The notes under the pieces: model-generated
The model's input: the letters and a program-made list of their open reading frames with translations, nothing else
Told to the model about the DNA's origin: nothing
Databases searched by the model: none
From: Escherichia phage StefiGeyer_Bas88
Strand: one strand, 5' to 3'
DNA length: 64,000 bases
Sequence record: PQ850628.1
Position numbers and translations under genes: made by a program
Part shown: positions 1 through 64,000 of the stretch, piece by piece
Numbering within the stretch: the first letter of the stretch is position 1
Layout of the letters: each line of letters starts with the position of its first letter

Positions 1-1025
1 AGGGAAGATATAACACTTTACACATCGACGCATCTCGTTCCAATGCTATATATGGTGCATCAGCTGATGAAATCATGGGTCGTAACTTTGTTGGTGTTTG
101 GACTATCCGTGCTCATGGTGGATTCACTGCTGCTAATACTTCTTGGTCTGTTATTAACAGTGATGCCTCAGAACCTCCTAGTGGTACACCGATTACTGGT
201 GGTTTGGTTTCTTCTAAATACCTAGTGGGTGGTGTAGATAAGTACCGTTCTTCCCTTCAACTACAAGGTGCTAACGAAGTCGATCTATCTACAAGACTTA
301 CAACAATAAACGATAGGTATGCAATTGGGGCAGCTACTTGGGATTTTAAACTGGATGGTAAACTACTTTTTAATAAATCACTTACCCCCAATGGGATAGG
401 CTATTCTCCAGGGAATACATACCTAACCCTAGCTAATACATGGATGACCTCTCCTTACAGTGGATATGTTGGTTTCGTTGGTGGTGGTGTTGGGGTTTCT
501 GCTGGCGGTTGGAGAAACTTTATTTCTTTAGGGTCTTTGATTTTCCCTGATACAAGTCATCCTACTGCTGTTATTTCTCAGGTTTATGATTATGACCTTT
601 CTACAGGAAACCAACCTAATGGAGATATTGTCAGAAATACCTATTTCATTGCTGAGAGCTATGATATCACTTTTGGAAACAACAGTGGGACTACCAATTA
701 CATCTTCAGTAAGTCTCCAGTCTCTGACGAACGGCTAAAACATAGCATTAAGGAAGAAGGGACAGCCACAGCTCTTTCTAACTTAAATAAGATGGAGTAT
801 AAAACCTTTATCTATAATTATGATGAGAAAGCAACTACAAGGCGTGGATTTATTGCCCAGCAACTTGAAGCTATTGACCCTCAATATGTTAGGAAGTATA
901 AAACCTTCAAAGGTACTGATACCCTAGCTTTAGATGAGAATGTGTTGCTTTTAGATGCAATTGCTGCTATTCAAGAGCTTACCAAAAAGGTTGAGGCTTT
1001 AGAAGCAAAATTGGCAGAGAAGTAA
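1..1025 (+). CDS. tail fibre/tailspike, C-terminal part (5'-truncated at window edge) with self-cleaving intramolecular chaperone domain
   Basis: Reading frame is open from the window start. C-terminus has SDERLKHSIKE...GFIAQQLEAIDPQYV followed by a coiled coil, the signature of peptidase-S74-type chaperone domains of tail fibres and endosialidases. Confidence 0.6.
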   Translation, partial: GRYNTLHIDASRSNAIYGASADEIMGRNFVGVWTIRAHGGFTAANTSWSVINSDASEPPSGTPITGGLVSSKYLVGGVDKYRSSLQLQGANEVDLSTRLTTINDRYAIGAATWDFKLDGKLLFNKSLTPNGIGYSPGNTYLTLANTWMTSPYSGYVGFVGGGVGVSAGGWRNFISLGSLIFPDTSHPTAVISQVYDYDLSTGNQPNGDIVRNTYFIAESYDITFGNNSGTTNYIFSKSPVSDERLKHSIKEEGTATALSNLNKMEYKTFIYNYDEKATTRRGFIAQQLEAIDPQYVRKYKTFKGTDTLALDENVLLLDAIAAIQELTKKVEALEAKLAEK

Positions 1026-1028
1026 TAT

Positions 1029-1049
1029 AAGCCCCTTCGGGGGCTTTAG
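1029..1049 (+). terminator. stem-loop after tail fibre gene
   Basis: AAGCCCC-TTCG-GGGGCTT hairpin right after the stop codon; weak T-run. Confidence 0.35.
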
Positions 1050-1117
1050 TAGTAAGTCTGTTCAAGAAGTAATGAAACTACTATATCACAAAAGGAATAC
1101 ACATAGGAGATACGAAG

Positions 1118-1336
1118 ATGAAAATGATGAAACAAATCAGTTATGGGTTAGCTTGTGTTGCTACCGGTTTTGCTGTGTCAGTGGCTGTTCCTGTTAACGC
1201 TGTGCATCCTCTGGTAACACAACCTGCACCAGTTGAGAAATTGAGTGCATCATGCAAGCAGCGTACAATTCAAAATAATCTTGTGGTTATTTGTCCGGAC
1301 TCTGATTCTAGTGCTCTGAGAAATATGCTTCAGTAA
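1118..1336 (+). CDS. small exported/membrane-anchored protein next to endolysin (lysis accessory candidate)
   Basis: RBS AGGAGA upstream of ATG; N-terminal hydrophobic segment (LACVATGFAVSVAVPVNA); position immediately upstream of lysozyme. Confidence 0.35.
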   Translation: MKMMKQISYGLACVATGFAVSVAVPVNAVHPLVTQPAPVEKLSASCKQRTIQNNLVVICPDSDSSALRNMLQ

Positions 1337-1366
1337 TTTAGGGCTGACTAGAAAGGGAGGTGAAAA

Positions 1367-1858
1367 ATGGATAATGTCGCATTGCCACCGATACAACTGA
1401 GCTTAAGCCCAGAAGGGATGGAATTCATCATGAAGCATGAAGGTATGAGAACTCGTGCTTACCAAGATTCCGCAGGTATCTGGACGATATGTGTTGGGGC
1501 TACGCGCGATATGAATGGGTATCCAGTTAGACAGGGATTAACGTATTCTATAGAGGATTGTCTAGCTCTGCTAGATAGAGACACACAAGACTCTGTTCGT
1601 GCTACTCAGAAAAATATAAGGGTTCCTTTGTTTACTAATGAGTTTGATGCTTTAACCTCTTTCAACTTTAATGTTGGCGGTACAGCTCTCGCTACTTCTA
1701 AACTAAGGAAAGTGATCAACGGAGATGTTAGAGGTGATGTTTACTCTGAGTTTTTGCGTTGGGATAAAATAACAGTCAGAGGTGTAAAACAACAGAGTCC
1801 GGGACTTCACAACCGAAGGGTTGCAGAAGCAGACCTATACACCACAGGTAAATACTAA
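1367..1858 (+). CDS. endolysin, T4/P22-type lysozyme (GH24 fold)
   Basis: HEGMRTRAYQDSAGIWTICVGAT and VPLFTNEFDALTSFNFNVG match the catalytic Glu/Asp/Thr region of phage lysozymes; strong RBS GGGAGG. Confidence 0.85.
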   Translation: MDNVALPPIQLSLSPEGMEFIMKHEGMRTRAYQDSAGIWTICVGATRDMNGYPVRQGLTYSIEDCLALLDRDTQDSVRATQKNIRVPLFTNEFDALTSFNFNVGGTALATSKLRKVINGDVRGDVYSEFLRWDKITVRGVKQQSPGLHNRRVAEADLYTTGKY

Positions 1859-1870
1859 TGGAGGTGCCTT

Positions 1871-2674
1871 TTGGCTATTGAAACTACAGCGGTAGTCACT
1901 ACCGATTTAAACCCCCTGTACCCTCGTGACAGGGATTATATTTATGAAGGGGCGGCTCAACTCCGCCTTATCAAACAAGTCTTGATTAACACATTCCCTA
2001 ACATCACTGAACCAGTGAACCTTTCTTCTGAATCCTTTAAGGCTTTGTCAGAGAAAATCACCTTTACTGGCGATGCTATGGATGTTGGTAATCTGATGAT
2101 TAAAAACCTGACTCCGGGCACTGGTGATAAAGATGCTGTAACCAAAGGTCAGATGGAAGCTTTCATGTTGAATTGGATGCAGAACAAACTGTATCGTATT
2201 GGTGCTTACTACATCACTGAAGAAGATATCAACCCCGGTGATTCTAGTTCTCTCGGTTTTGGCTCTTGGGCTAAAGTTACTGGTGTTGTTATGGGTACTG
2301 GTGTTGTCAACCCCGATGGGTCTGTTCCTAACGCCCAACGTGTTGAGTTCCAAGCAGGCGGTACAGGTGGTCGTGTGTTTAATACAGTTCGTACTGAGAA
2401 TATGCCTCTAACTACAATCAATGGTTCTAGTTTCCAAGTTAGCTCCTACTCTCACGCACACAACATTACGATGGGCCGAGGGGATGCTAGTGGTCATAAC
2501 AGCAGCCCTAACTGGTATAGTCCGGGTGGTGGTTATACTCAAGTAACTGACACAAACACTCACTCACACTCAATCTCAGGTTCTGTTAGTTTTGGTTATG
2601 ATGATATTTCTCGTCAACCTATCAACACATTACCGCCATTCCGAGCAGCACATATTTGGAGACGTATTAGCTAA
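1871..2674 (+). CDS. tail fibre-like structural protein (TTG start)
   Basis: GGAGG RBS 6 nt before TTG; Gly/Ser/Thr-rich beta-type sequence in the tail-fibre gene block. Confidence 0.35.
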   Translation: MAIETTAVVTTDLNPLYPRDRDYIYEGAAQLRLIKQVLINTFPNITEPVNLSSESFKALSEKITFTGDAMDVGNLMIKNLTPGTGDKDAVTKGQMEAFMLNWMQNKLYRIGAYYITEEDINPGDSSSLGFGSWAKVTGVVMGTGVVNPDGSVPNAQRVEFQAGGTGGRVFNTVRTENMPLTTINGSSFQVSSYSHAHNITMGRGDASGHNSSPNWYSPGGGYTQVTDTNTHSHSISGSVSFGYDDISRQPINTLPPFRAAHIWRRIS

Positions 2675-2683
2675 GGAGGTAGC

Positions 2684-5600
2684 ATGGCTCTCTATCCAAT
2701 TAAATCACTAGGCGCAGTTGGGGTTATCGCTGACCAAGCACCTACTGACTTAGCACCAAATGCTTTTACTAACGCTATTAATGCTCGGTTTGTTGAGCAG
2801 AGAGTCTTTAAGACGGGGGGCAATGCCCCTCTTTCTTATGTAGACGAAGATAAAGATCTGACTCCTCTCTCATTCCTTTCAATGCCTTTCGACTATTATA
2901 GCGCAGGTAATAGCTTTCTTGTGGTAGGTACAGATAAGAAACTGTATAAACTTACCGACGAGAGTTTAACTGATATCAGCCGTAAGGTTGCTACAGCGAC
3001 AAAGAAAGCATCAGCGACAATTAAGATTTATCCAGTAGTCTCAAATATTGTTCCTAAAGAGACTTCTGTATCTATGAATTTTAACCAGACCAAGATTCTC
3101 GAAGTTGAAGTCACCCCTACAGATGCTCAAAATGCTAATCTAGTTTGGGAAGTAAGCAACTCTTCTTATGGTAGTATTGAAGTTGACCCTACTGACTCCA
3201 AGAAGGCTACCCTAACTTCTAAGTCTGTTGAAGGTAATTTAGTTGTGACAGTGAGCACATCTGATGAATCTATCTCAGCTCAGATTGCAGTTAATATCAT
3301 TGATGGTGATTCAGGTATCTATTTGAGCCAAGACACTTTGACTATGCGTAAAGGTGGTACATCAACCCTTACAGCAATTACAGGCAAACCATCTGTAACT
3401 TGGTCTTCCTCTAACCCATCCTTAGTTTCTGTTTCTCCTAATGCTAATACAAAGACAGTTGTTCTTACAGCTCTTGGAGAAGGACAGGTAACTATAACTG
3501 CTGATAATGGAACAAAGACTGCATCTTGTACAGTAACAGCAATACCTCAAATTGATAGCATCACATTAAGTCAGACAGACATTCAAATGAGTCGTGGTAC
3601 TCAGTACATCTTAACTGCAACAGTTAGTCCAGCTAACGCACCCAACCAAACAATCACTTGGACTTCTTCTAATACCAACATTGCTACAGTAAGTGGTACA
3701 GGTACAGAAGCTACAATAACTGGATTGCTTGCGGGGTATACAGAGATTACAGCAGTTACAGCGGAAGGAGGTCGTTCAGCAGTTTGTACTGTACGTGTTG
3801 ATTTATCTTCTCGTCTGGCAAGTAGGGCTATGTCAGCAATGACTATCACTACAGAAGATCCTGTAGAAGAACCAGTGGTTGGCTCAGAAGAAGTTACTTA
3901 TTTTGACGCTGATACAATTGGCATTGATACAACAGGGATGGCGGAAGGAAACAACTTCTACGACTACTCTAACGTCATGGACTTGGAAGGTTTTGGTAGA
4001 GCAGCAATGCTTGCTAATGATCCACCTTTGACTGGAGTTACTCTTGATGTTATTGATGCCTCTCTTGATGTAGGTGAAGAGATTGTTATCACAGCTACAG
4101 CATCTCCTACTGGAAGCTATACTTACAAGTGGACAGTTGATAAGAGTGGTTATGTTTCTACTACTTCTACAACTGACTCAACTTTGAAACTTACTGCTAT
4201 TCGTAAGGGTGAGGTTAAAGTGACTTGTACTGTAAGCCAGATGGTTCAGAAAGACTATGATGCGTTTGAAGATTATCCTTGGTATCATGCGATCATCTCT
4301 AACTGTGCAGTAGCAACTACTCACTACGAAACTCCTCAGGTTAAGGAATTCGATTCTGAATACTTCACTGATCTTCCGGGATGGGGCGAGCAGACGGTTG
4401 TTGATGCAGATGGTAATCCTTCTGTTAAGAAGTATAACTGGAAATGTGAACGAGTGAGAGCTTTTAACAATAGATTGTTTGCTCTGAATATGAGAGAGTC
4501 TAATGCCTCTGGTGTTACTACTCACTACCCTCTTCGTTTGCGTTGGTCTAACTTTGCAGAGGAAAACAAAGCCCCTCAGCTTTGGGATGATTATGCATAT
4601 GACCGAGCAGTGAGTTCTGACCTAGCAGCTAACATCGTAGGACAGACAGAAGCTCTTGAGAACGGTTATGCAGGATATATTGATTTGGCTGACTCTAATG
4701 GTAGTTTGTTAGATGTTCTTCCTCTGAAAGATTATCTGTTCGTTTACACTGAGTTTGAAACTTATATCGGCTCTCCTACCAACAACACCTATCAGCCTTT
4801 GATGTTTAAAAAGCTGTTTAACGATTCAGGGATACTTGCTCCTGAGTGTGTGGTGGAAGTTGAAGGTGGTCACTTTGTGGTAACTCAGAACGACGTCATT
4901 CTACACAATGGTGCTTCTAAGAAATCTATTGCTTCTAACCGAGTGAAGAATATGATCATTAATGAGATTTGTCTGGTGAACCCAATTGCTACACGAGTTC
5001 ATCTTCATCAGGATAAGAAAGAAGTATGGGTTCTTTATGTAGGTCCGGGTGAGCCTAAGGAAAGTTTTGCCTGTACTAAAGCAGCAGTATGGAATTATGA
5101 GTTCGATACTTGGTCTTTCCGTACGATTCCTTACTCTTACTGTATTGGTCTGGTTGATCCTCCGGTTCTGGAACGTGGTCCTATCTGGGCTGATTTCCAA
5201 GAGATCACTTGGGATGACCCTTCGATTGACAAACTAGTGTGGAGAAAAGATGCAACTAACTTCCGTCAGCGAGTTACAATCATAGGTTCTTTCTTGAAAG
5301 GATTTTACCAAGTTGATATAGGAGCTTTGGATTATATCTATGACAGAACAAATGATGTGGTTATAGAGAAGCCTCTGGAAATGAGACTAGAGAGAACGGG
5401 GATTGATTTTGATAACGTCACTAATGAATGGAATCAGAAACACATTAACCGATTTAGACCTCAAGTAACAGGAACAGGGACTTATACTTTTGAAGCAGGT
5501 GGTAGTCAATTCTCTAATGAGTATGGACACAACCACTCTACTAAAGAGTTTAGGGTTGGTGTAGATCGTCACGTAGCAGTCAGACTGAACCATCCATACC

Positions 5601-5689
5601 TATTCTATAATGTTATAGATAATGATGTTAACAGTAATGCGTCTATGAATGGTTTAACCATAGAGTTTGCTGTTGGCGGTCGAAGATAA
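2684..5689 (+). CDS. tail protein with bacterial Ig-like (Big_2-type) domains
   Basis: 1001 aa; repeated Ig-like modules such as ITATVSPANAPNQTITWTSSNTNIATVSGTG...TAEGGRSAVCTVRV; RBS AAGGAGG. Confidence 0.55.
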   Translation: MALYPIKSLGAVGVIADQAPTDLAPNAFTNAINARFVEQRVFKTGGNAPLSYVDEDKDLTPLSFLSMPFDYYSAGNSFLVVGTDKKLYKLTDESLTDISRKVATATKKASATIKIYPVVSNIVPKETSVSMNFNQTKILEVEVTPTDAQNANLVWEVSNSSYGSIEVDPTDSKKATLTSKSVEGNLVVTVSTSDESISAQIAVNIIDGDSGIYLSQDTLTMRKGGTSTLTAITGKPSVTWSSSNPSLVSVSPNANTKTVVLTALGEGQVTITADNGTKTASCTVTAIPQIDSITLSQTDIQMSRGTQYILTATVSPANAPNQTITWTSSNTNIATVSGTGTEATITGLLAGYTEITAVTAEGGRSAVCTVRVDLSSRLASRAMSAMTITTEDPVEEPVVGSEEVTYFDADTIGIDTTGMAEGNNFYDYSNVMDLEGFGRAAMLANDPPLTGVTLDVIDASLDVGEEIVITATASPTGSYTYKWTVDKSGYVSTTSTTDSTLKLTAIRKGEVKVTCTVSQMVQKDYDAFEDYPWYHAIISNCAVATTHYETPQVKEFDSEYFTDLPGWGEQTVVDADGNPSVKKYNWKCERVRAFNNRLFALNMRESNASGVTTHYPLRLRWSNFAEENKAPQLWDDYAYDRAVSSDLAANIVGQTEALENGYAGYIDLADSNGSLLDVLPLKDYLFVYTEFETYIGSPTNNTYQPLMFKKLFNDSGILAPECVVEVEGGHFVVTQNDVILHNGASKKSIASNRVKNMIINEICLVNPIATRVHLHQDKKEVWVLYVGPGEPKESFACTKAAVWNYEFDTWSFRTIPYSYCIGLVDPPVLERGPIWADFQEITWDDPSIDKLVWRKDATNFRQRVTIIGSFLKGFYQVDIGALDYIYDRTNDVVIEKPLEMRLERTGIDFDNVTNEWNQKHINRFRPQVTGTGTYTFEAGGSQFSNEYGHNHSTKEFRVGVDRHVAVRLNHPYLFYNVIDNDVNSNASMNGLTIEFAVGGRR

Positions 5690-5695
5690 CAACTA

Positions 5696-5719
5696 GGGAG
5701 CTTCGGCTCCCTTTTATTG
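5696..5719 (+). terminator. rho-independent terminator
   Basis: GGGAGC-TTCG-GCTCCC followed by TTTTATTG. Confidence 0.5.
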
Positions 5720-5738
5720 TTTATAATTGGAGGTACTT

Positions 5739-6749
5739 ATGGGTGCTGGAGGTTTTCGTAAGAATACTGGAAGAAACAACACCACACTTCCCTACAACGT
5801 TGGGTTTCTAAACAATGTAGAGGATACGGATAAATACAACGTTGCAGTTTATGATGAATTGCAGAAAGTCAGTACAGCAACTAACCAGATGTTCCAAGCA
5901 ATCGACGAGATTCATGAAGAGATAGATGTTCGTATTAAAGCTCTTAATGCAATGAACCTACAGTTTGATGAACTTGAGAACCGAATTACTACAGAGATTG
6001 AAACAGCTATTGCTGATATTCAAACACAGATGGGTAATCTTTCTACTGAAGACATTTGGGATAGAAGCACTAACCCTCCGACTAAACTAGATGGTACAGT
6101 TGCAGGTTTCAAAACTTCTATTGAAGGCAATGATTTAAAGATTCAGACAGTACAAGGTATTGTGAATGAACAAGGACAAGAGATTGCTTTAGTTCAGACA
6201 GAACTTACTGCTCAAGGTACTCAGATTGCCGAAGTGGATGGTAAGGTTACTACTGTACAGAACTCTCTTTCTCAATACATGAGACTAGATAGTTACGAAG
6301 CTACATGGGGTGTCAACTCTTCTGTTAATGGTCAGTATGCTGGTGTTAAACTAACTAACAACGGTACGAACAGCCAATTCCAAGTAACGGCTAATAAGTT
6401 TATTGTTGGTGATGGCAACTCTGGTAACACTCCTTTTGTTTTTGAAGGTGGTAGAGCTAGAATGGAATTCGCTGATATCAAGAATGTCAACATTACAACT
6501 GCTCAGATTGCTAATGCTCGAATCCAATTTGCTCAGATTGATAACGTATGGATTCAAGATGGACAGATTGCTAACCTTACTGCTAACAAAATTACTGCTG
6601 GTTCTATGAGCGGTTCTAACTGGAGACTTACAGTTGGTGGAGATTTTGTTATGGGCGGTACAGGTGGGGCACAGCTGTGGATGAATGGTAACAGGATTGA
6701 TTTCTATGATGGTGGTGGTGCTTTGAGAATTAGAATAGGGAGTTGGTAA
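5739..6749 (+). CDS. tail fibre / fibritin-like coiled-coil protein
   Basis: ATG at 5739 preceded by GGAGG; long heptad-like N-terminal half, Gly-rich C-terminal half. Confidence 0.4.
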   Translation: MGAGGFRKNTGRNNTTLPYNVGFLNNVEDTDKYNVAVYDELQKVSTATNQMFQAIDEIHEEIDVRIKALNAMNLQFDELENRITTEIETAIADIQTQMGNLSTEDIWDRSTNPPTKLDGTVAGFKTSIEGNDLKIQTVQGIVNEQGQEIALVQTELTAQGTQIAEVDGKVTTVQNSLSQYMRLDSYEATWGVNSSVNGQYAGVKLTNNGTNSQFQVTANKFIVGDGNSGNTPFVFEGGRARMEFADIKNVNITTAQIANARIQFAQIDNVWIQDGQIANLTANKITAGSMSGSNWRLTVGGDFVMGGTGGAQLWMNGNRIDFYDGGGALRIRIGSW

Positions 6750-6750
6750 T

Positions 6751-7782
6751 ATGGCATATGGAATATGGTGTCAACCTGTAGGACCGGGGCCAGCCTCTCC
6801 GGCTCCTTTGTTTATCGACAGTGGGAGTACATTCCCTCAGATTAAGAACTCTATTAGTGGGAGTTTCAACTTTAATGGGGGTGGGAGATCTTTCCCTATT
6901 AATGGTTGGGATGGTAGCGGTCAGATAATTATCGTCCCTACTGGATCTCTGTGCTGGCAGTGGGAAGTTCCTCCTAACTTGGTTCCTGATGTTTATTGTG
7001 TTAATAACATTTATGTAGAGAATAACTCCTCTTTCAGAGTTAACTTAAACCAGAATCCCGGAAGTAACCCCCTGTTTGATTGTGGGTTTAACGTTTACCA
7101 AATCTACCCAAGAGCTGACAGAAATTACGGTATTACCTTCTCTAATACAGCTGATTACTTCTCTATCTCTGATGCTGGTGTTGTTGGTCAGTGTATTTGG
7201 GCTTGGCAAGGGACTATAAACGGCGCTTTACAGATTCCTGACATTGGTGGGTTTTATATGCCTAATGCTGTAGTCTTTGCTAACTGGTCTGACGGAGGGA
7301 TTGGCCTTTCTTATACATCTGGAGATAGAGTAATCCGTGTATATCAGAACAGATCTTATAATAACGGAAACTCTAACGAAGGCGGTTCTGTATTTGCTAG
7401 GGTCGCAGTATTCTGTAATGGAGCAGGAGTTCCTGAGCACAATGGTGGATTAAATATTTATTCTCCCGGAACAACTCAGTGTGTGTTCTCTACTAATAGA
7501 ACACCTTTTACTGTTGATAATTTTGTAGGTTCTGCTGGAGGTGATACTGGTATGGCATACCCAATGATACCCCTCTCCTCTGGTGTAGGTGCTATTCGGG
7601 GTAGTGGTAGTGGTTGGTACTATCAGCAAATGAGATCTCATGTAATGACAGGATCTTCTATAGGGACTGGCTATGGTAGGTACATGTTCCAGTGGTCTAC
7701 CAATTATGACCTAGGTTCTAACTCTGCCATTAACATATCAATTCCGGTAATAAATGCGGCTAAAGTTTTTGCGGGTCTATAA
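6751..7782 (+). CDS. tail fibre/receptor-binding candidate
   Basis: Gly/Asn/Ser-rich 343-aa protein within the tail gene block; no enzymatic motif recognised. Confidence 0.3.
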   Translation: MAYGIWCQPVGPGPASPAPLFIDSGSTFPQIKNSISGSFNFNGGGRSFPINGWDGSGQIIIVPTGSLCWQWEVPPNLVPDVYCVNNIYVENNSSFRVNLNQNPGSNPLFDCGFNVYQIYPRADRNYGITFSNTADYFSISDAGVVGQCIWAWQGTINGALQIPDIGGFYMPNAVVFANWSDGGIGLSYTSGDRVIRVYQNRSYNNGNSNEGGSVFARVAVFCNGAGVPEHNGGLNIYSPGTTQCVFSTNRTPFTVDNFVGSAGGDTGMAYPMIPLSSGVGAIRGSGSGWYYQQMRSHVMTGSSIGTGYGRYMFQWSTNYDLGSNSAINISIPVINAAKVFAGL

Positions 7783-7795
7783 TAAGGAGGATTTT

Positions 7796-8590
7796 ATGAC
7801 AATTCGCATGGGAGTGTCTGAGCTTGACCCTATGGTCCAGCAAGCTTCTAAGAAGTACGGCATTCCTGCTGCTCTTATCCATGCAGTCATTCAGAGGGAG
7901 TCTAGTGGTAGACCTTCTGTTGCATCAGGTACAGGGCCAGTAGGTTTAATGCAAATCAGTAAAGGGTTGGCTAAAGACTATGGATACAAACTAGAAGATC
8001 GTTTAGACCCAGCCAAAAATATTGACATGGGTGCTAGATATATTCGTGATAATTTGAAAGCTTTTAATGGTGATGTGAAGAAAGCTATGGTGGGTTATTC
8101 TGAAGGGACTGGTGGAGCAAAACAAATGTTCGCTGGTAAGAAGGGGTTTACACCTCAAGCCTTGGATTCTATGAACAACAAAAACTTCCTCCCTTTCTAT
8201 ACAGCCAATGATGCTGCTGGTCAGGTGGCTAATCCGGTTGGGGCTTTACAATCAGCACAGCCAGTGAACCAATTCTCTCCTGAGTTGGTTACTAAAGAAG
8301 GTGCTGCTAATGCTCCTACTCAAGCTGAGATTGCTGCTGCTAAGACAGGAGCTCTAGGCGGTTCTCCTGCTGAGTTCTATTCTGACGATGCAGAAGAGGC
8401 TGGGGAAGATCAGAAACCACAACAGAACTTCGGTAATGCTGCACTAGCTGCTGCTGCGATGTTAGCAGGAAAGGCTCCTAAGTCTCAAACAGTTCAGAGA
8501 GCACATGCACCAACTCAAGCAGGTTCTCAATACAGCCCACAGACACAAGCCGTTCTTAGACGTTTGGCAAGTGTTGGTGTTATTAAATAA
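7796..8590 (+). CDS. virion-associated lytic transglycosylase (SLT domain) with Ala/Gln-rich C-terminus
   Basis: AVIQRESSGRPSVASGTGPVGLMQIS matches the SLT catalytic Glu and GLMQ motif; ATG at 7796 after AAGGAGG. Confidence 0.7.
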   Translation: MTIRMGVSELDPMVQQASKKYGIPAALIHAVIQRESSGRPSVASGTGPVGLMQISKGLAKDYGYKLEDRLDPAKNIDMGARYIRDNLKAFNGDVKKAMVGYSEGTGGAKQMFAGKKGFTPQALDSMNNKNFLPFYTANDAAGQVANPVGALQSAQPVNQFSPELVTKEGAANAPTQAEIAAAKTGALGGSPAEFYSDDAEEAGEDQKPQQNFGNAALAAAAMLAGKAPKSQTVQRAHAPTQAGSQYSPQTQAVLRRLASVGVIK

Positions 8591-8602
8591 TAAGGAGGAC
8601 GT

Positions 8603-9652
8603 ATGTCTTTATTCGGGTCTGCTTCTAAGACTAAAACTACAGTGGCTCCATCCTCTCAGGTTGATGCTCTGTTAAAACAGATTGTGGCTAATGCTCAGAA
8701 TATGAACAGCAATGATGCTGGATTTATTTCTCAGCAACTAGCTGGCCTTAACCCTAACCAACAAGCTGCTCTATCTAACTTAGCTAACTCTTCCACCTTG
8801 AATCAACTGAGTAATATGTACACTCCTCGGACACAACAAGGTCTGGATCAGATGAACACTTTGGCTCAGAGATATCAAGACTTGGCTAATAGTTCAATCA
8901 GTGCTAGTGATGTTAACAAGTTCAGTTCTGGTCTAAACAGTTCTGCACTGGCTCAGGCAACAGGAAAGGCTGCATCTAACGTATCTCTTGGTAATGGTTC
9001 TGATTCAGGATCTCTTCGTAGGGCTGCTGCTCAGGGTGCTGCTTTGAATTCTGCTAATACCAACCTGTCTCGTACTATCTCTGGTAAGAACTTAGGTGTT
9101 GACGCTTTAAGATCTAACAGTTCCTTCCAGCAAGGCCTTCTGAACGCACAAACAGGGTTGGCTGGACAAAACCTTAACCTCGGCTCTCAAGGCACTCAGG
9201 CAGCTCAACAGGCTATCCAGAATCAACTTACTGCTGGTAACTTACAACAGCAGCAAGATCAGACTCAAGCTGACCTTAATTGGCAGAATGCTATTGGCAG
9301 TCAACAGTATGGATGGAATCAACTCAACAACCAATTAAATGTATTAAACTCAGTAAGTCCTGTGGCTGGTTATACAATTACTAATAAAGGAGCCTCTCCT
9401 AACACATCCCAGCAAATTCTTGGTGCTGGAGTGACTGGTCTAGGTATTGCTGGTAGATTGGGTGCTTTCACTCCTAGTCAACAAACTCAGAATGCTTGGA
9501 ACTCTTATAATGCTTCGGGTGGTCAATCTGGTATGGCTGGTCCTATGATCGGTGGGTCTAACCTGTCCAATCAGAGTAATCAGAATAACTGGTTGTCTAC
9601 AGCTGGGAGTAATATTTTGGGTGGTGTTCTAGGTGCCTTCGGGGCAAACTAA
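8603..9652 (+). CDS. Q/N/S-rich internal virion protein (paralog A)
   Basis: Low-complexity Gln/Asn/Ser/Ala-rich 349 aa; shares NQ.EAL.NL...L..LS..Y....Q.GL block with the next gene. Confidence 0.45.
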   Translation: MSLFGSASKTKTTVAPSSQVDALLKQIVANAQNMNSNDAGFISQQLAGLNPNQQAALSNLANSSTLNQLSNMYTPRTQQGLDQMNTLAQRYQDLANSSISASDVNKFSSGLNSSALAQATGKAASNVSLGNGSDSGSLRRAAAQGAALNSANTNLSRTISGKNLGVDALRSNSSFQQGLLNAQTGLAGQNLNLGSQGTQAAQQAIQNQLTAGNLQQQQDQTQADLNWQNAIGSQQYGWNQLNNQLNVLNSVSPVAGYTITNKGASPNTSQQILGAGVTGLGIAGRLGAFTPSQQTQNAWNSYNASGGQSGMAGPMIGGSNLSNQSNQNNWLSTAGSNILGGVLGAFGAN

Positions 9653-9663
9653 GGAGGTAAATA

Positions 9664-10635
9664 ATGGCAGGTTTATTCGGTGGAGGGGGTAGCTCTTCTA
9701 CTTCCAAAATGACAAGACCTGAATATATTCAATCCTATATTGACCAACTGGTTAATCAGGTGAATAACACAAGTTCAGGCGATTATGTTTATAGAGATAA
9801 TGTAGGTTTCAATCAGAACCAAACTGAGGCTCTGAATAACCTTTCTCAATCAGGAGCACTTGGTGCTCTGTCTTCTCAATATATGGATGCTGCTCAATCT
9901 GGTCTGGGATATCTCGACCAAGCCAATTCAGGCTATAACAACCTATCTAACTCTGGTCAAATTACTGGTGAACAGATTGGTGCCTTGGCTGGTCAGCTCT
10001 ATGACGATGAAGCTGTTCAGTCTGCTATTACAGCTAACAATGAACAGACACAACAGGATTTGGCTCGTAATGCTCTACCTCAGTTGGCTCAGCAATATGC
10101 TGGACAGCAAGGTTCAGGTGCTAGAATGGCTAAATCTTTTGCTCAAGGTGATGCTCTTAATCAGATGCAGAACACAGCAACCAATATTACCAACAGTGCT
10201 TATGATTCAGCTCTTAATCAAGCTCAAAGCATTCTGTCAGGTAATAGACAATCTCAAGCTTCTGCTCTAAGTGGACTCTCTGGAATTGGTAGTTCTTTAT
10301 CTAATCTAGGAACCCAAGCAGGTCAACTATCCCAGCAGCAGATGAAGAATCAGTGGGCAGCAGGTTTGCAGCAACAGCAACAGCAACAAGCTGGTCTGGA
10401 TAATGCTTATACAAATGCTCAGAATGCAGCCAATTGGGGCTGGCAAGACATTAACAATCAACTCGGTGCAGCTGGTGTTCTCAACGGTGCTTTAGGTACT
10501 ACAACTACTAATAAGGTTTCAGGTGGTGGGAGTGGTTTCTTAGGCGGTGCTATGAGTGGCGCAGCAGCAGGCTCTTCCTTCGGACCTTGGGGTGCGTTAG
10601 CAGGTGGGGTTATCGGTGGGTTGGCTAGTTCTTAA
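9664..10635 (+). CDS. Q/N/S-rich internal virion protein (paralog B)
   Basis: Tandem paralog of 8603..9652; Gly-rich termini; RBS AAGGAGG. Confidence 0.45.
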   Translation: MAGLFGGGGSSSTSKMTRPEYIQSYIDQLVNQVNNTSSGDYVYRDNVGFNQNQTEALNNLSQSGALGALSSQYMDAAQSGLGYLDQANSGYNNLSNSGQITGEQIGALAGQLYDDEAVQSAITANNEQTQQDLARNALPQLAQQYAGQQGSGARMAKSFAQGDALNQMQNTATNITNSAYDSALNQAQSILSGNRQSQASALSGLSGIGSSLSNLGTQAGQLSQQQMKNQWAAGLQQQQQQQAGLDNAYTNAQNAANWGWQDINNQLGAAGVLNGALGTTTTNKVSGGGSGFLGGAMSGAAAGSSFGPWGALAGGVIGGLASS

Positions 10636-10649
10636 TTAGGAGATTAATT

Positions 10650-12281
10650 ATGCAACAAACATCTTACGCGTATCTTCGTAGTCAAGACCCGCGAAATCAG
10701 ATTTATGGTGATCGTCAGAGAGGGGTTACGGCCTCTCCTTACATGTCCAGACCTGCTGGTCCAGCAGCTGACTTATCTATGTATCAGCGTCCAGCTCTTC
10801 CTGCTGTCTTAGGAGCTACAGTTGAACAAGCACAGGCTGACCAAGAAGCTATGATGAATCCGGGATTCAAGCAACGTCTTTATGAACAGCAGGGTATTTC
10901 CACTCCTACTAGTTTGGCTGGTATTGATGCTGGCATTAATCCGGGTGATGAAGGCTCTATGATTCCTGCTGATGTAGCTCCTGCTTCTAGCCCTCTTCCG
11001 GTTACAGCTCCTGCTAAACCAATTGAAGAGTCAGATAAAGAGTTTGCCCCTGAACAAGTACAACAGGCACAAGGTGTCATGAATACTATCGCTTCTGGTG
11101 TTCCTCAGGGTGAAGGTATGAGCGGTGCTACTCGTGCTGCTGATCAGGAACGTGTGAATCAGGATATTCTTAAAGTTGCACAATCTAAGAACCCAGCAGA
11201 TGCGTGGAAGACTATGCAGAAACAGCCTTTCTATCAAAACTCTAGTTTCTATACAGGATTGATGGGTGTGGGTCTTTCTATTATGTCTGGTAAATCTCCG
11301 ATTGAGGCATTCCAGATTGGCTCTGGTATGGCATCTCAGGATGAAGCTAAACAACAATTAGAACTGAACCGTGATAACCTGATCGAACAAGGTTACTCTC
11401 AGGATTCTGTAGCTGCTGCTGTAGCTGCTGGTGATCCTTCTCTTCTGAAGATGCGTCAGATTAGTCCTCAAGAGAAGATGGCTCTAGCCGCTCAAGACGA
11501 AGCTCGTGCTAATCAAGAGTGGGACAGACGTCAACAGATTCAAGAGAATTCGATGCGGGAACGTGCTGCTGAAACTCGACGTGCTGCTGAACAACGTGCT
11601 GATGCTCAGTTTGAGAAACAGAAAGAGTTGATTGGTTATCGTGATCAAGTTAAGGCAGACCGTGCAGAACAAGCTGCTCAAAGTTTTAACTTTAACCCGA
11701 AAGAAGTTCGTCTTGCTCAGAACACTGCTGAAGGTACGGTTGCTAAACAGTGGGCAGAGAAGGCAGGACTGTTTAACCAGTCTCATAAAGACTTGGATTT
11801 GGCAGACAAAGCAGTTAAGGATGGTGATTATCAGACTGCTCGTTCTGCTTACATGCAGGCTATTATGAACTCCGCAAGAGCTGAGATTGGTGCTAACCGT
11901 TCTCTGCAAGCTGATGACTTATCACACTTCGCAGAAGACCCATCCATTCTTGTTAAGGTAGGTAACACTTGGTCTCTTAAAGCTGGTTATCGTCCATCTG
12001 ATGCTGCTCTGTCTTATGCTCGTAAACAAGCGACGGTCGGTGCTACTTCTGCTGAGAAAGGTGTTAAAGATTCTAAGAAAGCAACTATTGAAGCTTATGT
12101 TGGTTCTGGTATGGACAAGAAACGTGCAACTGCTCTTGTTAACCGAGCTATTCCTTCTGCTGGTTTCTATGACCCTCTCGGTGTATTCGAAGCAGAGTCT
12201 GAAGCAGCTGTTGGTGGTTCAGCAACCAATCCTAAACTTAACGGTGCTTTGTCTTCTAACACTGATTGGATGACTCAGTAA
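10650..12281 (+). CDS. internal virion protein
   Basis: 543 aa, Ala/Gln/Glu-rich, in the block between the virion transglycosylase and the giant virion protein. Confidence 0.35.
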   Translation: MQQTSYAYLRSQDPRNQIYGDRQRGVTASPYMSRPAGPAADLSMYQRPALPAVLGATVEQAQADQEAMMNPGFKQRLYEQQGISTPTSLAGIDAGINPGDEGSMIPADVAPASSPLPVTAPAKPIEESDKEFAPEQVQQAQGVMNTIASGVPQGEGMSGATRAADQERVNQDILKVAQSKNPADAWKTMQKQPFYQNSSFYTGLMGVGLSIMSGKSPIEAFQIGSGMASQDEAKQQLELNRDNLIEQGYSQDSVAAAVAAGDPSLLKMRQISPQEKMALAAQDEARANQEWDRRQQIQENSMRERAAETRRAAEQRADAQFEKQKELIGYRDQVKADRAEQAAQSFNFNPKEVRLAQNTAEGTVAKQWAEKAGLFNQSHKDLDLADKAVKDGDYQTARSAYMQAIMNSARAEIGANRSLQADDLSHFAEDPSILVKVGNTWSLKAGYRPSDAALSYARKQATVGATSAEKGVKDSKKATIEAYVGSGMDKKRATALVNRAIPSAGFYDPLGVFEAESEAAVGGSATNPKLNGALSSNTDWMTQ

Positions 12282-12300
12282 GACCTAAGTCCTATCTCTT

Positions 12301-12312
12301 ATAATGTATATA
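12301..12312 (+). promoter_or_regulatory. phage-specific promoter-like motif TAATGTATATA
   Basis: Motif about 35 nt upstream of the 12347 ATG; same motif recurs in gene-matching orientation at 21691, 21762, 27855 and 32887. Confidence 0.3.
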
Positions 12313-12346
12313 GGAGGTAGGACATTTTTATTTATAAGGAGAAATT

Positions 12347-15300
12347 ATGGCTAACTTAAAACCGTGGGAAGAAGCTTCTAAAAGCCCTGCGTATTTGAAT
12401 GCCTCCCCTGAGCAACAGTCTCAGATGCGAGAACAGTATAAAGCAGCGGGTGGAACGATTCCTGAGGCTGCTCCAGCTCCTAAACAAGAAGAGCAACCGG
12501 GGTTGGTTGGTGATTTTGCCCAAGGTGTGTCCAACGCTATTCAATCAGGTGGTGCAAACATTGCAGCTAGTGCTGCTAGAGGTATTGGTGGATTAGTTGA
12601 GATTGGAGAAAATCTAGCTGGTACACAGACAAGTTACGGTAAGCGTATTCAAGACAACTCTAAAAACTTACTAGAAGAACGTCTCTCTCAAATCGAAGAT
12701 GGTGTAGGTAAATCTGTAGGTCAGTATGCTGGCGTTGCCGCTGATATTGGTCTTACGGTTGCTAACCCAGCTGTAGCTGCTGCTGTTATTGCAGCTCGTG
12801 AAACAGGTAGAGCTTATGCAGACCAAACTCCAGAAGAGGGTGAAGAGAAGTCTGTTCTTGATGCTGGTTTAGTTGGTGGTGCTAACTTTGCAGCTCAGAA
12901 GATTCTTCCGGGGATGACAGGCACTGCTTCTACTACTCTAGGTCGTGTTGGTCAGAGTGTAGCATCTAACGCAGTGGCTGGTGCTAAAGGTGGTGCTCTT
13001 GTAGGTGCTGCTGAAGCACAGAACAAATATGGTGATGACACTACTCTTGCTAATATTATTGAAGGTGCTGTAGAAGAAGGTGCGATGGGTGCTGCTTACG
13101 GTGGGGCTATTGGTGGGGTTCATGGATTGATAAGTCGTCCTAGTCCTCAAGTCTTTGACCGTACTCCAGAACACGTTAAGACTGACATTGCCGCTGAAGA
13201 TGAAGCTATTCGCTCAGCTAAAAATGCAGACGAACTAAGAGAGGCTTACTCTAAAGCTGATAATGCTAACACAGCTTCTGCTCTTAATCTCCTCGATGAG
13301 AACGGTTTCCGTGTTACTGATGCTGTGGCTATGGACTCTCCTGCTGCTCAGCGTATCCTTAATACTGATCAAAGTCGTGCTGAGAAGGCTGCTACTATTC
13401 TGGAAGATCGTTCTAATGTTCCTGGTTTAAATCCTCTTGCTGCTCCTAATAAGAAGCAAGGTAAAGCTAACGCAGACAACGAACATAACCAGAAACAAGC
13501 TGTGGCAATGAAAGATGCAATGGCTGATTATACAAAAGACAACACTAAATCTTTGTCTGATGTTCTGGATAATCTTGATCGTGAATTAACAGCTGCTCGT
13601 GCCAGTGGTGATTTTACTGGTAGTGCTATGGACATTAAGAATCGTACCCAAGCAGATCGTGATTTTATTGATGCTTATAAGACTTTCTATAACGAAGCTA
13701 ATCGATTCAAAGCTCGTGATGGTGAAGACTTTAATAACTTCATAGAGAAAGCTACAGAGCTTCAGAAACTAGCTGATAATGTATCCCCAGAAATGAAAAC
13801 TGCTATTGGTGGTTTGAAGAAACTTAAAGGAATGCCTGAAGGTTTCAACCCAATCCAAGATGCTTTCACTCTGAATAACACAGCTAAGTTGATGAGTAAT
13901 CAAGACCGTGGTTGGACTTCTCTGACTGCTGATGGTTTTAAAGAAGCTGCTCCTCCAGTTCTGATTAAGAATCCTCTTGGTGCTGCTAAGCATGTTCTTA
14001 ACCGTTTCCGTTCTGACCGTGCTCGCTCTCAACGTGAAAGCCAGCAGGCTGCTAACAGTGAAGCTATTCGTTCTCTTGCTCGTAGTGATATGGAAGTAAC
14101 TCGTGCTCGTGCTCAGGCTGATGAAGCCCGTGCTGCGATGGAGAAAGAACCTGAAGTTGATGACATTAAATTTAAGACTCAAAATGACATGGAAATCGAA
14201 CCGGTTCGGGAGCCTTCTGCTACTACTGTGACGGAAGAAATTTCCTCTCCAGAAACCTCTCCTTTAACTGCTCGTGATTTGGTCGCACAGAGACGTGCTT
14301 TGAAGGAAGCTGAAGCTAGACGTCAAGAAGCCGAAGCTAACAAGGTTCAGGAAGAACCAACTCCAGAGCCAGTTCCACAAGAACCAGTTACTACCGCAAG
14401 GGATTTAGTTGCCCAGCGTCGTGCTGTTGCAGAAGCTCGTAAACGTCAAGAAGCAGAAGAGGCTAGCAAGGCTGCTGAGAGCGTTCCTGAGGAGCCTATC
14501 GTTCAAGCCGAGCCATTACCTACCCGTGCTCCTAAAGCTCCTGAGGTTGAGCCTGAGCCTGTTAAACCAGCTACTGGAATAGAGCGTCTGGCTGCTATGT
14601 CAAGTGCTGCCCGTCAAGCTACTAAAGATCGTGCAGATCGCTTTGCTCGTTCTCTGTATACGGCAGGTGCTAAGGCTAAAGCCACAGCTGAGAACTTCCT
14701 TTCTTATAAAGGTGACCCGAAAGAGTTGATGCGTCGTATCCGTCAGGAAGACCAAGCCAACAATGCTGAACGTCATGCTGAGATGGCTCGTAATCAACTT
14801 GCTTCTCAACAGGGTATTGCTGCTGCTAAGTCACAACGTGTTCGTTCTTCGTTTGCTGATTGGGTTAAGGAACGTGGTCTACCTTCTGATATTGCTACCA
14901 AGGCATTACGTGCTGAGGAGAAAGGTATTGGTGGGAACGTGACTAGTCTAGACTCACTGAAGCGTAGGTCTGAACGTCTGTATCAGAAACAACGTGATGA
15001 TGAATTTAATAGGATGTATGAAGAAGCTCTTGCAGAGAATAAGAAGCTTGATAAAGCTGATGCTCCTAAGCTGGTTGACCAGAAGAAAGAGTTACACAGC
15101 GAAATCAATTTACTTCTTGATGCAGAGCCATTACGTCCAGCTCAAAAAGATGCTATGCGTAAGTTGATGGAAGACTTTGTAGATGGGAAGTTTAAAGCTT
15201 CAGAGAAGGCTGGAAGGGAAGATGCTTTGGAAGTGGGACAGATGAAGGATATATGGGATGGCTTCATTAACACATATAACCGTGAAGTTAACATGTTCAA

Positions 15301-16765
15301 CAAAGCTAATAAGAACTCTCAGTACGAAGCAGCAGCTAAACATTTGCAAGCACGTCAAGAACGTCTTGAGACGCTCCGTAACAGGGCTAAAGCTCGTAGT
15401 GATGCCAAGGCAGCAATAGAGACAGAAAGACAGTCTCTCGAGGCTATAGCGGCTCAGAAATCGGAGATGGAGAACCTGTTGAAAGATTTACCAGAGTCGG
15501 TACGTGAGTCTCAGGAAGGTCGTACACTGAAACAGTTAGCAGCTCACCACGATAAGAACTCTCCTGTACCACCGGAGCGTTTCCGTAGTATTATCGAACG
15601 TATCCACAACGCAGAAAGTGATTACATTGACCGTAAGCGTCGTCTCACTGAAGCGGAAGAAGATGCTCGAGAAGCTAAGTGGAATAAGATGTACGAACAG
15701 GCGGAAGAGATGAACCGTAAATACGACATTGATTCCCGTGTACAACGTGACAAGAAGCTCAAAGAAGCTCAGGAAGCAGAGAACGATCGCATGGCAATAC
15801 AACGCCAACGTGATGACATTCATAAGCGCCTGATGCGTTCTATGGAGGATAAAGGGATTCCTAAAGAAGATGCAGAAGTCTTTGCAGGTTCTTATATGGA
15901 TAACCGTTACTCTCTTCTGGAGAAACCTATGACTCCTACTGAGCACCAGAATGCTCGTTCTCGTATTGAATCTGATATTTCAAAGTTTGCTAAGGATTTT
16001 GAGAAGATGACACCTATCGAGAAAGATATTGCTAAGGCAACTGGTGACATGGATGGTAAGGTAGAGGTGGATGCAGATACTTCGAAAGCTATCGAAGATG
16101 CGAAGAAGGTAGATTCTGAGTTGAAGAAACTTCAGGATGAAGAGTTGGAAATGGAGAAAGTTCGTTCGGCATTGCCAGAAGATGAAAGATCTCAAGCCTC
16201 CTCTGATATACTGGAAAGCATTAAGAAGCAGGAAGATGACTTTGCTAACAAAGCAGAGAAAGCTTTTATCGAAGGGAAAGACTTGCAGGAGCTGGCTAGT
16301 GTAGCAGAGGTTCTAGATAGAGTTCATGGTGCTGACAAGGCTGGTAACAATCGTCGCTTTGTACGTGCATTACAAACTGCTGCGGAGAACAAGAAACAAT
16401 ATGGAGATAATCCAGTGGCTTGGTTTAGTGCTGATGATTACTCTGCTATTGCGAAACTTGGTGCTGCTTCAGCGGGTGGTAACAAATCTAGAGCACTGGA
16501 GAAAATCTTTGGTTCTACTGCTGAACAAGCTAAAGGGAAACTTTTAGGGCGGGATGATGTAGCGAAGATTAGACGTGTGATTGAAGAGAATCCTGATGTT
16601 AAGATTCCTTCTTACAAGACAACTACTCGACAAGAGTATTTACAGTTCTTGGAGAAGTATAATGACGAGGGAGAATTGAAAGTCAAACGTGGTTCTCTGT
16701 CTGACAAGTTGGAGAGGAGTAAGCGTCAAGCTAAACTCCGTGTTAGAGTTCGAGCTAAGGAGTAA
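12347..16765 (+). CDS. giant internal virion/ejection protein with charged coiled-coil core
   Basis: 1472 aa; long E/K/R/A-rich helical region; internal protein repeat TARDLVAQRRA(L/V)..EA..RQEAE; Pro/Glu linker. Confidence 0.45.
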   Translation: MANLKPWEEASKSPAYLNASPEQQSQMREQYKAAGGTIPEAAPAPKQEEQPGLVGDFAQGVSNAIQSGGANIAASAARGIGGLVEIGENLAGTQTSYGKRIQDNSKNLLEERLSQIEDGVGKSVGQYAGVAADIGLTVANPAVAAAVIAARETGRAYADQTPEEGEEKSVLDAGLVGGANFAAQKILPGMTGTASTTLGRVGQSVASNAVAGAKGGALVGAAEAQNKYGDDTTLANIIEGAVEEGAMGAAYGGAIGGVHGLISRPSPQVFDRTPEHVKTDIAAEDEAIRSAKNADELREAYSKADNANTASALNLLDENGFRVTDAVAMDSPAAQRILNTDQSRAEKAATILEDRSNVPGLNPLAAPNKKQGKANADNEHNQKQAVAMKDAMADYTKDNTKSLSDVLDNLDRELTAARASGDFTGSAMDIKNRTQADRDFIDAYKTFYNEANRFKARDGEDFNNFIEKATELQKLADNVSPEMKTAIGGLKKLKGMPEGFNPIQDAFTLNNTAKLMSNQDRGWTSLTADGFKEAAPPVLIKNPLGAAKHVLNRFRSDRARSQRESQQAANSEAIRSLARSDMEVTRARAQADEARAAMEKEPEVDDIKFKTQNDMEIEPVREPSATTVTEEISSPETSPLTARDLVAQRRALKEAEARRQEAEANKVQEEPTPEPVPQEPVTTARDLVAQRRAVAEARKRQEAEEASKAAESVPEEPIVQAEPLPTRAPKAPEVEPEPVKPATGIERLAAMSSAARQATKDRADRFARSLYTAGAKAKATAENFLSYKGDPKELMRRIRQEDQANNAERHAEMARNQLASQQGIAAAKSQRVRSSFADWVKERGLPSDIATKALRAEEKGIGGNVTSLDSLKRRSERLYQKQRDDEFNRMYEEALAENKKLDKADAPKLVDQKKELHSEINLLLDAEPLRPAQKDAMRKLMEDFVDGKFKASEKAGREDALEVGQMKDIWDGFINTYNREVNMFNKANKNSQYEAAAKHLQARQERLETLRNRAKARSDAKAAIETERQSLEAIAAQKSEMENLLKDLPESVRESQEGRTLKQLAAHHDKNSPVPPERFRSIIERIHNAESDYIDRKRRLTEAEEDAREAKWNKMYEQAEEMNRKYDIDSRVQRDKKLKEAQEAENDRMAIQRQRDDIHKRLMRSMEDKGIPKEDAEVFAGSYMDNRYSLLEKPMTPTEHQNARSRIESDISKFAKDFEKMTPIEKDIAKATGDMDGKVEVDADTSKAIEDAKKVDSELKKLQDEELEMEKVRSALPEDERSQASSDILESIKKQEDDFANKAEKAFIEGKDLQELASVAEVLDRVHGADKAGNNRRFVRALQTAAENKKQYGDNPVAWFSADDYSAIAKLGAASAGGNKSRALEKIFGSTAEQAKGKLLGRDDVAKIRRVIEENPDVKIPSYKTTTRQEYLQFLEKYNDEGELKVKRGSLSDKLERSKRQAKLRVRVRAKE

Positions 16766-16772
16766 ACGAGAA

Positions 16773-16811
16773 AAGCCCCCAACCTGAAAAGGAAGGGGGC
16801 TTCTTTATTTC
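16773..16811 (+). terminator. rho-independent terminator ending the + strand late block
   Basis: AGCCCCC...GGGGGCT hairpin followed by TCTTTATTTCT. Confidence 0.5.
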
Positions 16812-16903
16812 TAGCTGCACTTAAAGGTAGCAAATCACCTAAATTTTAAATATTAGAATCCATCGAACTCATCATACATCCCAGTTTTCTTCTTCGAAAT
16901 CAA

Positions 16904-17170
16904 TCATAAGATCTCCCAATCATCTGCAAATAAATCACCTTGAGATGGAACCCATCCGGGCTGTATAATACCTTGAGCATTCTTTAAAACTAAATGAGGG
17001 GCAATATAGAACTGACCTATAATATCAGCTTTTTCATAAAGAGAACCCGGTAGAGCTTCTTCTACTTCATACCCACCTGCTTTAAAGACAAACTGGTTTG
17101 CACCGTTCCATCCAGAGCGGGTGATCTTTTTCCCTTCTTTTACTTTAATAAGCGCTGAACTAAAATCCAT
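16904..17170 (-). CDS. DUF2829/Tad2-like small protein (candidate anti-Thoeris signal sponge)
   Basis: 88 aa; MDFSSALIKVKEGKKITRSGWNG at the N-terminus and PGWVPSQGDLFADDWEIL at the C-terminus resemble the DUF2829 family signature as I recall it; AGGAGA RBS. Confidence 0.45.
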   Translation of the reverse strand: MDFSSALIKVKEGKKITRSGWNGANQFVFKAGGYEVEEALPGSLYEKADIIGQFYIAPHLVLKNAQGIIQPGWVPSQGDLFADDWEIL

Positions 17171-17178
17171 TTGTTCTC

Positions 17179-17481
17179 CTAGATTAAATCATAATACTTA
17201 ATAATATCGGAGAGCTTAAACTCTCGAATGTCATTCTTGTCGTTGTCCCAAGCGGTCATTATCCAACAAGGTTTGCCCCCATTATGATAACGGGAAGAAG
17301 CAACTGAGGTTCGTATAGGAATAACGGAGCGGTCTGCAACTTCGCCTCTCCAATTACGATAGCTAAAGCGAAGAGTTTGTGTCGTAGATACTTGATCATT
17401 TGTATTTTCCTTGTTCATAGATTCAAAGACTTCCTTCTCTTCAGGAGTCTCTAGATTTTTTAAATTCGCGTCTTGCATCAT
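17179..17481 (-). CDS. hypothetical protein (start uncertain)
   Basis: ORF overlaps the HNH gene 3' end; internal ATG starts likely; no motif recognised. Confidence 0.3.
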   Translation of the reverse strand: MMQDANLKNLETPEEKEVFESMNKENTNDQVSTTQTLRFSYRNWRGEVADRSVIPIRTSVASSRYHNGGKPCWIMTAWDNDKNDIREFKLSDIIKYYDLI

Positions 17482-17845
17482 TCTCTTCCTTAGTTTTAAT
17501 CTTATGGCAAGGTTCTTTACACAAGACTTGAAAGCCATCTACCTCAACCAAAGCTCTCTCAATGATTTCATCCCAAGATGCTTCATGGTCCACTGGAACA
17601 ATAGGATTAATGTGGTCAACAGCTACTTCCTTAAGAGGAGAGTCATTACCACACATGGCACACTTGTAGTGCATTGCCAGCTTGCCAGTCTTAGGGTTGA
17701 TCTTACGTTCTGTCTGAGCTTCTTTGAGAGCATCAAACATAGGCTTCCACTTTCTAGTCAGAGAACGAATCCCTGACTTGATGAAGGAATTGTAACGTGC
17801 TTCAGTCCACTGGTTTGAACATCTTGTTTTCTCAGCCTTCGCCAT
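17441..17845 (-). CDS. HNH endonuclease
   Basis: MHYKCAMCGNDSPLKEVAVDHINPIVP...QVLCKEPCHKIK: Cys pair, DH, N and CxxCH of the HNH motif; ATG at 17845. Confidence 0.65.
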   Translation of the reverse strand: MAKAEKTRCSNQWTEARYNSFIKSGIRSLTRKWKPMFDALKEAQTERKINPKTGKLAMHYKCAMCGNDSPLKEVAVDHINPIVPVDHEASWDEIIERALVEVDGFQVLCKEPCHKIKTKEENDARREFKKSRDS

Positions 17846-18023
17846 AACCAACATCCATCTCAGCGTCTTCCCAAATACGTTTGTTAATACGATGTGATTC
17901 TTTTTCAGCACGAGGGATACGTCCAGTACGACGATCAAATGCTTGATGTTTAATCTTCTGGTCTTTGCGAGACTCACGATTAGAGGAATTTTCATCATAC
18001 GAACGATAGTCAAATTTACCCAT
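17832..18023 (-). CDS. small highly charged protein
   Basis: RBS AAGGAT before ATG at 18023; 63 aa rich in R/K/E/D. Confidence 0.3.
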   Translation of the reverse strand: MGKFDYRSYDENSSNRESRKDQKIKHQAFDRRTGRIPRAEKESHRINKRIWEDAEMDVGYGEG

Positions 18024-18036
18024 TATAATATCCTTA

Positions 18037-18855
18037 TTACCAAGTTTTATCTAACCATGACCATTCAAAGAGGTCACCTTCAGCTTGTCCGACGAAGAGC
18101 AATCGAGCATTTTCTAACATCTTAGCTTCTGCTTCTTCCTCGAACCTCTTATAGTATTCCATTCGTATAATATGATAAAGAGTCCACTTATCGAATACCT
18201 TCTCAATAAGTTTGATAGCAGCTTTGCTACCAATACCCTTACGACGCATAACTAAGTTACCGCCCCACATCATTTCAACTTTCTCACCACATCCGGGGAT
18301 GTTGTCTGTACTGTCCCCAATCAACATCTGATAGAAGAAGTTCTGCCATGCTACTTCCTCTGGTACATAATGAGGGGGTACTTCTTTCTGTCGTTCACCA
18401 CAAGCCCAGCGATAATGCCATCCGGGAGTGATTAACAAATCCTTATCACGAGTACAGATGATTGTGTTCTTTTCTATACGCTGTCGTTCAGCGAGTGCAT
18501 CATCTGCTTCTCTGCCAAACACTTCAACATACTGGTAATGTTCTTTGATATAATCACTAACGTTCTGCCAGTGATGTGGCCTTTCTCCCGGAGGTCGGTT
18601 AGCTTTATAACCTTGCTGCTTGGCAACATCGAAGCGGAAGTTTCCACCTTCGCTGAAATAAAAGATTGTTCTTTCACAACCAGCTCTTGAGATGATTACA
18701 TCAATCTTATGTTGGAGACGTTCAATCAAGAATCCATAATCAACTGGAACACGACCTGTGTCTAGGAAAGGATGCTCTTGTGTAAGAGCACCAACCTCAT
18801 ACCGTAGAACATCTGCATCCACAATTGCTACTTCAGGATAGATTACATCAGACAT
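18037..18855 (-). CDS. 5'-3' exonuclease / flap endonuclease (T7 gp6 / T5 D15-like)
   Basis: IVDADVLRY N-terminal motif and LIGDSTDNIPGCGEK...GIGSKAAIKLI helix-hairpin-helix typical of FEN/RNase H-like exonucleases. Confidence 0.7.
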   Translation of the reverse strand: MSDVIYPEVAIVDADVLRYEVGALTQEHPFLDTGRVPVDYGFLIERLQHKIDVIISRAGCERTIFYFSEGGNFRFDVAKQQGYKANRPPGERPHHWQNVSDYIKEHYQYVEVFGREADDALAERQRIEKNTIICTRDKDLLITPGWHYRWACGERQKEVPPHYVPEEVAWQNFFYQMLIGDSTDNIPGCGEKVEMMWGGNLVMRRKGIGSKAAIKLIEKVFDKWTLYHIIRMEYYKRFEEEAEAKMLENARLLFVGQAEGDLFEWSWLDKTW

Positions 18856-19444
18856 AGAGACCTCTCCGTGTCCCTTCAATAATCCACTCCAAATCCTCCA
18901 CTGCCTCTTCTACAGAACGGTCATTAAAGAGGAGGTAGGTTGGTAGGTTTGTTCCTTCAATATAAGAACGGGAGTCCCCTTCAAAGGAGCATCCATCTCG
19001 GAGAATCTGAACTACTCGAACATGGAAACGTTTTTCCAGTTCTTCAACTTCTGCTTTAAACCCACCATCAGAGAATACAATAACATCATTCTGTGTTGGG
19101 ATGCGTTGTTGAATACTGCTAACAGCAAGTTTACCCATGCAGGTATCACCAAACATTGGTTTCAGGTAGTTCTCACTAGTCGCAATCATTAAATCTCGAA
19201 CTGTCTTACCGCCCCATTCAGGACGGCTATATTCTTTCCACTCACGGTCGTTGTATAGCTCCATGAACTCATAAAGAGGAAGTCCTAATGCAGCAGCAGC
19301 CACTCGATACATAGGCTCCTTAAAAGCCTTTACATGCGGTCTAAACTCAGTGTTACCGACGGTCTTCTCTAACCAAGCATTAGCGATTGTATCTTTACCA
19401 CAACCCGGTGGTCCATTCAGAATTACTACTAATGGTTTACTCAT
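18848..19444 (-). CDS. deoxynucleoside monophosphate kinase (T4 gp1-like)
   Basis: P-loop NGPPGCGKDT, the GKDT variant typical of phage dNMP kinases; start overlaps the sigma-factor stop (TAATG). Confidence 0.55.
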   Translation of the reverse strand: MSKPLVVILNGPPGCGKDTIANAWLEKTVGNTEFRPHVKAFKEPMYRVAAAALGLPLYEFMELYNDREWKEYSRPEWGGKTVRDLMIATSENYLKPMFGDTCMGKLAVSSIQQRIPTQNDVIVFSDGGFKAEVEELEKRFHVRVVQILRDGCSFEGDSRSYIEGTNLPTYLLFNDRSVEEAVEDLEWIIEGTRRGLYV

Positions 19445-20094
19445 TATTGAATCATCCCTTGAAGATCTTCTTTATCAAAGTGCTTCTCTACTACAGCTTC
19501 ATACAGATCACGATTCTCTGCATATCGGCGATAGAAGGTTCCGTGTGAAATTCCTAACTGCTGCTGAATATGATCATGAGGTATTCCAAGGAAGAGCATA
19601 GAGAACATGCTTGCCATTTTCTTGGTATCCATAATATCACTTAAGTCTTGGAAGAAGAAAAAGATTCTAGATTCCAAGAATGGGTCTCCAGTAGAGTCAT
19701 GCTTATCCATCGCAATCTCTAAAGGACTTTCCCATGAGTTCATCTCAGGGGGTCTAAACATATCAGCCTCTGGAATAGAGTAGATACGTCGGTCTCCAAC
19801 TGTCTGACGGTTAGAACGAATTGACCAGATGATATTCTTAACACGATAAGTCATGTGTTCAATATCTTTTTCATCAGTGAGCAGAAGTTCTTCTTGCTTT
19901 GCAAACACAAAACGCCAAGCGTTCAGTAACACTTCCTGAGCAACATCCTCTGCTTCGTGATAATCTTTAATGTCATACATAAAATAGCGATGCACAACTT
20001 TCCAATTCTCTCGATAGAATTCATCGAAGGTTGGATAATATTTAATAGGAATGCCATGAATACGATAGCGTGTGGGTGTTGTCTTCTTCTTCAT
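19444..20094 (-). CDS. phage-encoded sigma factor (sigma70-family, ECF-like size)
   Basis: [14 protein letters not shown] resembles sigma region 2.2; C-terminal [20 protein letters not shown] resembles region 4.2 helix-turn-helix. Confidence 0.5.
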
Positions 20095-20118
20095 AAGTCG
20101 TCCTTAACTTACTTTATA

Positions 20119-20343
20119 TTAAACTACACAGAACAAATACATTGCTGTGTCAGGACAAGGGATGGCTGTCTGAATACCACTTACCTTAATCCACATATCT
20201 TCTTCAGGGTCGTAATAGGCCCAATAGGATTGATCTCCATCTACAAAGAATTTAAAAGTTCGTCCCCAAACCTGATTATTATATTCCCATACTGCATGAA
20301 GTTGAGTAACACCTTCTGGTATTGTAAGTTCCGCTCTGATCAT
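20119..20343 (-). CDS. hypothetical protein
   Basis: 74-aa ORF with ATGA overlap to the o-spanin stop. Confidence 0.3.
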   Translation of the reverse strand: MIRAELTIPEGVTQLHAVWEYNNQVWGRTFKFFVDGDQSYWAYYDPEEDMWIKVSGIQTAIPCPDTAMYLFCVV

Positions 20344-20600
20344 TGTATTCCTCTCTCCTTGAGAGCTTTCAGTAAACCATTATGGTTAGCAGCACAGGTT
20401 GTGTAGTTGTCCTGATACCACTCTAATGTTGTTGCAAATGCCACTCCCTGTGCACTCTGAAGCAAAGGGAGATCAACATCACACTCAGCTTTTAGGTTTG
20501 TTGGTAAGGGTATTAGCTGCCTGCTGTTGTCGCTCATTGAACAAGCTGACATACTCATCGCTAGCGCACACATTGTAAAAAACTGGCTTAGTCTTCTCAT
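20340..20600 (-). CDS. rz1: o-spanin (Rz1-like outer-membrane lipoprotein), overlapped architecture
   Basis: Signal peptide ending in a lipobox-like MSAC; Pro-rich mature part (LIPLPTNL...DLPLL); starts inside the i-spanin gene in another frame and extends past it. Confidence 0.5.
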   Translation of the reverse strand: MRRLSQFFTMCALAMSMSACSMSDNSRQLIPLPTNLKAECDVDLPLLQSAQGVAFATTLEWYQDNYTTCAANHNGLLKALKERGIQ

Positions 20601-20832
20601 AATGCATCTCTTTGTAAACAGTTTCCGTGTTCTTCTTCCAGTTAGTTAAACTAGTTAGAACTTTCTGAGCTACTTCATCAGCAGCCTTAGCTCTCTCAAT
20701 CTCAATCTCTTGTTGTTTCTTCTCTTGGTCAAGAGTGTTACTATCATTTCGATATTGTTCAAACTTCATTCCACCAAAGAATACAAGAGCTGTAAAGATT
20801 AAGAAGCCGATATTGTTTTGAAGCTTTTCCAT
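20485..20832 (-). CDS. rz: i-spanin (Rz-like)
   Basis: N-terminal TM helix (IGFLIFTALVFFGG) then charged coiled coil; GGAG RBS before ATG at 20832; overlaps o-spanin gene. Confidence 0.55.
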   Translation of the reverse strand: MEKLQNNIGFLIFTALVFFGGMKFEQYRNDSNTLDQEKKQQEIEIERAKAADEVAQKVLTSLTNWKKNTETVYKEMHYEKTKPVFYNVCASDEYVSLFNERQQQAANTLTNKPKS

Positions 20833-20843
20833 TTTAACTCCAA

Positions 20844-20868
20844 CGAAAAAAGCCACCCGAAGGTGGCT
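20844..20868 (-). terminator. rho-independent terminator (- strand)
   Basis: AGCCACC-UUCG-GGUGGCU followed by UUUUUU on the - strand transcript. Confidence 0.55.
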
Positions 20869-20891
20869 AAGCTATTACAAGGAGAGATTCA

Positions 20892-21632
20892 TTAGAAAGG
20901 GCTGTCATCTTCTTCAAAGGTAGATTGCGGCTCTTCATTAATAGTAGGGATACTTGGAGTCGCGTCTTTCTGTTCAGTGTCAGAAGCGCGAGTAACTTCA
21001 CGACCAGCCAGAGGAATGTTTTTAGCATCATTAGCTTGGGTCAGGAGGTTACGTTGGAATGGGAACATAGCTTGATAAGCAGCCAAGTTAGCGTCAGTTT
21101 CAGCATACGGTTCGAAGAAGATCAACTCACTACGAGGAGCACCTACAGCATCACGATACTTAGTTGGGATGGGGGTGATGCTCTTGATAGAGTTTTTCTT
21201 CTCACCAGCTTTGTTGGTGTAAGAATTAACCAGAATGTTGACAGGCTGACCAAGCAGCATATCTTTGAACCAACCCAAATCACCTTTCAGTGCTTGAACA
21301 CTTGGGTCGATCATTTTAATTAGGTTCAGAATACCAGAGTTCTTAGCTCGTGGGTTTACATCGAAGGATTTAAACTGACAAGCAGGACGTGGGTCCAATG
21401 CCTTACCATCATTATCTGTACCAGTCGCGTCAACACCAATCAGTTCAAATGCCAAGTCCATACGGAAAGCGGGGTTCTTAGGAGTAACTGCTTTGGTCTT
21501 AGGGTCAATCCAAGGGTCACGATTGTGAACACCTAAACCTACTACACGAACAATGCGTGCTTCGTACTCGCCATCAGGGATTACATCGTAGTTGGATTTA
21601 CGGGATACAGACAGTTCAGGGATCATAGACAT
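20892..21632 (-). CDS. single-stranded DNA-binding protein candidate with acidic SSB-like C-terminal tail
   Basis: 246 aa ending FEEDDSPF, resembling the DDDIPF tail of SSBs; AAGGAA RBS. Confidence 0.35.
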   Translation of the reverse strand: MSMIPELSVSRKSNYDVIPDGEYEARIVRVVGLGVHNRDPWIDPKTKAVTPKNPAFRMDLAFELIGVDATGTDNDGKALDPRPACQFKSFDVNPRAKNSGILNLIKMIDPSVQALKGDLGWFKDMLLGQPVNILVNSYTNKAGEKKNSIKSITPIPTKYRDAVGAPRSELIFFEPYAETDANLAAYQAMFPFQRNLLTQANDAKNIPLAGREVTRASDTEQKDATPSIPTINEEPQSTFEEDDSPF

Positions 21633-21690
21633 ATTAATATTTCCTTATATAAATTTAAGATTGTTGCTCTCTTTGAGCGGTTGGTATACT

Positions 21691-21701
21691 ATATACATTA
21701 C
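21691..21701 (-). promoter_or_regulatory. phage promoter-like motif (GTAATGTATAT) facing SSB-like gene
   Basis: Motif on - strand about 60 nt upstream of the 21632 start. Confidence 0.3.
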
Positions 21702-21761
21702 ACCTATACAGATAAGGTTCTATTATACTATAACCTTTTTGGTAGTAGATAACAGTAAGTA

Positions 21762-21774
21762 GTAATGTATATAT
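21762..21774 (+). promoter_or_regulatory. inverted copy of promoter-like motif
   Basis: GTAATGTATATAT on + strand, forming an inverted pair with 21691..21701. Confidence 0.25.
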
Positions 21775-21974
21775 GGTATAGCTAGTAAAGCTATTGCAGG
21801 CTTGTATATTGGGCAATCATCGTAACCCTTGCAAGTACCGAAGGGCAGGAGACACCTGCGAGATAAAAATAGAGAATTAAGGAAACCCTTGATTTAGGTT
21901 GAGGACTCCTAGGACTTTGATTCTCTATTAAAATCAAAAGAAAACTAATTAACTTAACTTAAAAACAATAACTT

Positions 21975-22595
21975 CTACCATTCTAAAAGACCTTTAAAGC
22001 TAGTTTGTTCTACTGTTCTCTGAAAAGGTGAGTTAGATTCAGCTTGTTTACTTAACATCTCTTGTACTTCGCTGGTAATTGGATAATCTTTTTGTAATAA
22101 AGAAGCTACCCACTCTTTCCTACTTTCTAGTTCTTTTCTAATCTCTTGCAGAGATACAGCTCTATAATCAATTTGTTCCATAGAAGTACAAAAGTATCTC
22201 CAATCTTTAATAGTAGAATTATGAGTATGAGCATAGATATTATACTTCCCTCTCATTTCATCAGAGTGAATAGGAATATGAGTTACCCAAAACTCTTTGT
22301 ACTTATAATCACCACTGATGTGTCTAAAGACTTTCATCATATCAGGGAGAAGTTCTAATCTGTCATGGTTTCCTAGGACAAGATGTTTCTCTCCTTTTAC
22401 TTCAGCGATAATATCAAGTGCATATTTCTCAAACACCCAATCACCTGTAAAGAAAGTTTTATCACGTTTAGTAACATGGTCAAAAGCTGCTAGGATAGCT
22501 TTGTCATGTTCTTCAATACTACTAAACTTCTTCCTAAAGTTACAGATGTTACGATGGCCTAGGTGACCATCACCTGCAAAATAAACTTCAGCCAT
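21975..22595 (-). CDS. calcineurin-like metallophosphoesterase
   Basis: GDGHLGH ... FTGDW ... LVLGNHD metal-binding motifs. Confidence 0.65.
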   Translation of the reverse strand: MAEVYFAGDGHLGHRNICNFRKKFSSIEEHDKAILAAFDHVTKRDKTFFTGDWVFEKYALDIIAEVKGEKHLVLGNHDRLELLPDMMKVFRHISGDYKYKEFWVTHIPIHSDEMRGKYNIYAHTHNSTIKDWRYFCTSMEQIDYRAVSLQEIRKELESRKEWVASLLQKDYPITSEVQEMLSKQAESNSPFQRTVEQTSFKGLLEW

Positions 22596-22755
22596 TCTCG
22601 TACGTGTCCTCGTAATATGAGTAGTTGAAGGATTCGGCTTTCGTTTCAGCCTCCTCCCTATCGTCTGTTTCCAGAATCACTCTCCAGCCAAAACCTTCAG
22701 GATATTCAGCCCCTTCGTCTAGCCAGACTTTAAACCTTTTAGATAGTACAGCCAT
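22588..22755 (-). CDS. small acidic hypothetical protein
   Basis: ORF with internal ATG start; no motif. Confidence 0.25.
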   Translation of the reverse strand: MAVLSKRFKVWLDEGAEYPEGFGWRVILETDDREEAETKAESFNYSYYEDTYENG

Positions 22756-22942
22756 CGCAGATATAATCTCCGCTGAGAGACTCTTGTAAGAGTCGGGATT
22801 GTTCATCTGACACCAGCTTATCAACCTCTTCTTTCAGAGCCATAAGGTCAACAAAAGTCAGTAGTTCATGCCGATCAGCAATCACTTGGTATTTGTAATC
22901 ACTGATATGTCCTACAGTTTGTGTGACGTAAATATTAGACAT
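22739..22942 (-). CDS. hypothetical protein
   Basis: 67-aa ORF in tight gene array. Confidence 0.3.
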   Translation of the reverse strand: MSNIYVTQTVGHISDYKYQVIADRHELLTFVDLMALKEEVDKLVSDEQSRLLQESLSGDYICDGCTI

Positions 22943-23166
22943 TACAACAACTCACTCTGTTTATTATTGATGATAGTCATCGCTGTGACTGGATTATTTG
23001 TTCCGAGATACTCTAGAACAGGTGGACTACTAGCTGGTTTACCAGCCTCTACATAATTTTTAACCTTGCCACCAAGAATCGCTAGAGAAGCCTGAGCTTC
23101 GGATTCATCAGTATGAACTCGGTCAACTGTCTTCTTTCCAATCTTATAAGTGTGAACGTAAATCAT
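22942..23166 (-). CDS. hypothetical protein
   Basis: 74-aa ORF. Confidence 0.3.
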   Translation of the reverse strand: MIYVHTYKIGKKTVDRVHTDESEAQASLAILGGKVKNYVEAGKPASSPPVLEYLGTNNPVTAMTIINNKQSELL

Positions 23167-23174
23167 TTTAATCC

Positions 23175-23357
23175 TTAGTAACGGGTGTTAGTACGACTCC
23201 AACCCTCAACGTAACAGCGACCACCTACAAACTTAGTAGGTGCATTAAACTCTTTTGAGATTCGAGTCTCGCAATCTTCTTTACTATAGTCTCCAAGAGC
23301 ATCCATCACCCAAAGAAATAGAGCAATAATAATAGACCAGATTAGGAACTTCTTCAT
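23175..23357 (-). CDS. small membrane/exported protein
   Basis: N-terminal hydrophobic helix MKKFLIWSIIIALFLWVMDALG. Confidence 0.35.
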   Translation of the reverse strand: MKKFLIWSIIIALFLWVMDALGDYSKEDCETRISKEFNAPTKFVGGRCYVEGWSRTNTRY

Positions 23358-23746
23358 CGTATCACCAGAGGCTCTTCAGAGTACACAGGAGAAGCTATTT
23401 CTACTGGAGGTGCTGCTCTAAGGTCGTTAAGTCTTACGCCCTTCAGCATCCCTTCTAGGTGGTCCATTTTAGGAATACCAACAGGGAAGTCATCAATCCA
23501 AACATCCACAAAGAAACCTAAGCTCTGAGTAACAGAATCCTTCTGAACACCATTGCAAAAGATAACCGGGATATCTAGACTAGCAGCATCTGCCAGTAGT
23601 TCTTCATTTGTATACCCATTAGGTTCAGCGAATCGGTAAGTCACGATACGAACATCATGACCACGGGACTTCATAAGTCCTACGATATGTGTCCACATCT
23701 CTTTGTCCGCTGTAAAAGTGTCGTCATAATCTAAGCCAATCTTCAT
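23354..23746 (-). CDS. HAD-superfamily phosphatase (nucleotidase/polynucleotide phosphatase-like)
   Basis: N-terminal MKIGLDYDDTFT carries the DxDxT motif of HAD phosphatases. Confidence 0.5.
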   Translation of the reverse strand: MKIGLDYDDTFTADKEMWTHIVGLMKSRGHDVRIVTYRFAEPNGYTNEELLADAASLDIPVIFCNGVQKDSVTQSLGFFVDVWIDDFPVGIPKMDHLEGMLKGVRLNDLRAAPPVEIASPVYSEEPLVIR

Positions 23747-23761
23747 ACCAGCCCCTTAGAC

Positions 23762-23786
23762 AAGAAAAGCCACCCGAAGGTAGCTT
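23762..23786 (-). terminator. rho-independent terminator (- strand)
   Basis: AGCUACC-UUCG-GGUGGCU hairpin followed by UUUUCUUG. Confidence 0.45.
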
Positions 23787-24027
23787 ATTTATTTTGTGTT
23801 TCCAGCTCGATAATACGAACCTTCAATCCATTGATCTCTGCATCAGCAGCTTCTAGCTTAATCAAACTTTCTTCAGCGTTAGCTTCAATCTGGATAACAG
23901 CAGTAGTCAGTTCATACAAAGCTTGACGTAAGGTATCCTTACCCATAGAGTGAATCTGTGCAAGGAGATGTTGTTTACCTTCGGTTGTTTCCAGAGTTTC
24001 TTTTAATTCTTTAGAGGTTAGAGTCAC
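23785..24027 (-). CDS. coiled-coil hypothetical protein
   Basis: 80 aa, heptad-like helical sequence. Confidence 0.3.
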   Translation of the reverse strand: MTLTSKELKETLETTEGKQHLLAQIHSMGKDTLRQALYELTTAVIQIEANAEESLIKLEAADAEINGLKVRIIELETQNK

Positions 24028-24409
24028 TATTAATTCCTTTCGTAGATTTTGAGAACTGTACCACCATCTGCTTCAATCTGAGCAACGACTTCATCGCACT
24101 CTTCATCAGTATAAACCAGTTGGTTATGAAATTTACCAGTGGAATCTTGGTAATAGATGTTCCACTTTGGGGCGGGTTTACGAATCAGGTCCATCATTTA
24201 GCTTTCTCCTCTCGTTCTACCCATGTTTGAAATAATTCACCATAAGCTTTAGCGTCTTCAAAACGACCTTCATCCTGTGCGAGCTTTTGTTGCTTCAAGC
24301 ACCATTCAGAACTTTTTACTTCTTCCACTTCCTTGTCTCCTTAAAAAGAACTAATCAATAAGACTAGTTCATTTCGTAATACCATTCAACTCTTCCACTG
24401 AACTAATCA

Positions 24410-24721
24410 CTACTTCTCCACCACAAAGAGGTTAACTTCAATGAAAGTTTCGTATTGTGTTGACTCCTGCTTACGGGTGTAGTAGAAATGACGACCTTCT
24501 AATGCACCTCCGTACTGAGTGGCACATCTTTTAACCATCTCTTTTATCACATCTACAACTGATACGCCTTTCCACGGACGTAACCCATGAGTAGGAATTT
24601 CTGCTGTGCAGGTTACTTGTGTGTAACCCACATCTTGGAGAGGTATATCAAGAATCAGTTTTGCCCAAGCATCAAAATTGAGCTTGGGATTATATTTAAC
24701 TTCAGTTTTGATATCAATCAT
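24410..24721 (-). CDS. hypothetical protein
   Basis: 103-aa ORF directly downstream of the polymerase gene. Confidence 0.35.
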   Translation of the reverse strand: MIDIKTEVKYNPKLNFDAWAKLILDIPLQDVGYTQVTCTAEIPTHGLRPWKGVSVVDVIKEMVKRCATQYGGALEGRHFYYTRKQESTQYETFIEVNLFVVEK

Positions 24722-26568
24722 TAGTGAGTATGATTCCAGTTAAGCCCAATCTTACAATCTGATGCAAGAGGGCATTCCATCTTGAGGTATTCACCCGCTT
24801 TACGAACACACTCCTCAGTGAGAGTGCGAAGTTTGTTAACATCGTCACGATGTACAGTGAACTGACCTTCATCATGCATGTCGATAACCTTCGCACAACG
24901 AACACCATCACGCTCAATCCATTTATTGAGGAATAGCATTGCATACTTCATAACAATCGCCCCAGCGCTCTGTAAGAGCGTATTTAAGGCTTTGTGTGTC
25001 ATGACCTTTCCTGTACCGTCACGTCTCATTGTAATACGACGACCGTCAACACCGTAGATGTATCCACTTTGTGCTTTCTCTGTCATACGTTCAATAAGGA
25101 TTGCAATACAAGGGTTCTCTGCTAAGAATCTAGCTCTCATTATAGAACCTTCATCAGCCCCACCACCAACAATACTACCTAGCTTAGCATCACCAGCTCC
25201 GTAGTTGAATGCGTAGATAAACGTCTTAGCATTATCACGGGTAGGCAAGCCAGCAAGTTTCTGGTTATGGGAGTGAATATCACCCTGTAAGAGAATATCT
25301 CTGTACAATACGGCAGATGCTAAACCGCGTTCAGCTTCTCGTTTCTTAGCTGGGTTATTCTCTTGTTCTGCCTCTGCCAACATCTCACGACACTCTTTAA
25401 TAAGGTAGTGAGCCAGCATACGCAGTTCTAACCCTGAACCATCATAACCAAGAAATACTTCATGACCAGAAGGTATGTAATATTTCAGAGCACCTATCGG
25501 TTTGTCTTTCTTGCCCGGTTTTCCCACTTCGTAGATAGTGTTTGTACCTTTTCGTACGTAACACCCATCAGGGATATGGTTGGTAATGATGATAGGATTG
25601 TGATTACTATCACTTGAGGTACAGTCAGACTGAAATAGACTGCGGCACTCGTGACCAAACAAACCGCGAGAAGGAATATTAACAACAATACGGTGTTTAA
25701 AACGAAATGTCGGAGTAGCGCAGCTATTAGCTTCGGCGGACAACTTACCATCTTCTCGTTCCTTGTCTATAAGACCATTAATCAAGCCAAGCCTATGAGC
25801 CGCTACAACACGTCTCTTAAGCAAACTTCCCACACCCCCTAGCTCACCCCCAAGACCTTCTTCAAGCGTCTCCTCGAGGTTTGTAGGAGCTGTAGGCCAT
25901 TTGTTTGACATGGCTAGAGCTTTCTTAATTTCATCAAAGGTTACAGGCTTCTTCCTGTTCGGATTCAAACCTAAACCGCTAACGTACGCTTTCATGTAAT
26001 TGACAGTGTGATAACGGAAGTGTTTATCCAAGAACCGACGAATGTCAGCGTCAATCATCTCAGCTGTCTGTTTTTCTTTAGCGTTTCCTCGCATCCAAGC
26101 AGAATACCAAGCAGCATATGTGCCATACTTCTTCATCGCTTTACGGATTTCGTAAGTATTCCAAGGTTTCTTGGATGTGTTCCACTCTGGAGGAATAAAG
26201 CCTTCGTCCATCAAGGCTTCTTTGATACGTGCATCTTTCGATGGGTCGAAGTCTACATACTCAACGCAAGTAAACGCCCCACCGATATCTTCTCTTTTAA
26301 GACCAACTCTGTCACAATAGAGCTGAGGCCACTTCTGTAAAGCACCTGACTTCTTAAAAGGTTTCGAATAAGTTGAACCATCCACCCGCATTTTGGGGAG
26401 GAGAGGAATCAGTTCTTTATCAATATTGACAATAATCTCTTTGAGAAGGTGAACAAACCACCGAGCGTTTCTTCTGTGGAAGTTGACGCCATGCTTCGCC
26501 TGCTTTGAGATTATATCAGCGACTGTCATCTCCGTTATGAAAGGTAACTTATCAGGGTTATCCATCAC
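24721..26568 (-). CDS. family-A DNA polymerase, polymerase domain only
   Basis: Motif B RDNAKTFIYAFNYGAGDAKLG and motif C MHDEGQF; no 3'-5' exonuclease motifs in this ORF. Confidence 0.8.
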   Translation of the reverse strand: MMDNPDKLPFITEMTVADIISKQAKHGVNFHRRNARWFVHLLKEIIVNIDKELIPLLPKMRVDGSTYSKPFKKSGALQKWPQLYCDRVGLKREDIGGAFTCVEYVDFDPSKDARIKEALMDEGFIPPEWNTSKKPWNTYEIRKAMKKYGTYAAWYSAWMRGNAKEKQTAEMIDADIRRFLDKHFRYHTVNYMKAYVSGLGLNPNRKKPVTFDEIKKALAMSNKWPTAPTNLEETLEEGLGGELGGVGSLLKRRVVAAHRLGLINGLIDKEREDGKLSAEANSCATPTFRFKHRIVVNIPSRGLFGHECRSLFQSDCTSSDSNHNPIIITNHIPDGCYVRKGTNTIYEVGKPGKKDKPIGALKYYIPSGHEVFLGYDGSGLELRMLAHYLIKECREMLAEAEQENNPAKKREAERGLASAVLYRDILLQGDIHSHNQKLAGLPTRDNAKTFIYAFNYGAGDAKLGSIVGGGADEGSIMRARFLAENPCIAILIERMTEKAQSGYIYGVDGRRITMRRDGTGKVMTHKALNTLLQSAGAIVMKYAMLFLNKWIERDGVRCAKVIDMHDEGQFTVHRDDVNKLRTLTEECVRKAGEYLKMECPLASDCKIGLNWNHTH

Positions 26569-26581
26569 CCACTCCTTATAA

Positions 26582-26935
26582 TTATTGGTATATTAAATCA
26601 GTGAACGCTTGGTTATCCTCGACAATATCTAACTGTTCATAGGATTCCGTTAATTCATCCACATAAAAGACTGCTGGAATATCTTCTGCTCGCTGTCTAC
26701 GAGTTTCTCTTTGTTCATTGCTGTTTCTCTGAACCTGTGCAAGTTTCATACCCCACACCTGCTCATACAACTCAGGATACTTATCACTAACCACTACAAA
26801 GTTTCGAGCTGGTTGGTTTCGGTTAATCTTCGCTGTTAATTCAATAAACTGACGAAACTCTTGAATGGAGAGGTTGTCATGAATATTGTCCCATTTGAGA
26901 ACGCAGTGACGTTCTAGGCGTTGAGGTACTGGCAT
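26582..26935 (-). CDS. hypothetical protein
   Basis: 117-aa ORF; no motif. Confidence 0.35.
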   Translation of the reverse strand: MPVPQRLERHCVLKWDNIHDNLSIQEFRQFIELTAKINRNQPARNFVVVSDKYPELYEQVWGMKLAQVQRNSNEQRETRRQRAEDIPAVFYVDELTESYEQLDIVEDNQAFTDLIYQ

Positions 26936-26938
26936 AAC

Positions 26939-27208
26939 TTACTCCACTGTCGGGAAAGGTTTCAGATTGTTCATAGCTGTACGAACATCAGCACAGATTT
27001 CAAGATCACGATAAGAAAGGAATTTTCCATCCTTACCACGAATCATTACATTAGTTCGTGCTGTTTTATTAGGCAATAAAGAAATCCCTCCAATCAGATG
27101 GTTGGTAGGGTGTTGTCCTTGATTAACCTTGTAATCATGAGTCTGAGCATCACCATTAAAGAGATGATCACGGATTTGGATTAAGCTGATCTTCATATTA
27201 TGCACCAA
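26939..27208 (-). CDS. small protein, TARTNV...NLKPFP family (paralog 2)
   Basis: Shares TARTNV.(I/L)RG.DGKF.S.RD ... NLKPFP with the adjacent gene. Confidence 0.4.
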   Translation of the reverse strand: MVHNMKISLIQIRDHLFNGDAQTHDYKVNQGQHPTNHLIGGISLLPNKTARTNVMIRGKDGKFLSYRDLEICADVRTAMNNLKPFPTVE

Positions 27209-27449
27209 AGTTAGGGAAAGGTTTCAGGTTTTCAATAGACTTAGCAATACGCTTAGGAACACTCTTATCACGGAAGGAGATGAACTTGCCATCAGGACCA
27301 CGAAGAGCCACGTTAGTACGAGCTGTTGTTGGGTTAAATTGAATCATCTCAACAGAGCTTGTAACATTGCTCACGGGGAAGGTGTAGCTTTCAGTTACAT
27401 CCAGAAAAGGAAAGAAATCAGTTACAGTGATATAAGTTACTTTAGACAT
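27198..27449 (-). CDS. small protein, TARTNV...NLKPFP family (paralog 1)
   Basis: Tandem paralog of 26939..27208. Confidence 0.4.
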   Translation of the reverse strand: MSKVTYITVTDFFPFLDVTESYTFPVSNVTSSVEMIQFNPTTARTNVALRGPDGKFISFRDKSVPKRIAKSIENLKPFPNFGA

Positions 27450-27469
27450 ATTTATTACCTTAGGTTATA

Positions 27470-27500
27470 TAAAAGAAAAGGCCACCCGAAATGGGTAGCC
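27470..27500 (-). terminator. rho-independent terminator (- strand)
   Basis: GGCUACCC-AUUUC-GGGUGGCC followed by UUUUCUUUU. Confidence 0.5.
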
Positions 27501-27505
27501 TTATA

Positions 27506-27820
27506 TTAACTTGAGCTTAAAGCTCCTTTGCGACCGCCTGCTGATTTTCCAGCACGATCTCCACTTTTGCCGCCGTTCGAGCGATTTCCAGAGACTGATT
27601 CAACACGTAAGTTACTTGACGCATTAGAACCTCCCGACTTGATTGATCGTTTATGTCCAACATCTTTACCTCGGACAGCAGCTTTTCCATCGCGCTTTTC
27701 AACGATGCGACGTGCACGGTGGCGCTGAGCATCTCCGCTCTTGCTACCAACGCCGGTTTCACCCCTTGCGATTGCAGTTCTTCGTTCTTGTGCATAATCA
27801 CGTTTTGCCTTATCAGTCAT
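27506..27820 (-). CDS. basic Gly/Lys/Arg-rich small protein (stress-protein-like low complexity)
   Basis: Strong AAGGAG RBS before ATG; promoter-like motif upstream; an overlapping alternative frame (27517..27801) lacks an RBS. Confidence 0.35.
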   Translation of the reverse strand: MTDKAKRDYAQERRTAIARGETGVGSKSGDAQRHRARRIVEKRDGKAAVRGKDVGHKRSIKSGGSNASSNLRVESVSGNRSNGGKSGDRAGKSAGGRKGALSSS

Positions 27821-27854
27821 CATAACTCCTTAATATATCAGTGTACACTAAGGA

Positions 27855-27864
27855 GTATACATTA
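27855..27864 (-). promoter_or_regulatory. phage promoter-like motif TAATGTATAC
   Basis: Between PhoH stop and next gene start, - strand orientation. Confidence 0.3.
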
Positions 27865-27867
27865 TGT

Positions 27868-28605
27868 TTAGGATTTTTCAGATTCCATTGCTTTAACAAT
27901 AGCTTTACAGAAACCTGAACGAACAATATCATCTGACTCACCATCAACCAAAGCAGCAAACTCAAACAGGTTGTGCTTGTCAATGAAGTCAGTAGCCCAT
28001 TCCAAACCACTCTCACCACGCATGTCGTGCTGGTTAGTGTCACCCATACAGAACATCTGAGAGGTTTCACCAAGACGAGTCATAATAGAATATGCTTCAT
28101 CAGGAGTGGTGTTCTGAAACTCGTCAACAATCACAATAGCATCATTGAACGAACGACCACGGAGGTATTCCAGAGGTACGAACTCAATGTTACCATTACC
28201 AATTTGACACTCGTAGAAACCTTTACCGTAACGCTGAGTAATAACATCAACGATTGGCATCAGGTATGGTTCGAACTTCTCACGCAACCCACCGGGGAGT
28301 AATCCAAGCGAGTTACCCATACCAACAGCAGGTCGGCTTAGGATAATCTTTTGAATCTTCCCACTTTTCAGAGCATCAATAACTGTTGTTGTGATAACAT
28401 AGGTCTTACCACAGCCAGCAGGAGCATCCGTAAAGACTACTTGTTTAGTCTTGATAGCATTGAGCAGTTCGGATTGAAACTGATTCTGAGGGACTACAGG
28501 CTTAGCAAGAACAACTTCTTGATACTCACGTTTACCTTTATTAGTCACCTGTTCACCACGACGAGCTGCTTTCCGTGCTTCTCTACGAGTTTCTCTGCGA
28601 TTCAT
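27868..28605 (-). CDS. phoH: PhoH-like ATPase
   Basis: Walker A APAGCGKTY, Walker B IVIVDEF, and RPAVGMGNSLGLLPGGLREKFEPYL typical of PhoH. Confidence 0.85.
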   Translation of the reverse strand: MNRRETRREARKAARRGEQVTNKGKREYQEVVLAKPVVPQNQFQSELLNAIKTKQVVFTDAPAGCGKTYVITTTVIDALKSGKIQKIILSRPAVGMGNSLGLLPGGLREKFEPYLMPIVDVITQRYGKGFYECQIGNGNIEFVPLEYLRGRSFNDAIVIVDEFQNTTPDEAYSIMTRLGETSQMFCMGDTNQHDMRGESGLEWATDFIDKHNLFEFAALVDGESDDIVRSGFCKAIVKAMESEKS

Positions 28606-28783
28606 TTTCTACCTCCAAGTTCTTCATACGTGTAGCTACAGGATTTACACTCTGAACAATGAGTACCTATAACCTTAACTTCGACAAATTTCTTATTCTT
28701 CCCTTTCGTCGGAGAGCCTTTAGCAAGCTCTCGTATTACTTTCGAGTCCAGATGGAGAAGAGTGGATTCACATTTAAAACATT

Positions 28784-29104
28784 TCAGATAGATTTGTCCT
28801 TATGTAAACGATATACTTCAGTAGCCATACAAGCAATACGCTCGTCATGAGGGAGATGCATACCAGTAGAGCCATTCCACCCATTGAACTCTGAATCAAA
28901 GAATCCAATAGGCTCAGGATACATCTCTTGCAAAGTGGTTAAGTCATCAGCCACTTGTTGCCATTTATCATCAGACCAGATTGGGTCATCCAACCAATAA
29001 TACAAATAGGAGTGGATAAGCATCTGCGTTCTGTGTCGTTTAATCACTTCAGCAGGACTAATCTCGTTTCCGTTACCAGTCCTAAATGTATTATCATTAA
29101 TCAT
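28784..29104 (-). CDS. hypothetical protein
   Basis: 106 aa; HSYLYYWLDDPIWSDDKW faintly resembles a ligase N-terminal helix motif but is too short to call. Confidence 0.3.
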   Translation of the reverse strand: MINDNTFRTGNGNEISPAEVIKRHRTQMLIHSYLYYWLDDPIWSDDKWQQVADDLTTLQEMYPEPIGFFDSEFNGWNGSTGMHLPHDERIACMATEVYRLHKDKSI

Positions 29105-29105
29105 T

Positions 29106-29318
29106 TTAAACCTTTTCGATTTTAATTAAATCAACATCAGCCCAAATACCAACAGGTATCAGCTTCTTCTTGGATTTAAGGGCAACATCATAGATGCTTT
29201 GCCAAGGCCAGATAAACACTTCAGAGATAATCTCATAAGGTTCAATCTTGGTGGGGTATGGATTCCTGTCTGAGATACGGAAAGTAAATCGATGTTTTCC
29301 TAATACTAAACCTTTCAT
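29106..29318 (-). CDS. hypothetical protein
   Basis: 70-aa ORF in tight array. Confidence 0.3.
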   Translation of the reverse strand: MKGLVLGKHRFTFRISDRNPYPTKIEPYEIISEVFIWPWQSIYDVALKSKKKLIPVGIWADVDLIKIEKV

Positions 29319-29528
29319 TTACTTAACCTCAATAATCCCAAGTTTCCAAACATATCCGGGAGAAGAGTCCTGAACAGCTCCGTATTGAAGAACAACATCA
29401 CAAGCATCACTACCCATACCATCTAGCATCAGCTGACCACGAGTAGGACGGTCTTTGTAATAAGTTGCTTTTACTTCTGTGTCGTGAGTCCATTCACTAA
29501 AGCATAGACTTAATTTGTAGATTCTCAT
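29319..29528 (-). CDS. hypothetical protein
   Basis: 69-aa ORF. Confidence 0.3.
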   Translation of the reverse strand: MRIYKLSLCFSEWTHDTEVKATYYKDRPTRGQLMLDGMGSDACDVVLQYGAVQDSSPGYVWKLGIIEVK

Positions 29529-30004
29529 TCCAAAACCCTTTCTTCTAAATCATAAAAGATTTGATTTGTCCCATTATTCTCAACAAGCACTGTACCATTA
29601 TCTAACAGAGTAGCAACTTGTGAATAAGGAATGTTCTTTAACATCAGAGCGTTGATGGTTGGCTTATTTTTGAAGTAAGCGACCGGTTCAACATAGAAGG
29701 AAATCCCACGACTCCCTTTGATTGGGGTACTCGAAGATAAAACCCAAATCGTTTCTGGCTTGTCTATTTCCTTTTCAACACCAACCTCAACAAGTGAGTC
29801 AGCAGCGAAACCTACAGGACGACTAGAAGAGCCAAGTGCCCGAATAAATCCTGGCAATTTTGACATGTTAGACCAACTACCAGTGTTTTCATTAAACACA
29901 GGTCTTACGTCTCCATATGCCCAAACCAGATTATCATAGTCACGGGCTATGTATTTAACCCAATCAGGAACATCATACTCCCTTCCTTCAAAAATAGCTT
30001 TCAT
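29525..30004 (-). CDS. hypothetical protein
   Basis: 159-aa ORF; no motif. Confidence 0.35.
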   Translation of the reverse strand: MKAIFEGREYDVPDWVKYIARDYDNLVWAYGDVRPVFNENTGSWSNMSKLPGFIRALGSSSRPVGFAADSLVEVGVEKEIDKPETIWVLSSSTPIKGSRGISFYVEPVAYFKNKPTINALMLKNIPYSQVATLLDNGTVLVENNGTNQIFYDLEERVLE

Positions 30005-30235
30005 TTAGATAACCTTGTGCTTATAGATGTTAGGGTTGTAGTAATGCAACCAGTTTATGTATTGTTTCTGTTCGAGGTAGTGCCTGCAATCATGACAAAA
30101 AGCATGACCCAAACCTGTTTCCTCATTCAGTTTGAAATTGATAAGAAGCTTCTGCTTTCGACAGAAGCTACATGCTTTAGTGGGCTTCACGTAATGCATC
30201 CCAAGAGATTGGATATATTTTACGAAGCTCTTCAT
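30005..30235 (-). CDS. small zinc-ribbon protein (start uncertain)
   Basis: CSFCRK ... CHDCRH Cys pairs; overlaps the 3' end of the ThyX-like gene. Confidence 0.3.
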   Translation of the reverse strand: MKSFVKYIQSLGMHYVKPTKACSFCRKQKLLINFKLNEETGLGHAFCHDCRHYLEQKQYINWLHYYNPNIYKHKVI

Positions 30236-30827
30236 CAATTGTTGATGCGAACACTCGTACTTCGTACTGAGCATGGTCTGACAGTCGCTGACGACACAAC
30301 TCTGACCAACCATATAGAGAACCAGTCCATACCCACTCAGTGATCATACCCTGAGGTAATACGAATCGAGCTTGTTCTGGAGCAATGAACTTAATCAATT
30401 CATCGTACGACTCAAGAGCTGTTTCATATGCTCGGTTAATCAGAACTAGTGCAGAGTTTTGTGCTCCTGTGGTGAGGAGATTCCCTGCACCTGCATGGAG
30501 GTCCGAAGGTCTTTCAAAAATCTCTTTAGGGATGAAGAGTTCAACTGCTCCATCTTTATACCGCCGGGACATTTCGTTCCACGAGAATCCAACTTGATGC
30601 TTGCCCAACTGTCTCGCAATTGCGATTGGCGCTTTGCATCGGAAGCTAATTGTCGGATGACGGAATGGTGTGACATGCTTTTCTCTGGCAAGGAACTTGA
30701 TAAGGCGTTCATCTCGTTCATTTAACTCTCCTTCACGAGTAACCCCAAAGGAAACTCGAGCTGCATTAACAACAGATTTATCAGAACCCATTGCTTCGAT
30801 TAGTGTTGCTTGTAATTGTTCATTCAT
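30177..30827 (-). CDS. thyX: flavin-dependent thymidylate synthase (ThyX)-like, non-canonical RHR motif
   Basis: AARVSF...HVTPF.H...F.CKAPIAIARQ ... SRRY ... SDHAQYE align to ThyX; the RHRx7S motif reads KHQVGFSWNEMS here. Confidence 0.65.
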   Translation of the reverse strand: MNEQLQATLIEAMGSDKSVVNAARVSFGVTREGELNERDERLIKFLAREKHVTPFRHPTISFRCKAPIAIARQLGKHQVGFSWNEMSRRYKDGAVELFIPKEIFERPSDLHAGAGNLLTTGAQNSALVLINRAYETALESYDELIKFIAPEQARFVLPQGMITEWVWTGSLYGWSELCRQRLSDHAQYEVRVFASTIDEELRKIYPISWDALREAH

Positions 30828-30841
30828 CCTTGAACTCTTCC

Positions 30842-31057
30842 TTAATAATGAATCTTTTTATAAATCATGTTGCTTCCACTTTCTGTTTCAATCCCTTTCT
30901 GAATTGTAATCTTAGAAGCGCCAGTGTTAGCAATTTTTAAAGCTCGCTTAAAGCGGCGAGCCTCTCTCCGTGTTGTATATGAGGAGAAACTAGGGATTGT
31001 GCTATCAAAATTAAACCACTTAACTGCCCAAAAAGTAATCCAAGGTTTCTTTTCCAT
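30842..31057 (-). CDS. small basic protein, W..W/TRxEAR/K(V/I)HY family (copy 3)
   Basis: WAVKW ... TRREARRFK ... KIHY, shared with 32922..33128 and 33128..33340. Confidence 0.4.
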   Translation of the reverse strand: MEKKPWITFWAVKWFNFDSTIPSFSSYTTRREARRFKRALKIANTGASKITIQKGIETESGSNMIYKKIHY

Positions 31058-31058
31058 A

Positions 31059-31334
31059 TTAAATACCTTTCAGAGCCGTGTCTAAAAATGCACGGAGATT
31101 AGATTCAGTTTGCATACCTGATAAGCTGTAATGAGCACCACTGTTCTTATCAGGGATGACAAAGGCTGGGATACTGCGAACACCATATTCAATGGCTCGC
31201 TCTCGACCATCACCTTCAGAGATATTTACTTCTTCAACTTCTACACTGTAGTCAGCCACAACCTTCTTAAACACAGGAGCCATAGCTGCACACGGAGCAC
31301 ATGAATTACTATAAAACTTAATTACTTTACTCAT
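31059..31334 (-). CDS. thioredoxin-like protein
   Basis: MSKVIKFYSNSCAPCAAMAPVF with CxxC active site and the cis-Pro region VRSIPAF; ATG at 31334. Confidence 0.6.
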   Translation of the reverse strand: MSKVIKFYSNSCAPCAAMAPVFKKVVADYSVEVEEVNISEGDGRERAIEYGVRSIPAFVIPDKNSGAHYSLSGMQTESNLRAFLDTALKGI

Positions 31335-31524
31335 TCTATTCCTTGTTAATAAACAGGTTGATATGACGCTGGGTAGCAGGAACAACAATAAAAGATTTAT
31401 ACTGACCTTTTGCTAAGTCATGAGCAATCTTCTTTGTCTGACCAAGACCCATCACACAGCCACTAACGATAATGGCATGTGCTTGTAATTCTTCAGGTAG
31501 GTTTAGTTTCACTCTTTAGATTCC

Positions 31525-31710
31525 TTATAGCATACAAAGAATAATAACAAGAGGTAGTGTTATAGCAAAATGTACCAGAACAACACTACCTAGCTTGATA
31601 GCTTTAACATCCTCTTCTGCTGGGTTTTCTTTAATTGCTAAATTTCGAGCTTTATATATAACAGTACCAACTATTAACGACCACACGGCCCACACAATCA
31701 GTGAAATCAT
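31525..31710 (-). CDS. small two-helix membrane protein (paralog 2)
   Basis: Two hydrophobic segments; similar to the adjacent gene (IVWAVWSLIVGTVIY vs IVWSVWAILVGGIVY). Confidence 0.4.
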   Translation of the reverse strand: MISLIVWAVWSLIVGTVIYKARNLAIKENPAEEDVKAIKLGSVVLVHFAITLPLVIILCML

Positions 31711-31719
31711 ATCAAACCC

Positions 31720-31941
31720 TTATGCAGTCAACAGGTGGAGAAGGAAAGGAATGACAACAGAGAAAATTACCAGAGCAATGCTGCCATGTTTAATGGGTTT
31801 AGCATCATTCGGATTTTCTTTAAGCATCTGTTTCTGAGCCAGATAAACGATACCACCAACAAGAATTGCCCACACAGACCATACGATTGCTGAAAACATA
31901 TTCACATCCTTATAAAGAAGTTCGCCCCACCTCTTAAACAA
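31720..31941 (-). CDS. small two-helix membrane protein (paralog 1)
   Basis: Tandem paralog of 31525..31710. Confidence 0.4.
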   Translation of the reverse strand: MFKRWGELLYKDVNMFSAIVWSVWAILVGGIVYLAQKQMLKENPNDAKPIKHGSIALVIFSVVIPFLLHLLTA

Positions 31942-31962
31942 AGAGACAGGGCGGAGGTTTGA

Positions 31963-32529
31963 TTAGTAAGACACGTCACCACTAGAGTGGGACATGTTGC
32001 TCTTGACGAAGTAACAGAACTTGCCAAGACCTTCATTAATTTCTTGAAGCATACTCTGGTCTACTGGATAGGTGCACAAGTCTGAATCAAACTCGTCCAT
32101 CTTTTCAATGATACACATCAGAGTCATGCACATGTCGGAAAGCATACCGTCCATGTCGAGATCAGCACTACCTTCTCTGAACCAAGCACAACTAAGATAG
32201 CTACTAGCTGTTGCATCCACTTTGATACAGTGATAACGCATTCGCTCAGCTACTCGGTCTCCTGTTTCACGAGCATAGTCTTCTAATTCATCGAACATAC
32301 CATGAACACCTTGGAAACCAGCTCCAGAGACGTTCCAGTGGTAATTCTTTGCTTTGATGTGTAGAAGCTCAAGGTTAGCCTGCACACCGCATAGGATGTG
32401 CTCTAGACTGTTACCGCTGATCAGTTTATTCATTCCCTCAAGACGAGAGATAGAGGAGTCAGTTGTAGAGAATGGGTTACTAGAACCCACTCGTGTTAGT
32501 TCAGGTAAGTCGAAGACATTATTATGCAT
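31963..32529 (-). CDS. Dps-like ferritin-fold protein
   Basis: LELLHIKAKNYHWNVSGAGFQGVHGMFDELEDYARETGDRVAERM aligns to the Dps ferroxidase region, with the His, His, Asp and Glu ligand positions present. Confidence 0.55.
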   Translation of the reverse strand: MHNNVFDLPELTRVGSSNPFSTTDSSISRLEGMNKLISGNSLEHILCGVQANLELLHIKAKNYHWNVSGAGFQGVHGMFDELEDYARETGDRVAERMRYHCIKVDATASSYLSCAWFREGSADLDMDGMLSDMCMTLMCIIEKMDEFDSDLCTYPVDQSMLQEINEGLGKFCYFVKSNMSHSSGDVSY

Positions 32530-32869
32530 TAGGAGTCTCTCCTTCTAAGTTAGTTGAATTAGCCACATTACGAGCAATGTTATCCATGACCTGCTGTGTA
32601 ATAACAATGCAATTCTGAGGGTCTACTGATTTAGAACGCCCCATTTCAGGGTCATAGACTTTGACTCGCTTGGCTGTTGAGCCAGTAACTTGCAACACTT
32701 TGAGAAGATAACCTTGATTTCCAATAGACCATGCAACAACATCACGATTCTTGATATAACGACCAAGCATATCACGATGATAGAACTGCTGCATAACTTT
32801 AGCTTTGCTAATCTCTTCAGATGGCGGGGCCACTTTACTCAAATCTAACATAACTCTCTCCTGTTTCAT
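32522..32869 (-). CDS. hypothetical protein
   Basis: 115-aa ORF; promoter-like motif immediately upstream. Confidence 0.35.
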   Translation of the reverse strand: MKQERVMLDLSKVAPPSEEISKAKVMQQFYHRDMLGRYIKNRDVVAWSIGNQGYLLKVLQVTGSTAKRVKVYDPEMGRSKSVDPQNCIVITQQVMDNIARNVANSTNLEGETPNA

Positions 32870-32886
32870 ACAATATTCTTATACTG

Positions 32887-32896
32887 TATATACATT
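32887..32896 (-). promoter_or_regulatory. phage promoter-like motif AATGTATATA
   Basis: Intergenic, - strand, 17 nt upstream of the 32869 ATG. Confidence 0.25.
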
Positions 32897-32921
32897 TGAG
32901 AGTTATCATATCTACTACCAA

Positions 32922-33128
32922 CTAGTAATGAACCTTGCTAGTCAAGGATCCTGCACTGTTATTGTCACTTTGAAACCAACGATGAATCTCTACTTTTTCA
33001 GCGAGACCTAAAGCTTTTGTAGCTTTCTTAGCAAGACGAGCTTCTTGTCGAGTGTCGAATAATTTAAGACAATCACCACCAAGGTCTTTGTTAGCCCATT
33101 TAACGCGAACTGCCCATAATTTAGTCAT
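32922..33128 (-). CDS. small basic protein, W..W/TRxEAR/KVHY family (copy 2)
   Basis: WAVRVKW ... TRQEARLAKK ... KVHY. Confidence 0.4.
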   Translation of the reverse strand: MTKLWAVRVKWANKDLGGDCLKLFDTRQEARLAKKATKALGLAEKVEIHRWFQSDNNSAGSLTSKVHY

Positions 33129-33340
33129 TAGTAATGTACCTTTCCACTGATATAGAAACGACCTGATTTAAAGTCTTGAGCTTTGTGAATAGTGACCTTA
33201 TCAATTGTACTTTCACAGCTTAATAAGAATTTCTTATGAGCGCGAGCCTCTTGACGAGTATTCCTGATGCCCATTGATTCCGTACCACTACTCCAGCGGA
33301 TACGAACGACCCAACGTCTTTTCATTGTTCCAAACTCCAT
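33128..33340 (-). CDS. small basic protein, W..W/TRxEAR/KVHY family (copy 1)
   Basis: WVVRIRW ... TRQEARAHKK ... KVHY. Confidence 0.4.
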   Translation of the reverse strand: MEFGTMKRRWVVRIRWSSGTESMGIRNTRQEARAHKKFLLSCESTIDKVTIHKAQDFKSGRFYISGKVHY

Positions 33341-33540
33341 TATCTGTCAACCGATTCAGGGACAAACTGCATTACACATACCTGATTACGAGGGAGATTT
33401 ATTTCACAAGCAGCTTTTCTATCAGCAACCTTTGCTGATGAGTTAGGGCCTATTTGAGCCATCATTATTCCCATAGCAAACATGCCGATGATTATGCCAA
33501 TTGATAGAGATGCTACGGTTTCTTGTTTCATCTTAATCAC
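33340..33540 (-). CDS. small membrane protein
   Basis: Hydrophobic helix SLSIGIIIGMFAMGIMMA. Confidence 0.3.
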   Translation of the reverse strand: MIKMKQETVASLSIGIIIGMFAMGIMMAQIGPNSSAKVADRKAACEINLPRNQVCVMQFVPESVDR

Positions 33541-34070
33541 ACCCCTTTAGATGCAACTACACTATTGCTACCATTGTAGCGACCCTTCACTGCATATGAA
33601 TCGTCGCCAGCGTGAGAGTGTTCAAACATAACCATCTGACCAACACGCATTCCAGCACGAACTCGTAAGCTGTGATTGTGGGTAACATTATGGAACTCAA
33701 AGGTCAGCTTACTGTTGTTAAACCCTGCATCAGCCCAACCAGCATGGAGATGGTTTAAACCACAACGAGCCATTGAGGAGCGGAGTACAAACAGACTTGA
33801 AATATTATCTGGAAGGTTAAACTCTTCCATTGAGTGAGCTAAGAAGAACTGTCCCGGAGTGATAACGATACCATCTTCAGGGATTTTTACTTCTTTCCAC
33901 TTGAGGTTTTCTTTAGCATCAATGTCAACAATACCATCAGCCTGCTCTTCAACAAGGATAGTATCACCAATACGGATATCCACACTAGCAGCGTTAACAT
34001 ACTTATGCTCCGCATCTAAAAAGCCATTATCAATAACGCTGTGTAATTCTTGAGAACCTAAAAGACTCAT
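33537..34070 (-). CDS. dcd: dCTP deaminase (dUTPase fold)
   Basis: FVLRSSMARCGLNHLHAGWADAGFNNSKLTFEF matches the dCTP deaminase/dUTPase family core. Confidence 0.7.
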   Translation of the reverse strand: MSLLGSQELHSVIDNGFLDAEHKYVNAASVDIRIGDTILVEEQADGIVDIDAKENLKWKEVKIPEDGIVITPGQFFLAHSMEEFNLPDNISSLFVLRSSMARCGLNHLHAGWADAGFNNSKLTFEFHNVTHNHSLRVRAGMRVGQMVMFEHSHAGDDSYAVKGRYNGSNSVVASKGV

Positions 34071-35503
34071 GAGTTTCTGTTTCCTTGTACAGATGATGCC
34101 AAATTGTTAATCATATTACGAGCTGTTTCACGAGTTAGTGTAACACCTGCTAAGTTGTTATGAAGTTCACCAGAGAGTTCACGAGCAGTAGCCCGAAGCT
34201 CTTCACCAAGTGAAGTGTTAGAGTGAGCCAAACCATTACGACGACCAACAGGTCGAGGAGTTTCGTTAGCGTCATTAGCTAAAGATGCAAAACCAATACG
34301 AGCAGCTTCACGAGCGGCTATAGCTGCTACCCGATCTTCCGTAGGGGTTGGCAAATCACCAACCCCTACACGTTCAATATCACTAGCACGTAGACCCTGA
34401 GTAACAGATCTTACTGTTTCCCATGAACGACGAGAGCGCTGCAAATCATCCATTGATGGAGAAGAAACAGGACGAGCAGTTCCTCCTGAGACATGCCATG
34501 TATGGTTATGCATTCCAGAAGATCGTGCACTACCAAAACTACCGGTGAAAGTATCACGAGGTGCCATTGTACTAGGGGCTGCGAATCTTGCCTGTTGCCA
34601 AGAGTCACGTCTGTCAGTTCCCGGAGTCCAAGGCTGCGTAATTGCTTCAACACCAATAGTGGTTAACTCACTAGACCAATCTGTCTGTAGGTTAACTTCT
34701 TCATCCAGATAGATACGACCCGCTTCCTGAGGAATATTTAATACAGTTTCCATCATCTTCAAGGTGTAGTGGCGACGTTGATTCTGATACAAGTTTACAC
34801 CAGCCATAGGCCCAACTAAATCACTGATCAGATGAACTTCTGGTTCACCAAAAGCTCCCATTGCAAGGTGCATATACTCAGTAGAACTGCTGTAAACTGC
34901 AACTGTTGCTTCAGGCCACTTTTTGTGGACATACTTCATGTCACGACTTGTCACCACAGGGATATCATTAGTATATGCCATTGCAAACATACCTTCGTTC
35001 GACACATACATATCATCGAGAGTCATAAACCCTTGACAGATCATAGGGAAGCGACCGCTCAGAGTATCCATATCCAGAGGAAGGTTAATCATCATCTGAA
35101 TCTTCACTTCATCAATCTCAATTTCCAGAATCTCTTGGAAAGTGAAAAGTGCGTCAGCATAAGTTGTCCCACTAACAGGCTGGACTAAACGAGATGTAAC
35201 TTGAAGTCCCTTACTCTCTGTCCAAGACAAGAAGTTGTCAAGGAACAGTGCAGCATTACCCACGTTAGCAGGGCTGTTTTCCTGACGAGTGTTCCAACGA
35301 AACCCTCCTTGAACTAGGAAGATATCAACATCATTCGGAGTTCGGTTCTGGAAGAACGTATCACGGATAGCACCACCTGCAATAACAGGATAAATACCAT
35401 CAGGGACTACGTTATCTCTGATCAAATTACGAATCAGGTCAAGCCCTACGCTGAGGGCTTCTCCTTCTTGAAGGTTCAATTCAGACAATGGAATCTTAAT
35501 CAT
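34067..35503 (-). CDS. nucleotidyltransferase with CCA-adding/poly(A) polymerase-type head domain and divergent C-terminal region
   Basis: VIAGGAIRDTFFQNRTPNDVDIFL matches the GGxxRD...DxD head-domain signature of class-II tRNA nucleotidyltransferases; C-terminal ~200 aa is low complexity. Confidence 0.45.
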   Translation of the reverse strand: MIKIPLSELNLQEGEALSVGLDLIRNLIRDNVVPDGIYPVIAGGAIRDTFFQNRTPNDVDIFLVQGGFRWNTRQENSPANVGNAALFLDNFLSWTESKGLQVTSRLVQPVSGTTYADALFTFQEILEIEIDEVKIQMMINLPLDMDTLSGRFPMICQGFMTLDDMYVSNEGMFAMAYTNDIPVVTSRDMKYVHKKWPEATVAVYSSSTEYMHLAMGAFGEPEVHLISDLVGPMAGVNLYQNQRRHYTLKMMETVLNIPQEAGRIYLDEEVNLQTDWSSELTTIGVEAITQPWTPGTDRRDSWQQARFAAPSTMAPRDTFTGSFGSARSSGMHNHTWHVSGGTARPVSSPSMDDLQRSRRSWETVRSVTQGLRASDIERVGVGDLPTPTEDRVAAIAAREAARIGFASLANDANETPRPVGRRNGLAHSNTSLGEELRATARELSGELHNNLAGVTLTRETARNMINNLASSVQGNRNS

Positions 35504-35505
35504 TT

Positions 35506-36054
35506 CTACATTTTCCAGTTGAGAGATGGGGGATTCTTATAATCAAATCCAGCCATTTGGCAAAGACACATGTAAACCTTAACTGTCAAGTTAACGTCTT
35601 GCTCACAATACGTGAACATGTCTTCAGTGAAAGCATCCCATGCTTCTTCCTGCTCACCATAATCACCCTTTAGCTCACCCAGAAATTCGCCCCATTGCTT
35701 GAGGCCATGACCACGAGGGCCATGTCTTGGGTCGCCTTTGGGATATTCTGGATTGTCTCCAATACGGTCAGGCTTGAGATAACGACTCAGGCAAAGTGTA
35801 TCGAAAACATTGAAACGGAAGGGTGTTACATGAGAGTAGAATTTAAAGAGAGCTGGTAGGTCAAAATCTATGATATTGTGTCCTACAACTACATCAGCTT
35901 CCTTCAGTTTGTGAAGAGCTTCTTCAATTTGGTGAGGGCGATACCCCCACCGCTCTCCTGAGAGAATATCAAATATCCAGATACACCAGACATTTTGGAT
36001 ACCCTCATAAAGATTATCACCCTCAATATCGAAGGCGAATATTTTCTTTACCAA
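35506..36054 (-). CDS. DnaQ-like 3'-5' exonuclease (stand-alone proofreading domain)
   Basis: Exo I FDIEGD, Exo II HNIIDFD, Exo III YCEQD. Confidence 0.7.
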
Positions 36055-37838
36055 GGTCGTGCCTCCCCGTCTTGTGTTAGAAGGGAAGCTGCATCTTCAC
36101 CATTGGTTAAGACAAACGGATTAGCTTCATCAACTTCATGATCTTCTCGTTCTACAAGACGACCTGTTTCGTTGATGTATTTGGTGTAGCAAACACCTGT
36201 CTGACCATAGTTACGCTCCTTAAGGAGACGTATGATTGACAAATTCTTGCCTAACCCATCTGCTTGCTTATCTCGTTCAAAACCGATGATACACTGACAC
36301 CAACGCATCAGTGAACGTGAACCAGTGAACTGAACCTCTTTCACCTGTCCACCTTCTTCGTGAGGAGCACCACCTGCCGGAGCATTCAAGTGAGATAATA
36401 CAAAAGCAGTGAAGTCTAATTCCTTACACATACCAGCAAGCTCTGAGGCAATCTTACTGATTTCTGTATTCACTTCAGAAGGAGTTAGGTGAGATACCAA
36501 TGCAGTGATGTTATCAAGAATGATAAACTTACATTGATTCTCAACTACCCAAAAGCGAATACACTGCTTAATATCATCCCACTCATTCTGACCGAAGTTA
36601 TCATACAAGAAGAATTTATCAGCATAACGAAGTGCTTCATCACGTAGCTGAGATTCCTCATATTCAACATCAGGTCGGTGGAAAGGTACAGATGCTGACT
36701 TACCTGCAATGTTTTTAACAGACATGCCTACCTTCTCTTCCAAGAAGAAGCCACCACCATTAAACCCATGTTCAAGGCAAAGCCATGCTACCAGTTCGTG
36801 TGCTATCAGGGTTTTACCTGAACCAACACCACCACCGATTGCAACCATCTCTCCCCAACGAATGCCGAAGGTCATTTCATTCAGAGTTTTCCACGGATAA
36901 GGAATACCCCACTCTGCTTTCTTCAGAGCATCTTCTAAACAATCAAAGACAGTAACAGCACCAGCAGGTGATTCCCGCTTCGCTGAATACTTCAGATTGT
37001 TGAATAACTCTTGACCTCGACCAGCGAGTAACATGTCATTTGCATCTTTGATTTCCTTCTCTTGACCATTGTAAGCGAAGGTTCCTTTCGGAATACGAGC
37101 AAATTTAACATGGGGATATAATGCACGACCTTTAGTTAATGCAATCTCACCTGCATCATCATTATCCATGCAGAGCACAATCTCCTCAAAACCATTCAAG
37201 AAGTCACGGTTACGTGAGAGAACGGAAGAGATTGAACCTGCACCAAACGGTAGAGATACACACGCAGGTTTGATGTTTGTAGCGTTCGTGAACGCAGTGA
37301 GCACATGGAAGCCAGACATACAAGAGAGTGGGTCTTCAAAGATGAAGAGTTTCTTGTTGTACACGTCACCACGTTGTGCTTGAGCCATACCGAATAGGTC
37401 AGCTTCTTTAACACTGCCGATGTAATAGAATTTCTTGCTGTCTAGAAGCTTAACTTCATAGCCAACAATGTTTCCATCACGTTCACGAGGGAAGAAGTAA
37501 CTATCAGGAGTTTGCCCATCTGTCTGACTCAAACCGATACGACATTCATATCGTTCAGAGACAGCTTTAGGAATCAAACGACGAGTAAGCTCACCCTGAG
37601 GTAGCTCTAAGCAATCGTCTAAGATCTCTCGGAGTTCTTCAGGGGATAGTTCTTTCTTCTCATTCGGTGTAGGAGTTGTTCCCTTTTCGAAAACTTCATA
37701 ACTACCACAGCGATTACAACTGCCCCACTCTTCACCGGACTCTTCATTTCGGAAGAGAATCATGTGATTGTGGGTCTTATCACGACCATGAGAGATACAT
37801 TCTTTACAACCTGTATCCCCTAAAATGATCTTTGACAT
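36048..37838 (-). CDS. primase-helicase (T7 gp4-like)
   Basis: N-terminal zinc-binding Cys clusters, TOPRIM-like middle, Walker [10 protein letters not shown] and DnaB-family helicase motifs. Confidence 0.85.
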
Positions 37839-37874
37839 GCTCTATCCTCCTTGGAATTCCTTGAGCAGACTTCT

Positions 37875-38081
37875 TCAATAAAACGAACGTATTTCTTCCC
37901 ACACATCATCTTGAAGATTTTTAAAACCCTGTAAAGCTGATTGGGTTCTCATGATAAAGTCTTCAGAATGTTTATTGCGGTCAAGCATACTGACAAACTT
38001 GTCATAGCGGTTAATCTTCCACCGTAACTTTAAGTAGTCAGACTCGAGCTTTCTCAGCTTCTGTCGCTCAGTTACTGTCAT
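37875..38081 (-). CDS. hypothetical small protein (start uncertain)
   Basis: ORF overlaps the GGCT-like gene end; internal ATG likely. Confidence 0.25.
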   Translation of the reverse strand: MTVTERQKLRKLESDYLKLRWKINRYDKFVSMLDRNKHSEDFIMRTQSALQGFKNLQDDVWEEIRSFY

Positions 38082-38499
38082 CCTGATCACCTGCCAGATA
38101 CGCTGTCCAGTCGCCAGATTCAACCAAAACATCTTGTTCTTCGTCGATATGATAAATCCATGCTTCCACAGTCTCGCCATTATCCAGCACCACTGGAATC
38201 AGTGTACGATTGTAGAAAGTGTATGGATTGTCTTTACCACGATAACCTTCCAGACCGTCATACGGACCTTCCAGACCAGCTTGGGTTGTTTCAAAGACTT
38301 CTACACGAACAGGCTTGCCATTGCTGTCATGCACCAGAGATACACTTGGGAAGTATGCTGTGCAATACTGATACAGGTTACAGTTGTTCACTGTCCAACC
38401 TTCACCAATAGACACACCACCTGCACGAGCATTGATAGCGTGGTTGTGTTGACCTTTACGAAGAGAACCATACGTTGCAACTAATACTTTATCAGACAT
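38068..38499 (-). CDS. gamma-glutamyl cyclotransferase (GGCT/AIG2)-like protein
   Basis: N-terminal VLVATYGSLRKGQHNH matches the YGSL motif of the GGCT/AIG2 fold; 143 aa. Confidence 0.45.
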   Translation of the reverse strand: MSDKVLVATYGSLRKGQHNHAINARAGGVSIGEGWTVNNCNLYQYCTAYFPSVSLVHDSNGKPVRVEVFETTQAGLEGPYDGLEGYRGKDNPYTFYNRTLIPVVLDNGETVEAWIYHIDEEQDVLVESGDWTAYLAGDQDDSN

Positions 38500-38564
38500 T
38501 ATATTACCTTTTGTGTTTCAGTTAAATTCGAACTAGCCTCCTCTTTCGAAGAGGCTAAAGCAAA

Positions 38565-38750
38565 TTATTCTACTTCGAAGTGTTTGATCACACCAGTCAA
38601 TACATCAGATTGGAACGTACCTACTAACTCTGCGCCTCGGAAGAAATTGACATTTGTTCCAAGTGTTTCAAAGCGTTCTGCTTGAATGTCCAGAGATTGA
38701 ATATTCCCTTCTGAGTTTACTGTACGAAACATGATTGTGTATTTATTCAC
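38565..38750 (-). CDS. hypothetical protein
   Basis: 61-aa ORF. Confidence 0.25.
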   Translation of the reverse strand: MNKYTIMFRTVNSEGNIQSLDIQAERFETLGTNVNFFRGAELVGTFQSDVLTGVIKHFEVE

Positions 38751-38989
38751 AGAGTTGTTACTCCCTTATCTTCTTGTGCAATTGCGATGATACGCTCAAC
38801 ACATTCCATTGAATATTTATCACCTCGTTTAAGGAAGGTGACAATTGCAGAGAACTGATTACCAATCATTCTCTTGTTTGTGATTCCAAACTCTTCACAG
38901 AGTTGGTTAATAGCTTTACGAGAACCAACAATCAGAGGTTCTTTTTGTTCGGTCATTCCACGACTGATCAAATCTTCGATAGACAACAT
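38747..38989 (-). CDS. hypothetical protein
   Basis: 80-aa ORF. Confidence 0.3.
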   Translation of the reverse strand: MLSIEDLISRGMTEQKEPLIVGSRKAINQLCEEFGITNKRMIGNQFSAIVTFLKRGDKYSMECVERIIAIAQEDKGVTTL

Positions 38990-39009
38990 TACAAATTCCT
39001 TTTGTTTAA

Positions 39010-40257
39010 TTACAGAGTTACTGCTACTTCACTACCTTCAACAGTTACAGACTCTAACTTACGAGGGTTGTGGACTTGTTGCGGATGAACCGGAACGTTC
39101 CAGCCACTGCGGTAGAAGTTACGACCATCGCAGAACAGAATGACATTGGCAGACATTGCATTAGGTTGCAGGTTGTTATGAACATGACGAATATCTGCAA
39201 TCCAGTAACCACGAGACAACACATAACCAGTAGGTGCATTACGGATTGTCTGAGTATTCATCTGACCTTCCAGTTGCATTTCTTCAGGAACTACATCCAC
39301 TGAATCAACCGGCTGTGCGACTTGGCCTTCCAGTGCGAAGTTTTCATCATCAGCACTTTCACTGTCAGCAACCAATTCACCATCTCCATCTTCAATTGGA
39401 GCTTCAACAGGTGTTGCATAAACCACTTTATACTGAGGAGTATAGAGAGGGTTTTGAGCTTTAACAAACTCAAGGATATTGTGACGGTAGATATCCAGAG
39501 TTGTGCCAGTTAGGCCCGGTGCTGTATTAACTTCCAGTACCCATGCTTCTTGACCTTTGGTGATGATATCAACTGCACCGAAATCTAGACCCATTGATTC
39601 AACAGCTTTCACTGCGTTGATCAGAGAGGCATCGTTCGGAACGTCTGTGAAGGAACTTGAGTAAACCCAACCAGTGTGATGGTTACGAACATCTTCACGA
39701 TAGTTAGGGTCTTCACGATAACCGTTACGACGAATCTTTTTCTGAACATAGGTGATAGCACCTTTGAACACATGGACACGCCATTCACGACGTGGGCCTA
39801 GAATACCTTTGGTGTACAGTTCAGCTTGACCAACTGAATCACGAGGCTCTACAACAATGATACCTGAACCAGAGTGACCAGTCAGTTCATGACGTTCATA
39901 CACAATGTTGCCAGAGTTTGACCACTCCTGAGCAGTTGATTGAACATCTGTATACTCAACAGTTTTAACACCTGCTTGGTCCATTACACTGAAAGCGCGA
40001 CGTTTGTTCGCTGCCATATGTAAGGCTGCGGTACGGTTAAGAACAGTTGCAGAACCAAAGAAGGATTCAGGATAGCGACGGTTCCCGTAGTTCACAACCA
40101 CATCACCCTCACGAGAACGCCAGCGACTGTTCTCTGAAAGAAGACCCATTACGTTAGCGTTGATACGTTCATCACGGATAGTATCGTTAATGGCAGTTAC
40201 CAGAGCGTTAACAGAATCAGAAGGGCCATACGGAAGAACACGGATACGAGTAGTCAT
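39010..40257 (-). CDS. ATP-grasp ligase, RimK-like
   Basis: GLDFGAVDIITKGQEAWVLEVNTAPGL matches the RimK-type ATP-grasp C-terminal motif; acidic insert EDGDGELVADSESADDENF. Confidence 0.6.
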   Translation of the reverse strand: MTTRIRVLPYGPSDSVNALVTAINDTIRDERINANVMGLLSENSRWRSREGDVVVNYGNRRYPESFFGSATVLNRTAALHMAANKRRAFSVMDQAGVKTVEYTDVQSTAQEWSNSGNIVYERHELTGHSGSGIIVVEPRDSVGQAELYTKGILGPRREWRVHVFKGAITYVQKKIRRNGYREDPNYREDVRNHHTGWVYSSSFTDVPNDASLINAVKAVESMGLDFGAVDIITKGQEAWVLEVNTAPGLTGTTLDIYRHNILEFVKAQNPLYTPQYKVVYATPVEAPIEDGDGELVADSESADDENFALEGQVAQPVDSVDVVPEEMQLEGQMNTQTIRNAPTGYVLSRGYWIADIRHVHNNLQPNAMSANVILFCDGRNFYRSGWNVPVHPQQVHNPRKLESVTVEGSEVAVTL

Positions 40258-40259
40258 TT

Positions 40260-40490
40260 TTAGATACCTTTTAGTTTAAGAATTTCGTTACGACAGGATT
40301 GAATTTTAACTTCGATTTCCCAATACTTGGCGAACATCTCGTCTTCTTGGTCATCGCTTGGTGAATCAATTAGGTTAAAAGCAAACGGATACAGCTTTCG
40401 CTGCTCCGTTACCAGTTGTTGAAGTCGGAGTTGTTGATACTCCAGCATTGTCAGGTGAGGCTTAGCTCCCTTGCTTGACATGAGGCTCAA
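40260..40490 (-). CDS. hypothetical small protein
   Basis: 76-aa ORF inside the cluster. Confidence 0.3.
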   Translation of the reverse strand: MSLMSSKGAKPHLTMLEYQQLRLQQLVTEQRKLYPFAFNLIDSPSDDQEDEMFAKYWEIEVKIQSCRNEILKLKGI

Positions 40491-40695
40491 CTTTAATCCC
40501 CTTCAATTTCACATAGTCAGCCAACACGTTGTTGATAACGGTTGGGAAAGGGATTTCAACTGGAGAGTTAACCAGTCCCCCAATACCTTCTTGCATCCAT
40601 TTCTGAATAGCTCGAAGGTTATCACATCCTGTGCTTGTCATTGGGATACGTCGAGTGGTTACAACGTTATCCAACATCAATTTACGAACTTCCAT
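40462..40695 (-). CDS. hypothetical small protein
   Basis: 77-aa ORF inside the cluster. Confidence 0.3.
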   Translation of the reverse strand: MEVRKLMLDNVVTTRRIPMTSTGCDNLRAIQKWMQEGIGGLVNSPVEIPFPTVINNVLADYVKLKGIKVEPHVKQGS

Positions 40696-40706
40696 AACTT
40701 CACCTC

Positions 40707-42710
40707 TTAATGTTTACCTTTACAGTAATCTGAATTACAGATCACCCTGTTTTCTTTGTTTAGTGAGCAAATTTCTGCATCACGCCACGGAATTTGTTTA
40801 TAACAGACCGCACAAAACCCAATTGAAGTCCAGAGGGCTTTTGTGAACTCAGCTGTTCGTTGTCCGTCGTAACTGACAACTGTTTTTCGGAGAGTTGTTT
40901 GCTTTTCTGGAAATGTTTCCGCTTTCTCAGCGGGCACCTCCTTTGGGGCATTCTTTGGACCATAAACAGAGATGGCATAGGTATCGCCACCACGTTTTTC
41001 CAAATAAGAGTTTGGAACATCAGACAGCTCAATATCACCAGAACGTTTAGCTGAACTAGCCATTACAGTCATTCGGCTAAGCATACGCTGATCAACACGA
41101 ACTGCTACTTCAGGGCGACGTGGGTTAGTTGTGTCGACTGCTTTAGTCCAAATGTAACCTTCAGACAATGTAGTGTTAGTCACTTTGTCTTTGATTTCTT
41201 TGGCACAGACATAACAAATATCTTCACCACGAAGTTTACTCATTTCGTTATCAAACTCGAAATCAGTTTTAACATTGCCACATACAGCACAGACACCTAA
41301 AGGAATGTCTTCATCTTCTTCAGACGGTTTGGACAACGCTTCGAAACAGGCCGGATGCCAATATGCTTGGTAAGCGAACACAGCTTTCTTAGCATCTTTC
41401 CATTCAATGTGCTTGTCACAACCGCCACAATCACCATGAGAATGTGATTCCCAGAACTTACGGGTGACTTCCACACCATTCTTAGTGATGAAGGAGTCTT
41501 CTAAATCAAAAGGGATATCATCATCAAAATCAGCGGTGGTGCTTTGAGGCTCCTTATCGGTAGCATCAACAAACAGCCCTGAAGTGAGTACGAGGCGAAT
41601 CATACTGTCCACTTCGGAGATACAAGCAACCGTCCCGCGATACACCACCTTTGGGTTTTCGAGAGCCTTCAAGTATTCACTCTTGGCTACATTATGAACA
41701 TCACCCTCAACATACTCTTGAGCAGCATCATCATAAATATAACCAACCATCTTACCACGGTCAGTGTTGTTGTAAGCGTGGAACTCGTGAGGGATGATAT
41801 CCACACGACCGTCACGACGATACGGAAGACCACGATCGGCAGCCAGTTTATTCTGATCTTCAATCGCTTTACGACGACGAATGTCTCCGCTTGTCACGCC
41901 GGGCTTGTCGTCTTTGTTTCCGTAAATGTCGCTTGTGCTGCTGCTTGACTTGTTTGTCTGTTGGTTCTGATATAGAGAGGAGTTCGAGTAATAGCCGCCC
42001 CAGCGACTCGTTACCGTAAAAACCGGAAGCTTGTGCTCCACCTCTTGAGTCAGAGTCATACGGTTGCCAGACAAATCAAAGATGTATTCAGTTCCCACTT
42101 TACACTCAAAGTGATCATTGATACGGTTCTTGTGTGACTTGGAACGATTAAGAATCCACATCAACATATCTTCTTCAGAAGCACCAAACCAATCCAGACC
42201 ACAACGGGCCAGATGGAAAGGACGTTCATCGTTACGAATGATATGCAGAGTATTGTCTTTGGCGTCATGCCAGATTAAAGTGAACGCACCATCCAACTTC
42301 TGGATAGTCTCTGCTGCGCCGATGGTGTTGATTGAATGACAGATGTTTTCGCTATCAACTTCGAAATTCTTATGATCTGGTAACAGTTCCTGATCTAACA
42401 GTGTACCATTATGAACCAGAGTAATGTCACCATGAGAGAATGGGTGAGCATTTCGAGCATTGACAGCACCACGTGTGGCATGTCGGCTATGACCAACAAT
42501 CCACGATGGAGGAACTACATAGTTCGTAAGCCCCTTAGTAAGATTCGTGTACCCTGTCTGGAGCATGAAGGCATAGGAAGGAAGTGCTTCTTTATAAGAA
42601 AATACTTTTTCATCACCTTTACGCTGACCGAACACACCAGTTGAGTGCTGACCACGGAAGACTCCAGCATACAGAAGCTGGTTGAATACGTCTAAGTCTG
42701 TGGAGGTCAT
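40707..42710 (-). CDS. class-II (Ntn-type) glutamine amidotransferase domain protein with C-terminal zinc ribbons
   Basis: GHSRHATRGAVNARNAHPFSHGDITLVHNGTL matches the GAT-II core; C-terminal CxxC clusters (CGGCDKH, CAVCGN, CYVCAK, CAVCYK); N-terminus is MTSTD, with no Cys at position 2. Confidence 0.55.
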   Translation of the reverse strand: MTSTDLDVFNQLLYAGVFRGQHSTGVFGQRKGDEKVFSYKEALPSYAFMLQTGYTNLTKGLTNYVVPPSWIVGHSRHATRGAVNARNAHPFSHGDITLVHNGTLLDQELLPDHKNFEVDSENICHSINTIGAAETIQKLDGAFTLIWHDAKDNTLHIIRNDERPFHLARCGLDWFGASEEDMLMWILNRSKSHKNRINDHFECKVGTEYIFDLSGNRMTLTQEVEHKLPVFTVTSRWGGYYSNSSLYQNQQTNKSSSSTSDIYGNKDDKPGVTSGDIRRRKAIEDQNKLAADRGLPYRRDGRVDIIPHEFHAYNNTDRGKMVGYIYDDAAQEYVEGDVHNVAKSEYLKALENPKVVYRGTVACISEVDSMIRLVLTSGLFVDATDKEPQSTTADFDDDIPFDLEDSFITKNGVEVTRKFWESHSHGDCGGCDKHIEWKDAKKAVFAYQAYWHPACFEALSKPSEEDEDIPLGVCAVCGNVKTDFEFDNEMSKLRGEDICYVCAKEIKDKVTNTTLSEGYIWTKAVDTTNPRRPEVAVRVDQRMLSRMTVMASSAKRSGDIELSDVPNSYLEKRGGDTYAISVYGPKNAPKEVPAEKAETFPEKQTTLRKTVVSYDGQRTAEFTKALWTSIGFCAVCYKQIPWRDAEICSLNKENRVICNSDYCKGKH

Positions 42711-42817
42711 GTTGCCCCCAGCTAATACGATACCACAAATTTTCTAATCCACCTGAAGGGTAAACCCTTTCATCTAATTAACCTTTAAATGCGCCCTTTA
42801 TCAGAGCGCCCATTGTG

Positions 42818-43918
42818 TTACAGCAGTCGTTCTAATTGCATTTCCAGATGGTCTGGAATGTAATCGGTGATGTTATTATCACTGCTACCTGATTCACGCA
42901 TCAGAGCAAACATGTGACGAATTTCACGAACCGTTGCGATTCGAGTGTTTTCAATCTGAGGGGTGTAATAGGTCATGATCTCTTCATAAACAGAGTTAGC
43001 ATTACCTCGTACATATCCCAAGAAACCGTAGAAGTCACCCATGTCACGCAAGTTGATAAGGATTTCACCATCAGGTCCAGTCTGCTGTACACGAACACGA
43101 CCAACCAGAGTAACAGAATGTTCACGACAGAACAGAATATCACGAGCCAAACGATAACCGCCAGTCAGGTCATCATCATTAGGTGTGTAGTCCAGAGGCA
43201 GATACTGAATCATAGGAGCGAAGCGTAGCTCATTCAGTTTCTCAACATATGCTTCATTGTCCAAATCTGCATACTCAACAGCTAGTTTCTTGAGAACCAA
43301 GAAGCGGTTGACCAGATTAAGGAGTTGGCTTTTCTTCCACTTTGGCTCTGAGATACGAAATTCAACAGAACCAAACTGAGCCAGAGGTAATAGGTTAAGG
43401 GAGGTGTACTTGTCCCAGCTATTAACAAGAGTATTGAAGAAGGCTTCACCATCTCGGTTGAACGCTGCGGAAGCATTCATTACCTGTGCTTGAACAACAG
43501 CAAAGGCAGGACAGAAGTTGCTACGATAGCGATGGTATCCAGAACATTTGAACATCATCTTTTCATAGAACGTCCATCCAAGAATTACTTTCTTCAGGAT
43601 GTTACTATCAGCGTCACGCATATCCATATGAACGTGAGTAGAGCAGCGCCAAGTCCCTTCAGCTTCAGAGTCTTGTACTGCTTCACTCAGATTGTTAATA
43701 GCACTAAGCAATTCTACACCGTTATAAGGCCGTGCACAAACCATCTCACAGCCATCACGAAGTGAACCATCTTCAGTACAAACCCAAAGGTCTGCATCAA
43801 TTTCAGAGGTTCCTTCAACTTCCAGCTCGATGCCAATACCACACTGAAAAGCGATGCTTGGGTGCGGCTCAGCCAGACGAGCATTACGGTATCCAAAAAC
43901 TTGTGCTACGGTTGTCAT
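42818..43918 (-). CDS. amidoligase, glutamine synthetase/GCS2-like (copy 1)
   Basis: GIGIELEVEG and CSTHVHMD motifs typical of carboxylate-amine ligases of the GCS2/amidoligase family. Confidence 0.5.
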   Translation of the reverse strand: MTTVAQVFGYRNARLAEPHPSIAFQCGIGIELEVEGTSEIDADLWVCTEDGSLRDGCEMVCARPYNGVELLSAINNLSEAVQDSEAEGTWRCSTHVHMDMRDADSNILKKVILGWTFYEKMMFKCSGYHRYRSNFCPAFAVVQAQVMNASAAFNRDGEAFFNTLVNSWDKYTSLNLLPLAQFGSVEFRISEPKWKKSQLLNLVNRFLVLKKLAVEYADLDNEAYVEKLNELRFAPMIQYLPLDYTPNDDDLTGGYRLARDILFCREHSVTLVGRVRVQQTGPDGEILINLRDMGDFYGFLGYVRGNANSVYEEIMTYYTPQIENTRIATVREIRHMFALMRESGSSDNNITDYIPDHLEMQLERLL

Positions 43919-44541
43919 AACGTTTCCACCAACTCTACATTATATGATGACAGATCTGAAGAAATATGCTTGAACTTCTCCAGAAGATTTAAAGATTGAC
44001 GACCATTGTCGCCGTAACCAGCAGAAAGATCAACTTGACCTACAAGTGCCCCTTTGTAATAAACTTTACCATCGACAGGGTTGATGTAGATGAAGCGAGT
44101 AACCAGACCTTCGAAGTCAGGATTAAACAGATTATACACCAGCTCTCCCGGAATCGAACGACCCATTGAAGGAGGTGCGCCACGTAATTTGTTCCCCATC
44201 AGACCTTTAGCTCGCTGACGAACAGGGTTGATATGAGTCCAGCTTACCATGTTGTTGCCGTGTTGTAAGTATCCCACATCTGGAGATTCCAGAATAAGGC
44301 TTTGATCAAACACAGGAATGCCCTGAACAACCTGTCGTTCAAACTGCCCTTCGGCGTTCTTAGACCAGCGTTCAACTTCAAAAGTTAAGGCCATTTCTGC
44401 TTCGTGAGAGAAGTCATCTTCTCCAAAGCGGTTTGCTTGGTTCACGTTGAGTACATAAAGAGGTAAGTTAATTCCTCGTTCTGCACGTTGGGCAATCCAT
44501 GTTCCGCAATAATAATGCTGAAAATCTCTTAACAGGCTCAC
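43915..44541 (-). CDS. hypothetical protein in amidoligase cluster
   Basis: 208 aa; start overlaps the upstream stop; no motif. Confidence 0.35.
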   Translation of the reverse strand: MSLLRDFQHYYCGTWIAQRAERGINLPLYVLNVNQANRFGEDDFSHEAEMALTFEVERWSKNAEGQFERQVVQGIPVFDQSLILESPDVGYLQHGNNMVSWTHINPVRQRAKGLMGNKLRGAPPSMGRSIPGELVYNLFNPDFEGLVTRFIYINPVDGKVYYKGALVGQVDLSAGYGDNGRQSLNLLEKFKHISSDLSSYNVELVETL

Positions 44542-44550
44542 GATAACACC

Positions 44551-45357
44551 TTAGATAATCTGGAGTTTAGAGGAGAACTTATCCGCTTCTTTAACATCGT
44601 TGCTATTGATGATGTTGTGAAGCTTTTCGATAGGCAGACGGGAGTGCAGAGACATGAGAATTTCCATATCACAGCCCTGAATAACCTTATCAACTTGATC
44701 GTAAACAAACTTACGAGTGGACTGTTCACCAATCCAGAAGTTCGACAGAGAACGGTATTCAATACCATAATCTTTATAACGAATAGCAGATGCCTTGCCG
44801 TAAAGCTCTTTACGACGAGTGTCCTTATCCATAATTACCGCTGGAAGTGACAAGAAGTAATCACACAGAACACCCAGCATCATCTGAGTCTGTCGAGTTA
44901 CTTCCAAAGACCCTGCAACACCGAGGTGTACGTGACCGCCAGCAGTACGAAGACCTTTGTCTGTCGCTACCGGAGATGGGTTTTTCTGACCAGTGAAGGC
45001 GTTGAAATCAGGAGTACAGCCAAACACAAAGGCTGATGGATGGAATGATTGCAGCTCTTCAGAAGTGTACACATGAGAACTAATCCCAAGTGCAGCTTCC
45101 ATACCACGTTCATTAAGAACTTTGTTGGTCAGATCAATACCACGCTGGATGTTATCATCAAACGCTTCGAACCCTTTCTGTGGGTTAATATCGAATTCAG
45201 CCAGAACGTTGTCTTCTTGAAGACGAACATCAGGGGCCAGATCAATTTTGTTATCTTTAGAACAGCCCAGCTTACCAGCCACAGAGGTGATAATACCAGA
45301 AGCAGTACGAACAAACATTTCAGGGTCAGAACCAATAAGGAAAGCACGCTTAGTCAT
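44551..45357 (-). CDS. amidoligase, GCS2-like (copy 2)
   Basis: RTAGGHVHLGVAGS and EFDINPQ motifs; ATG at 45357 abuts the upstream gene. Confidence 0.45.
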   Translation of the reverse strand: MTKRAFLIGSDPEMFVRTASGIITSVAGKLGCSKDNKIDLAPDVRLQEDNVLAEFDINPQKGFEAFDDNIQRGIDLTNKVLNERGMEAALGISSHVYTSEELQSFHPSAFVFGCTPDFNAFTGQKNPSPVATDKGLRTAGGHVHLGVAGSLEVTRQTQMMLGVLCDYFLSLPAVIMDKDTRRKELYGKASAIRYKDYGIEYRSLSNFWIGEQSTRKFVYDQVDKVIQGCDMEILMSLHSRLPIEKLHNIINSNDVKEADKFSSKLQII

Positions 45358-46300
45358 TGTAATACTCCACAAGTTCATCAAAAAGGGAAACAACACGGGC
45401 ACCAGCTTCTTCTGGTGTCATTGAGGAAGGTACTGCTTGCATCAAGCGTTCAATAAAACTGCGAACAGTAATTCTGTCCATACGCTGATCTAATACTTCA
45501 CGTTTATGGCCTGCACACATTGACCAGAGACGCAACCACTCACTCATACTTTCGTAATAGTCAGGGTCTTGGTCACGACGACGAGCCATACTACGAAGAA
45601 CTCCGTCATTATGGTTTCGTACATAACCATCTCTGTTATCACCAACACCGAACACGTTCTGAACCCATACGTTTTCAGAAAATTCGTCAGTGGTACAGAC
45701 CAGTGGCAAGAATGCAATTGCACTCATTTCGCCAGTAAAATAGGTCGCTGCTGATTCATCATCAGTATCCACATCATGTGAATAATCCCAACGACCAAAG
45801 AAGTTACGACTTAAACCAGCTAAGCGTAAAGCTAAGCCGATTCGTTGTCGCTTGAGTAACTCTTCCTTGTCTTGAACGCCTTCCTGAAGGAACTCCATTC
45901 CCATAAAATCCCCATCCAGATAACTACGGAGGGTCATTAATCCAGTAAACACCTTGTCTGCTGGGTGGTCTCGAAGGTTCACGGCAACTGAGTTCACCGA
46001 AGTGACAGAGAACATGTTTTTATAGCAAGACATTGAGTTAAAAATGTCTGTTGCTTCAACTAAAGCTCTTTCGATATCTTTAGCTGGTACGCCATAAAAA
46101 TTGTGAGGCCAGAAGTTGATAACTCCAACTTCTGAAGTTCTATCACGAAGGCTTGAGAGATTGATACTGTCGCCATTAATGTCTGTAACAGCATACATAT
46201 GCTGACAGTTGAAAGTACCAAAACAAGCTCGCCCTCTGAACACTGACTCACCAAAGTTCTCTGATGGTGTTACCGGAGCAGTCGATGCGGAGATTGACAT
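45350..46300 (-). CDS. hypothetical protein in amidoligase cluster
   Basis: 316 aa; tightly packed with neighbours. Confidence 0.35.
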   Translation of the reverse strand: MSISASTAPVTPSENFGESVFRGRACFGTFNCQHMYAVTDINGDSINLSSLRDRTSEVGVINFWPHNFYGVPAKDIERALVEATDIFNSMSCYKNMFSVTSVNSVAVNLRDHPADKVFTGLMTLRSYLDGDFMGMEFLQEGVQDKEELLKRQRIGLALRLAGLSRNFFGRWDYSHDVDTDDESAATYFTGEMSAIAFLPLVCTTDEFSENVWVQNVFGVGDNRDGYVRNHNDGVLRSMARRRDQDPDYYESMSEWLRLWSMCAGHKREVLDQRMDRITVRSFIERLMQAVPSSMTPEEAGARVVSLFDELVEYYND

Positions 46301-46308
46301 ATTCGCCT

Positions 46309-47526
46309 CTATTTATTGAAGAATAATTTTTCCAAAATGTTTTCCCACTCTTCTGAGGGACGTACTGTATAATTACTACCTGTCAGTCCATTGGACATAC
46401 TACTGATAATGTTATACATGTTGTAGCTTCGAGCTGAAGCTGTTTCATTGTTCCAGTTATAACCGAACACAATTTTAGCAAAAGATGTTTCAGATTCAGC
46501 CACCTCTCGGATAAATTCAACCAAGAGTGACTTTTCTGTGATGATTGGGCGGGTATCTTCCGACAGATGGCAATATTGAGGCAAAAGGATTGGCAAGAAC
46601 ATCGAGTTGTTCACTCGACAATCACGAACACCTTCACTGCGATAGATCAGACTGGAGAAGTCTTCATCACGAAGATGACCTTCACCTCCAGTGTATTCAC
46701 ACTGTCGCCATTTGGTCTGGCGAGGCTCAACCATTGTACTACCAACACCCACTGTATACAGAGATGCTTGGAAGATACAGGAATCGTAATCATTCCCTGT
46801 TAAAGCAACACGTTCGTTACCGAACACATCCACTGAAGAGTTGATCAGTCGGCTGAATGCAAGAGAGGCTAAAGGAGACCAGCCCTTCTTATACATCTTG
46901 TTCAACATTTCATACACAGCAGATTTTTCATCATCTGTATAGAATGTGCGATTCAACATCAGATAGAACAGAGCACGATCAGCGGGACAGCCATCAGTGC
47001 AAACACCCATGAACCCTACTTCATGCCATACCAGACATGAGTCAGAGTCTTTGTCCATGAATGCTGCAAAGGTTTCCATAACAACACGATCAGTGATGTC
47101 AGGACGGTTGTTTTCTTCTGCCCACGTTTCCACATGAGAAGGAGGACGAGGGTCTTCATTTTCTAACCCTTCACGGAAATACTGAGTAGCGATATATTCA
47201 GTATCACCATAACGTCTTACACCGTGAGCTGGAAGATGTGTTCCGGAGTTCCAGATATACTTGATTTCAGACATAGGCAACATATTCTCAAGAACGTTCT
47301 CTTCAGCAGTGCCTTGACGAACCATCATATTTCCACTCCACACCTTGATGCGGATATTCCAGCCGAAATTACTATCGTATGTATTATAGTAATCAGGATC
47401 ACCATCTTCATCATCGTCATAATCACCACCCTGATAGTAACCTGCTTTCAGGAAACCATAACAAGGGGGCCAGACGGTTACAACGTCTTCTGATTCTTTC
47501 CAGCTTTGAAGTGTTACAGGGAACAT
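46309..47526 (-). CDS. hypothetical protein in amidoligase cluster
   Basis: 405 aa with acidic N-terminal stretch GGDYDDDEDGDPDYY. Confidence 0.35.
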   Translation of the reverse strand: MFPVTLQSWKESEDVVTVWPPCYGFLKAGYYQGGDYDDDEDGDPDYYNTYDSNFGWNIRIKVWSGNMMVRQGTAEENVLENMLPMSEIKYIWNSGTHLPAHGVRRYGDTEYIATQYFREGLENEDPRPPSHVETWAEENNRPDITDRVVMETFAAFMDKDSDSCLVWHEVGFMGVCTDGCPADRALFYLMLNRTFYTDDEKSAVYEMLNKMYKKGWSPLASLAFSRLINSSVDVFGNERVALTGNDYDSCIFQASLYTVGVGSTMVEPRQTKWRQCEYTGGEGHLRDEDFSSLIYRSEGVRDCRVNNSMFLPILLPQYCHLSEDTRPIITEKSLLVEFIREVAESETSFAKIVFGYNWNNETASARSYNMYNIISSMSNGLTGSNYTVRPSEEWENILEKLFFNK

Positions 47527-47537
47527 CTTTTACCTCT

Positions 47538-47900
47538 TTACTCTGCTACCAAAAGGCTCAGAGATTTACGAATGTAGGCAATGCTACGGAAGTTTCGATA
47601 GTTCTCTTGGAAGCGCATCTTTTCAAATTCTGCTTCCTGAAGTTCTACCTCTGCTGCATTGTATCCTGCCACAGCCAAACTCACCACATCCTGAGGTAAG
47701 ATATTACGACGACGAATAAGATATTTATTCGCCTTTAGTTTGCTTTGTGCACGAGCCATTTTGGCCTTTGCCGCCTTAATGCCATGAGCAATCCAGAGCA
47801 GTTGCTGCTCCAAATCATTCTCGTCCATGCCACCCAAATCATTTGCTACTTTATGCAGCGTAGACAGGTTCACATGGCCTTTGATGGGGCGTAGGTTCAT
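47538..47900 (-). CDS. hypothetical protein
   Basis: 120-aa helical ORF; ATGA overlap with upstream small ORF. Confidence 0.35.
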   Translation of the reverse strand: MNLRPIKGHVNLSTLHKVANDLGGMDENDLEQQLLWIAHGIKAAKAKMARAQSKLKANKYLIRRRNILPQDVVSLAVAGYNAAEVELQEAEFEKMRFQENYRNFRSIAYIRKSLSLLVAE

Positions 47901-48063
47901 AACTTCTCCTGTTTATCACATTGATTGGTCAGCCAGTTGTAAGCCCCTCTGTTGTTCTTGCTTAACTCACAAGATGCAAAAGAATAGGTTCTGACAAACC
48001 CCACGGTGGCTAAGCAAATAAAGATTGCTGCCAATAAGAACTTAACTTTCAACTTATTATCCA
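47899..48063 (-). CDS. small membrane/exported protein (not in ORF track, <60 aa)
   Basis: Translates to MDNKLKVKFLLAAIFICLATVGFV...; stop overlaps the next ATG. Confidence 0.3.
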
Positions 48064-48269
48064 TACAACCTCTTCTTTGAACTTAAAAAAGGACTCTCCT
48101 AAGAGAGCCAAGCTTTAAGGCCAATTAAATAGATATCACCCAATATCTGTGGATAACCTGCTCTTAAAATATTCTATCCGACGGATGTTCGAGGACTATT
48201 CCTCTCCCTAGCATCGGCCCCATACGGGTAAGATTAAATTAAGTTTAGGTTAGTTGAGCCAGAATAGCT

Positions 48270-48305
48270 CACATAGCCCTCTGATACTCACAAGGGCTAT
48301 AGATG
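48270..48305 (-). repeat. conserved post-stop hairpin element (copy A)
   Basis: ATAGCCC...GGGCTAT stem; about 37 nt near-identical to 53479..53518. Confidence 0.5.
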
Positions 48306-48557
48306 TTACTCTGTGGCTCCGTCAAAGCGAAGGATTGCTGTTGGAACAGGGATTACAACCATGTCAATCTCTAAACGGAAAAGATGTCCTGTACTTAGCT
48401 GAACTGCTGTTACAGGTTTAGCGATACCACCAACAGATGCTGAGGGGATTCGAATAAAGAAATCCCCCGGATATTCCGTTGCACGAAATACATCTCCCGG
48501 TGACATATCCTTTACTTGGATAATTGATTCAGGAGGGGTTTTATTAGCAATTTGCAT
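48306..48557 (-). CDS. small protein, PGDxF family
   Basis: SPGDVFRA motif shared with five other small ORFs. Confidence 0.4.
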   Translation of the reverse strand: MQIANKTPPESIIQVKDMSPGDVFRATEYPGDFFIRIPSASVGGIAKPVTAVQLSTGHLFRLEIDMVVIPVPTAILRFDGATE

Positions 48558-48790
48558 TACAGACCTTTCTTAGCACGATCTTTGGCAGTTTTACCAGTGC
48601 GGATACGATGGGAAACATTAACCAGCTCACCACCTTCGACGATGGTCACGCTTTTATTTTTCGCAATATCAAACACAGATTTCTCTGTGCCGCCCAGACG
48701 AATCTGGCGAGGTTCGCTGAAGGTTTGGGTTGATTTGGACTGGAACTGGAACGGCTGGCGGATGGCATCAATTGCGCTAACTTTAGACAT
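48557..48790 (-). CDS. hypothetical protein
   Basis: 77-aa ORF. Confidence 0.3.
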   Translation of the reverse strand: MSKVSAIDAIRQPFQFQSKSTQTFSEPRQIRLGGTEKSVFDIAKNKSVTIVEGGELVNVSHRIRTGKTAKDRAKKGL

Positions 48791-48818
48791 GTTTCTATTA
48801 CCTTATATTAAAGAGAGA

Positions 48819-49232
48819 TTAAACAACGAATTGGAACGCTTCGTATCCAAACTTATAAGAGAAGTCGTGCTTAAACTTCACTACACGACCACGATCACGG
48901 AAAGATTTCAGACGGCTGCTGAACCCAGCCATTGGCTCAGGGTCAATAGGACTACGAATCTTCATAGCTACAGAATGCAGCTTGAAGCGTTTACCAGTGC
49001 TACAGGCCATCATCACATACTCCATACGAGTAGTCCAGATGTTGAGCACCATGCTTGTTTTCTCCGCTGACCAACCAGTCTTACGGGCGATTTCCTTATG
49101 GATGTTAAGCTCCAAAGGAAGAGGGAATTGCTTGTTGAATGAAGCCGGATAAAGCTTGACCAGAAGATCAATGTTTTCTTTATACGTGAGGTAGGCCAAT
49201 TTCTTGCTTACGTTGGGGAATTTCCCAGACAT
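48819..49232 (-). CDS. ProQ/FinO-domain RNA-binding protein candidate
   Basis: KKLAYLTYKENIDLLVKLYPASFNKQFPLPLELNIHKEI...MVLNIWTTRMEYV...GKRFKL aligns to the ProQ/FinO N-terminal domain pattern. Confidence 0.4.
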   Translation of the reverse strand: MSGKFPNVSKKLAYLTYKENIDLLVKLYPASFNKQFPLPLELNIHKEIARKTGWSAEKTSMVLNIWTTRMEYVMMACSTGKRFKLHSVAMKIRSPIDPEPMAGFSSRLKSFRDRGRVVKFKHDFSYKFGYEAFQFVV

Positions 49233-49430
49233 TTTTGAAGCTCCAAAACAGCGCCGAAAAGAGAGGCGTCATAGTAGCTAAAGGGAGGAGAGAAGAGGGC
49301 TTATTTACTTGCCTTTTTCTGTCCGTTAATGTACCAGATAACTGAGCCATCAGGCTGTCGTTGACCGAAGCCTTTCAAGTTAACCATTTCTTCTTCAGAG
49401 TAGGCACGTTTTCTCACTGATTTTCTCCTG

Positions 49431-49688
49431 TCAATAGAAGGTGTGTGTAGAGTCGTCGTTCATAGATAACCAAACAAAGAAGACAATCACACAGAAAGCA
49501 ATAATACCGAGAATTGCAAGGATTATAGTGTTAGCTAATGTGATATCTAACACGCTTTGCAGATACATAAAGAACTGTACGACACCACATATCATTAGCA
49601 CGACACCAACAACAATGAGGAGCCAATATGTGCAGAGAAGGGCTGCATCCAATAGTGACACATATTTTGGATGATCTTTACGTTTCAC
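49431..49688 (-). CDS. small membrane protein (2 TM)
   Basis: Two long hydrophobic helices. Confidence 0.35.
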   Translation of the reverse strand: MKRKDHPKYVSLLDAALLCTYWLLIVVGVVLMICGVVQFFMYLQSVLDITLANTIILAILGIIAFCVIVFFVWLSMNDDSTHTFY

Positions 49689-49944
49689 TAACCTTCTCCA
49701 CTAAATCCAGAGTTGCTGATTCAAATACAACACCAACTGGCATATTAGGTGCCATATTACGAACGTACCCACTCTGCATAGACACGGCTCGAGAGTATTC
49801 AGAACCGTTAGAGCTTTTGTTTACCTTCATGTAAAGGGTTTGTTCTTTATCTTCTTTAAGGGTAAAGAAAGAGCCGGGAAGAATCCCCTGAACAGTCAGA
49901 GGGATATCTGCAACATGAGTCTTATTGATAGTAAGAACTGTCAT
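49678..49944 (-). CDS. small protein, PGDxF family (divergent)
   Basis: GILPGSFFTL ... LYMKV pattern. Confidence 0.3.
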   Translation of the reverse strand: MTVLTINKTHVADIPLTVQGILPGSFFTLKEDKEQTLYMKVNKSSNGSEYSRAVSMQSGYVRNMAPNMPVGVVFESATLDLVEKVSET

Positions 49945-49947
49945 TGC

Positions 49948-50202
49948 TTATTCCTTAATAATTGCTTCAGCTTTAATAGGAATAACAGCAACATCTTTAC
50001 GAGGCGCTGTCGCTCGGCCTGTGTTAAGACAGGCTACAAGTCTATGCTCGTCCGCACCCTTAATGCACAAGCGAGTGGAGAACTCTGTAGAGAGTAAGAT
50101 GTATAAATCACCATCTTCACTGTTAGGGTACATGAAGCAATCCCCAAGTCGCAAAGCACTGAGAGGTATTGAATTTTTACCTGCTGGCATGTTAACTTTC
50201 AT
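49948..50202 (-). CDS. small protein, PGDxF family (divergent)
   Basis: ALRLGDCFMY ... LYILL pattern. Confidence 0.3.
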   Translation of the reverse strand: MKVNMPAGKNSIPLSALRLGDCFMYPNSEDGDLYILLSTEFSTRLCIKGADEHRLVACLNTGRATAPRKDVAVIPIKAEAIIKE

Positions 50203-50478
50203 TTAACCACCTTTAGTTATGGACCAATTTATGAGAGAACTCTCGGAAGAATGCTTTCATAAATAGGGGGAGGGGACGAATCCTCCCATATCCTATTAAT
50301 TAATGTTGCATGTAAGACCTAACAATCCGATGCTGTAGTGGATAGCGTAAAATGCTTACCGGCATTAAACCCAGCCCATGAGGGGCTTATGTGATTAAAA
50401 TGCTCAACATTGAGCGGTTAGTTGATAGGAGATCTGAAGTCCTATCTCAAAGGACTCTCGTAAGAATCCTTCACGATA

Positions 50479-50733
50479 TTACTTAGTAACAAAGATTGTC
50501 ACCTTATCCATTACCCAGCCTATCAACATAAGGAAAGGTAAGAAGAGGATAAAGATCAGCATAAAAGGCCAGAAGAATATCACCGTCCAAATAGAATATT
50601 CATCAGGCTTACCACTCCATGAGGAATGGAAGAAGTTGTAGAGTGTATTGGTTTTGAAGCACCATTTAACTACAATGGCTGCTAACCACCAACCAATAAC
50701 ATAAATCAGGAGGACATACGCTGCTGTAACCAT
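50479..50733 (-). CDS. small multi-TM membrane protein
   Basis: Three hydrophobic segments, Trp/Phe-rich. Confidence 0.35.
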   Translation of the reverse strand: MVTAAYVLLIYVIGWWLAAIVVKWCFKTNTLYNFFHSSWSGKPDEYSIWTVIFFWPFMLIFILFLPFLMLIGWVMDKVTIFVTK

Positions 50734-50960
50734 TCACCGTTCCATTGATAGTTGCGAGTTACCACGTTTCCGTGGATAAGGAAGTGCTGGCGGCGAAGGA
50801 TATCTTTAACGTTGTAATAGGCAGCGTTTCCGATATGACCTTCTTTGATAAGCCAGCGCAGATTACGAATATCAACCAACAACATCTTTACTTGCTGTTG
50901 GCATGAAGTTTGAGCCGCTGTTTCAAGTAGAGCTTTCGTATCAGAATAATGACCAGACAT
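50706..50960 (-). CDS. hypothetical protein
   Basis: 84-aa ORF. Confidence 0.3.
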   Translation of the reverse strand: MSGHYSDTKALLETAAQTSCQQQVKMLLVDIRNLRWLIKEGHIGNAAYYNVKDILRRQHFLIHGNVVTRNYQWNGEWLQQRMSS

Positions 50961-50961
50961 A

Positions 50962-51288
50962 TCACCACTCCTTACCTGTTGTTGTCACAGAGCCACCACA
51001 CAGCTCACCACGAGAGATGAAGTCATAACGTGACCAATCACCTTGCGTCTCCATGTCACGCTCTGCATAAGCCTTCTCGTCAACAGCACCGCCATTGGAA
51101 CAAGAAGCACCAGCATAACGCATATCAATTTCTCCACTAGGAATCTTCTCTCCGCTATGCCAACGGGAAACACAGACACCTTCTACAGATAATGCACACC
51201 ACCCATCAGGACGATGCTGTACGCAGCCTGTAAGAGCTACACAGGTGATAAAGATACAGGTTAAGGTAATTACACCACCCCAGCTCAT
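50962..51288 (-). CDS. lipoprotein (Cys-rich)
   Basis: Signal peptide ending in lipobox LTGC. Confidence 0.45.
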   Translation of the reverse strand: MSWGGVITLTCIFITCVALTGCVQHRPDGWCALSVEGVCVSRWHSGEKIPSGEIDMRYAGASCSNGGAVDEKAYAERDMETQGDWSRYDFISRGELCGGSVTTTGKEW

Positions 51289-51425
51289 GATCCCTCCTGA
51301 AGCGCCTTACGGCGGCTATCTCGCCAAGCCATCCATAGGTAGGTTTTAAGTTCTTCTCTTTCTTCTTCGCTGAACAGAGGAGAAGTAAAGATATCATCGA
51401 ACCACTCATTAAACTCAGGGGTCAT
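51285..51425 (-). CDS. small ORF coupled to lipoprotein gene (not in track)
   Basis: GGAGGG RBS, MTPEFNEWFDD..., stop overlaps the next ATG. Confidence 0.3.
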   Translation of the reverse strand: MTPEFNEWFDDIFTSPLFSEEEREELKTYLWMAWRDSRRKALQEGS

Positions 51426-51443
51426 AAACCCTCCTACGTTGAT

Positions 51444-51520
51444 TGGTGCACCCTACAGGATTCGAACCTGTAACCAACGACTTAGAAGGTCGCTGCTCTG
51501 TCCAATTGAGCTAAGGGTGC
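51444..51520 (-). tRNA. tRNA-Arg(UCU): tRNA-Arg, anticodon UCU, CCA encoded
   Basis: Folded by hand: acceptor GCACCCU/AGGGUGC, D-stem GCUC/GAGC, anticodon stem GCGAC/GUCGU with loop CUUCUAA, T-arm ACAGG-UUCGAAU-CCUGU, 3' ACCA. Confidence 0.85.
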
Positions 51521-51529
51521 TGAGTTTGT

Positions 51530-51739
51530 TTAACTGAAGATACGCAAGGCCACATCGTGACCGATATGACCGGGAACTTTATGCTGTTCTATTTTCAAAC
51601 AGCGTTTACAGATACGAGATACACGAGACTCTTTTCTCTCGACTGGAGTGTCTTTAGCGTGAGTGATTTGAAGGTTTTCAGTGATCACCCACTCGTGTTT
51701 ACATCCAGAATCTTCGGGCTTTTTCTTACGAAAGAACAT
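51530..51739 (-). CDS. small zinc-finger-like protein, MIKW/HEW family (copy 3)
   Basis: Internal start MFFRKKKPEDSGCKHEW ... CKRC; related to two upstream unannotated ORFs. Confidence 0.35.
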   Translation of the reverse strand: MFFRKKKPEDSGCKHEWVITENLQITHAKDTPVERKESRVSRICKRCLKIEQHKVPGHIGHDVALRIFS

Positions 51740-51747
51740 AACACCCC

Positions 51748-51912
51748 TTAAATCAGGTCTGTTTTCTTGTGCAGACCACACACTTTACAGCGAGAGTAGA
51801 TACGCAACCCTTGTCGCTCTCTGTCAGTAAGTTTATTTGTGATCGTCAGTTCATAAGTAGAAAGATCTTCCCACTCATGGAAATGAAATAGACGTTTGAA
51901 CCATTTAATCAT
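51748..51912 (-). CDS. small zinc-finger-like protein, MIKW family (copy 2, not in track)
   Basis: MIKWFKRLFHFHEW ... CKVCG; AAGGA RBS. Confidence 0.4.
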   Translation of the reverse strand: MIKWFKRLFHFHEWEDLSTYELTITNKLTDRERQGLRIYSRCKVCGLHKKTDLI

Positions 51913-51921
51913 AATGATTCC

Positions 51922-52083
51922 TTAGATTACATCACGATGACTAACATCACCACACACCTTACACTGAATAACGTAACGTGTACCCTTGTCATTGTTCCCA
52001 TCTGAATCTGTATAGACCAGAGGACGGGTGTTAATAATCTTCCAATCATGACAATGGAAGACACGCTTTAGCCACTTAATCAT
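51922..52083 (-). CDS. small zinc-finger-like protein, MIKW family (copy 1, not in track)
   Basis: MIKWLKRVFHCHDW ... CKVCG. Confidence 0.4.
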   Translation of the reverse strand: MIKWLKRVFHCHDWKIINTRPLVYTDSDGNNDKGTRYVIQCKVCGDVSHRDVI

Positions 52084-52084
52084 A

Positions 52085-52342
52085 TTAAGCACACGCCGGT
52101 AGTTCGATTAACTGAGGAGTACGACAAGGACCCTCTTCATACACACCGATTAACGTTGGCATGTAAGGCCCAGCGCACTGGTATTCGTCGAACAGCTCAT
52201 TATAAGTAGGCTTCCACTTCCACGCCCACACATAACCCATTCGATCAATAGCAATGTAACGAGTATTCAGAGGAACCTGCATCATTACATCACCAACTGC
52301 TATTACTTTCGTAATAACTGCTGCTCGGAAGTTTGTCTTCAT
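52085..52342 (-). CDS. hypothetical protein
   Basis: 85-aa ORF. Confidence 0.3.
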   Translation of the reverse strand: MKTNFRAAVITKVIAVGDVMMQVPLNTRYIAIDRMGYVWAWKWKPTYNELFDEYQCAGPYMPTLIGVYEEGPCRTPQLIELPACA

Positions 52343-52590
52343 GGCGCTTTAATCTCAATCTGAACGTTGACAACAAATACAGTATGGTTTGCACTGTACA
52401 CCGAAGTGCCTATGATTGGCTTGTCATCGCTGAGGATTTCAACAGCGTGCTCAAGGTTAATCTTCAGATGAAGACGACCTGATTCCATGAAGAAATCACC
52501 AGCACGTATCTCACCAAACTTGGCTGGCACACCGATAGAAGGTATCAGTATGTCAGTACGACCTTTACGGTCAAATAAACGATTGAACAT
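52339..52590 (-). CDS. small protein, PGDxF family
   Basis: EIRAGDFFMESGRLHLKI. Confidence 0.35.
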   Translation of the reverse strand: MFNRLFDRKGRTDILIPSIGVPAKFGEIRAGDFFMESGRLHLKINLEHAVEILSDDKPIIGTSVYSANHTVFVVNVQIEIKAP

Positions 52591-52599
52591 ATCAACCCC

Positions 52600-52809
52600 T
52601 TATGTGATATCAACCTCAAACCAACAGGTAAGAGCTTTTTCGTTGTTGCGCTTTGGTTCAAAGGATTTAGTAACTGATAACACCCGTCGCTGTTGTCCAT
52701 CAAACCAGATAGTTTCATTTCTTTCAGGAAGTAGGTTGTGTGCAGCACAAACGATTTCACCTAGCACAACCTGTCTGCCATCTTGTTTACGAACTAAACG
52801 AATGTTCAT
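52600..52809 (-). CDS. hypothetical small protein
   Basis: 69-aa ORF. Confidence 0.3.
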   Translation of the reverse strand: MNIRLVRKQDGRQVVLGEIVCAAHNLLPERNETIWFDGQQRRVLSVTKSFEPKRNNEKALTCWFEVDIT

Positions 52810-52851
52810 ATCAACCTCTCTTATTAGTTTAAGTAAGAGCTACCTCTTAAT

Positions 52852-52883
52852 TAAAACAACAAAGGCCACCCCGAAGGGCAGCC
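52852..52883 (-). terminator. rho-independent terminator (- strand)
   Basis: GGCUGCCC-UUCG-GGGUGGCC (two G-U pairs) followed by a U-rich run. Confidence 0.4.
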
Positions 52884-52888
52884 TCTTA

Positions 52889-53086
52889 TTAAGCACTACG
52901 CAACTTGTTATTCAAGAAGCGATCATCTGCGTTATAGATGAATGCAAAGAATAATTCTTTGGCTACATCCCTGTCACAATTAAGGCATTTAGAAACCTGT
53001 AACAACAGGCCATTGCGACTGTTAGGATGATCAATTATCGCAAGACGAATAATCTCACGAATACCAACATCATGCTCAGCCGCCAT
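52889..53086 (-). CDS. hypothetical small protein
   Basis: ORF with ATG at 53086. Confidence 0.3.
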   Translation of the reverse strand: MAAEHDVGIREIIRLAIIDHPNSRNGLLLQVSKCLNCDRDVAKELFFAFIYNADDRFLNNKLRSA

Positions 53087-53478
53087 AGAACCAATCACCT
53101 TGACGTTTACGGATGTTAGTTGTCAGACGAAGCATGGCAGACTCAATCTTCAGAGCACCATTTGCTACTGCATCCATACGTTCAGGACGGTTCATACGCT
53201 TGGTTGACTTCTTCATAACGTTCTCTCTTTGTTAGTGGAGGCAGGGTTGCCAGTTAATATAAAGGGAAGCCCTACACGTTAAGGCTTCCGCTTGTACAAA
53301 CTGTCGAGAACTTTCTACCCCTAGATTGTTCTCTATCCCAAACCGATACATACCCCTACATATCGGAATGCCATTCGAAAATTAACAGGTTTTAGTCTAT
53401 CACCGGATGTTTGAGACGAGTCTCGCCCTAGCGGTGAGCCATATGGCATTGAGATTATAGTTAATTGAGGAACATCCT

Positions 53479-53518
53479 CACATAGCCCTCTGATAAGCAC
53501 AAGGGCTATAAGTTGATG
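53479..53518 (-). repeat. conserved post-stop hairpin element (copy B)
   Basis: Near-identical to 48270..48305, again directly after the stop of a PGDxF gene. Confidence 0.5.
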
Positions 53519-53743
53519 TTACTTGTTGGTCAGTCGTACATTAGGCACAAGTCTGATTGCTGCTGTTTTCCTCTCTCCAGTAACCTTACCAGTAGAGAGA
53601 TTAACGTAATAAGCAGTGACTTCACCATCACCAGCTGTACGCATATAATAACTGCTTCCAGTTCTGTCAAACTGAAAAACGTCTCCCGGCTTTACATCAC
53701 CAAGAGTTGTGACGCTTTGCTTTTTATCAATATCAATCTTCAT
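53519..53743 (-). CDS. small protein, PGDxF family
   Basis: DVKPGDVFQF ... VPNVRLTN. Confidence 0.4.
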   Translation of the reverse strand: MKIDIDKKQSVTTLGDVKPGDVFQFDRTGSSYYMRTAGDGEVTAYYVNLSTGKVTGERKTAAIRLVPNVRLTNK

Positions 53744-53974
53744 TTAACCACCAATATTCGTTACTTGTACATTAGGTACAGAGATAACTTCATGATCTTC
53801 AGGTATCTGGAACAAAGTCCCCTGACCAAGACCAACGACACGGTGCATACCCTGCACATAGGTGTCTGTCTTTAGGTAGAGGTGTTCAGTGTTATTTTGT
53901 AATCGGAATACGTCACCCGGACGTAACTCACTAAGCTTTTTAGTAACAACTTCAGAGGAGAGATTGATTTTCAT
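53744..53974 (-). CDS. small protein, PGDxF family
   Basis: ELRPGDVFRL ... VPNVQVTN; tandem with 53519..53743. Confidence 0.4.
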   Translation of the reverse strand: MKINLSSEVVTKKLSELRPGDVFRLQNNTEHLYLKTDTYVQGMHRVVGLGQGTLFQIPEDHEVISVPNVQVTNIGG

Positions 53975-54162
53975 TTGATCAACACCAAATCAGTACGACG
54001 TTCGAAGGAAGGAGAGGATTCACCATTCCACTGAACAAGATAACAGAGAACACCATCAATCGTTGTTCTCCGACGAATAACACCTGTTTGAGTACCGCCA
54101 ACAAGGCGAACAGTGTGACCAGTGGTGAACTTAACCCTTGAGCGCATCCTCTGTTTCCTCAT
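53971..54162 (-). CDS. small basic beta-rich protein (start uncertain)
   Basis: C-terminal VKFTTGHTVRLVGGTQTGVI...CYLVQWNGESS looks like a small SH3/KOW-like domain. Confidence 0.3.
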   Translation of the reverse strand: MRKQRMRSRVKFTTGHTVRLVGGTQTGVIRRRTTIDGVLCYLVQWNGESSPSFERRTDLVLIK

Positions 54163-54436
54163 TCTGGCGTTTAATTTCTTCAGTGAGTTGCTTATTGAGA
54201 TCTTGAATACGCTTAATCTCCCAACCCAAAGAAGCCAAACGATCATTACGTGCTTCAATTTGCTCCTGCATCTTGACCAACTTGGAACGAATATCAGCAT
54301 TAAAGACTTCCTCTTGCTTAAGAAGGAACTCATAACGACGCTTCCAGCTTGCTGACTTATTACTTAAAGCAATAAATCCTAGAGTAGAAATCGTTACAGT
54401 GAGTACGAGAAGGAACTTATAAACCTCTAAAGTCAT
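54131..54436 (-). CDS. membrane-anchored coiled-coil protein
   Basis: N-terminal TM helix then charged coiled coil. Confidence 0.35.
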   Translation of the reverse strand: MTLEVYKFLLVLTVTISTLGFIALSNKSASWKRRYEFLLKQEEVFNADIRSKLVKMQEQIEARNDRLASLGWEIKRIQDLNKQLTEEIKRQNEETEDALKG

Positions 54437-54637
54437 ATCTTTATCCTCTTAAAGTAAGATATTATAAGAAATATTATTTAGAATTTATTATTTCTAAACT
54501 TAATTTCTATCAATAATTTTCAGAGGTCTATATACAGTCATTACCTCTGGTTCCGAATCACTACCACTTCTTACAGAGAAAATCATAAGTAGGTGATTTA
54601 TAAGGGAATTTAGTTTGTCAATCTTGGCACCTATGAA

Positions 54638-55024
54638 TCAGTCACGGGCACTATTATTGAACACTAAATCACCACAATACATTGGATTGGTATACCACTT
54701 TGGCACCCCTTCGCTCTTACTCTGAAAGTATGTACCGCTATATAAAGGCACATAACTTTTCTTCAGTGCACGTCTTGCAAGCTGCTCGCTCTCCCTGATT
54801 GACTTCTTCGTCAGAGGGTTATCATCACGAATTAGCTTTACATAACGTTTAAAAGGCTTCTCCTTCTTTAATAAGACGGGTATCCACTCGAACTGGTTTC
54901 GTTGTTTTATAACCTGCTCGGCAGTCAGTTTTCGTTGTGACATTCTGTTTATTACGGTATCCGCTACTAATGCTTTGCAAGCGGTTGGCTGATTCCCTGC
55001 CTCATAATAAATAGTCAATGTCAA
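54638..55024 (-). CDS. SleB/CwlJ-type cell-wall hydrolase-like protein
   Basis: LTIYYEAGNQPTACKALVADTVINRM and NQFEWIP resemble the Hydrolase_2 family pattern. Confidence 0.35.
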   Translation of the reverse strand: MTLTIYYEAGNQPTACKALVADTVINRMSQRKLTAEQVIKQRNQFEWIPVLLKKEKPFKRYVKLIRDDNPLTKKSIRESEQLARRALKKSYVPLYSGTYFQSKSEGVPKWYTNPMYCGDLVFNNSARD

Positions 55025-55073
55025 AAGTAGCTGGGCTGTCGTTATCAGAACTTACTACCCCCTTGTTTTACGG

Positions 55074-55103
55074 GCATAAAAAAGCCCCATCCGAAGACGG
55101 GGC
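55074..55103 (-). terminator. rho-independent terminator (- strand)
   Basis: GCCCCGUC-UUCG-GAUGGGGC followed by UUUUUAUG. Confidence 0.5.
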
Positions 55104-55260
55104 GACCTGAAAGAGTGAACATGACCTCACTCATTTAAGAATCCTCTCAAAGACTCTTAAAAAAGCGGCCTCGTTAAAGGCCCGGTCAAATGACCATCCA
55201 ATAGGGATTGAACCATGCCAATGATTCACAAAGGGCTTTCCCTTTAGGTATCACTAGCTA

Positions 55261-55286
55261 CGCAAAAAGCCGCACAAAGGCGGCAG
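55261..55286 (-). terminator. rho-independent terminator (- strand)
   Basis: GCCGC-CUUUGU-GCGGC followed by UUUUUGCG. Confidence 0.45.
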
Positions 55287-55344
55287 ACACAAAGACGCCC
55301 AAGAAGAGCGTCATAGTAGTTGACTACAGGTGTAGAGAAGAGGC

Positions 55345-55788
55345 TTACTTTACTCTCGCTTCCTTGATAGGGTCGATGTATTTTTCGACTCCCCATTTAT
55401 GCTGACTATCAGCGTAGAAAACATCAGGTGCACATTGGCTGGTAGTAGGGAAAGCTTTCGGTGGCTTAGTGCTACCTTTATTCTTCTGCTTACCCTTAGT
55501 GCGACCATTGCAATAAATCTCTAAACGTTTCTCTTCTTCTGTTTTCGCTGCACCGTTAGTTAACAGTGAACGGCTATGATCAGCTTTAAGAAGCGCATCA
55601 GCACGATGAACGCGACGCCCTAACACCTTTGCTACGGTAGAGGGTTTATGTTCTTGAGCGGCTTGTTTGATAGCCCTGCGTTTAATGCTACGTTTGCTAA
55701 TGTGGTTAGTAGCGACTGGCTTATCTTTTTCCAGTTCACTCATCGAGAACACACGCCCGCCTTTCATGCTGATTTTAGATTTAGCCAT
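55345..55788 (-). CDS. basic (Lys/Arg-rich) early protein
   Basis: 147 aa, highly basic. Confidence 0.35.
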   Translation of the reverse strand: MAKSKISMKGGRVFSMSELEKDKPVATNHISKRSIKRRAIKQAAQEHKPSTVAKVLGRRVHRADALLKADHSRSLLTNGAAKTEEEKRLEIYCNGRTKGKQKNKGSTKPPKAFPTTSQCAPDVFYADSQHKWGVEKYIDPIKEARVK

Positions 55789-55858
55789 TGCTTTATTCCT
55801 TTCGCTGATAAATTATATCGTGCAAGCCTTACCACATAGCAAGGCTTAACCAAATAAC

Positions 55859-56068
55859 TTAATCAATCAAACTAAACGACTTCCAGCTACGCGTAATTGC
55901 TACCCGTTCGCCATCAAAGAGAACACTTACAGAGATCAGTTTACCGCGACAACTGGATACCGTGGTAATACGTCCGGTTAATGCCTTGCCTTTATTCAGG
56001 TAGTGATAGCGGACACGACGCCCTAACAAACGAGTAGCTTTCTTCTCTAACGTGCTTAAGCTGGTCAT
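55859..56068 (-). CDS. hypothetical small protein
   Basis: 69-aa ORF. Confidence 0.3.
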   Translation of the reverse strand: MTSLSTLEKKATRLLGRRVRYHYLNKGKALTGRITTVSSCRGKLISVSVLFDGERVAITRSWKSFSLID

Positions 56069-56289
56069 TAAATAACCTCCCTATATTGGAGTGATCTTAC
56101 ACGACGATACATTACAGAAGATGCACTAATCGCCGCTTGTTTTCTTTCGTGCTCATGCTGATTTTTGTGCAGCTTATCCATCTCGGCATCATTACGACGT
56201 CGTTGTAAGATTCTACTACACTTGCGATGGTTGTTATTAGCACGCGCTTTCTTACAGATAGGGCAAAGGTGGGATTGAGTTAAGATCAT
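56068..56289 (-). CDS. small basic Cys/His-containing protein
   Basis: HLCPICKK ... HRKCS motif, Arg/Lys-rich. Confidence 0.3.
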   Translation of the reverse strand: MILTQSHLCPICKKARANNNHRKCSRILQRRRNDAEMDKLHKNQHEHERKQAAISASSVMYRRVRSLQYREVI

Positions 56290-56510
56290 TTGCGCAGTCC
56301 TAGTTTACGAAGGAATCGGCCTAACTTAGTTTCTTGCGTGATAGTGTAAGTAACAGAGTTATCAATCAAGGCTTGTTCTTGAATCGGCGACGGATACCAT
56401 TCACCGGTAAGAATGCACTTACACTCGATTCCATATTTATCGGTTTTTCGATAGGTCATGTTGTTGATGACGTTACGATACATCTTAACTTCTGTTTTCA
56501 ATTTTGGCAT
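56286..56510 (-). CDS. hypothetical small protein
   Basis: 74-aa ORF. Confidence 0.3.
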   Translation of the reverse strand: MPKLKTEVKMYRNVINNMTYRKTDKYGIECKCILTGEWYPSPIQEQALIDNSVTYTITQETKLGRFLRKLGLRK

Positions 56511-56564
56511 GGTGTTTATCTCTTTTTAGTTTCTTTGATTAGTACACTGAATCAATACACTAGT

Positions 56565-56598
56565 AAAAGAAAAAGGCGCTACCCTTTCGAATAGCGCC
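56565..56598 (-). terminator. hairpin terminator
   Basis: GGCGCTA...TAGCGCC perfect 7-bp stem flanked by A/T runs. Confidence 0.45.
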
Positions 56599-56619
56599 TT
56601 ATATGTTCTTTATTGTAAG

Positions 56620-57522
56620 TTATGCAGCTTGTTGGCGTGCTGCCATGATTGCGGCAGCTTTGCGCAATACTTCTTCCTCATCTGCCGCCGCCTTCTCGTT
56701 CGCTTTGACAGTTGAAGCATTTGAGATACGACCGCGAAGGTTAGACAATTTTTCAGTCATTTCGTTGATCGCTTTCTCCATTTCATCAGCGTATGAATCC
56801 AGAGATTCAAGCTCTTTGGCTGAGGCATTGATCAGATAGTCATCGCTGATAGATACAGTTGATGCGGTTACTTTCTTAAGGAGTGAATCAAAAGTTTTCT
56901 TAACTTTGCCTACCTCTTCACTCAATGCGATAGTGTTATCAGAAGATGCACCGTTGCGCTCATCAGCCAGTAAGGCCGCTTCAATACGGATTGCAGCCAA
57001 ACGATCAGTTAAGGCGTAAATATCCTGGCTGAAGTTTTCGCCAACTTTCTGGTTGATTTGGTTGGCAACTGGCACGTTGTCGTTGCAGCCTTTATAGAAA
57101 GCTGGATTATCGACCTGTACATCTTCACCTTTAGCAAAGCGTTCGAAGGAGTTAGACCAGCGGGCACGGTTTTGCTCCATTTTGGTTTTAACCTGTTCCG
57201 GTTTAGCATCTTCTTTCGCTTTCGCTTCACCTTCCAGATTAATCCATTTCTTTTTACCGTTCGCCCCGTCGCTGTTGTACTTGATAGGAGTGAGGAAAGA
57301 GATTGCAACCGCAATCACATCTAAATCACGGTAACGCTCAGTCAGTAAGAAATCTACCGCCCCCTGCAATACATCCAGCTTCTTACCGTTAGCACGGAAG
57401 TGCTGCAAATGACCTAACAGGAAGTTAGAAACATCTTGCTTAATCGCTGCGTTGTTGCTACGGATATTGTTAGCCAGTGCGTTAAAGCCAGATTCGTTAA
57501 CCAGATTGAAAGATTTAGCCAT
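56620..57522 (-). CDS. first gene of the leftward early block, function unknown
   Basis: 300-aa helical protein downstream of the tandem sigma70-like promoters. Confidence 0.4.
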   Translation of the reverse strand: MAKSFNLVNESGFNALANNIRSNNAAIKQDVSNFLLGHLQHFRANGKKLDVLQGAVDFLLTERYRDLDVIAVAISFLTPIKYNSDGANGKKKWINLEGEAKAKEDAKPEQVKTKMEQNRARWSNSFERFAKGEDVQVDNPAFYKGCNDNVPVANQINQKVGENFSQDIYALTDRLAAIRIEAALLADERNGASSDNTIALSEEVGKVKKTFDSLLKKVTASTVSISDDYLINASAKELESLDSYADEMEKAINEMTEKLSNLRGRISNASTVKANEKAAADEEEVLRKAAAIMAARQQAA

Positions 57523-58435
57523 GATAATTTACCTTTTAATTAAAACGCTCTATGCGCCGCTCTCTATGAGCTATTCAAGTCACAATGACTTAACACTAAT
57601 CACTAACTATTAGTAACCAGTGGTAAATCAGGCGGACTTATCAGGAGTTAACCTTGCCGCCTAACTTGCCGTGATGTTTCATCTGGTATCTTTAATTAGT
57701 CGCTATAAACTAAGCCGACCTGATAGCGATGATCAATCATCACAATAAGGCAGTGTGCCCGACTCTAATTAGTTACTTTATTGTAACCGTCGGTAATATC
57801 GTTTACTTTGCTTTCGCTCCCGCCTATCCTTTTATACCAACTCTCAATCGCTAACCATCGCCCACTACGGGAGGTTATTGCGAAAGAGTCATTAGCCGCC
57901 TGATACATTGACGTTTTATATCTTTCAGCAGGTTTACTACATAAACTGATTATGTACGCCATCAATAGTGGCCTCAAATCATTCACTTCGTAAACGTTCA
58001 CACTAAACCTTATTGTTAAATAGCAATTTGCCACTTTTTAACCACTCCCCGCCGCTCTCAATTGAGCGTTAATTAGTCGGACTTGTCTACCCTGATTAAC
58101 TTCTTTCACCGTAGCGCCTTGTTAGCGATGACCGCCGCTACCCTTAACCGTGGGCGATTAGCTTAAGTCTTTGCGTGCACTCGATGAATCCGCTTATCAG
58201 TGGTGACGTTTCCAGTAAGGGATTGTAAAACTGTTTACCCTGATAATTTAGGGAGTTTTACGCCGTTTTATCTGGTATACTTTCCGATGGTTATTATCAT
58301 CAAGTATATTTAACCGATATAGGAGAATGTTTAAATTGTTAAAGAGCGGTAAATCTATCAACGTGCTTTCTCACGTTATGCAACTGTTAGCCGTTGTTAC
58401 GCTGTTCACTTAGCGGTGACTTGCTTAGTGAGTGC

Positions 58436-58468
58436 TCATTATGAATCATCTCGTTTAGCGTGTCAACC
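58436..58468 (-). promoter_or_regulatory. sigma70-like promoter P1
   Basis: - strand reads A-tract, TTGACA, 17-nt spacer, CATAAT. Confidence 0.5.
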
Positions 58469-58604
58469 ACTTTTTTAAATCTTTTTCTCGTCTATTCTTT
58501 CGAATGACCAGTTAATCACGTATTGGATTAACAAGATTGTAAGCGGTTGCGCTTAACTTTCTGATTCATATTTTTAAAGAGCGGTGTTTCTTACTGCTTA
58601 GTGA

Positions 58605-58637
58605 ACATTCTATCAGAGTGTTTCACCTTGTCAACTC
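58605..58637 (-). promoter_or_regulatory. sigma70-like promoter P2
   Basis: - strand reads A-tract, TTGACA, 16-17-nt spacer, TAGAAT. Confidence 0.45.
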
Positions 58638-58836
58638 TTTTTATCATCTTCTTTTATTCTATTCCCTTATCTCGCTTGAATCTTTGCGAAAGGGCAAGAT
58701 GATAAATTGTTAAAGAGCGTTAAGTCTATCGCCGTCTTCCTCGGCGTCATGCCTTGAGTGTTCCCACTCCTTCCAGTTTAAGCCTTTTTACATGATGCTA
58801 ATCATCTATCTGGAAGTGTTCTGTACTGCTGAGATC

Positions 58837-58868
58837 ACATCTTATCATAATGATTCGACGTGTCAACA
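58837..58868 (-). promoter_or_regulatory. sigma70-like promoter P3
   Basis: - strand reads A-tract, TTGACA, then a weaker -10 (TAAGAT). Confidence 0.35.
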
Positions 58869-58926
58869 ATCTTTTTCGATTAATGTATCTTGATAAACTA
58901 GCGACCAGTAAGGCCGCTAACCTATC

Positions 58927-59127
58927 CTAGTTCATACGTTTAAAGGTTAAATCTTTATCTGTACTTACCAGCGATAGCACCGCAATAGATTTGCCTTTAT
59001 CGGCATCTTCTATCATCTCCTTAGCTTGCTGTAGCGTACTACCGACTATTCTCATAATCATGTTAGTAACGTTAATGCTAGTGCAAGTGATTTGTGTGTC
59101 TTTGCTTGAGAAGGTATAGATGTTCAT
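58927..59127 (-). CDS. small early protein
   Basis: GAGGA RBS before ATG at 59127; TTGATA/CATAAT promoter-like pair about 59140..59166 upstream. Confidence 0.35.
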   Translation of the reverse strand: MNIYTFSSKDTQITCTSINVTNMIMRIVGSTLQQAKEMIEDADKGKSIAVLSLVSTDKDLTFKRMN

Positions 59128-59627
59128 TGATAAATCCTCATTATGGCATGGTTGGGAGTTTATCAAGATACACTAATCGAGTTTTTAAAGAGCTAGTAAA
59201 CAAAGTTTGCCTTGAGAGAATCTAGTACACTGTTAAACGCTGATTTCTTTGAAGTATCGACCTTATAGGCCGCTAAATCCACGCATGGAAGAAGAATCGA
59301 CTAGGATAATCAACTAAGTGCCTTATAGTAATGACGCTTGTTAGCACCACTCCTAAGCAAACCTTGTTTTTAAAGAGCAAGGCTAAAAGTCTAGCCTATC
59401 AGGCTTGCTACCGACTGCATAACTAAACCTGAGATTCAAATATAAATCTATCAAGCAAAGAAAGCAATACCTTTTTCTAAAATAATTTCACTTTCTTTTA
59501 GGTATAGATGAGCACGCGCACGAATAACATCAAGGGAGGAAGAAAACAAGCATTATAATCAAAAGCTAGGCATGTAGGAGGCGTTCTAACGAGATAAACA
59601 GGGGCAAGATGTGCAATCACCTTAGAA

Positions 59628-59655
59628 ATGAAAAAAGCGCCTCAAAAGGGCGCTT
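59628..59655 (-). terminator. rho-independent terminator (- strand)
   Basis: AGCGCCC-UUUUGAG-GGCGCU followed by UUUUUU. Confidence 0.5.
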
Positions 59656-59674
59656 AGAGAGTCTTACGGGTTGG

Positions 59675-60001
59675 TTACGGATTGGTGCAAGTGCCGTTAC
59701 CTGATGCTATTTCGTTCATCGACTCATCGAACAACGTCATGCTAGACCGCATCATGTGATCAATAGTAATTTGCTTGCCTGTAGTTTCATTGACTAGCAT
59801 TGCATGCTTGCCATCAACGACACGATGATCATAATCATTCAGGTCAATCAATACTACCTTGCTAGACTTTTTGCCAGTGTCGTAATTGTCCATTAGATAG
59901 GTGCATTGCAGACCATCAAGGCTAGCCTCATTGAATACGGCAGCATGTGACACGGAAGAAACAGCGAACAAGGCAGCACATACAGCTAATTTAATTTTCA
60001 T
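59675..60001 (-). CDS. secreted (periplasmic) protein
   Basis: Signal peptide MKIKLAVCAALFAVSSVSHA. Confidence 0.45.
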   Translation of the reverse strand: MKIKLAVCAALFAVSSVSHAAVFNEASLDGLQCTYLMDNYDTGKKSSKVVLIDLNDYDHRVVDGKHAMLVNETTGKQITIDHMMRSSMTLFDESMNEIASGNGTCTNP

Positions 60002-60106
60002 AATCCAACCCTTACAAGGAACGTGCAACATAAGAAATCATGTCATAGGTAAATAACATGATACAGAAAGCAATCAGGCAATGCAAGAAATATTTATGAA
60101 TCACCA

Positions 60107-60355
60107 TTAACGATCCTCGACGGTTAACAGTTCTTCCAGTGATAGACCGGATTTAACCAGCAAATCACGATATTCGTTAGCATCCATCGGATCAAGGCCG
60201 GACAACCGGGCAATAGTCATGCGTGCATGTGCTGAAGACAAGGAAGCCAAAGCACGGATAGGAATCAGTACAAGCCCATATTTACCGCTGATAACCAAAT
60301 CACCATGCTGGATGCACATATGGGAGTTTATTACGGTTGCAAATGATTCGTTCAC
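60107..60355 (-). CDS. hypothetical small protein
   Basis: 82-aa ORF; start overlaps upstream stop. Confidence 0.3.
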   Translation of the reverse strand: MNESFATVINSHMCIQHGDLVISGKYGLVLIPIRALASLSSAHARMTIARLSGLDPMDANEYRDLLVKSGLSLEELLTVEDR

Positions 60356-61221
60356 TGGATAGCCTCACAATTAGCAAAGTTAATAAAGGTTGTATAAACT
60401 GCTACACCGTCATTGTAAGCAGTGGTAGCGAGTACAGTTTCACTCACATCGCCATAGCTAACGAGATTAGTTACAAACTGTAATTTCTCTTTCTCAATCT
60501 TCTGATATAGAGAATAAGTAACCATGTCATGATCACTATCAGCACGATTTAAATTAATAACCGACTGAATGCCTGATTTCTCACCTAACGGGGTAAGAGT
60601 GACACGCACATCTTTTACGGTTACAGAGTTAAAATGCACCTTCCAGAATGAATCATTACCATCACTGCCAACGTCACGGCAGACCATATCAGGAGCATTC
60701 TTAAACGTGCTAACAAAAGATTGCAGACCAGTAGAAAGAGAGTCTTTTGCCTGAACATTGGTAGCGATAGCACTAACACCGATAGCTGCAACCAGTGCAT
60801 AACTTGCAAGGTTGACAGACTTCATAATCTTACTTGCAATAGAAGGCTTGCTATCTTTCTTCTTCTTGTTCTGAATAGCTTCAACCATAGCAGACAAGCG
60901 GGATAATACTGCGTTAACATCGCGGCAAGATTCAGGCCAATCATTCTGAGTCCAACTATCTAAATTAGCCTGAATGTAACAGTTGATAGCATCTTGCATA
61001 TCTGTAAAACCATTCTCTTTCATTGACTGCTCATCTTCACACTGTAAGGCGTTCGCAGCGGAATCTATGATAAGACAAGCCAGAATGACAGAGTTTTTAA
61101 AGCTGGTACGAGCTTGCTGATTATTCATCCATTGAGAAGGCACACCAACGGAAAGACCTAACGGAGAAAGTACATCATTTGCTTGATTCAAGTATTTAAT
61201 TGCTAACTTTGACATTTTCAT
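60352..61221 (-). CDS. membrane-associated protein with central TM helix
   Basis: 289 aa; central hydrophobic helix SVNLASYALVAAIGVSAIATNV. Confidence 0.4.
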   Translation of the reverse strand: MKMSKLAIKYLNQANDVLSPLGLSVGVPSQWMNNQQARTSFKNSVILACLIIDSAANALQCEDEQSMKENGFTDMQDAINCYIQANLDSWTQNDWPESCRDVNAVLSRLSAMVEAIQNKKKKDSKPSIASKIMKSVNLASYALVAAIGVSAIATNVQAKDSLSTGLQSFVSTFKNAPDMVCRDVGSDGNDSFWKVHFNSVTVKDVRVTLTPLGEKSGIQSVINLNRADSDHDMVTYSLYQKIEKEKLQFVTNLVSYGDVSETVLATTAYNDGVAVYTTFINFANCEAIQ

Positions 61222-61399
61222 TAATCCTTTCGGTTGATGTGAACTACAAACTACAATCGCAACTATATATTAAAGGAAAAACTTGTCAACCACTTATTTT
61301 CAAACTATTTCATAACTCACTGAATTTAAAAGGAATTTAATTTACTAAACTTTCTTACTCAGAGGTACAGCTTACTGACAGAATGTTACTTTATAACAC

Positions 61400-61510
61400 T
61401 AATAGAACGGGTAGCAGACCAACGGGATAGATAGATGGGTAAGACGTGCCGCATAGGTTAGCCAATGGGTAAGAAGCCTAACGAGGAAGGGGAAACGGGT
61501 AGGGTATAAT
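61400..61510. repeat. iteron-like array I, (A/C)(A/T)GGGTAG
   Basis: ACGGGTAG, GATGGGTAAG, AATGGGTAAG, ACGGGTAGGG within about 100 bp. Confidence 0.55.
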
Positions 61511-61559
61511 GTAAGTTAGTTACAGATGACAGACCAGACCATGCGGGAGTTAATTACCA

Positions 61560-61850
61560 GTCAAATAATTTACTCAAACAACTAAAAGAAAAAGAATAAA
61601 GACACGCTGAAAAAGAAACAGACCTAAAAGATAAAGATTAACATAATCATTAAAAGAAACTATTAACCAGTCTAATGATACATACATCAATAATCCACTC
61701 ATGAAACATTAACATAAGTTATCACTATTAAACTTGGGGGATTGTGTGAATGCTTATAGTTGCATGGTGTTACTAGTAGTTATCATAGGTTATCATTAGC
61801 CTGATCATAGTCACTATTATAGCCCCTTAACAGAGTCTAGCCTTTCATCC
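61560..61850. repeat. A-tract-rich region with TTATCA boxes
   Basis: AAAAGAAAAAG...AAAAAGAAACAG...AAAAGATAAAG runs, then GTTATCACTATT, AGTTATCATAGG, GGTTATCATTAG. Confidence 0.35.
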
Positions 61851-61869
61851 CTTCTCAATATGAGTAAGA

Positions 61870-61980
61870 GAAATACGGGTGGGAAATCACTGGTTAGATA
61901 TACATGGGTAGATAATCAATGTCTAATATTAATGGGTAGTGTATTTATGGGTAGGCATGCCACTGATAGCAGGTAGGGCA
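61870..61980. repeat. iteron-like array II
   Basis: ACGGGTGGG, CATGGGTAGA, AATGGGTAGT, TATGGGTAGG, AGGTAGGG. Confidence 0.55.
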
Positions 61981-62178
61981 AGGCTTAGAGCTTAAAGGCG
62001 ATGTGATTCTGTACAGGCGATTGCATCGGTAATAACCCTTTTTTAAATGAGGACTCCCCCTTTTACCAAAACGCGCTCGGAGGGGCTAGGTCCACTCGGT
62101 CAAATCAGAATTTTAAACCCTTATATATAACTATATGCCCCAACGTTAGTTGTGGATTTAAGAGTGAGGAACAACTTT

Positions 62179-62343
62179 ATGTGGAAGATTAAGTTACTAG
62201 TTAAGCAATTCAAATGTAGTCATGAGTATTATCCAATCCGGATATCAAGAGGTGATGAACGATTACACGCTTATTACAAGAGTACATGGAGATGTGCAGA
62301 CTGTGGTAAGGTGAGGAATAGTAAATGGGTGGATAGGCCTTAA
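62179..62343 (+). CDS. small Cys/His-containing protein
   Basis: GAGGA RBS before ATG at 62179; CSHE ... CADCGK motif. Confidence 0.35.
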   Translation: MWKIKLLVKQFKCSHEYYPIRISRGDERLHAYYKSTWRCADCGKVRNSKWVDRP

Positions 62344-62460
62344 TGGGTTTGTATGGGGTGGCCTTAATGTGACATGGCCTTTATGGAGTCCCCCTTACAT
62401 CAGCGTACATGGGTTCATACATGGGTGGGCCTTTAGATGAATACGCCTTTATGGGTTAGC
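62320..62460. repeat. iteron-like array III, GGCCTT(T)A(A)TGGG units
   Basis: At least seven (A/T)ATGGGT(G/T/A) copies spaced 10-30 bp, several preceded by GGCCTT. Confidence 0.55.
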
Positions 62461-62488
62461 CACTCTCGTTTATCAGAGGAGATATAAA

Positions 62489-62755
62489 ATGATTCTAGAC
62501 TTTTTATCAGAGTTACTTCCTTTCTTCCGCACTGAGACATGTGCATTCAAAGTTGAAGAAGATGGGGACTTTGAAGTAATAACTTGTTTGGGTAGATTAG
62601 TAGACCTAGATGACGATGAAGATTTTGATGCTACGATGGACATTAGTTCATTGGGCTGGTTGTACATGAGATGCTTTGTGAGTTACAAGGCTGAGACGTT
62701 TAAAGATTATCGTTATAGTGATAACGTAAATACTGAAGGAGAGAATGATGAATAA
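62489..62755 (+). CDS. small acidic protein
   Basis: GAGGAG RBS; Asp/Glu-rich 88 aa. Confidence 0.4.
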   Translation: MILDFLSELLPFFRTETCAFKVEEDGDFEVITCLGRLVDLDDDEDFDATMDISSLGWLYMRCFVSYKAETFKDYRYSDNVNTEGENDE

Positions 62756-63401
62756 TATGACAGGAACTACTACACTGAATGCAATCTATGAGAACATGGG
62801 ATGTAAAGGCGAGGTTGTTTACAATGGTAATCTCCGTCCTTTATCAGAGGACATTCTCTATCTGAATCGTGTTCATGAAACTACTGGAGGTAAATCCCAA
62901 GTTGAGATGGTAAAACAACTGGCTCATGGTTCTGTGTATGGTTATGCTCCTTCAACCCGTGAATTGTGGGAAGGTTTGATTCCTAGTACAGAAGCGAAAG
63001 ATGTGAAAGATTATTTCACTGTAGCAAAAGAAGTTAAACGCAAGTGTCCATCCAATCTAGAAGTTGTTCCGTATGTAGCTGACAAACATGCACACCTACC
63101 GGATTATGCCCGTGAGATGATTGAGATGATAGAAGAAGCCGAGTATGAAGCTCTGAATAATTATTTAAATTCAAAAGATCAATGGTCACGTAATGTAGTA
63201 ATTGATGAAGAAGGTAATGAAGTAGTTACGTGGGTACATGCTAGTGAACAAGCTCTGGACCCCGAGCTTGAAGAATACAAAAAATTTTTGGCGTCCTCTT
63301 CTTTTGATGTAGAGAATGACAAATCTGTTCCAGTGACTTGGGAAGGTGAAACTGTAGCTCTCCAGACTTTGTTCAACCTGCACGTAGGTAATGTAGATTA
63401 A
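62745..63401 (+). CDS. hypothetical protein
   Basis: 218-aa ORF with RBS; followed by a terminator. Confidence 0.4.
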   Translation: MMNNMTGTTTLNAIYENMGCKGEVVYNGNLRPLSEDILYLNRVHETTGGKSQVEMVKQLAHGSVYGYAPSTRELWEGLIPSTEAKDVKDYFTVAKEVKRKCPSNLEVVPYVADKHAHLPDYAREMIEMIEEAEYEALNNYLNSKDQWSRNVVIDEEGNEVVTWVHASEQALDPELEEYKKFLASSSFDVENDKSVPVTWEGETVALQTLFNLHVGNVD

Positions 63402-63410
63402 TAAAAGGTG

Positions 63411-63438
63411 TTGCCTCCTCTAGTGGGAGGCTTTTTGT
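63411..63438 (+). terminator. rho-independent terminator (+ strand)
   Basis: GCCTCC-TCTAGTG-GGAGGC followed by TTTTTGTT. Confidence 0.5.
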
Positions 63439-63466
63439 TATAACGATAATGTAGAAGGAGTATAAG

Positions 63467-63934
63467 ATGTTTGGAGAAAAAGGAGAACTCACGCCTGCAC
63501 AGGTAGCTGAGGTTACAGGAAGATTACCCGGTGTAACTGATGAATTGGAAAACCGTGGTATGGAGCCAAGCACAGGGAAGTTCCAAAAGGGAAATAAGTT
63601 CGGACGACCCAAAGGTAGTAGAGGTAAGTTGACACAGCTCATGTTGGACCGAGTTGCTGCAAGTCATCTGTCCCCTGATGAAGTGTTGATTCAAATTTAT
63701 GAAGATCCAAATATTCCACCTGATCTTAGATTCAAGGCTGCAAGTAAAGTTGCAGATCTGGTATATCCGAAGGCAGCTTCTGTTGAGATTAAGATTGAGG
63801 AAGAGAATGTAATTAATGAAGATTCACTGAACGCACAAATCAAGGACTTCTTGGCTGGAGCATTAGGTGCAGATGTGCTACCTCCAGAGGACTCTGAGGA
63901 CGCTGAAAAGGAGGAGGAAGCGGACGAGAGTTAA
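63467..63934 (+). CDS. possible small terminase subunit-like protein (GRPKG motif), acidic C-terminus
   Basis: KFQKGNKFGRPKGSRGK resembles a basic motif I recall in small packaging proteins; AAGGAG RBS. Confidence 0.3.
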   Translation: MFGEKGELTPAQVAEVTGRLPGVTDELENRGMEPSTGKFQKGNKFGRPKGSRGKLTQLMLDRVAASHLSPDEVLIQIYEDPNIPPDLRFKAASKVADLVYPKAASVEIKIEEENVINEDSLNAQIKDFLAGALGADVLPPEDSEDAEKEEEADES

Positions 63935-64000
63935 TAGGAATAAAGGGGAGGGTTCTTTTCGCGAGGGATCTCTCCCTTTTCTATTTTAATTGGAGGAAAC

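Follow-up and report, generated by a model that had tools for sequence, protein, structure and literature searches.

A Tad2-family (DUF2829) gene in a variable slot of a phiEco32-like Escherichia phage: a putative sponge for Thoeris signals

The locus and its transcriptional setting

The gene described here lies on the minus strand of a 64,000-nt stretch of DNA (the window), which, judged by its sequence, represents a phiEco32-like (Gordonclarkvirinae) E. coli podophage of the C3 morphotype. A 4-kb stretch around the gene matched 107 phage records, nearly all of them Escherichia phages of Gordonclarkvirinae, with identities of 95-96% for ECBP2, TH34 and TH42, 92.9% for TH43 and 87-89% for NC-B, Bas86, Bas87, EK010 and SU7. 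The locus contains the following features.

16904..17170, minus strand: coding sequence of a Tad2-like (PF11195/DUF2829) protein, a single ATG-initiated ORF (88 aa, 9.7 kDa, pI 4.9)
17176..17180, minus strand: ribosome-binding site (RBS) AGGAG, read from the sequence, with a 5-nt spacer to the Tad2-like ATG and an overlap with the TAG (17181-17179) that ends the upstream gene
17179..17481, minus strand: stand-alone WYL-domain protein, about 100 aa if counted from the start codon that annotations of relatives use; the longest ORF extends to 17538
16872..16907, minus strand: mini-ORF of 11 codons (MIDFEEENWDV and a stop), of uncertain coding status, whose ATG overlaps the Tad2 stop (TTATGA)
16913..16918, minus strand: TGGGAG, a direct-repeat copy inside the last Tad2 codons, paired with TAGGAG at 17181-17176
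16771..16809, no strand assigned: bidirectional intrinsic terminator hairpin GCCCCC-N14-GGGGGC, GC-rich, with a flanking A-tract and T-tract
21692..21700, minus strand: candidate middle-class promoter, gp36-sigma element TAATGTATA, the nearest upstream exact match on the same strand

The Tad2-like protein has the sequence MDFSSALIKVKEGKKITRSGWNGANQFVFKAGGYEVEEALPGSLYEKADIIGQFYIAPHLVLKNAQGIIQPGWVPSQGDLFADDWEIL, and the plus strand at 16904-17170 gives a translation riddled with stops. Both sequence blocks by which the original prediction had linked this protein to DUF2829 were found exactly in the minus-strand ORF: the N-terminal block as M1-x-F3-x-x-A6-L7-x-x-x-K11-x-G13-K14-K15-x-x-R18-x-G20-W21-N22-G23, and the C-terminal block as W73-x-P75-S76-Q77-x-D79-L80-x-A82-D83-D84-W85-E86-I87. 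The ORF is not a chance frame, as it matches the full PF11195 profile and its pairwise dN/dS values among six orthologues are 0.07-0.16 (with dS up to 0.62). The AGGAG sequence preceding it is also found in all of the Tad2-positive relatives, and its overlap with the preceding stop codon implies that the Tad2-like gene and its upstream neighbour are translationally coupled and co-transcribed.

Upstream on the minus strand follow, in order, the WYL gene, an HNH endonuclease, a 63-aa ORF, a 5'-3' exonuclease, a dNMP kinase and a phage ECF-type sigma factor, and the Tad2-like gene is the last of this leftward sigma-factor/nucleotide-metabolism cluster. The gene had been described as sitting next to HNH endonuclease and exonuclease genes; both do lie nearby on the same strand, but the immediate neighbour is the small WYL-like gene. 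This neighbour matched the Pfam WYL profile above the cutoff (E=3.1e-5) as well as a PADLOC WYL model, and its AlphaFold2 core (pLDDT about 90) retrieved the WYL domains of PafBC, BrxR and CapW in Foldseek. It was conserved in every relative examined (ECBP2, SU7, Bas86, Bas87, EK010, ShigP1 and Bas90) and lies outside the variable slot described below.

At its 3' end, the Tad2-like transcript is ended by the hairpin at 16771-16809, which it shares with a convergent late gene encoding 1472 aa. The SU7 counterpart of this hairpin is annotated as a terminator on both strands, and the hairpin is invariant in a four-phage alignment. A scan for sigma-70 promoters and terminators returned matches at only about twice the shuffle expectation, and this hairpin escaped it owing to a loop longer than 8 nt. 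phiEco32 transcribes its sigma-factor and nucleotide-metabolism cluster leftward, as middle-class genes, and the promoters of gp36-sigma consist of a single element, tAATGTAtA (PMC8948821). Four exact matches to this element were found in the window, all of them intergenic, and only these were used since one-mismatch matches occurred at chance level (19 vs 18.9 expected). Because a terminator-like hairpin (20868-20851) lies between the candidate promoter at 21692-21700 and the Tad2-like gene, read-through and co-transcription with the middle cluster can only be presumed. By analogy with phiEco32 alone, we infer middle-class, not immediate-early, expression of the Tad2-like gene.

Family, fold and ligand pocket

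The predicted DUF2829 membership was borne out by a PF11195 match with an E-value of 5.6e-23 and 81.7 bits, against a curated gathering cutoff of 25, in which residues 1-88 of the protein covered positions 1-73 of the 73-position profile. The same domain was present in all 57 homologues recovered. The protein also matched PHROG families 1048 and 872, both of unknown function. A phmmer search against PDB chains returned SptTad2 at the top, together with ModTad2, SPO1 Tad2 and HgmTad2 (E 2.5e-11 to 4e-9); when pdAcrIIA7 and HgmTad2/AcrIIA7 are included, the matches span 2.5e-11 to 7e-8. An exhaustive phmmer scan of 1.84 billion cluster representatives recovered 2,771 relatives at E <= 1e-3, many of which are C-terminal domains within larger fusion proteins. 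Neither PADLOC nor NCBIfam gave a match for the Tad2-like protein, a blank that is uninformative because these libraries model defence or bacterial proteins, not anti-defence proteins. Automated pipelines already name close relatives either "DUF2829" or "Thoeris anti-defense 2-like domain-containing protein".

An AlphaFold2 model built with 56 homologues as input had a mean pLDDT of 95.2 and a pTM of 0.80. Its helices (H) and strands (E) were assigned as H3-11, E16-18, E27-31, E34-36 and H44-47 in the first part, and E54-56, E59-63, E69-71, H77-81 and E85-87 in the second. The resulting topology, alpha1 plus an antiparallel sheet plus alpha2/alpha3, has the secondary-structure order described for SPO1 Tad2, namely a helix at the N-terminus, a beta-sheet of antiparallel strands and, within extended loops, two short helices (10.1101/2023.05.01.538930). 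In helix alpha1, F3, A6 and L7 show conservation of 90% or more within the clade, which is compatible with, but does not prove, the interface of a homotetramer built from two interlocked V-shaped dimers. The expectation that the fold would resemble solved Tad2 structures also held: all 24 of the 24 significant Foldseek hits in the PDB were Tad2 structures, with TM scores of 0.65-0.81, and the next hit had an E-value of 0.5. The best match was ModTad2 in complex with His-ADPR (E 5e-8, TM 0.78). However, the E-values for ModTad2, SptTad2, HgmTad2 and SPO1 Tad2 (5e-8 to 1e-6) are too close to discriminate among them, and neither the structural nor the sequence scores to ModTad2 are clearly above those to the type I binders. 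The gene is a genuine member of the Tad2 family.

To map all published ligand contacts onto the protein, we took the sequences of the four structurally characterised Tad2 proteins from HMMER alignments, in which the numbering matched the residue names used in the papers. The core pocket residues W21, N22, G23, W73, S76 and D79 are all kept, and they align with W25/N26/G27/W73/S76/D79 of SPO1 Tad2 and with W21/N22/G23/W87/S90/D93 of HgmTad2. In SPO1 Tad2, W25, N26, W73, S76 and D79 hold the riboses and the diphosphate (10.1101/2023.05.01.538930), and gcADPR binding is lost in the HgmTad2 mutants W21A/N22A and S90A/T92A/D93A (10.1101/2023.11.15.567273). The core positions are invariant in the 56-sequence clade alignment and near-invariant among 147 family representatives (W21 in 147, N22 in 143, W73 in 146, S76 in 136 and D79 in 146). 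In addition, among six orthologues from related phages, 17 amino acid positions vary, none of them among the 12 pocket positions. Together with the low dN/dS ratios, this pattern shows purifying selection on the gene.

The adenine side of the pocket is different. There, a threonine that hydrogen-bonds the adenine base in SPO1 Tad2 (T78) and HgmTad2 (T92) (10.1101/2023.05.01.538930; 10.1101/2023.11.15.567273) is replaced by G78. The water-coordinating D67 and H71 of SPO1 Tad2 correspond to Q66 and Q70, and its T65 and I63 to N64 and L62. Position 78 bears on specificity and does not define Tad2 membership: of the 147 representatives, 78 have G there, 23 have A, 18 have S and 17 have T. The lining N64/Q66/Q70/G78 is at least 90% conserved in its own clade and is shared by 30 of the 147 nearest representatives, whereas none of the four structurally characterised members has it (TDHT in SPO1 Tad2, TDAS in ModTad2, SSVT in SptTad2 and ADVT in HgmTad2). 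Since the adenine and water contacts differ from those of SPO1 Tad2 and HgmTad2, affinity or specificity could differ as well, and because this lining departs from every structurally characterised member, any assignment of the exact ligand is tentative. Moreover, ModTad2, which was among the first five homologues to be tested, shows no inhibition of type I Thoeris at all, so family membership is no guarantee of 3'cADPR binding.

Among the characterised proteins, SPO1 Tad2 (gp34.65; PDB 8SME/8SMF/8SMG) is alike in size (89 aa vs 88 aa here), Pfam family, secondary-structure order and core pocket residues, with about 33-35% identity. It is likewise acidic and single-pocketed, without features for binding cyclic dinucleotides (CDNs), and its insertion between beta2 and the next core strand has 24 aa compared with 23 aa here. 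The two differ in that the present protein has a 4-residue KAGG hairpin after beta2 and no aligned counterpart of SPO1 F44, which occludes the second pocket; SPO1 is a Bacillus myophage, whereas the carrier here is a podophage of a Gram-negative host. ModTad2 (also MoTad2; Myroides odoratus prophage; PDB 8V3E, 9EIB), the best structural match, has a similar length and the same W/N/G/W/S/D core, and its insertion has 24 aa. According to PMC12393519 and to 10.64898/2025.12.03.692087, it binds His-ADPR and 2'cADPR, not 3'cADPR, and takes cUMP in a second pocket. HgmTad2 (metagenomic AcrIIA7; PDB 8KBI-8KBM, 8WJC) and SptTad2 (8WJD) share the family, the core fold (TM up to 0.81) and the gcADPR pocket residues, which were validated by mutagenesis there; these two have a 35-41-aa insertion domain (35 aa in SptTad2, 41 aa in HgmTad2) forming a second pocket for cGG/cGAMP. 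HgmTad2 is a basic protein (pI 8.9) and a reported tracrRNA binder, in contrast to the acidic protein studied here.

A variable slot bounded by a short direct repeat

At an identity of at least 60%, tblastn recovered the Tad2-like gene from just 14 phage records. The Gordonclarkvirinae carriers were seven of about 100 related genomes, namely NC-B, TH43, Bas87, E20-1, EK010, Bas86 and ShigP1, and the other carriers were IME_EC2, sortsyn and EF2-1, which are unrelated podophages of 42 kb, and Salmonella phage TR2, which is N4-like. ECBP2, TH34 and TH42, the nearest relatives by backbone, were not among the tblastn carriers, and the ECBP2 slot held no such gene. The DUF2829 genes of IME_EC2, sortsyn and EF2-1 (Murrayvirus-type), TR2, Bas86, Bas87, EK010, NC-B and TH43 are 62-95% identical orthologues that have the same N/Q/Q/G lining, are likewise the last or nearly the last operon gene by a convergent junction, and have annotations that read hypothetical, DUF2829 or "Thoeris anti-defense 2-like domain-containing protein". 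In TR2, the homologue (62.5% identical) occurs together with a second DUF2829 gene and a PF13876 gene; PF13876 corresponds to Acb4, a family of anti-CBASS sponges whose members frequently occur as fusions with Tad2 (PMC12265669).

Anchored string comparison resolved the borders of the slot. In carriers, the junctions read TAGGAG/AACAAATG...tad2...GATTGGGAG/RTYTTATGA, while the slot is empty in ECBP2 and SU7, where the junctions read TAGGAG/GTCTTATGA and TAGGAG/ATTTTATGA, respectively. Presence or absence of the gene is therefore a precise indel bounded by a short GGAG direct repeat, for which both gain and loss are possible. Other small genes occupy the slot in Bas90 and ShigP1: Bas90 has a DUF7438 protein and a 35-aa gene matching phrog_24805, and in ShigP1 the Tad2 is shortened and runs into the downstream mini-ORF as a fusion, with an extra HNH gene besides. 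Small genes are exchanged at this slot, and the Tad2-like gene is an optional accessory gene, a status typical of anti-defence genes.

The 11-codon mini-ORF that overlaps the Tad2 stop was intact, with synonymous differences only, in ECBP2, NC-B, TH43 and ShigP1, had changed in Bas86 and SU7, and could not be detected by anchored string comparison in Bas87 or EK010. The 35-aa ORF of Bas90 ends in SEENWDV and a stop, and the mini-ORF is probably a truncated remnant of such a 35-aa phrog_24805 gene. We had also considered the mini-OR​F as a collapsed second copy of Tad2, a reading that we dropped because the Bas90 gene has the same C-terminus.

Proposed function and its alternatives

Thoeris systems signal through 3'cADPR (types I and V), His-ADPR (type II), N7-cADPR (type IV), 2'cADPR (type VI) and cADPR (types VII and VIII), and native type VI Thoeris is present in E. 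coli S1 and ACN001 (10.64898/2025.12.03.692087). Both 2'cADPR and 3'cADPR are bound by SPO1 Tad2 and HgmTad2 (10.1101/2023.05.01.538930; 10.1101/2023.11.15.567273), and MoTad2 binds 2'cADPR (10.64898/2025.12.03.692087). Given type VI Thoeris in E. coli and the binding of 2'cADPR by known Tad2 proteins, a target for a sponge exists in the host species. A gcADPR sponge is the default expectation for the family, yet its members differ: taken together they act on Thoeris of types I, II and IV as well as on CBASS and Pycsar, and some of them are specific (PMC12393519). Our literature search returned nothing linking Tad2 with Kuravirus or Thoeris with Gordonclarkvirinae and no paper that discusses the gene in this phage group, and the BASEL paper on Bas86 and Bas87 makes no mention of Thoeris or Tad2.

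The Tad2/DUF2829 interpretation of the original prediction is supported, and we consider it likely that the protein acts as a tetramer to soak up an ADPR-type signal made by a TIR protein, most likely 3'cADPR and/or 2'cADPR (1''-3'/1''-2' gcADPR). The gene would be expressed at the 3' end of the leftward transcription unit for the sigma factor and nucleotide metabolism, a unit that is middle class in phiEco32. As in SPO1 Tad2, HgmTad2 and ModTad2, the 9.7-kDa protein would form a tetramer, of the single-pocket type without the cyclic-dinucleotide pocket, with two pockets at protomer interfaces, each formed by the GWNG loops (W21, N22, G23) of both protomers and by W73-x-x-S76-x-x-D79. These pockets would trap the ADP-ribose-derived second messenger that a host TIR (ThsB) protein makes during infection; with the messenger trapped, the Thoeris effector would stay off and the phage would finish its cycle.

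The lining of the pocket bears on which messenger this would be. It is unlikely, yet deserves weighing, that N64/Q66/Q70/G78 tune the canonical pocket of a Tad2 sponge to a TIR product other than 3'cADPR or 2'cADPR, the candidates being His-ADPR (type II), N7-cADPR (type IV), canonical cADPR (types VII and VIII) or a signal not yet identified. The recurrence of this lining in the 30 representatives, against its absence from all four characterised proteins, argues for such a shift, as do the top structural match, which is ModTad2 with His-ADPR, and the breadth of Thoeris inhibition (types I, II and IV, with some specificity) that PMC12393519 ascribes to Tad2 proteins together. In two of the five type VI systems tested, moreover, 2'cADPR was undetected, and another signal is possible there (10.64898/2025.12.03.692087). 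However, the core that contacts ribose and phosphate is identical to that of the gcADPR binders, the Foldseek scores of the four Tad2 proteins are too close for the ModTad2 match to be decisive, and canonical cADPR is not bound by SPO1 Tad2 (10.1101/2023.05.01.538930). Li et al. also estimated that a functional gcADPR site is missing in only about 1% of Tad2 proteins (10.1101/2023.11.15.567273). More specifically, the N64/Q66/Q70/G78 subfamily might recognise a TIR-derived signal that no characterised Tad2 binds, which may be canonical cADPR (type VII/VIII) or the signal of the 2'cADPR-negative type VI systems; this we regard as distinctly improbable.

Three further readings carry less weight. 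In the dual-sponge reading, the interface of the V-shaped dimer would also accept the cyclic dinucleotides of CBASS, as in HgmTad2 and SptTad2, or the cUMP/cCMP of Pycsar, as in MoTad2. Several Tad2 proteins do have a second pocket at that interface (10.1101/2023.11.15.567273; PMC12393519), the top sequence match, SptTad2, is a cGG binder, and ModTad2, with an equally short insertion, still binds cUMP there (PMC12393519). The cyclic-dinucleotide pocket of HgmTad2 and SptTad2 nevertheless depends on the long insertion and on R31, S47, F70 and N85, mutation of which in HgmTad2 abolishes cGG/cGAMP binding (10.1101/2023.11.15.567273). The 23-aa insertion here resembles that of SPO1 Tad2, which does not bind cyclic dinucleotides, and none of the four residues is kept, the aligned residues being E35 (or A31 by position), E46, I56 and P71, of which P71 is invariant in the clade alignment. 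With the insertion short and the required residues missing, we judged this reading very improbable; the cyclic-dinucleotide pocket of HgmTad2 and SptTad2 is absent from the protein. An AcrIIA7-like role, in which the tetramer would bind tracrRNA in a basic groove and block assembly of the Cas9 RNP, making the protein an anti-CRISPR or RNA-binding protein, can draw on the family and fold shared with AcrIIA7/HgmTad2 and on a 2026 study in which head-less AcrIIA7 (DUF2829) hijacks tracrRNA through five basic groove residues, K58, K66, K71, K93 and R101 in pdAcrIIA7, and a positively charged tetramer core (PMC13133391). Cas9 inhibition by HgmTad2 was, however, not reproduced by Li et al. (10.1101/2023.11.15.567273). 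In the present protein only one of the five groove residues is kept (K11), the others being S19, A24, Y45 and Q53 (K19 to S, K24 to A, K46 to Y and R54 to Q), and the protein is acidic, with a net charge of -3 and a pI of 4.94. To our knowledge, type II CRISPR-Cas is absent from E. coli, which we also counted against this role. With the groove residues missing and the protein acidic, we consider it improbable in the extreme. That the gene has no anti-defence role and merely conserves the fold, for example as a decaying passenger, would fit its dispensability, as most relatives lack it, and the apparent gene remnants that the slot also holds. The strong purifying selection and invariant pocket, the intact RBS and translational coupling, and the full-length ORF kept in seven related phages as well as in unrelated Murrayvirus and Schitoviridae phages argue against decay and make this highly improbable.

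The family to which this protein belongs is already well described, and the gene is a confirmation and a small extension of it; it leaves current understanding unchanged, and its interest is modest. As the N/Q/Q/G subfamily is common among the nearest representatives (30 of 147), its ligand would help in predicting, from a Tad2 sequence, which TIR signal is evaded. If the subfamily did bind a novel signal, the protein would be an affinity reagent for a new immune messenger, as ModTad2 was for the discovery of His-ADPR. If the putative 3'cADPR/2'cADPR sponge is active, it would add an anti-Thoeris function to the Gordonclarkvirinae (phiEco32-like) phages, which are of therapy interest and noted for their resistance to many defence systems, and for which no anti-signalling gene was described in the literature searched. 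Because the gene is present or absent among near-isogenic phages, including members of the public BASEL collection, in which Bas86 and Bas87 carry it and the Bas90 slot holds other small genes, its effect on host range would be directly measurable on Thoeris-bearing E. coli.

Downstream end of the Tad2 operon

The 88-aa Tad2-like gene is followed by a very short reading frame and a spacer, beyond which lie the terminator, a GC-rich hairpin, and a large gene in convergent orientation:

Window 16872-16907, minus strand: 11-codon mini-ORF (MIDFEEENWDV*), its start overlapping the Tad2 stop codon (TTATGA)
Window 16810-16871: spacer separating the mini-ORF from the terminator, compared with the homologous stretches in relatives
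Window 12347-16765, plus strand: gene running towards the Tad2 operon and encoding a 1472-aa protein of low complexity, rich in charged residues

The mini-ORF was kept whole, with synonymous changes only, in the related phages ECBP2, NC-B, TH43 and ShigP1. In Bas86 it carries a 6-nt in-frame deletion and a GTG start, and in SU7 it is interrupted by a premature stop; a search for it in Bas87 and EK010 did not find it. Because its C-terminus is identical to that of the 35-aa phrog_24805 gene of Bas90, the mini-ORF is probably a truncated remnant of that gene. The spacer that follows differs among the phages in both content and length, with 71 nt in the window against 36 in NC-B, 154 in ECBP2 and 164 in TH43. 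The window spacer includes a 36-nt insertion relative to Bas86, and the ECBP2 and SU7 spacers hold ~130 bp that are unrelated in sequence and may contain a 39-aa ORF.

The convergent 1472-aa protein is annotated in relatives as a 'putative liver stage antigen', and an exact gp36-type promoter element was found upstream of its gene. Exact copies of this element of the phiEco32 gp36 sigma factor, TAATGTATA, occur four times in the window, all of them intergenic, and the second and third form a divergent pair:

Window 12302-12310, plus strand
Window 21692-21700, minus strand
Window 21763-21771, plus strand
Window 27856-27864, minus strand

Other contents of the slot and neighbouring small genes

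Comparison of the slot, the variable small-gene site that holds the Tad2-like gene, and of related loci revealed further arrangements:

Shigella phage ShigP1 locus (L008), 2501-3183: shortened Tad2 homologue and extra HNH gene
Escherichia phage SkaterBoy_Bas90 locus (L011), 2539-2820: 53-aa DUF7438 protein (PF24219, phrog_653), occupying the slot instead of Tad2
Salmonella phage vB_SalP_TR2 locus (L010), 1520-3434: operon-end cluster of small genes
ECBP2 locus (L001), 4671-5114: additional HNH endonuclease gene, flanked by those for the exonuclease and the dNMP kinase
Window 17441-18013 and 17832-18023, minus strand: HNH endonuclease, entered in the ORF list as a 190-aa TTG-start ORF

In the ShigP1 homologue ~14 residues are missing from the insertion region, and the reading frame continues into the mini-ORF by read-through (…DDWEVYMIDFEEENWDV*); the additional gene after it, within the slot, encodes a 121-aa HNH endonuclease. 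The Bas90 DUF7438 protein is acidic and helical, and its gene is a candidate for an alternative accessory or anti-defence function. The TR2 cluster, which adjoins the virion RNA polymerase gene, comprises two DUF2829 genes and one encoding a PF13876 (Acb4-family) protein, and looks like an anti-signalling sponge island.

The additional HNH endonuclease of ECBP2 is absent from the window and in part explains the 91% coverage obtained with ECBP2 in the nucleotide match around the Tad2-like gene. For the window's own HNH endonuclease, the true start is probably not the TTG but the ATG that relatives use, giving 134 aa (MAKAEKTRC…).

The upstream WYL-domain gene

On its upstream side the Tad2-like gene adjoins, and is translationally coupled to, a second small gene:

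Window 17179-17481 (longest ORF to 17538), minus strand: stand-alone WYL-domain protein, above the Pfam WYL cutoff and without an HTH

Only 17 homologues were found among 5.8 billion proteins, mostly on phage-genome-sized contigs and including one from Escherichia phage FS2B, and a ~65-aa core is highly conserved among them. The AF2 model of this core (pLDDT ~90) is similar to the ssDNA-sensing WYL domains of PafBC, BrxR, CapW and DriD, which are regulators of BREX, CBASS or DNA-damage responses. The protein could be a ligand decoy against WYL-controlled defence, or else a phage regulator.

Follow-up and report, generated by a model that had tools for sequence, protein, structure and literature searches.

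By homology, the 64,000-nucleotide stretch of Escherichia phage StefiGeyer_Bas88 analysed here (PQ850628.1; hereafter, the window) is that of a phiEco32-like coliphage (Gordonclarkvirinae), and its sigma gene and promoter system are those of the gp36 strategy already published for phiEco32. Sequence comparison makes it nearly certain that the open reading frame at 19444-20094(-) encodes a gp36-type sigma factor, that the five motif sites matched below to mapped phiEco32 promoters are its promoters, and that a homolog of phiEco32 gp79 is its co-activator. What we computed is the homology, the conservation of contact residues, the enrichment of the motif, and the orthology both of the sites and of the genes that follow them; core binding, the specificity for promoters, timing and gp79-dependent activation would carry over from the work on phiEco32, whose sigma homolog is 81% identical. 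The main finding is a confirmation of the published strategy and adds no new biology to it; for the annotation of this genome, five promoters, their predicted starts and two transcription factors can now be named. The sole new lead is an inverted, divergent copy of the motif, which may drive an undescribed small RNA.

A total of 98 phiEco32-like records matched the window, the best at 97%. Compared with phiEco32 itself, the phage belongs to another lineage, with TH34 and ECBP2 (Suseptimavirus-like) as its nearest relatives; the DNA identity to phiEco32 is about 78-87% in the genes compared, and the genome layout is alike.

The sigma factor gene occupies 19444..20094 on the minus strand and encodes the 216-aa protein listed in the initial annotation. 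This protein is 81% identical to phi32_36 (gp36) over 215 aa (E 3e-136) and matches both the chain of gp36 solved on RNA polymerase (PDB 9m7y_F, E 4.9e-119) and PHROG 1740 ‘RNA polymerase sigma factor’ (E 2.9e-44), the homology to gp36 being full-length, as in a phage sigma factor of the PHROG 1740 type. All 15 of the clamp, -10 and -35 contact residues listed for gp36 (PMC12276001) are the same in this protein, namely: D44, E47, E49, D50 and E54; E79, H80, Y83, R84, W90, S91, S94 and N95; and gp36 Y186/R187, which correspond to Y188/R189 here. In addition, 4 of 5 flap-tip residues and 4 of 4 residues of the gp79 groove are identical. Compared with gp36, the linker carries a 2-aa insertion, and the gene immediately upstream of the sigma gene is a different one from that in phiEco32. 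The sigma factor of ECBP2 is 99% identical to the one described here. The neighbours of the gene are a dNMP kinase-like gene and small spanin-like open reading frames.

Segments resembling sigma regions 2 and 4 had been noticed in the protein from its sequence, and a profile search for both had been proposed. The structural part of this claim agrees with the cryo-EM structure of gp36, which has sigma2-like and sigma4-like folds, with rearrangements (PMC12276001). The profile search bears it out weakly for region 2, where Pfam Sigma70_r2 (PF04542) scores 20.3 bits, below its cut-off of 24, over residues 26-61, and does not bear it out for region 4, as Sigma70_r4 gives no match in the protein even at E up to 10. 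TIGR02937 (sigma70-ECF) scores 21.2 against a cut-off of 42.9, with residues 23-191 aligned. Since the curated sigma-70 profiles score under their cut-offs, the assignment rests on the homology to gp36. The sub-threshold sigma-profile matches fall at the expected place in the protein.

These low scores, together with a weak match to a TetR_N-type helix-turn-helix at residues 176-201, could be taken to mean that the open reading frame encodes a helix-turn-helix regulator and that the motif is a site of another regulator or of the sigma70 type; the SU10 paper does propose sigma70 promoters that overlap middle promoters. We regard this reading as extremely improbable. The 81%-identical gp36 has been solved on RNA polymerase and a promoter with this very motif, mutation of its contact residues or of the contacted bases compromised or abolished transcription (PMC12276001), and all of these contact residues are identical in the protein encoded here.

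The assignment of a gp36-type sigma factor also fits the motif. What defines the promoters of the gp36 holoenzyme is the element tAATGTAtA, and transcription begins 6-8 nt beyond it (PMC8948821); six of them have been mapped, upstream of phiEco32 genes 6, 13, 26, 40, 58 and 68, with P6 listed as TAATGTAgA (PMC8948821, Table S3). For ECBP2, equivalents of all six are predicted in the literature. The initial annotation had linked the motif, with some uncertainty, to a sigma-dependent promoter class of phiEco32-type phages with a similar motif; the 81%-identical gp36 ortholog and the published tAATGTAtA element show that this link was right. In the window, WAATGTATAY occurs five times, at 12302(+), 21691(-), 21763(+), 27855(-) and 32888(-), each within 0-1 nt of where it had been noted before. 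Dinucleotide-preserving shuffles contain 0.63 ± 0.77 copies; none of the 100 had as many as five. A weight matrix trained solely on the six phiEco32 promoter sequences finds seven sites at a cut-off of ≥ 13 bits, versus 1.1 ± 1.0 in simulated windows (maximum 5 in 300).

Comparison with the homologous, annotated genome of phiEco32 shows the five copies to be intergenic, and four of them, as previously noted, are oriented with the adjoining downstream gene, the motif ending 32-59 nt ahead of the start codon. The term ‘intergenic’ is taken here from the orthologous annotation because a crude open reading frame mask placed three of the promoter sites in spurious short open reading frames. These four sites had been proposed as promoters of the phage sigma factor, and they do precede the orthologs of phiEco32 genes 26, 40, 58 and 68. 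With the addition of a variant site, the sites and their flanks correspond one-to-one to phiEco32 P6, P26, P40, P58 and P68, and the downstream proteins are 79-93% identical, while P13 lies beyond the window.

The equivalent of the late promoter P26 is an exact motif, TAATGTATA, at 12302..12310(+), with a predicted start at about 12317, and would drive 12347-16765(+), whose product is 79% identical to phi32_26; its flanks are collinear with phiEco32 26014(+), and the AAGACCTA found at 12280-12287 is common to phiEco32 P13 and P26. The equivalents of the middle promoters P40 and P58 have the same TAATGTATA, at 21692..21700(-) and 27856..27864(-), with starts predicted at about 21685 and 27849, respectively. 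The first, which is invariant in a 10-phage alignment, is placed to drive 20892-21632(-) (85% protein identity to phi32_40), and the second to drive 27506-27823(-) (90% to phi32_58). The equivalent of P68, also a middle promoter, is AAATGTATA at 32889..32897(-), with the same A-for-T variant as phiEco32 P68; its start is predicted at about 32882, and its presumed target, 32522-32851(-), encodes a protein 93% identical to phi32_68. It has the upstream box TTGGTAGTAGATA at 32909-32921, including G at -37 and A at -34. P68 is the promoter in the gp36 cryo-EM structure, and the G at -37 is reported to be essential in it (PMC12276001); this G is missing from the equivalents of P26 and P40. The equivalent of the late promoter P6 is TAATGTAGA at 63447..63455(+), with the G variant and flanks of phiEco32 1677(+), a predicted start at about 63462 and a probable target at 63467-63934(+) (91% identity to phi32_6). 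This site at 63447(+) had been overlooked in the initial annotation. Compared with phiEco32, the window has a second copy of TAATGTAGA, at 63389. Pfam searches gave no matches for the products of genes 40, 58 and 68 and sub-threshold matches only for the gene 6 product and the gp79 homolog.

The homolog of gp79, a protein of 80 aa, is encoded at 38747..38989(-) (80% identity to phi32_79; PHROG 8339, E 6e-51). In phiEco32, gp79 is an inhibitor of the sigma70 holoenzyme and a co-activator of the gp36 holoenzyme (PMC12276001), so that the sigma factor and a homolog of its partner are found in the same genome; at the positions in contact with gp36 and RNA polymerase, its residues are either unchanged or replaced conservatively. 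Neither this homolog nor the contact with the -35 region had been picked up in the earlier reading of the sequence.

The mechanism that we propose takes its steps from the phiEco32 homolog. The gp36 ortholog, a highly diverged sigma factor of two domains, would take the place of sigma70 on the host RNA polymerase core. Its N-terminal sigma2-like domain would bind the clamp helices, read AATGTA (-14 to -9) and open the DNA from -11, while the C-terminal sigma4-like domain would sit on the flap-tip helix and touch the -35 region (G -37 and A -34 in P68). Transcription would start about 7 nt past the last base of (T/A)AATGTA(T/G)A. The gp79 homolog is expected to block the sigma70 holoenzyme and stabilise the gp36 open complex, and its action would move transcription from the early to the middle and late genes.

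How the sigma gene itself is expressed was also considered. At 20851..20868(-), just 3′ of the gene-40 ortholog and ahead of the sigma gene, there is a terminator-like hairpin, AGCCACCTTCGGGTGGCT followed by T6. This hairpin, which sets the sigma gene apart from P40 and gene 40, had not been mentioned before. It is conserved in phiEco32, and Salmonella phage 7-11 has a counterpart at the equivalent position, where it separates the sigma gene from the gene-40 homolog. The idea that the sigma gene is the fifth gene of a P40 operon, with direct positive autoregulation, is weakened by this strong, conserved hairpin after gene 40. A self-promoter was considered as well: CAATGTATT at 20136(-) precedes the start of the sigma gene by 41 nt and has both G at -37 and A at -34. 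It was rejected, as it sits in Ala-Met-Tyr codons of the upstream gene and a synonymous gca-to-gct change in ECBP2 abolishes AATGTA. The window holds about 14 copies of the shorter string AATGTAT.

The fifth copy of the motif lies in the 340-bp spacer between genes 40 and 41 and points away from gene 40. An extra inverted copy had been reported at 21762; it is real, begins at 21763(+), and turns out to be conserved and complete as a promoter. The candidate gp36-type promoter at 21739..21771(+), outside the published list of six, consists of TTGGTAGTAGATA, 11 nt, and TAATGTATA, i.e. the 13-nt box and the spacing of P68 with a perfect -10-like element, and the window holds no exact copies of the box other than these two. 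Both boxes are kept in 19 of 19 relatives scored (a further relative, YF01, was left out because the extraction pattern failed to match it). Of the 19, 16 have an exact 13-nt box; in the other three, which are myPSH2311-type sequences, 2 of the last 5 box bases differ and GGTA at -37..-34 is retained. The sequence between the boxes varies, while its length is constant at 11 nt. The phiEco32 equivalent is at 36704(+). The promoter is absent from the 7-11 subgroup, in which the spacer measures only 103 nt. A literature search for phiEco32 and antisense gave nothing relevant; an earlier description in the primary phiEco32 papers is possible.

Downstream of this site, conservation and folding point to a candidate structured non-coding RNA at 21778..21935(+). 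It has a 5′ hairpin (21778-21794) that starts exactly at the predicted +1, a second hairpin (21846-21858) and a long 3′ hairpin (21869-21928), all on the plus strand. The 173 nt downstream of the promoter are 93.6% identical to phiEco32, compared to 78-87% for the neighbouring coding sequences, and on this measure the candidate RNA is apparently the best-conserved stretch of the region. The region is taken to be non-coding because it contains indels of 1-2 nt, which break any reading frame. Thus, P68-type promoter boxes of its own, lack of coding capacity and conservation above that of its neighbours, as looked for in a small RNA, are found together.

The 5′ hairpin is paired in 98.7% of the alignment's cells and shows four double-sided changes, a number reached by 0 of 500 shuffles. 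G-U pairs are present in 6 of 13 sequences, where the other strand would have A-C mismatches, and the plus strand is therefore favoured for this hairpin. The covariation is based on 13 distinct sequences because wider sampling added little: IMG/VR yielded five loci, mostly from the same isolates, and a metagenome scan with the sigma protein yielded one. Folding is more favourable on the plus strand (z = -2.4) than on the minus strand (z = -1.8). The middle module of the candidate RNA is swapped in some lineages (ECBP2, myPSH2311).

From these observations, we suggest that the inverted copy is a seventh gp36-dependent promoter. Transcription from it would start at A21778 and run to ~21930, which would give a non-coding RNA of about 150 nt that is conserved and structured. 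We hold this reading tentatively, at slightly below an even chance. The promoter part draws on the P68-like box, spacing and motif and on their retention in all relatives scored while the sequence between them varies; the RNA part draws on the conservation, the frame-breaking indels, the position, compensatory changes and G-U pairs of the 5′ hairpin, and the strand bias in folding. Several results weigh against it. A scan of the plus strand for intrinsic terminators found no clear one, with merely UU(U) after the 3′ hairpin. The other 41 predicted pairs are invariant or changed on one side only, so for the greater part of the predicted structure covariation gives no evidence either way. Rfam searches of the spacer (E up to 1) and of the whole window (gathering thresholds) returned tRNA-Arg only, and no family for the candidate RNA; the search for complementary targets gave one 12-mer versus 1.2 expected, which is not above chance. 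The whole element is missing from the 7-11 subgroup. Apart from these points, the candidate RNA had no blastn match in 5,426 E. coli genomes.

The conservation of the spacer could instead reflect a function as DNA or on the minus strand, which we consider unlikely. Two versions can be envisaged. In one, divergent transcription may activate a replication origin in the spacer, as happens in T7 or at T4 oriF; in the other, the spacer may hold a terminator or a processing element that acts on the minus-strand genes upstream. Under both, the inverted motif would serve as an accessory or as a decoy to which polymerase binds. Read on the minus strand, the long hairpin does have TTTTTAT after it, but the stem beside this T-run is rich in AT, and the hairpin was not among the calls of the terminator scan. 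The element contains a co-varying direct repeat (AGGACT..AGGACT changing to AGGGACT..AGGGACT), although with just two repeats, as well as an A-rich stretch. Origins in T7 and T4 use promoters placed similarly, which speaks for the origin version, while the GC skew, which tracks the direction of transcription alone, speaks against it. For both versions, the G-U pairs and compensatory changes of the 5′ hairpin are evidence to the contrary, as they indicate a plus-strand RNA rather than duplex DNA.

Returning to the reading as a seventh promoter, the predicted RNA would be antiparallel to the neighbouring genes and would have no coding overlap unless there is read-through. Its candidate roles are those of a regulatory small RNA or of a transcript opposing read-through from the upstream gene cluster, and it might act in regulation of the early-to-middle switch or in replication priming. 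That a conserved, unlisted seventh promoter, firing away from gene 40, gives a lytic podophage a small RNA made only after the phage sigma factor appears is a possibility to which we attach a somewhat lower likelihood still. To our knowledge, such RNAs have rarely been characterised in lytic phages. Should the promoter prove active, the published map of six promoters would lack a conserved, sigma-dependent structured RNA of the phiEco32-like phages. Public RNA-seq reads of Kuravirus-infected E. coli, sampled 10 min after infection (BioProject PRJNA1225266; PMC12803456), were aligned to the host only. The candidate promoter could be put to a direct test, since purification and structure determination have already been achieved for the polymerase, sigma factor, co-activator and a promoter that closely matches it.

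Among known systems, the closest is that of phiEco32 gp36 (Pavlova 2012, cited in PMC8948821; Xu 2025, PMC12276001, PDB 9m7y), which uses the same element, including the G in P6 and the A in P68, has its promoters ahead of the same orthologous genes and likewise encodes gp79. Salmonella phage 7-11 also encodes its own sigma factor, gp47, which is only about 15% identical to gp36 (PMC8948821). It shares with the present phage the arrangement of phosphoesterase, gene-40 homolog, terminator-like hairpin, sigma factor and exonuclease, and has a sigma-dependent promoter before the gene-40 homolog, as here. In contrast to the phiEco32-type phages, 7-11 lacks a gp79 homolog and a middle class, its late promoters are bipartite with another sequence, GTAAtg-(16)-aCTA (PMC8948821), and it has no inverted promoter, its 103-nt spacer being too short for the candidate RNA.

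The small layout of a sigma2-like and a sigma4-like domain is held in common with the bacterial ECF (group 4) sigma-70 factors. The weak ECF-model matches extend over residues 23-191, M. tuberculosis SigL is the best non-phage match in the PDB, and GenBank records name the protein ‘ECF sigma factor’, although it misses the curated cut-offs. Unlike ECF promoters, those of the phage are dominated by a single -10-like element with a weakly defined -35 region, and the gp36 structure shows rearrangements of the first helix and of the flap-tip contact (PMC12276001). No anti-sigma partner was seen; the protein has instead a presumed co-activator, the gp79 homolog.

The late sigma factor gp55 of T4 offers a parallel to the gp36 system in that one short -10-like element dominates recognition; unlike for gp55, we know of no coupling of gp36 to a sliding clamp. 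The ‘sigma appropriation’ by T4 AsiA and MotA achieves the same timed redirection of the host polymerase by a phage: as with gp79, a small protein disables region 4 of sigma70 and aids a phage-specified recognition factor, a comparison drawn by the authors of PMC12276001. The proteins of the T4 system are not homologous to those of the phiEco32 type, in which gp36 brings a sigma4-like domain of its own.

The window matches 98 records of phiEco32-like coliphages (Gordonclarkvirinae), the nearest being TH34 (96-97%) and the next ECBP2 (~95%). Its gene order is collinear with that of phiEco32, and it is circularly permuted with respect to the phiEco32 record: by gene-order correspondence it starts inside the late gene cluster, at approximately 13.7 kb of phiEco32, and it ends directly after gene 6. 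A tRNA-Arg gene (anticodon TCT) at 51444-51520(-) matches the one annotated in phiEco32. The early gene cluster opens with large non-coding stretches (58035-58926, 59167-59497 and 61222-62151), and by analogy with the literature on relatives they are probably the region of sigma70 early promoters.

In phiEco32, promoters of the holoenzyme containing the phage sigma factor gp36 carry one conserved element, tAATGTAtA, with transcription starting 6-8 nt downstream, and six have been mapped, upstream of genes 6, 13, 26, 40, 58 and 68 (PMC8948821); PMC4331800 and PMC4281155 give the same account. Table S3 of the former study lists the elements as TAATGTAgA (P6), TAATGTATA (P13, P26, P40 and P58) and aAATGTATA (P68), and predicts the same six promoters in ECBP2 and four other relatives (PMC8948821).

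The initial annotation had proposed a recurrent motif, WAATGTATAY, as the candidate promoter recognised by a phage-encoded sigma factor, and had hesitantly linked it to phiEco32-type promoters. The motif occurs five times, at 12302(+), 21691(-), 21763(+), 27855(-) and 32888(-), so that the coordinates given initially were off by at most one base; in 100 dinucleotide-preserving shuffles the count is 0.63 ± 0.77 and never reaches five. A weight matrix built from the six phiEco32 promoter sequences only (site threshold of at least 13 bits) yields seven sites, vs. 1.1 ± 1.0 (maximum 5) in 300 simulated windows. When the window and phiEco32 were scanned alike, their promoter sites corresponded one-to-one, flanks and site-specific variants included. 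The equivalents of P26 at 12302(+), P40 at 21692(-) and P58 at 27856(-), all TAATGTATA, and of P68 at 32889(-), AAATGTATA, precede proteins that are 79%, 85%, 90% and 93% identical to phi32_26, phi32_40, phi32_58 and phi32_68, respectively. An equivalent of P6, TAATGTAGA at 63447(+), had been missed; its downstream protein is 91% identical to phi32_6. P13 falls outside the window. Given the one-to-one sites and the 79-93% identity of the downstream proteins, the proposed link is correct, the sites matching P26, P40, P58 and P68.

The ORF assigned to the sigma factor, 19444-20094(-), is present and codes for 216 aa. The protein is 81% identical to gp36 over its full length, 100% identical to the TH42 protein and 99% to that of ECBP2, and has matches to chain 9m7y_F of a solved structure (‘RNA polymerase ECF sigma factor’, E 4.9e-119) and to PHROG 1740 (‘RNA polymerase sigma factor’, E 2.9e-44). 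As for the region 2-like and region 4-like segments claimed for it, Sigma70_r2 was placed at residues 26-61 with 20.3 bits, below the cut-off of 24, and Sigma70_r4 gave no match in the profile search. TIGR02937 (sigma70-ECF) scored 21.2, below its cut-off of 42.9, in an alignment spanning residues 23-191. Since the curated sigma-70 profiles stay under cut-off, the assignment rests on homology to gp36 and not on generic profiles; the low scores agree with the description of gp36 in the literature as a distant sigma homolog.

A cryo-EM structure shows gp36, its small partner protein gp79 and promoter P68 in complex with E. coli RNA polymerase (PMC12276001). The N-terminal domain of gp36 is sigma2-like, with D44, E47, E49, D50 and E54 binding the clamp helices; AATGTA is read by E79, H80, Y83, R84, W90, S91, S94 and N95; and in the sigma4-like C-terminal domain R187 and Y186 contact G at -37 and A at -34 (PMC12276001). 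gp79 displaces sigma70 region 4 and stabilises gp36 (PMC12276001). The window protein has the same residue as gp36 at every clamp, -10 and -35 contact (15/15), at four of the five flap-tip positions and at all four gp79-groove positions. The gp79 homolog, at 38747-38989(-), has 80% identity; at the contact positions its residues are either retained or conservatively substituted.

Describing gp36 promoters by a ‘single element’ oversimplifies them. Every site has A at -34, and G at -37 is found at P6, P58, P68 and the inverted copy, i.e. the motif at 21763(+) that diverges from the P40 equivalent in the gene 40/41 spacer, but not at P26 or P40. AAGACCTA, at -38 to -31, is common to P13 (9071-9100) and P26 (25990-26013) of phiEco32 and to the P26 equivalent of the window (12280-12287), while TTGGTAGTAGATA is common to P68 and the inverted copy. 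These boxes, late AAGACCTA vs. middle TTGGTAGTAGATA, might separate middle from late timing. Upstream of the phiEco32 sigma gene, AAGACCTA is fused directly to TAATGTTTA.

The P6-equivalent motif, which starts at 63447(+), ends just 11 nt ahead of the annotated ATG at 63467, an arrangement shared with phiEco32. With transcription beginning 7 nt past the motif, the leader would be ~5 nt long and lack AGGAG. The mRNA of the gene-6 ortholog may be nearly leaderless, or its start codon misplaced. The PHROG 8771 match to this ortholog starts at residue 16. A second TAATGTAGA copy lies at 63389-63397(+), at the 3′ end of ORF 62745-63401, and is separated from the P6-equivalent copy by a terminator-like hairpin (GCCTCCTCTAGTGGGAGGC then T5, 63413-63431); phiEco32 has the P6 copy only. 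At the 5′ end of the gene-68 ortholog (32851-32869(-)), position 32869, where the ORF was mechanically begun, is probably not the true start; the ATG at 32851 is preceded by AGGAGAGAG, and with it the protein begins MLDLSK, like phi32_68.

P40 lies upstream of the sigma gene, with gene 40 and a strong terminator-like hairpin (20851-20868(-), 3′ of gene 40) in between, so that direct autoregulation of sigma through P40 would need read-through. The hairpin is kept in phiEco32 and, by position, in Salmonella phage 7-11, which has the same order of promoter, gene 40, hairpin and sigma. With a gp36 promoter on one side and this hairpin on the other, gene 40 appears to be a single-gene unit with high expression. 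A near-motif at 20136, just upstream of the sigma gene, was rejected as a chance product of Met-Tyr codons. The gene-40 ortholog (20892-21632(-)), for which a Pfam search returned no match, ends in an acidic tail, ...EEDDSPF, which resembles those of single-stranded-DNA-binding proteins. Its 5′ untranslated region (21633-21690(-), AACCGCTCAAAGAGAGCAACAATCTT) does not vary in an alignment of ten phages. A small hairpin can form in it through GCTC/GAGC pairing; at this position phage 7-11 carries a different hairpin, GAAGAG/CTCTTC.

The inverted copy is absent from the published six promoters, and may have been described before; its phiEco32 equivalent is at 36704(+). It consists of TTGGTAGTAGATA, 11 nt and then TAATGTATA, exactly as in P68, and the exact 13-mer TTGGTAGTAGATA occurs in the window at these two places only. 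It is present in 19/19 scorable relatives (one more, YF01, was not captured by the extraction pattern and is outside this count), with both boxes kept and the 13-nt box exact in 16; in three myPSH2311-type sequences, 2 of its last 5 bases differ and GGTA at -37 to -34 is kept. The spacer varies freely in sequence and is constant in length at 11 nt. The 7-11 subgroup lacks this inverted promoter element. In myPSH2311-type phages, an insertion of ~140 bp separates the two divergent promoters.

Together with ~150 nt of conserved non-coding sequence, this putative P68-like promoter defines a candidate sigma-dependent non-coding RNA (21739-21935(+)). Over the 173 nt after the inverted copy, the window and phiEco32 share 93.6% identity, vs. 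78-87% for coding sequences (sigma, gene 40, gp79, gene 58, gene 68 and polymerase), and 1-2 nt indels exclude a coding sequence. By the numbering of the cryo-EM study, +1 would be A21778, with which a 6-bp hairpin (21778-21794) begins. Across 13 distinct sequences 98.7% of the hairpin cells are paired (slid controls, 18-61%), with four double-sided changes, a number reached in 0/500 shuffles. The remaining predicted structure is invariant or varies on one side only, and is hence uninformative. ECBP2, myPSH2311-type phages, EcM-vB1 and a further relative (L014) carry an unrelated middle module of ~67 nt between conserved ends. The main alternative is that the conserved element acts at the DNA level or on the minus strand, as an origin or terminator; in 6 of the 13 sequences, the hairpin contains a G-U pair, which in a transcript of the opposite strand would become an A-C mismatch. 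No Rfam family, similar E. coli sequence, plus-strand terminator after the candidate RNA or complementary target above chance was found. It is plausible, at somewhat short of even odds, that the inverted copy is a seventh gp36 promoter and that a structured RNA is transcribed from it.

The inverted promoter and its downstream structured element are the sole item here that merits experiment. The finding on the sigma factor and its motif is correct and its reading supported, and the system is already characterised in a close relative: the motif-sigma link was previously published for ECBP2, whose sigma factor is 99% identical.

Follow-up and report, generated by a model that had tools for sequence, protein, structure and literature searches.

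[quoted passage not shown] In the predicted product, a disordered linker connects a divergent OB core with an acidic tip of the type found in the host SSB. All the support for this reading is computational, and from it we infer the binding to single-stranded DNA (ssDNA), the oligomeric state and the identity of the partners of the tail.

The open reading frame (ORF) taken from the ORF listing is 246 codons in length, with an ATG start codon and a TAA stop codon that are both included in the above coordinates. A ribosome-binding site, AAGGAAA, was read from the sequence 7 nt 5' of the ATG (21640-21646, minus strand). The C-terminus of the protein reads ...EEPQSTFEEDDSPF (...INEEPQSTFEEDDSPF) followed by TAA, which can be summarized as ...STFEEDDSPF-stop. 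An ORF on the opposite strand (20925-21323, plus strand) and small minus-strand ORFs inside the gene were judged to be spurious, because the conserved frame is that of the 246-aa protein.

The results of megablast and tblastn showed that the window belongs to a Kuravirus, that is, a phiEco32-like podophage of the Gordonclarkvirinae. The region of the SSB-like gene is 97-98% identical to that of the phages TH34, TH42 and TH43. For the protein, the identity to the counterparts in ECBP2 and TH42 is 99-100%. The ORF, tblastn and PHROG 6599 identify the gene as a homologue of gene 40 of phiEco32, whose product gp40 (phi32_40) is labelled "hypothetical protein". The annotated tblastn rows are likewise all "hypothetical" with the exception of Ptacy1479, which is labelled "ssDNA-binding protein". 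When the 246-aa protein was compared with Pfam, no family matched at E<=1, including PF00436 and PF05037, and both the sequence search and the profile search of the PDB were empty. Two PHROGs were matched, phrog_6599 over the full length (E 4e-109) and phrog_862 (E 5.6e-8); both are of "unknown function", and both are also matched by 126-128 of 128 distant relatives. A search of 5.8 billion proteins gave 46 homologues, and the alignment employed for conservation analysis and for AlphaFold2 contains 42 homologues with identities of 38-97%. By an exhaustive profile search at E<=1e-3, the family was found to comprise 279 clusters (50% identity), and the protein 37L of phage Xp10 is a member of it (hhalign probability 96.8%).

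The preliminary description had drawn attention to an acidic tail, EEDDSPF, resembling that of Escherichia coli SSB, and this was borne out by the exact ORF and by the alignments. Residues 211-246 are disordered in the AlphaFold2 model and form an acidic tail of 36 residues. The tail is divided into an intrinsically disordered and poorly conserved linker (residues 211-240; 20913-21002, minus strand), as judged from pLDDT values of 45-58 and from column entropy, and an acidic tip E-D-D-S-P-F (residues 241-246; 20895-20912, minus strand), as judged from the alignment and the comparison with E. coli SSB. The residues P245 and F246 are invariant in 42 of 42 homologues, each of positions 241-243 is occupied by an acidic residue (D or E) in 35 or more of the 42 (83-98%), and S, I, A, V or C is found at position 244. 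The resulting family consensus, D-D-[DE]-x-P-F, is of the same type as the DDDIPF of E. coli SSB, and some relatives end exactly in PFDDDIPF or DFDDDIPF. In the 42-sequence alignment, the column entropy is 0.95 bits for the tip, 1.13 bits for the OB strands and 2.30 bits for the linker (residues 211-238), and counted from the residue following G210, the tail is 31 to 53 residues long, depending on the homologue. The tip is the best-conserved segment of the protein. The C-terminus of the SSB encoded in the RefSeq E. coli chromosome reads ...SNEPPMDFDDDIPF, and when the family profile was aligned with E. coli SSB by hhalign, the 8-residue tip was the only part that aligned.

The window has 313 stop-to-stop segments that reach 60 aa or more. 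The SSB-like protein is the only one of them that ends in PF, and it is likewise the only one that has at least four acidic residues in the last 10 together with an aromatic end. With the invariant P245 and F246 and the low entropy of the tip, these counts show that the tail is not a chance feature. Of 127 distant members of the family, 94 have an aromatic end, 64 end in P-[FWY], and 83 combine a terminal F, W or Y with three or more acidic residues among the final 10, a pattern that would be expected of SSB tips tracking their partners.

An unusual C-terminus was observed in three relatives (P0014 at L009 3001-4207, P0011 and P0021), which carry 14-16 extra residues (AP[IV]GLQEGRxY...) immediately after ...DDxxPF; in L009, an ORF of the HNH_3 homing-endonuclease type overlaps the extended end. 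A group I intron was considered as the source of the extension and rejected, since no Rfam match was obtained and the HNH endonuclease ORF abuts the extension. With such an insertion the carboxylate of the terminal Phe would be buried, except if the extra residues are taken off again or the gene call is mistaken. If the three extended relatives work as annotated, a free carboxylate on the Phe is dispensable in some cases.

A fold prediction for an OB domain had been proposed in the preliminary description as a check, and the AlphaFold2 model obtained with the 42-sequence alignment as input does show OB topology (pLDDT 83.4, pTM 0.78, core mostly above 90). The predicted OB-fold core spans residues ~13-155 (21168-21596, minus strand), with beta1 at 21-36, beta2 at 55-69, beta3 at 82-92, helices at 100-108 and 119-126, beta4 at 130-139 and beta5 at 145-153; the order of the elements, beta1-3/helix/beta4-5, is the classical OB order. 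It is followed by a C-terminal helical sub-domain, predicted from the alignment and the model at residues ~156-210 (21003-21167, minus strand), in which F173, P175, Y176, Y186, Q193, D202 and G210 are invariant. Within the OB core, Y23, R26, R29, K52, F56, F87, Y138 and K141 are the aromatic and basic positions that are conserved. The folded part (residues 1-210) is slightly basic with a pI of 8.6, and the pI of the tail is about 4.

Foldseek comparison of the model with solved structures showed that the closest ones are mostly ssDNA-binding OB proteins, with weak similarity. As the Foldseek scores are modest, the fold would be a very divergent OB fold; despite these scores, the structural neighbours of the model are consistently ssDNA binders. 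A search of the BFVD with the model gave 58 viral proteins at E<1e-3, and nearly all of them are uncharacterised podophage or siphophage proteins, including Xp10 37L and the proteins of P3_CHA, RSJ2 and AbaP_B3. Three BFVD proteins annotated as DUF669 are also among the matches (E ~5e-5 to 1e-4), with TM-scores of 0.41-0.47 when normalised to the target.

Compared with known SSBs, the predicted protein has the same three parts as the bacterial SSBs represented by that of E. coli (PF00436), of which phages and plasmids carry many copies, namely an OB domain, a disordered linker and an acidic D-D-x-P-F tip, and the tip consensus of the phage family aligns with DFDDDIPF of E. coli SSB. However, no similarity to the core of PF00436 SSBs was found in sequence (Pfam, E<=1), the folded part is twice as large as the bacterial core (~210 versus ~115 aa), and the model differs from bacterial SSB by a pair of helices that lie between beta3 and beta4 and by its additional helical sub-domain. 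The Foldseek TM-scores of the model against bacterial SSBs are 0.2-0.35.

The T7 gp2.5 and Enc34 ORF6 (DUF2815) proteins are likewise phage SSBs with a variant OB fold and an acidic C-terminal tail ending in Phe. T7 gp2.5 is of similar length (232 versus 246 aa) and also acts as an SSB beside a gp4-like primase-helicase and a family-A polymerase, both of which, the polymerase and the helicase, are contacted by its tail. Unlike the tip of the phage family studied here, the T7 tail, ...EEADEDGDF, has no penultimate Pro; therefore the family tip is of the bacterial SSB-Ct type and not of the T7 type. T7 gp2.5 gave no match to the family profile, and the structures 1JE5 and 5ODL are absent from the best 50-60 structural matches of the AlphaFold2 model. 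Membership of the PF00436 or gp2.5 families was thus rejected at the sequence level, as there is neither a Pfam match nor a profile match.

N4 SSB, DUF669 (PF05037) and SSB_HK620 are also phage-specific and highly diverged OB-fold SSBs, 190-265 aa in length, and DUF669 members and HK620 SSB have acidic or aromatic PF-type tails as the present family does. N4 SSB has been linked to DUF669 as a group of highly diverged OB folds with acidic tails in phages without other SSBs (Kazlauskas et al., PMC4889955), and the DUF669-type protein of HK620 is a real SSB whose NDYPPF tail is needed for loading of the phage Sak4 (Hutinet et al., PMC5928155). PF05037 was matched by two of 128 distant relatives, weakly (E>=3.5e-4). 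In profile comparison by hhalign, nothing was found between our family and the HK620 SSB family, and the match to the N4 SSB family was marginal (E 1.8e-3, probability 15%) but co-linear over 130 columns of the OB core; in the positive control, the HK620 family matched the N4 family with a probability of 84%. The single sequences of N4 SSB, HK620 SSB and T7 gp2.5 were all negative against the family profiles. In the AlphaFold2 model of N4 SSB, the order beta-beta-beta/helix/beta-beta is continued by an additional long hairpin, a pair of helices and a tail without order; this is compatible with the model of the phage protein, although not decisive. The C-termini are different, since N4 SSBs end in a conserved basic ...KSLFGKK and not in an acidic PF tip (L002 10322-11119; P0313-P0432). 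Because of the negative profile comparisons, we did not file the protein under DUF669 or gp2.5; it may plausibly belong to an N4/DUF669/HK620 superfamily. Another protein compared, PrgE of the plasmid pCF10 (PDB 8S4S; solved chain of 128 residues), is 13% identical; it binds both dsDNA and ssDNA and oligomerises via an N-terminal tail, and an SSB-Ct-like tip is not reported there.

The transcription signals of the gene could be located on both sides. The 9-mer TAATGTATA, a promoter element for the sigma factor gp36, is present as an exact copy 60 nt 5' of the ATG (21692-21700, minus strand), at the place of the mapped promoter of phiEco32 gene 40. In phiEco32, gp36-dependent promoters with the consensus tAATGTAtA have been mapped upstream of genes 6, 13, 26, 40, 58 and 68 (PMC8948821), and the consensus is also given in PMC12276001. 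Four exact copies of TAATGTATA were observed in the window against 0.67 expected, one of which precedes the homologue of gp26, and the promoter of gp26, P26, has already been employed experimentally. The promoter element, the leader and the ribosome-binding site of the SSB-like gene are invariant in four Kuraviruses. On the other side, a strong intrinsic terminator, AGCCACC-TTCG-GGTGGCT with a T tract, starts 24 nt past the stop codon (20841-20868, minus strand). Since the SSB-like gene has its own gp36 promoter and its own terminator, it is a one-gene transcription unit.

A second copy of TAATGTATA was found in inverted orientation at 21763-21771 (plus strand), about 63 nt upstream of the promoter copy and pointing away from it; a transcript started there would enter the phosphoesterase gene (21975-22595, minus strand) in antisense orientation. 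Both copies are invariant in the four Kuraviruses. The inverted copy might serve as a promoter, either divergent or antisense, or as an element connected with an origin in the 340-bp AT-rich spacer.

The replication genes of the window comprise a family-A polymerase (PolA, 24721-26568), a separate 3'-5' exonuclease (35506-36054), a DnaB-like (gp4-like) primase-helicase (36048-37838) and a 5'-3' exonuclease (18037-18879), which is a T7-like set. The homologue of the phiEco32 sigma factor gp36 is located at 19444-20094 (minus strand), as indicated by a weak Sigma70_r2 match and by the sigma factor label in relatives. The order PolA, SSB-like gene, spanin genes, gp36 sigma factor and 5'-3' exonuclease is kept in 10 IMG/VR loci, namely those long enough to span all three neighbours, in which the protein identity goes down to 41%; in one more locus, with 37% identity, PolA still adjoins the SSB-like gene. 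The contigs of the distant relatives P0083 and P0064 are too short for their gene neighbourhood to be seen. Similarly, the gene for 37L in Xp10 sits between the DNA polymerase and exonuclease genes of that phage. The SSB-like gene lies in the middle-gene replication cluster and outside the virion module. No second SSB was found among the 129 annotated features of the genome of Bas87, a single relative in which most genes are labelled "hypothetical". Taken together, the OB topology, the ssDNA-binding structural neighbours, the conserved tail, the place in the replication module and the lack of another SSB in Bas87 uphold the designation of the protein as SSB-like in the preliminary description.

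Two other gene groups were observed in the window. The region between the SSB-like and sigma-factor genes (20340-20856, minus strand) contains a likely spanin pair, an Rz-like ORF of 123 aa (20485-20856) and an overlapping ORF of 86 aa with a lipobox-like MSACS (20340-20600). This pair is far from the ORF at 1367-1858 (plus strand), which is the counterpart in position and length of the endolysin annotated in Bas87, and in Bas87 an HNH endonuclease gene splits the spanin gene. The early/middle region at 39010-47526 (minus strand) carries a cluster of amidoligase, class-II glutamine amidotransferase, ATP-grasp (RimK-like) and COOH-NH2-ligase-type genes.

On the reading that we favour, the gene would be a middle-phase gene whose transcription starts at a gp36-dependent promoter of its own and stops at its own terminator, and the protein would coat the ssDNA exposed by a T7-like replisome composed of the gp4-like primase-helicase, the split family-A polymerase and the 5'-3' exonuclease. 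The contacts with ssDNA may be made by the eight residues named above for the OB core (Y23, R26, R29, K52, F56, F87, Y138 and K141). Binding of DNA would free the tip, whose terminal Pro-Phe-COO- and aspartates would dock in basic or hydrophobic pockets of the partners. The partners could be proteins of the phage replisome or of phage recombination, host proteins that interact with SSB, or members of both groups. In E. coli SSB, partner binding is lost when the Pro is exchanged for Ser (ssb113) or the terminal Phe is missing, and chimeric T7 gp2.5 with the tails of other SSBs is reportedly functional; therefore a host-type tip is compatible with use of either phage or host partners.

The preliminary description had left it open whether the protein is a true SSB or a decoy. 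A pure decoy would not coat ssDNA, and its SSB-Ct mimic would titrate ExoI, RecQ, PriA, RecG, Ung, chi and other partners, with the proposed effect that host repair or restart is disabled or that phage DNA is protected. The host-type tip D-D-D/E-x-P-F, identical in some relatives to the DFDDDIPF of E. coli, and the arrangement of the gene for strong independent expression are in line with this. A decoy, however, needs the tail only, yet a 200-residue OB-type core with its aromatic and basic residues is kept across 279 clusters, the place of the gene beside the DNA polymerase gene is fixed, and the phage replisome would be left without an annotated SSB. Because this conserved core adjoins the polymerase gene and the phage has otherwise no annotated SSB, we consider a pure decoy quite unlikely, and of the two options the true SSB is much better supported. 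The two are not exclusive, since an SSB with a host-type tip would still compete for the partners of the host SSB.

There is also a small chance that the protein binds ssDNA primarily outside replication. It could mediate recombination or act as a partner in annealing, in the way that SSB_HK620 works with Sak4, or it could co-activate transcription, which N4 SSB does for late genes. The remote structural similarity to DUF669-type proteins (Foldseek E ~5e-5), to which annealing functions are linked, the co-linear yet marginal match to the N4 SSB profile, the beta3-alpha-beta2 topology with helices and a disordered tail that the N4 SSB model likewise shows, and the sigma factor two genes away all point in this direction. 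But no Sak4-like gene is annotated next to the SSB-like gene, N4-type SSBs end in the basic SLFGKK and have no acidic PF tip, and gp36 together with gp79 already accounts for middle and late transcription in Kuraviruses; moreover, a role of this kind would supplement the SSB role and not replace it. OB folds are functionally promiscuous and occur in roles other than that of an SSB. The protein might accordingly do an unrelated job, such as RNA binding, a structural or ejection function or the inhibition of a host enzyme, with the tail serving merely as a DNA mimic or autoinhibitory element. The weak similarity to solved SSBs and the lack of a function in the PHROG and Pfam libraries agree with that idea, which is nevertheless very unlikely: the invariant C-terminal Pro-Phe after an acidic run is a hallmark of SSB tips and superfluous for generic acidity, the ranked structural neighbours are overwhelmingly ssDNA binders, and the gene belongs to the replication cluster of middle genes and not to the virion module.

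A clue to the possible origin of the tip was observed in one relative with 41% identity (P0041; L029 937-996), which ends in SSEPPVDFDDDIPF, where E. coli SSB (L030 680-739) ends in SNEPPMDFDDDIPF. The gene of this relative and the 3' end of chromosomal E. coli ssb share an identical run of 20 nt, TTTGATGACGATATTCCGTT, and its last 39 nt match ssb in more than 2000 E. coli genomes by BLASTN. In this one small sample, the tail may have been captured from a host-type ssb instead of arising by convergence. We regard it as possible, but doubtful, that the tip is a true functional mimic of the C-terminus of host SSB, perhaps copied from a host-type ssb in some lineages. If so, the phage SSB would plug host SSB-interacting proteins into the phage replisome or keep them from the host chromosome, and the tip would be a swappable host-adaptation module within an otherwise unrelated family of phage SSBs.

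With the protein identified as a probable SSB, phiEco32 gp40 and a large family without a name obtain a function that can be put to the test; the family has 279 clusters (PHROGs 6599, 862 and 2544), all "hypothetical". The annotation reaches Xp10 37L and, by structural match only, proteins of the podophages Pseudomonas P3_CHA, Ralstonia RSJ2 and Acinetobacter B3. It is a useful annotation of a family of unknown function, which fits the established concept of phage SSBs and is not a new kind of system. Kuraviruses are used in phage therapy work, and an SSB would complete the parts list of their replisome. As phage SSBs trigger several bacterial defence systems, including Retron-Eco8 and DARNA, the recognition of a further SSB family would provide more candidate triggers of defence, and the host-type tip would offer a simple system for asking if phage SSBs recruit or sequester the partners of the host SSB.

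Follow-up and report, generated by a model that had tools for sequence, protein, structure and literature searches.

Divergent gp36-type promoter elements in a phiEco32-like phage: a known middle promoter and a candidate seventh promoter facing a conserved non-coding region

The inverted repeat described in this article is likely to represent the -10-type elements of two divergent promoters recognized by the phage sigma factor gp36, namely the known middle promoter P40 and a candidate promoter on the opposite strand, here termed P_R, which probably yields a structured RNA. It was found in Escherichia phage StefiGeyer_Bas88 (sequence record PQ850628.1), of which a stretch of 64,000 nucleotides, referred to as the window, was analysed. 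The source of the window is an E. coli podophage of the phiEco32-like type within the Gordonclarkvirinae; over 20800-22700 it shares 99% identity with TH43, and about 98 related phage records match. The repeat sits in a 342-nt gap (21633-21974) flanked by two - strand middle genes, a homologue of phi32_40 and a metallophosphoesterase gene. The sigma factor itself is encoded nearby: the product of the ORF at 19444-20094 (-) shares 81% identity with phiEco32 gp36 (phi32_36) and keeps all the residues reported to contact promoter DNA (E79, H80, Y83, R84, W90, S91, S94, N95, Y186 and R187).

The gp36 promoters of phiEco32 share a single element with the consensus tAATGTATAtA (PMC4281155, PMC8948821, PMC12276001), and transcription starts 6-8 nt downstream of this element (PMC8948821). 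In the open complex formed at P68, solved by cryo-EM, AATGTA occupies positions -14 to -9 and the C-terminal domain of gp36 also contacts -37G and -34A, positions whose mutation abolishes P68 activity (PMC12276001). The start positions given below were predicted from this placement of AATGTA at -14 to -9 (PMC12276001) together with the distance of 6-8 nt to the start (PMC8948821). A published table covering six phiEco32-like phages lists six gp36 promoters for phiEco32, the late promoters P6, P13 and P26 and the middle promoters P40, P58 and P68. P_R is missing from this six-promoter table and from the SU10 promoter table, which are later summaries of phiEco32 promoter mapping; one published computational promoter search was confined to the gene-sense strand of intergenic regions and by design would miss P_R. 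Elsewhere in the window, two copies of TAATGTAGA occur 58 nt apart on the + strand (63389-63397 and 63447-63455). The second matches P6 (P4 in SU10), one of the listed late promoters, and the first lies where the preceding gene ends, immediately 5' of a + strand hairpin and T-run at ~63414-63436.

The arms of the repeat are TATATACATTAC (21690-21701) and its perfect reverse complement GTAATGTATATA (21762-21773), separated by a spacer of 60 nt (21702-21761). The first-pass annotation had correctly described a reverse-complement pair around a 60-bp spacer, with a left start (21691) and an end (21774) that were each one base too high. These arms are the single perfect 12-nt inverted repeat in the window with a spacer of at most 100 nt; at least one repeat of this kind is found in 37% of windows simulated with a first-order Markov model, and the bare inverted repeat is statistically unremarkable. 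The motif itself is beyond chance. The exact 9-mer TAATGTATA, carried by both arms, is present four times in the window versus 0.67 expected, a count reached by none of 100 shuffles, and the remaining two copies are P26 (12302, +) and P58 (27856, -). The composite pattern TGGTAGTAGAT-N12-WAATGTATA, found twice in the window versus 0.00 expected, is confined to P_R and P68. When the P_R region was compared with the rest of the window in a self-similarity search, nothing recurred except the promoter blocks.

The left arm (21690..21701) reads GTAATGTATATA on the - strand, where its core TAATGTATA at 21700-21692 is an exact match to the gp36 consensus. It corresponds to the promoter that the SU10 table places "between CDS37 and CDS38" (aagcgtaatgtatactatacataaccgctcaaagagagcaa), that is, phiEco32 P40 (P37 in SU10, P35 in ECBP2/KBNP1711), with which it shares the position, the strand, TAATGTATA and a conserved leader; the sequences differ just downstream of the element (TATATAGTAT here, TATACTATAC in phiEco32) and in nothing substantive. 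In two reports, P40 of phiEco32 is described as dependent on the gp36 holoenzyme and as starting 6-8 nt downstream of the element (PMC4281155, PMC8948821). The earlier proposal that the left copy serves the adjacent - strand gene is in agreement with the listing of P40/P37 upstream of the phi32_40 homologue. The predicted start, A21685, opens a 53-nt leader (21633..21685, -) that contains the hairpin GCUCAAAGAGAGC (21678-21666) and a ribosome-binding site and shows 91% conservation among relatives. In the -35 region of P40, -34A is present and -37G is not, and this region is unconserved (0.51 identity).

The gene served by P40 (20892..21632, -) encodes a protein of 246 aa with an acidic C-terminal tail (...EEDDSPF), and, being followed by a UUCG-loop terminator (20868-20851, -), makes up a short and separate transcription unit. 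Two such terminators, near-identical and GC-rich, divide the middle-gene cluster (20851-20868 and 23767-23786, -; AGCCACCTTCGGGTGGCT and AAGCTACCTTCGGGTGGCTT). The protein had been called SSB-like; searches with it gave no Pfam match, a PHROG of unknown function and no PDB sequence match, and its single-sequence AlphaFold2 model is poor (pLDDT 38.9), so that the label draws solely on the acidic tail and on two GenBank records in which homologues are named ssDNA-binding protein. HNH endonuclease genes are located beside the phi32_40 homologue in other phages, downstream in SU10 (L004 1407-1820) and upstream in GAP52 (L020 788-1153); in this window there is no such insertion next to the gene.

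The right arm (GTAATGTATATA, 21762..21773, +) is likewise an exact match to the consensus, with a predicted start at A21778. It is preceded by an internal spacer of constant length and variable sequence (21751..21761, +) and by the -35-type element TGGTAGTAGAT (21740..21750, +), in which G21741 corresponds to -37 and A21744 to -34. The same architecture is found at the P68 site of the window, TGGTAGTAGAT-N12-AAATGTATA at 32920-32889 (-), the features in common being the upstream block TGGTAGTAGAT, the 12-nt spacing, -37G, -34A and AATGTATA; at position -15 P_R has the consensus T and P68 an A. Among Kuravirus genomes in IMG/VR the composite promoter pattern occurs exactly twice per genome, further IMG/VR matches to it being in unrelated contigs. 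A sigma-70 promoter scan of the gap returned nothing convincing.

P68 precedes a co-oriented protein-coding gene, whereas P_R opposes the middle-gene flow and points into an ORF-less region: ahead of it no ORF is found for ~155-185 nt, beyond which lies the phosphoesterase gene, convergent and entered from its 3' end. Being upstream of, and co-oriented with, a middle or late gene is a property of P40 and not of P_R; published promoter searches relied on it as a criterion, yet it is irrelevant to the mechanism of initiation. The description of the right copy as facing the 3' end of a metallophosphatase gene on the opposite strand is accurate, this gene (21975-22595, -, 206 aa) lying beyond the ORF-less stretch. 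Residues 1-173 of its product match the phosphoesterase family phrog_547; the match of residues 176-206 is to phrog_14248, encoded in SU10 and phiEco32 by a small ORF of its own. Judging from these matches, phrog_547 and phrog_14248 appear to be fused, with the small gene phi32_41 absent, in this lineage and also in EK010, ECBP2, XT32 and Paul.

The conservation of the region was examined in 15 annotated relatives and, including IMG/VR and metagenome loci, in 32 sequences in total. The P40 element is kept in all relatives examined and the P_R -10 element is present in 31 of the 32 related sequences. Within P_R, mean pairwise identity is 0.977 for the -35 block and 0.971 for the -10 block, and 0.44 for the internal spacer, whose length is kept (11-12 nt); the inter-promoter DNA (21702..21739) has a mean pairwise identity of 0.51 and is variable in length. 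The two 9-mers lie 52 nt apart in SR02 and MN05, 62-63 nt apart in most phages and 181-183 nt apart in phages of the ES17 type. Conserved blocks separated by drifting spacers indicate two independently constrained promoters, bipartite or with a single element, and not a palindrome or operator that depends on spacing. The view of the arms as promoter-like motifs is supported by the match of both to the published gp36 consensus and, for the right arm, by the full P68-type architecture and its bipartite conservation.

The ES17-type insertion of ~120 nt between P40 and P_R was seen in loci L013, L014, L017, L025-L029 and L036, and in ES17 and EcM-vB1 it is annotated as a 47-aa ORF. The single exception to the conservation of the P_R -10 element is a metagenome contig (ERZ1034915 NODE-75; locus L025, 8925-8935), in which P_R reads TAATATATA with a G to A change at -11, the remainder of the region being intact. 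The -11 G altered in this contig is the base contacted by gp36 E79/H80, and P_R may be dispensable because a critical base is changed there.

On these sequence features, P_R is best explained as a further gp36-type promoter of the P68 class, directed against the middle-gene flow and new relative to the published lists. It is unlikely that only P40 works and that the right copy with TGGTAGTAGAT is a DNA site at which the gp36/gp79-polymerase docks, is held in reserve or activates P40, with no meaningful transcript being made. The P_R block is located at about -55 to -90 of the P40 start, distances at which upstream activating sites usually sit, and such a role would suit a P40 whose -35 region is not conserved as well as the naming of P40 alone for this gap in published lists. 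However, the ES17-type insertion pushes the right copy out to about -175 or further and both copies are still kept; the right copy has the full geometry and orientation of P68, which are required for initiation and not for mere binding, and a covarying hairpin (SL1) begins exactly at the predicted +1 of P_R.

The DNA facing P_R is conserved without being coding. From 21778 to the phosphoesterase stop codon no ORF is conserved among relatives, since every frame is broken by indels (1, 2 and 1 nt) and by the replacement of cassettes. The small ORFs 21655-21816 (-), 21791-21937 (-) and g037c (annotated in phage 4E8) were considered and rejected, their frames being broken by indels or insertions among relatives.

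SL1 (AUAGCU-AGUAA-AGCUAU, 21778..21794, +) occupies positions +1 to +17 of the predicted P_R transcript. It occurs in six variants in which two pairs are changed on both sides (U-A/G-C and C-G/U-A/A-U), while a third pair alternates between G-C and G-U, the latter being a valid pairing on the + strand only. A variable cassette follows (21799..21836, +), which is of type A and 38 nt long here and is replaced in other phages by an unrelated type B, ~27 nt longer and with hairpins of its own, including one compensatory pair (UA/CG). Both types have identical flanks, TTGCA and ACCG(G)AAGGGCAGG, and their distribution is at odds with that of the rest of the gap, suggesting recombinational swapping. 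Besides the window, the cassettes were noted at the equivalent position in L008, L012, L013, L017 and L025-L029.

Beyond the cassette lies a nearly invariant core of 93 nt (21837..21929, +) consisting of the hairpin SL3, an A-rich linker and the hairpin SL4. Its mean identity of 0.955 exceeds the 82-94% that most relatives show across the flanking 1.9 kb; scans for the core yielded only 5 loci in IMG/VR and 6 in metagenomes. SL3 (GCAGG-AGACA-CCUGC, 21845-21859, +) varies among relatives in its loop only (GCAGG-AGMCA-CCUGC). SL4 is a long branched hairpin (21868-21929, +) with an outer stem of 15 bp on the + strand, G-U pairs included, and of 10 bp on the - strand. All core indels fall within predicted loops or bulges. 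The tail that extends to the phosphoesterase stop codon (21930..21974, +) is AT-rich, G-poor (C/G = 2.8 in 21931-22010) and poorly conserved, and in relatives it contains small ORFs.

Folding of the region modestly favors the strand that P_R would transcribe. Consensus folds reach -39.05 / -48.47 kcal/mol on the + strand versus -29.22 / -40.5 on the - strand, and include 2-3 compensatory pairs on the + strand versus none on the - strand, where SL1 is not predicted. With the structure held fixed, 53 cells pair on the + strand only versus 2 on the - strand only, an excess that is due mostly to two invariant G-U pairs selected by the energy model. As 26 of the 33 pairs never vary, they are uninformative on RNA structure; apart from the two pairs of SL1 and the single pair in cassette type B, the remaining 27 are invariant or changed on one side only. 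Folded as a single sequence, the region is not significantly more stable than shuffled sequences (z = -1.59).

Searches for known RNA classes and terminators gave the following results. A permissive search of 21000-23000 against Rfam 15 produced best scores of 17-22 bits, with thresholds of 37-66 bits and E-values >3, and none of 5,426 complete E. coli genomes contained a match to the P_R region. A role as a CsrA sponge was rejected (4 GGA motifs versus 2.7 expected, P = 0.27). The literature search found no report of a non-coding or antisense RNA of phiEco32 or Kuravirus phages. RNA-seq reads of E. coli NC101 sampled 10 min after infection with the Kuraviruses RSB02/RSB04 are deposited under BioProject PRJNA1225266 and were aligned to the host alone (PMC12803456). 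No intrinsic terminator was detected on the + strand downstream of P_R, where SL4 is followed by 2-3 U. As an intrinsic terminator SL4 scored negative on both strands; on the - strand it is followed by U5, and its stem is an AU-rich one of 10 bp carrying a branch of ~40 nt.

According to the proposed explanation, host RNA polymerase with gp36 would read both of these back-to-back promoters. Transcription from P40 would begin at ~21685 on the - strand and give the phi32_40 homologue in a short unit that ends at its own terminator, while that from P_R would begin around A21778 on the + strand and run into the ORF-less conserved region. The product of P_R would be a structured RNA of ~155 nt (~185 nt in type B phages) with the 5' hairpin SL1 first. 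The 3' end would be set by a Rho stop in the G-poor tail and trimming back to SL4, giving ~155 nt; alternatively, the transcript may read through into the 3' end of the phosphoesterase operon, to which it would then be antisense. The suggestion made from the first inspection, that the right copy could drive an antisense or non-coding transcript, is favored by the P68 geometry, the conservation and the ORF-less DNA ahead, which make P_R a plausible candidate for activity in vivo. Whether such an RNA amounts to an undescribed structured ncRNA specific to Gordonclarkvirinae, ~155-185 nt in length, made after gp36 appears and endowed with a function of its own, is a more tentative matter: this is conceivable, and rather less than an even prospect.

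The functional product of P_R would be this RNA and not the act of transcription. It is improbable that P_R is a real promoter whose RNA is functionless and whose transcription opens or primes a replication origin located to its right, in the manner of the phage-specific promoters at the T7 primary origin or of the activation of the lambda origin by pR transcription. The layout of a phage promoter followed by a nearly invariant 93-nt block and an AT-rich tail would fit an origin, as would a site amid replication-type middle genes, the DNA polymerase gene being at 24721-26568, and an invariance beyond the needs of base-pairing, which suggests a constraint from DNA or protein recognition. Against this, the AT-rich tail is poorly conserved and has small ORFs in relatives, GC skew tracks the direction of transcription only, and the covariation in SL1 and the G-U pairs point to selection on RNA.

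The structured RNA remains the preferred product when the - strand is considered as well. There the block could act mainly as a 3' UTR, terminator or RNase site of the phosphoesterase operon, with antisense or convergent polymerases from P_R insulating gene 40, a scheme that is quite improbable. SL4, with its 10-bp stem and inner stem, is directly followed by UUUUUAUCU on that strand, a promoter and a terminator of its own serve gene 40, and an untranslated P_R RNA would fully complement read-through transcripts. Yet the terminator scan is negative here, the clear terminators of the phage being GC-rich UUCG hairpins, and a terminator accounts neither for near invariance over 93 nt nor for cassette swaps; moreover, the - strand has a weaker consensus fold and weaker compensatory changes. 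On a smaller scale, SL4 with its adjoining UUUUU on the - strand may be a weak terminator of the upstream phosphoesterase operon.

A structural palindrome, be it a DNA or RNA cruciform or hairpin or the half-sites of a dimeric DNA-binding protein, as the first-pass annotation had offered for the pair, is highly improbable: although the 12 complementary bases are perfect and the arms do pair in the single-strand DNA fold of 21686-21777 (-9.7 kcal/mol), this fold is ordinary (z = -1.35; 20 of 200 shuffles equally good), repeats of this length are common in simulated windows, the distance between the arms falls into three size classes among relatives with the DNA between them only 51% conserved, and complementarity stops at the promoter consensus, the phiEco32 arms sharing only GTAATGTATA.

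The reading of the arms as divergent gp36 promoters can be placed among known systems. A general class of divergent promoter pairs exists in bacteria and phages, one of the two promoters giving rise to a small RNA that is non-coding or antisense. P40 and P_R resemble it in having starts ~93 bp apart on opposite strands, with one coding and one putative non-coding transcript, and differ from it in that both promoters rely on a phage-encoded sigma factor. The Grimontviridae phages 7-11 and GAP52 also have a phage-sigma promoter directly upstream of the phi32_40 homologue (P48), which has another consensus (GTAAtg-N16-aCTA) in a gap of ~50-100 nt, with no divergent copy and no conserved non-coding block. 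In Proteus and Aeromonas phages a phage-sigma promoter of different consensus is kept 5' of the phi32_40 homologue, again in a gap of ~50-100 nt. The conserved block is absent from the phi32_40 homologue loci of 7-11, GAP52, the Proteus and Aeromonas phages and PKM.Lu.22.1, and for this reason these distant relatives contribute no covariation data. As the Grimontviridae/Lahexavirus relatives are without the divergent copy or the conserved block, the arrangement is specific to Gordonclarkvirinae.

phiEco32 serves as a model for how a phage-encoded sigma factor, gp36, acting with its partner gp79, takes over transcription, and the promoter set of this phage has been taken as six. If active, P_R would be a seventh site, the one with the strongest architecture, kept in nearly every relative examined, and would add a non-coding output to this circuit. 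Promoter searches limited to the gene-sense strand overlook sites such as P_R. Its RNA, if made, might control neighboring transcripts, bind a phage or host protein, or prime replication. An active P_R would offer a candidate, readily open to testing, for a small RNA or an origin-activating transcript in a group of phages much used as therapy isolates.
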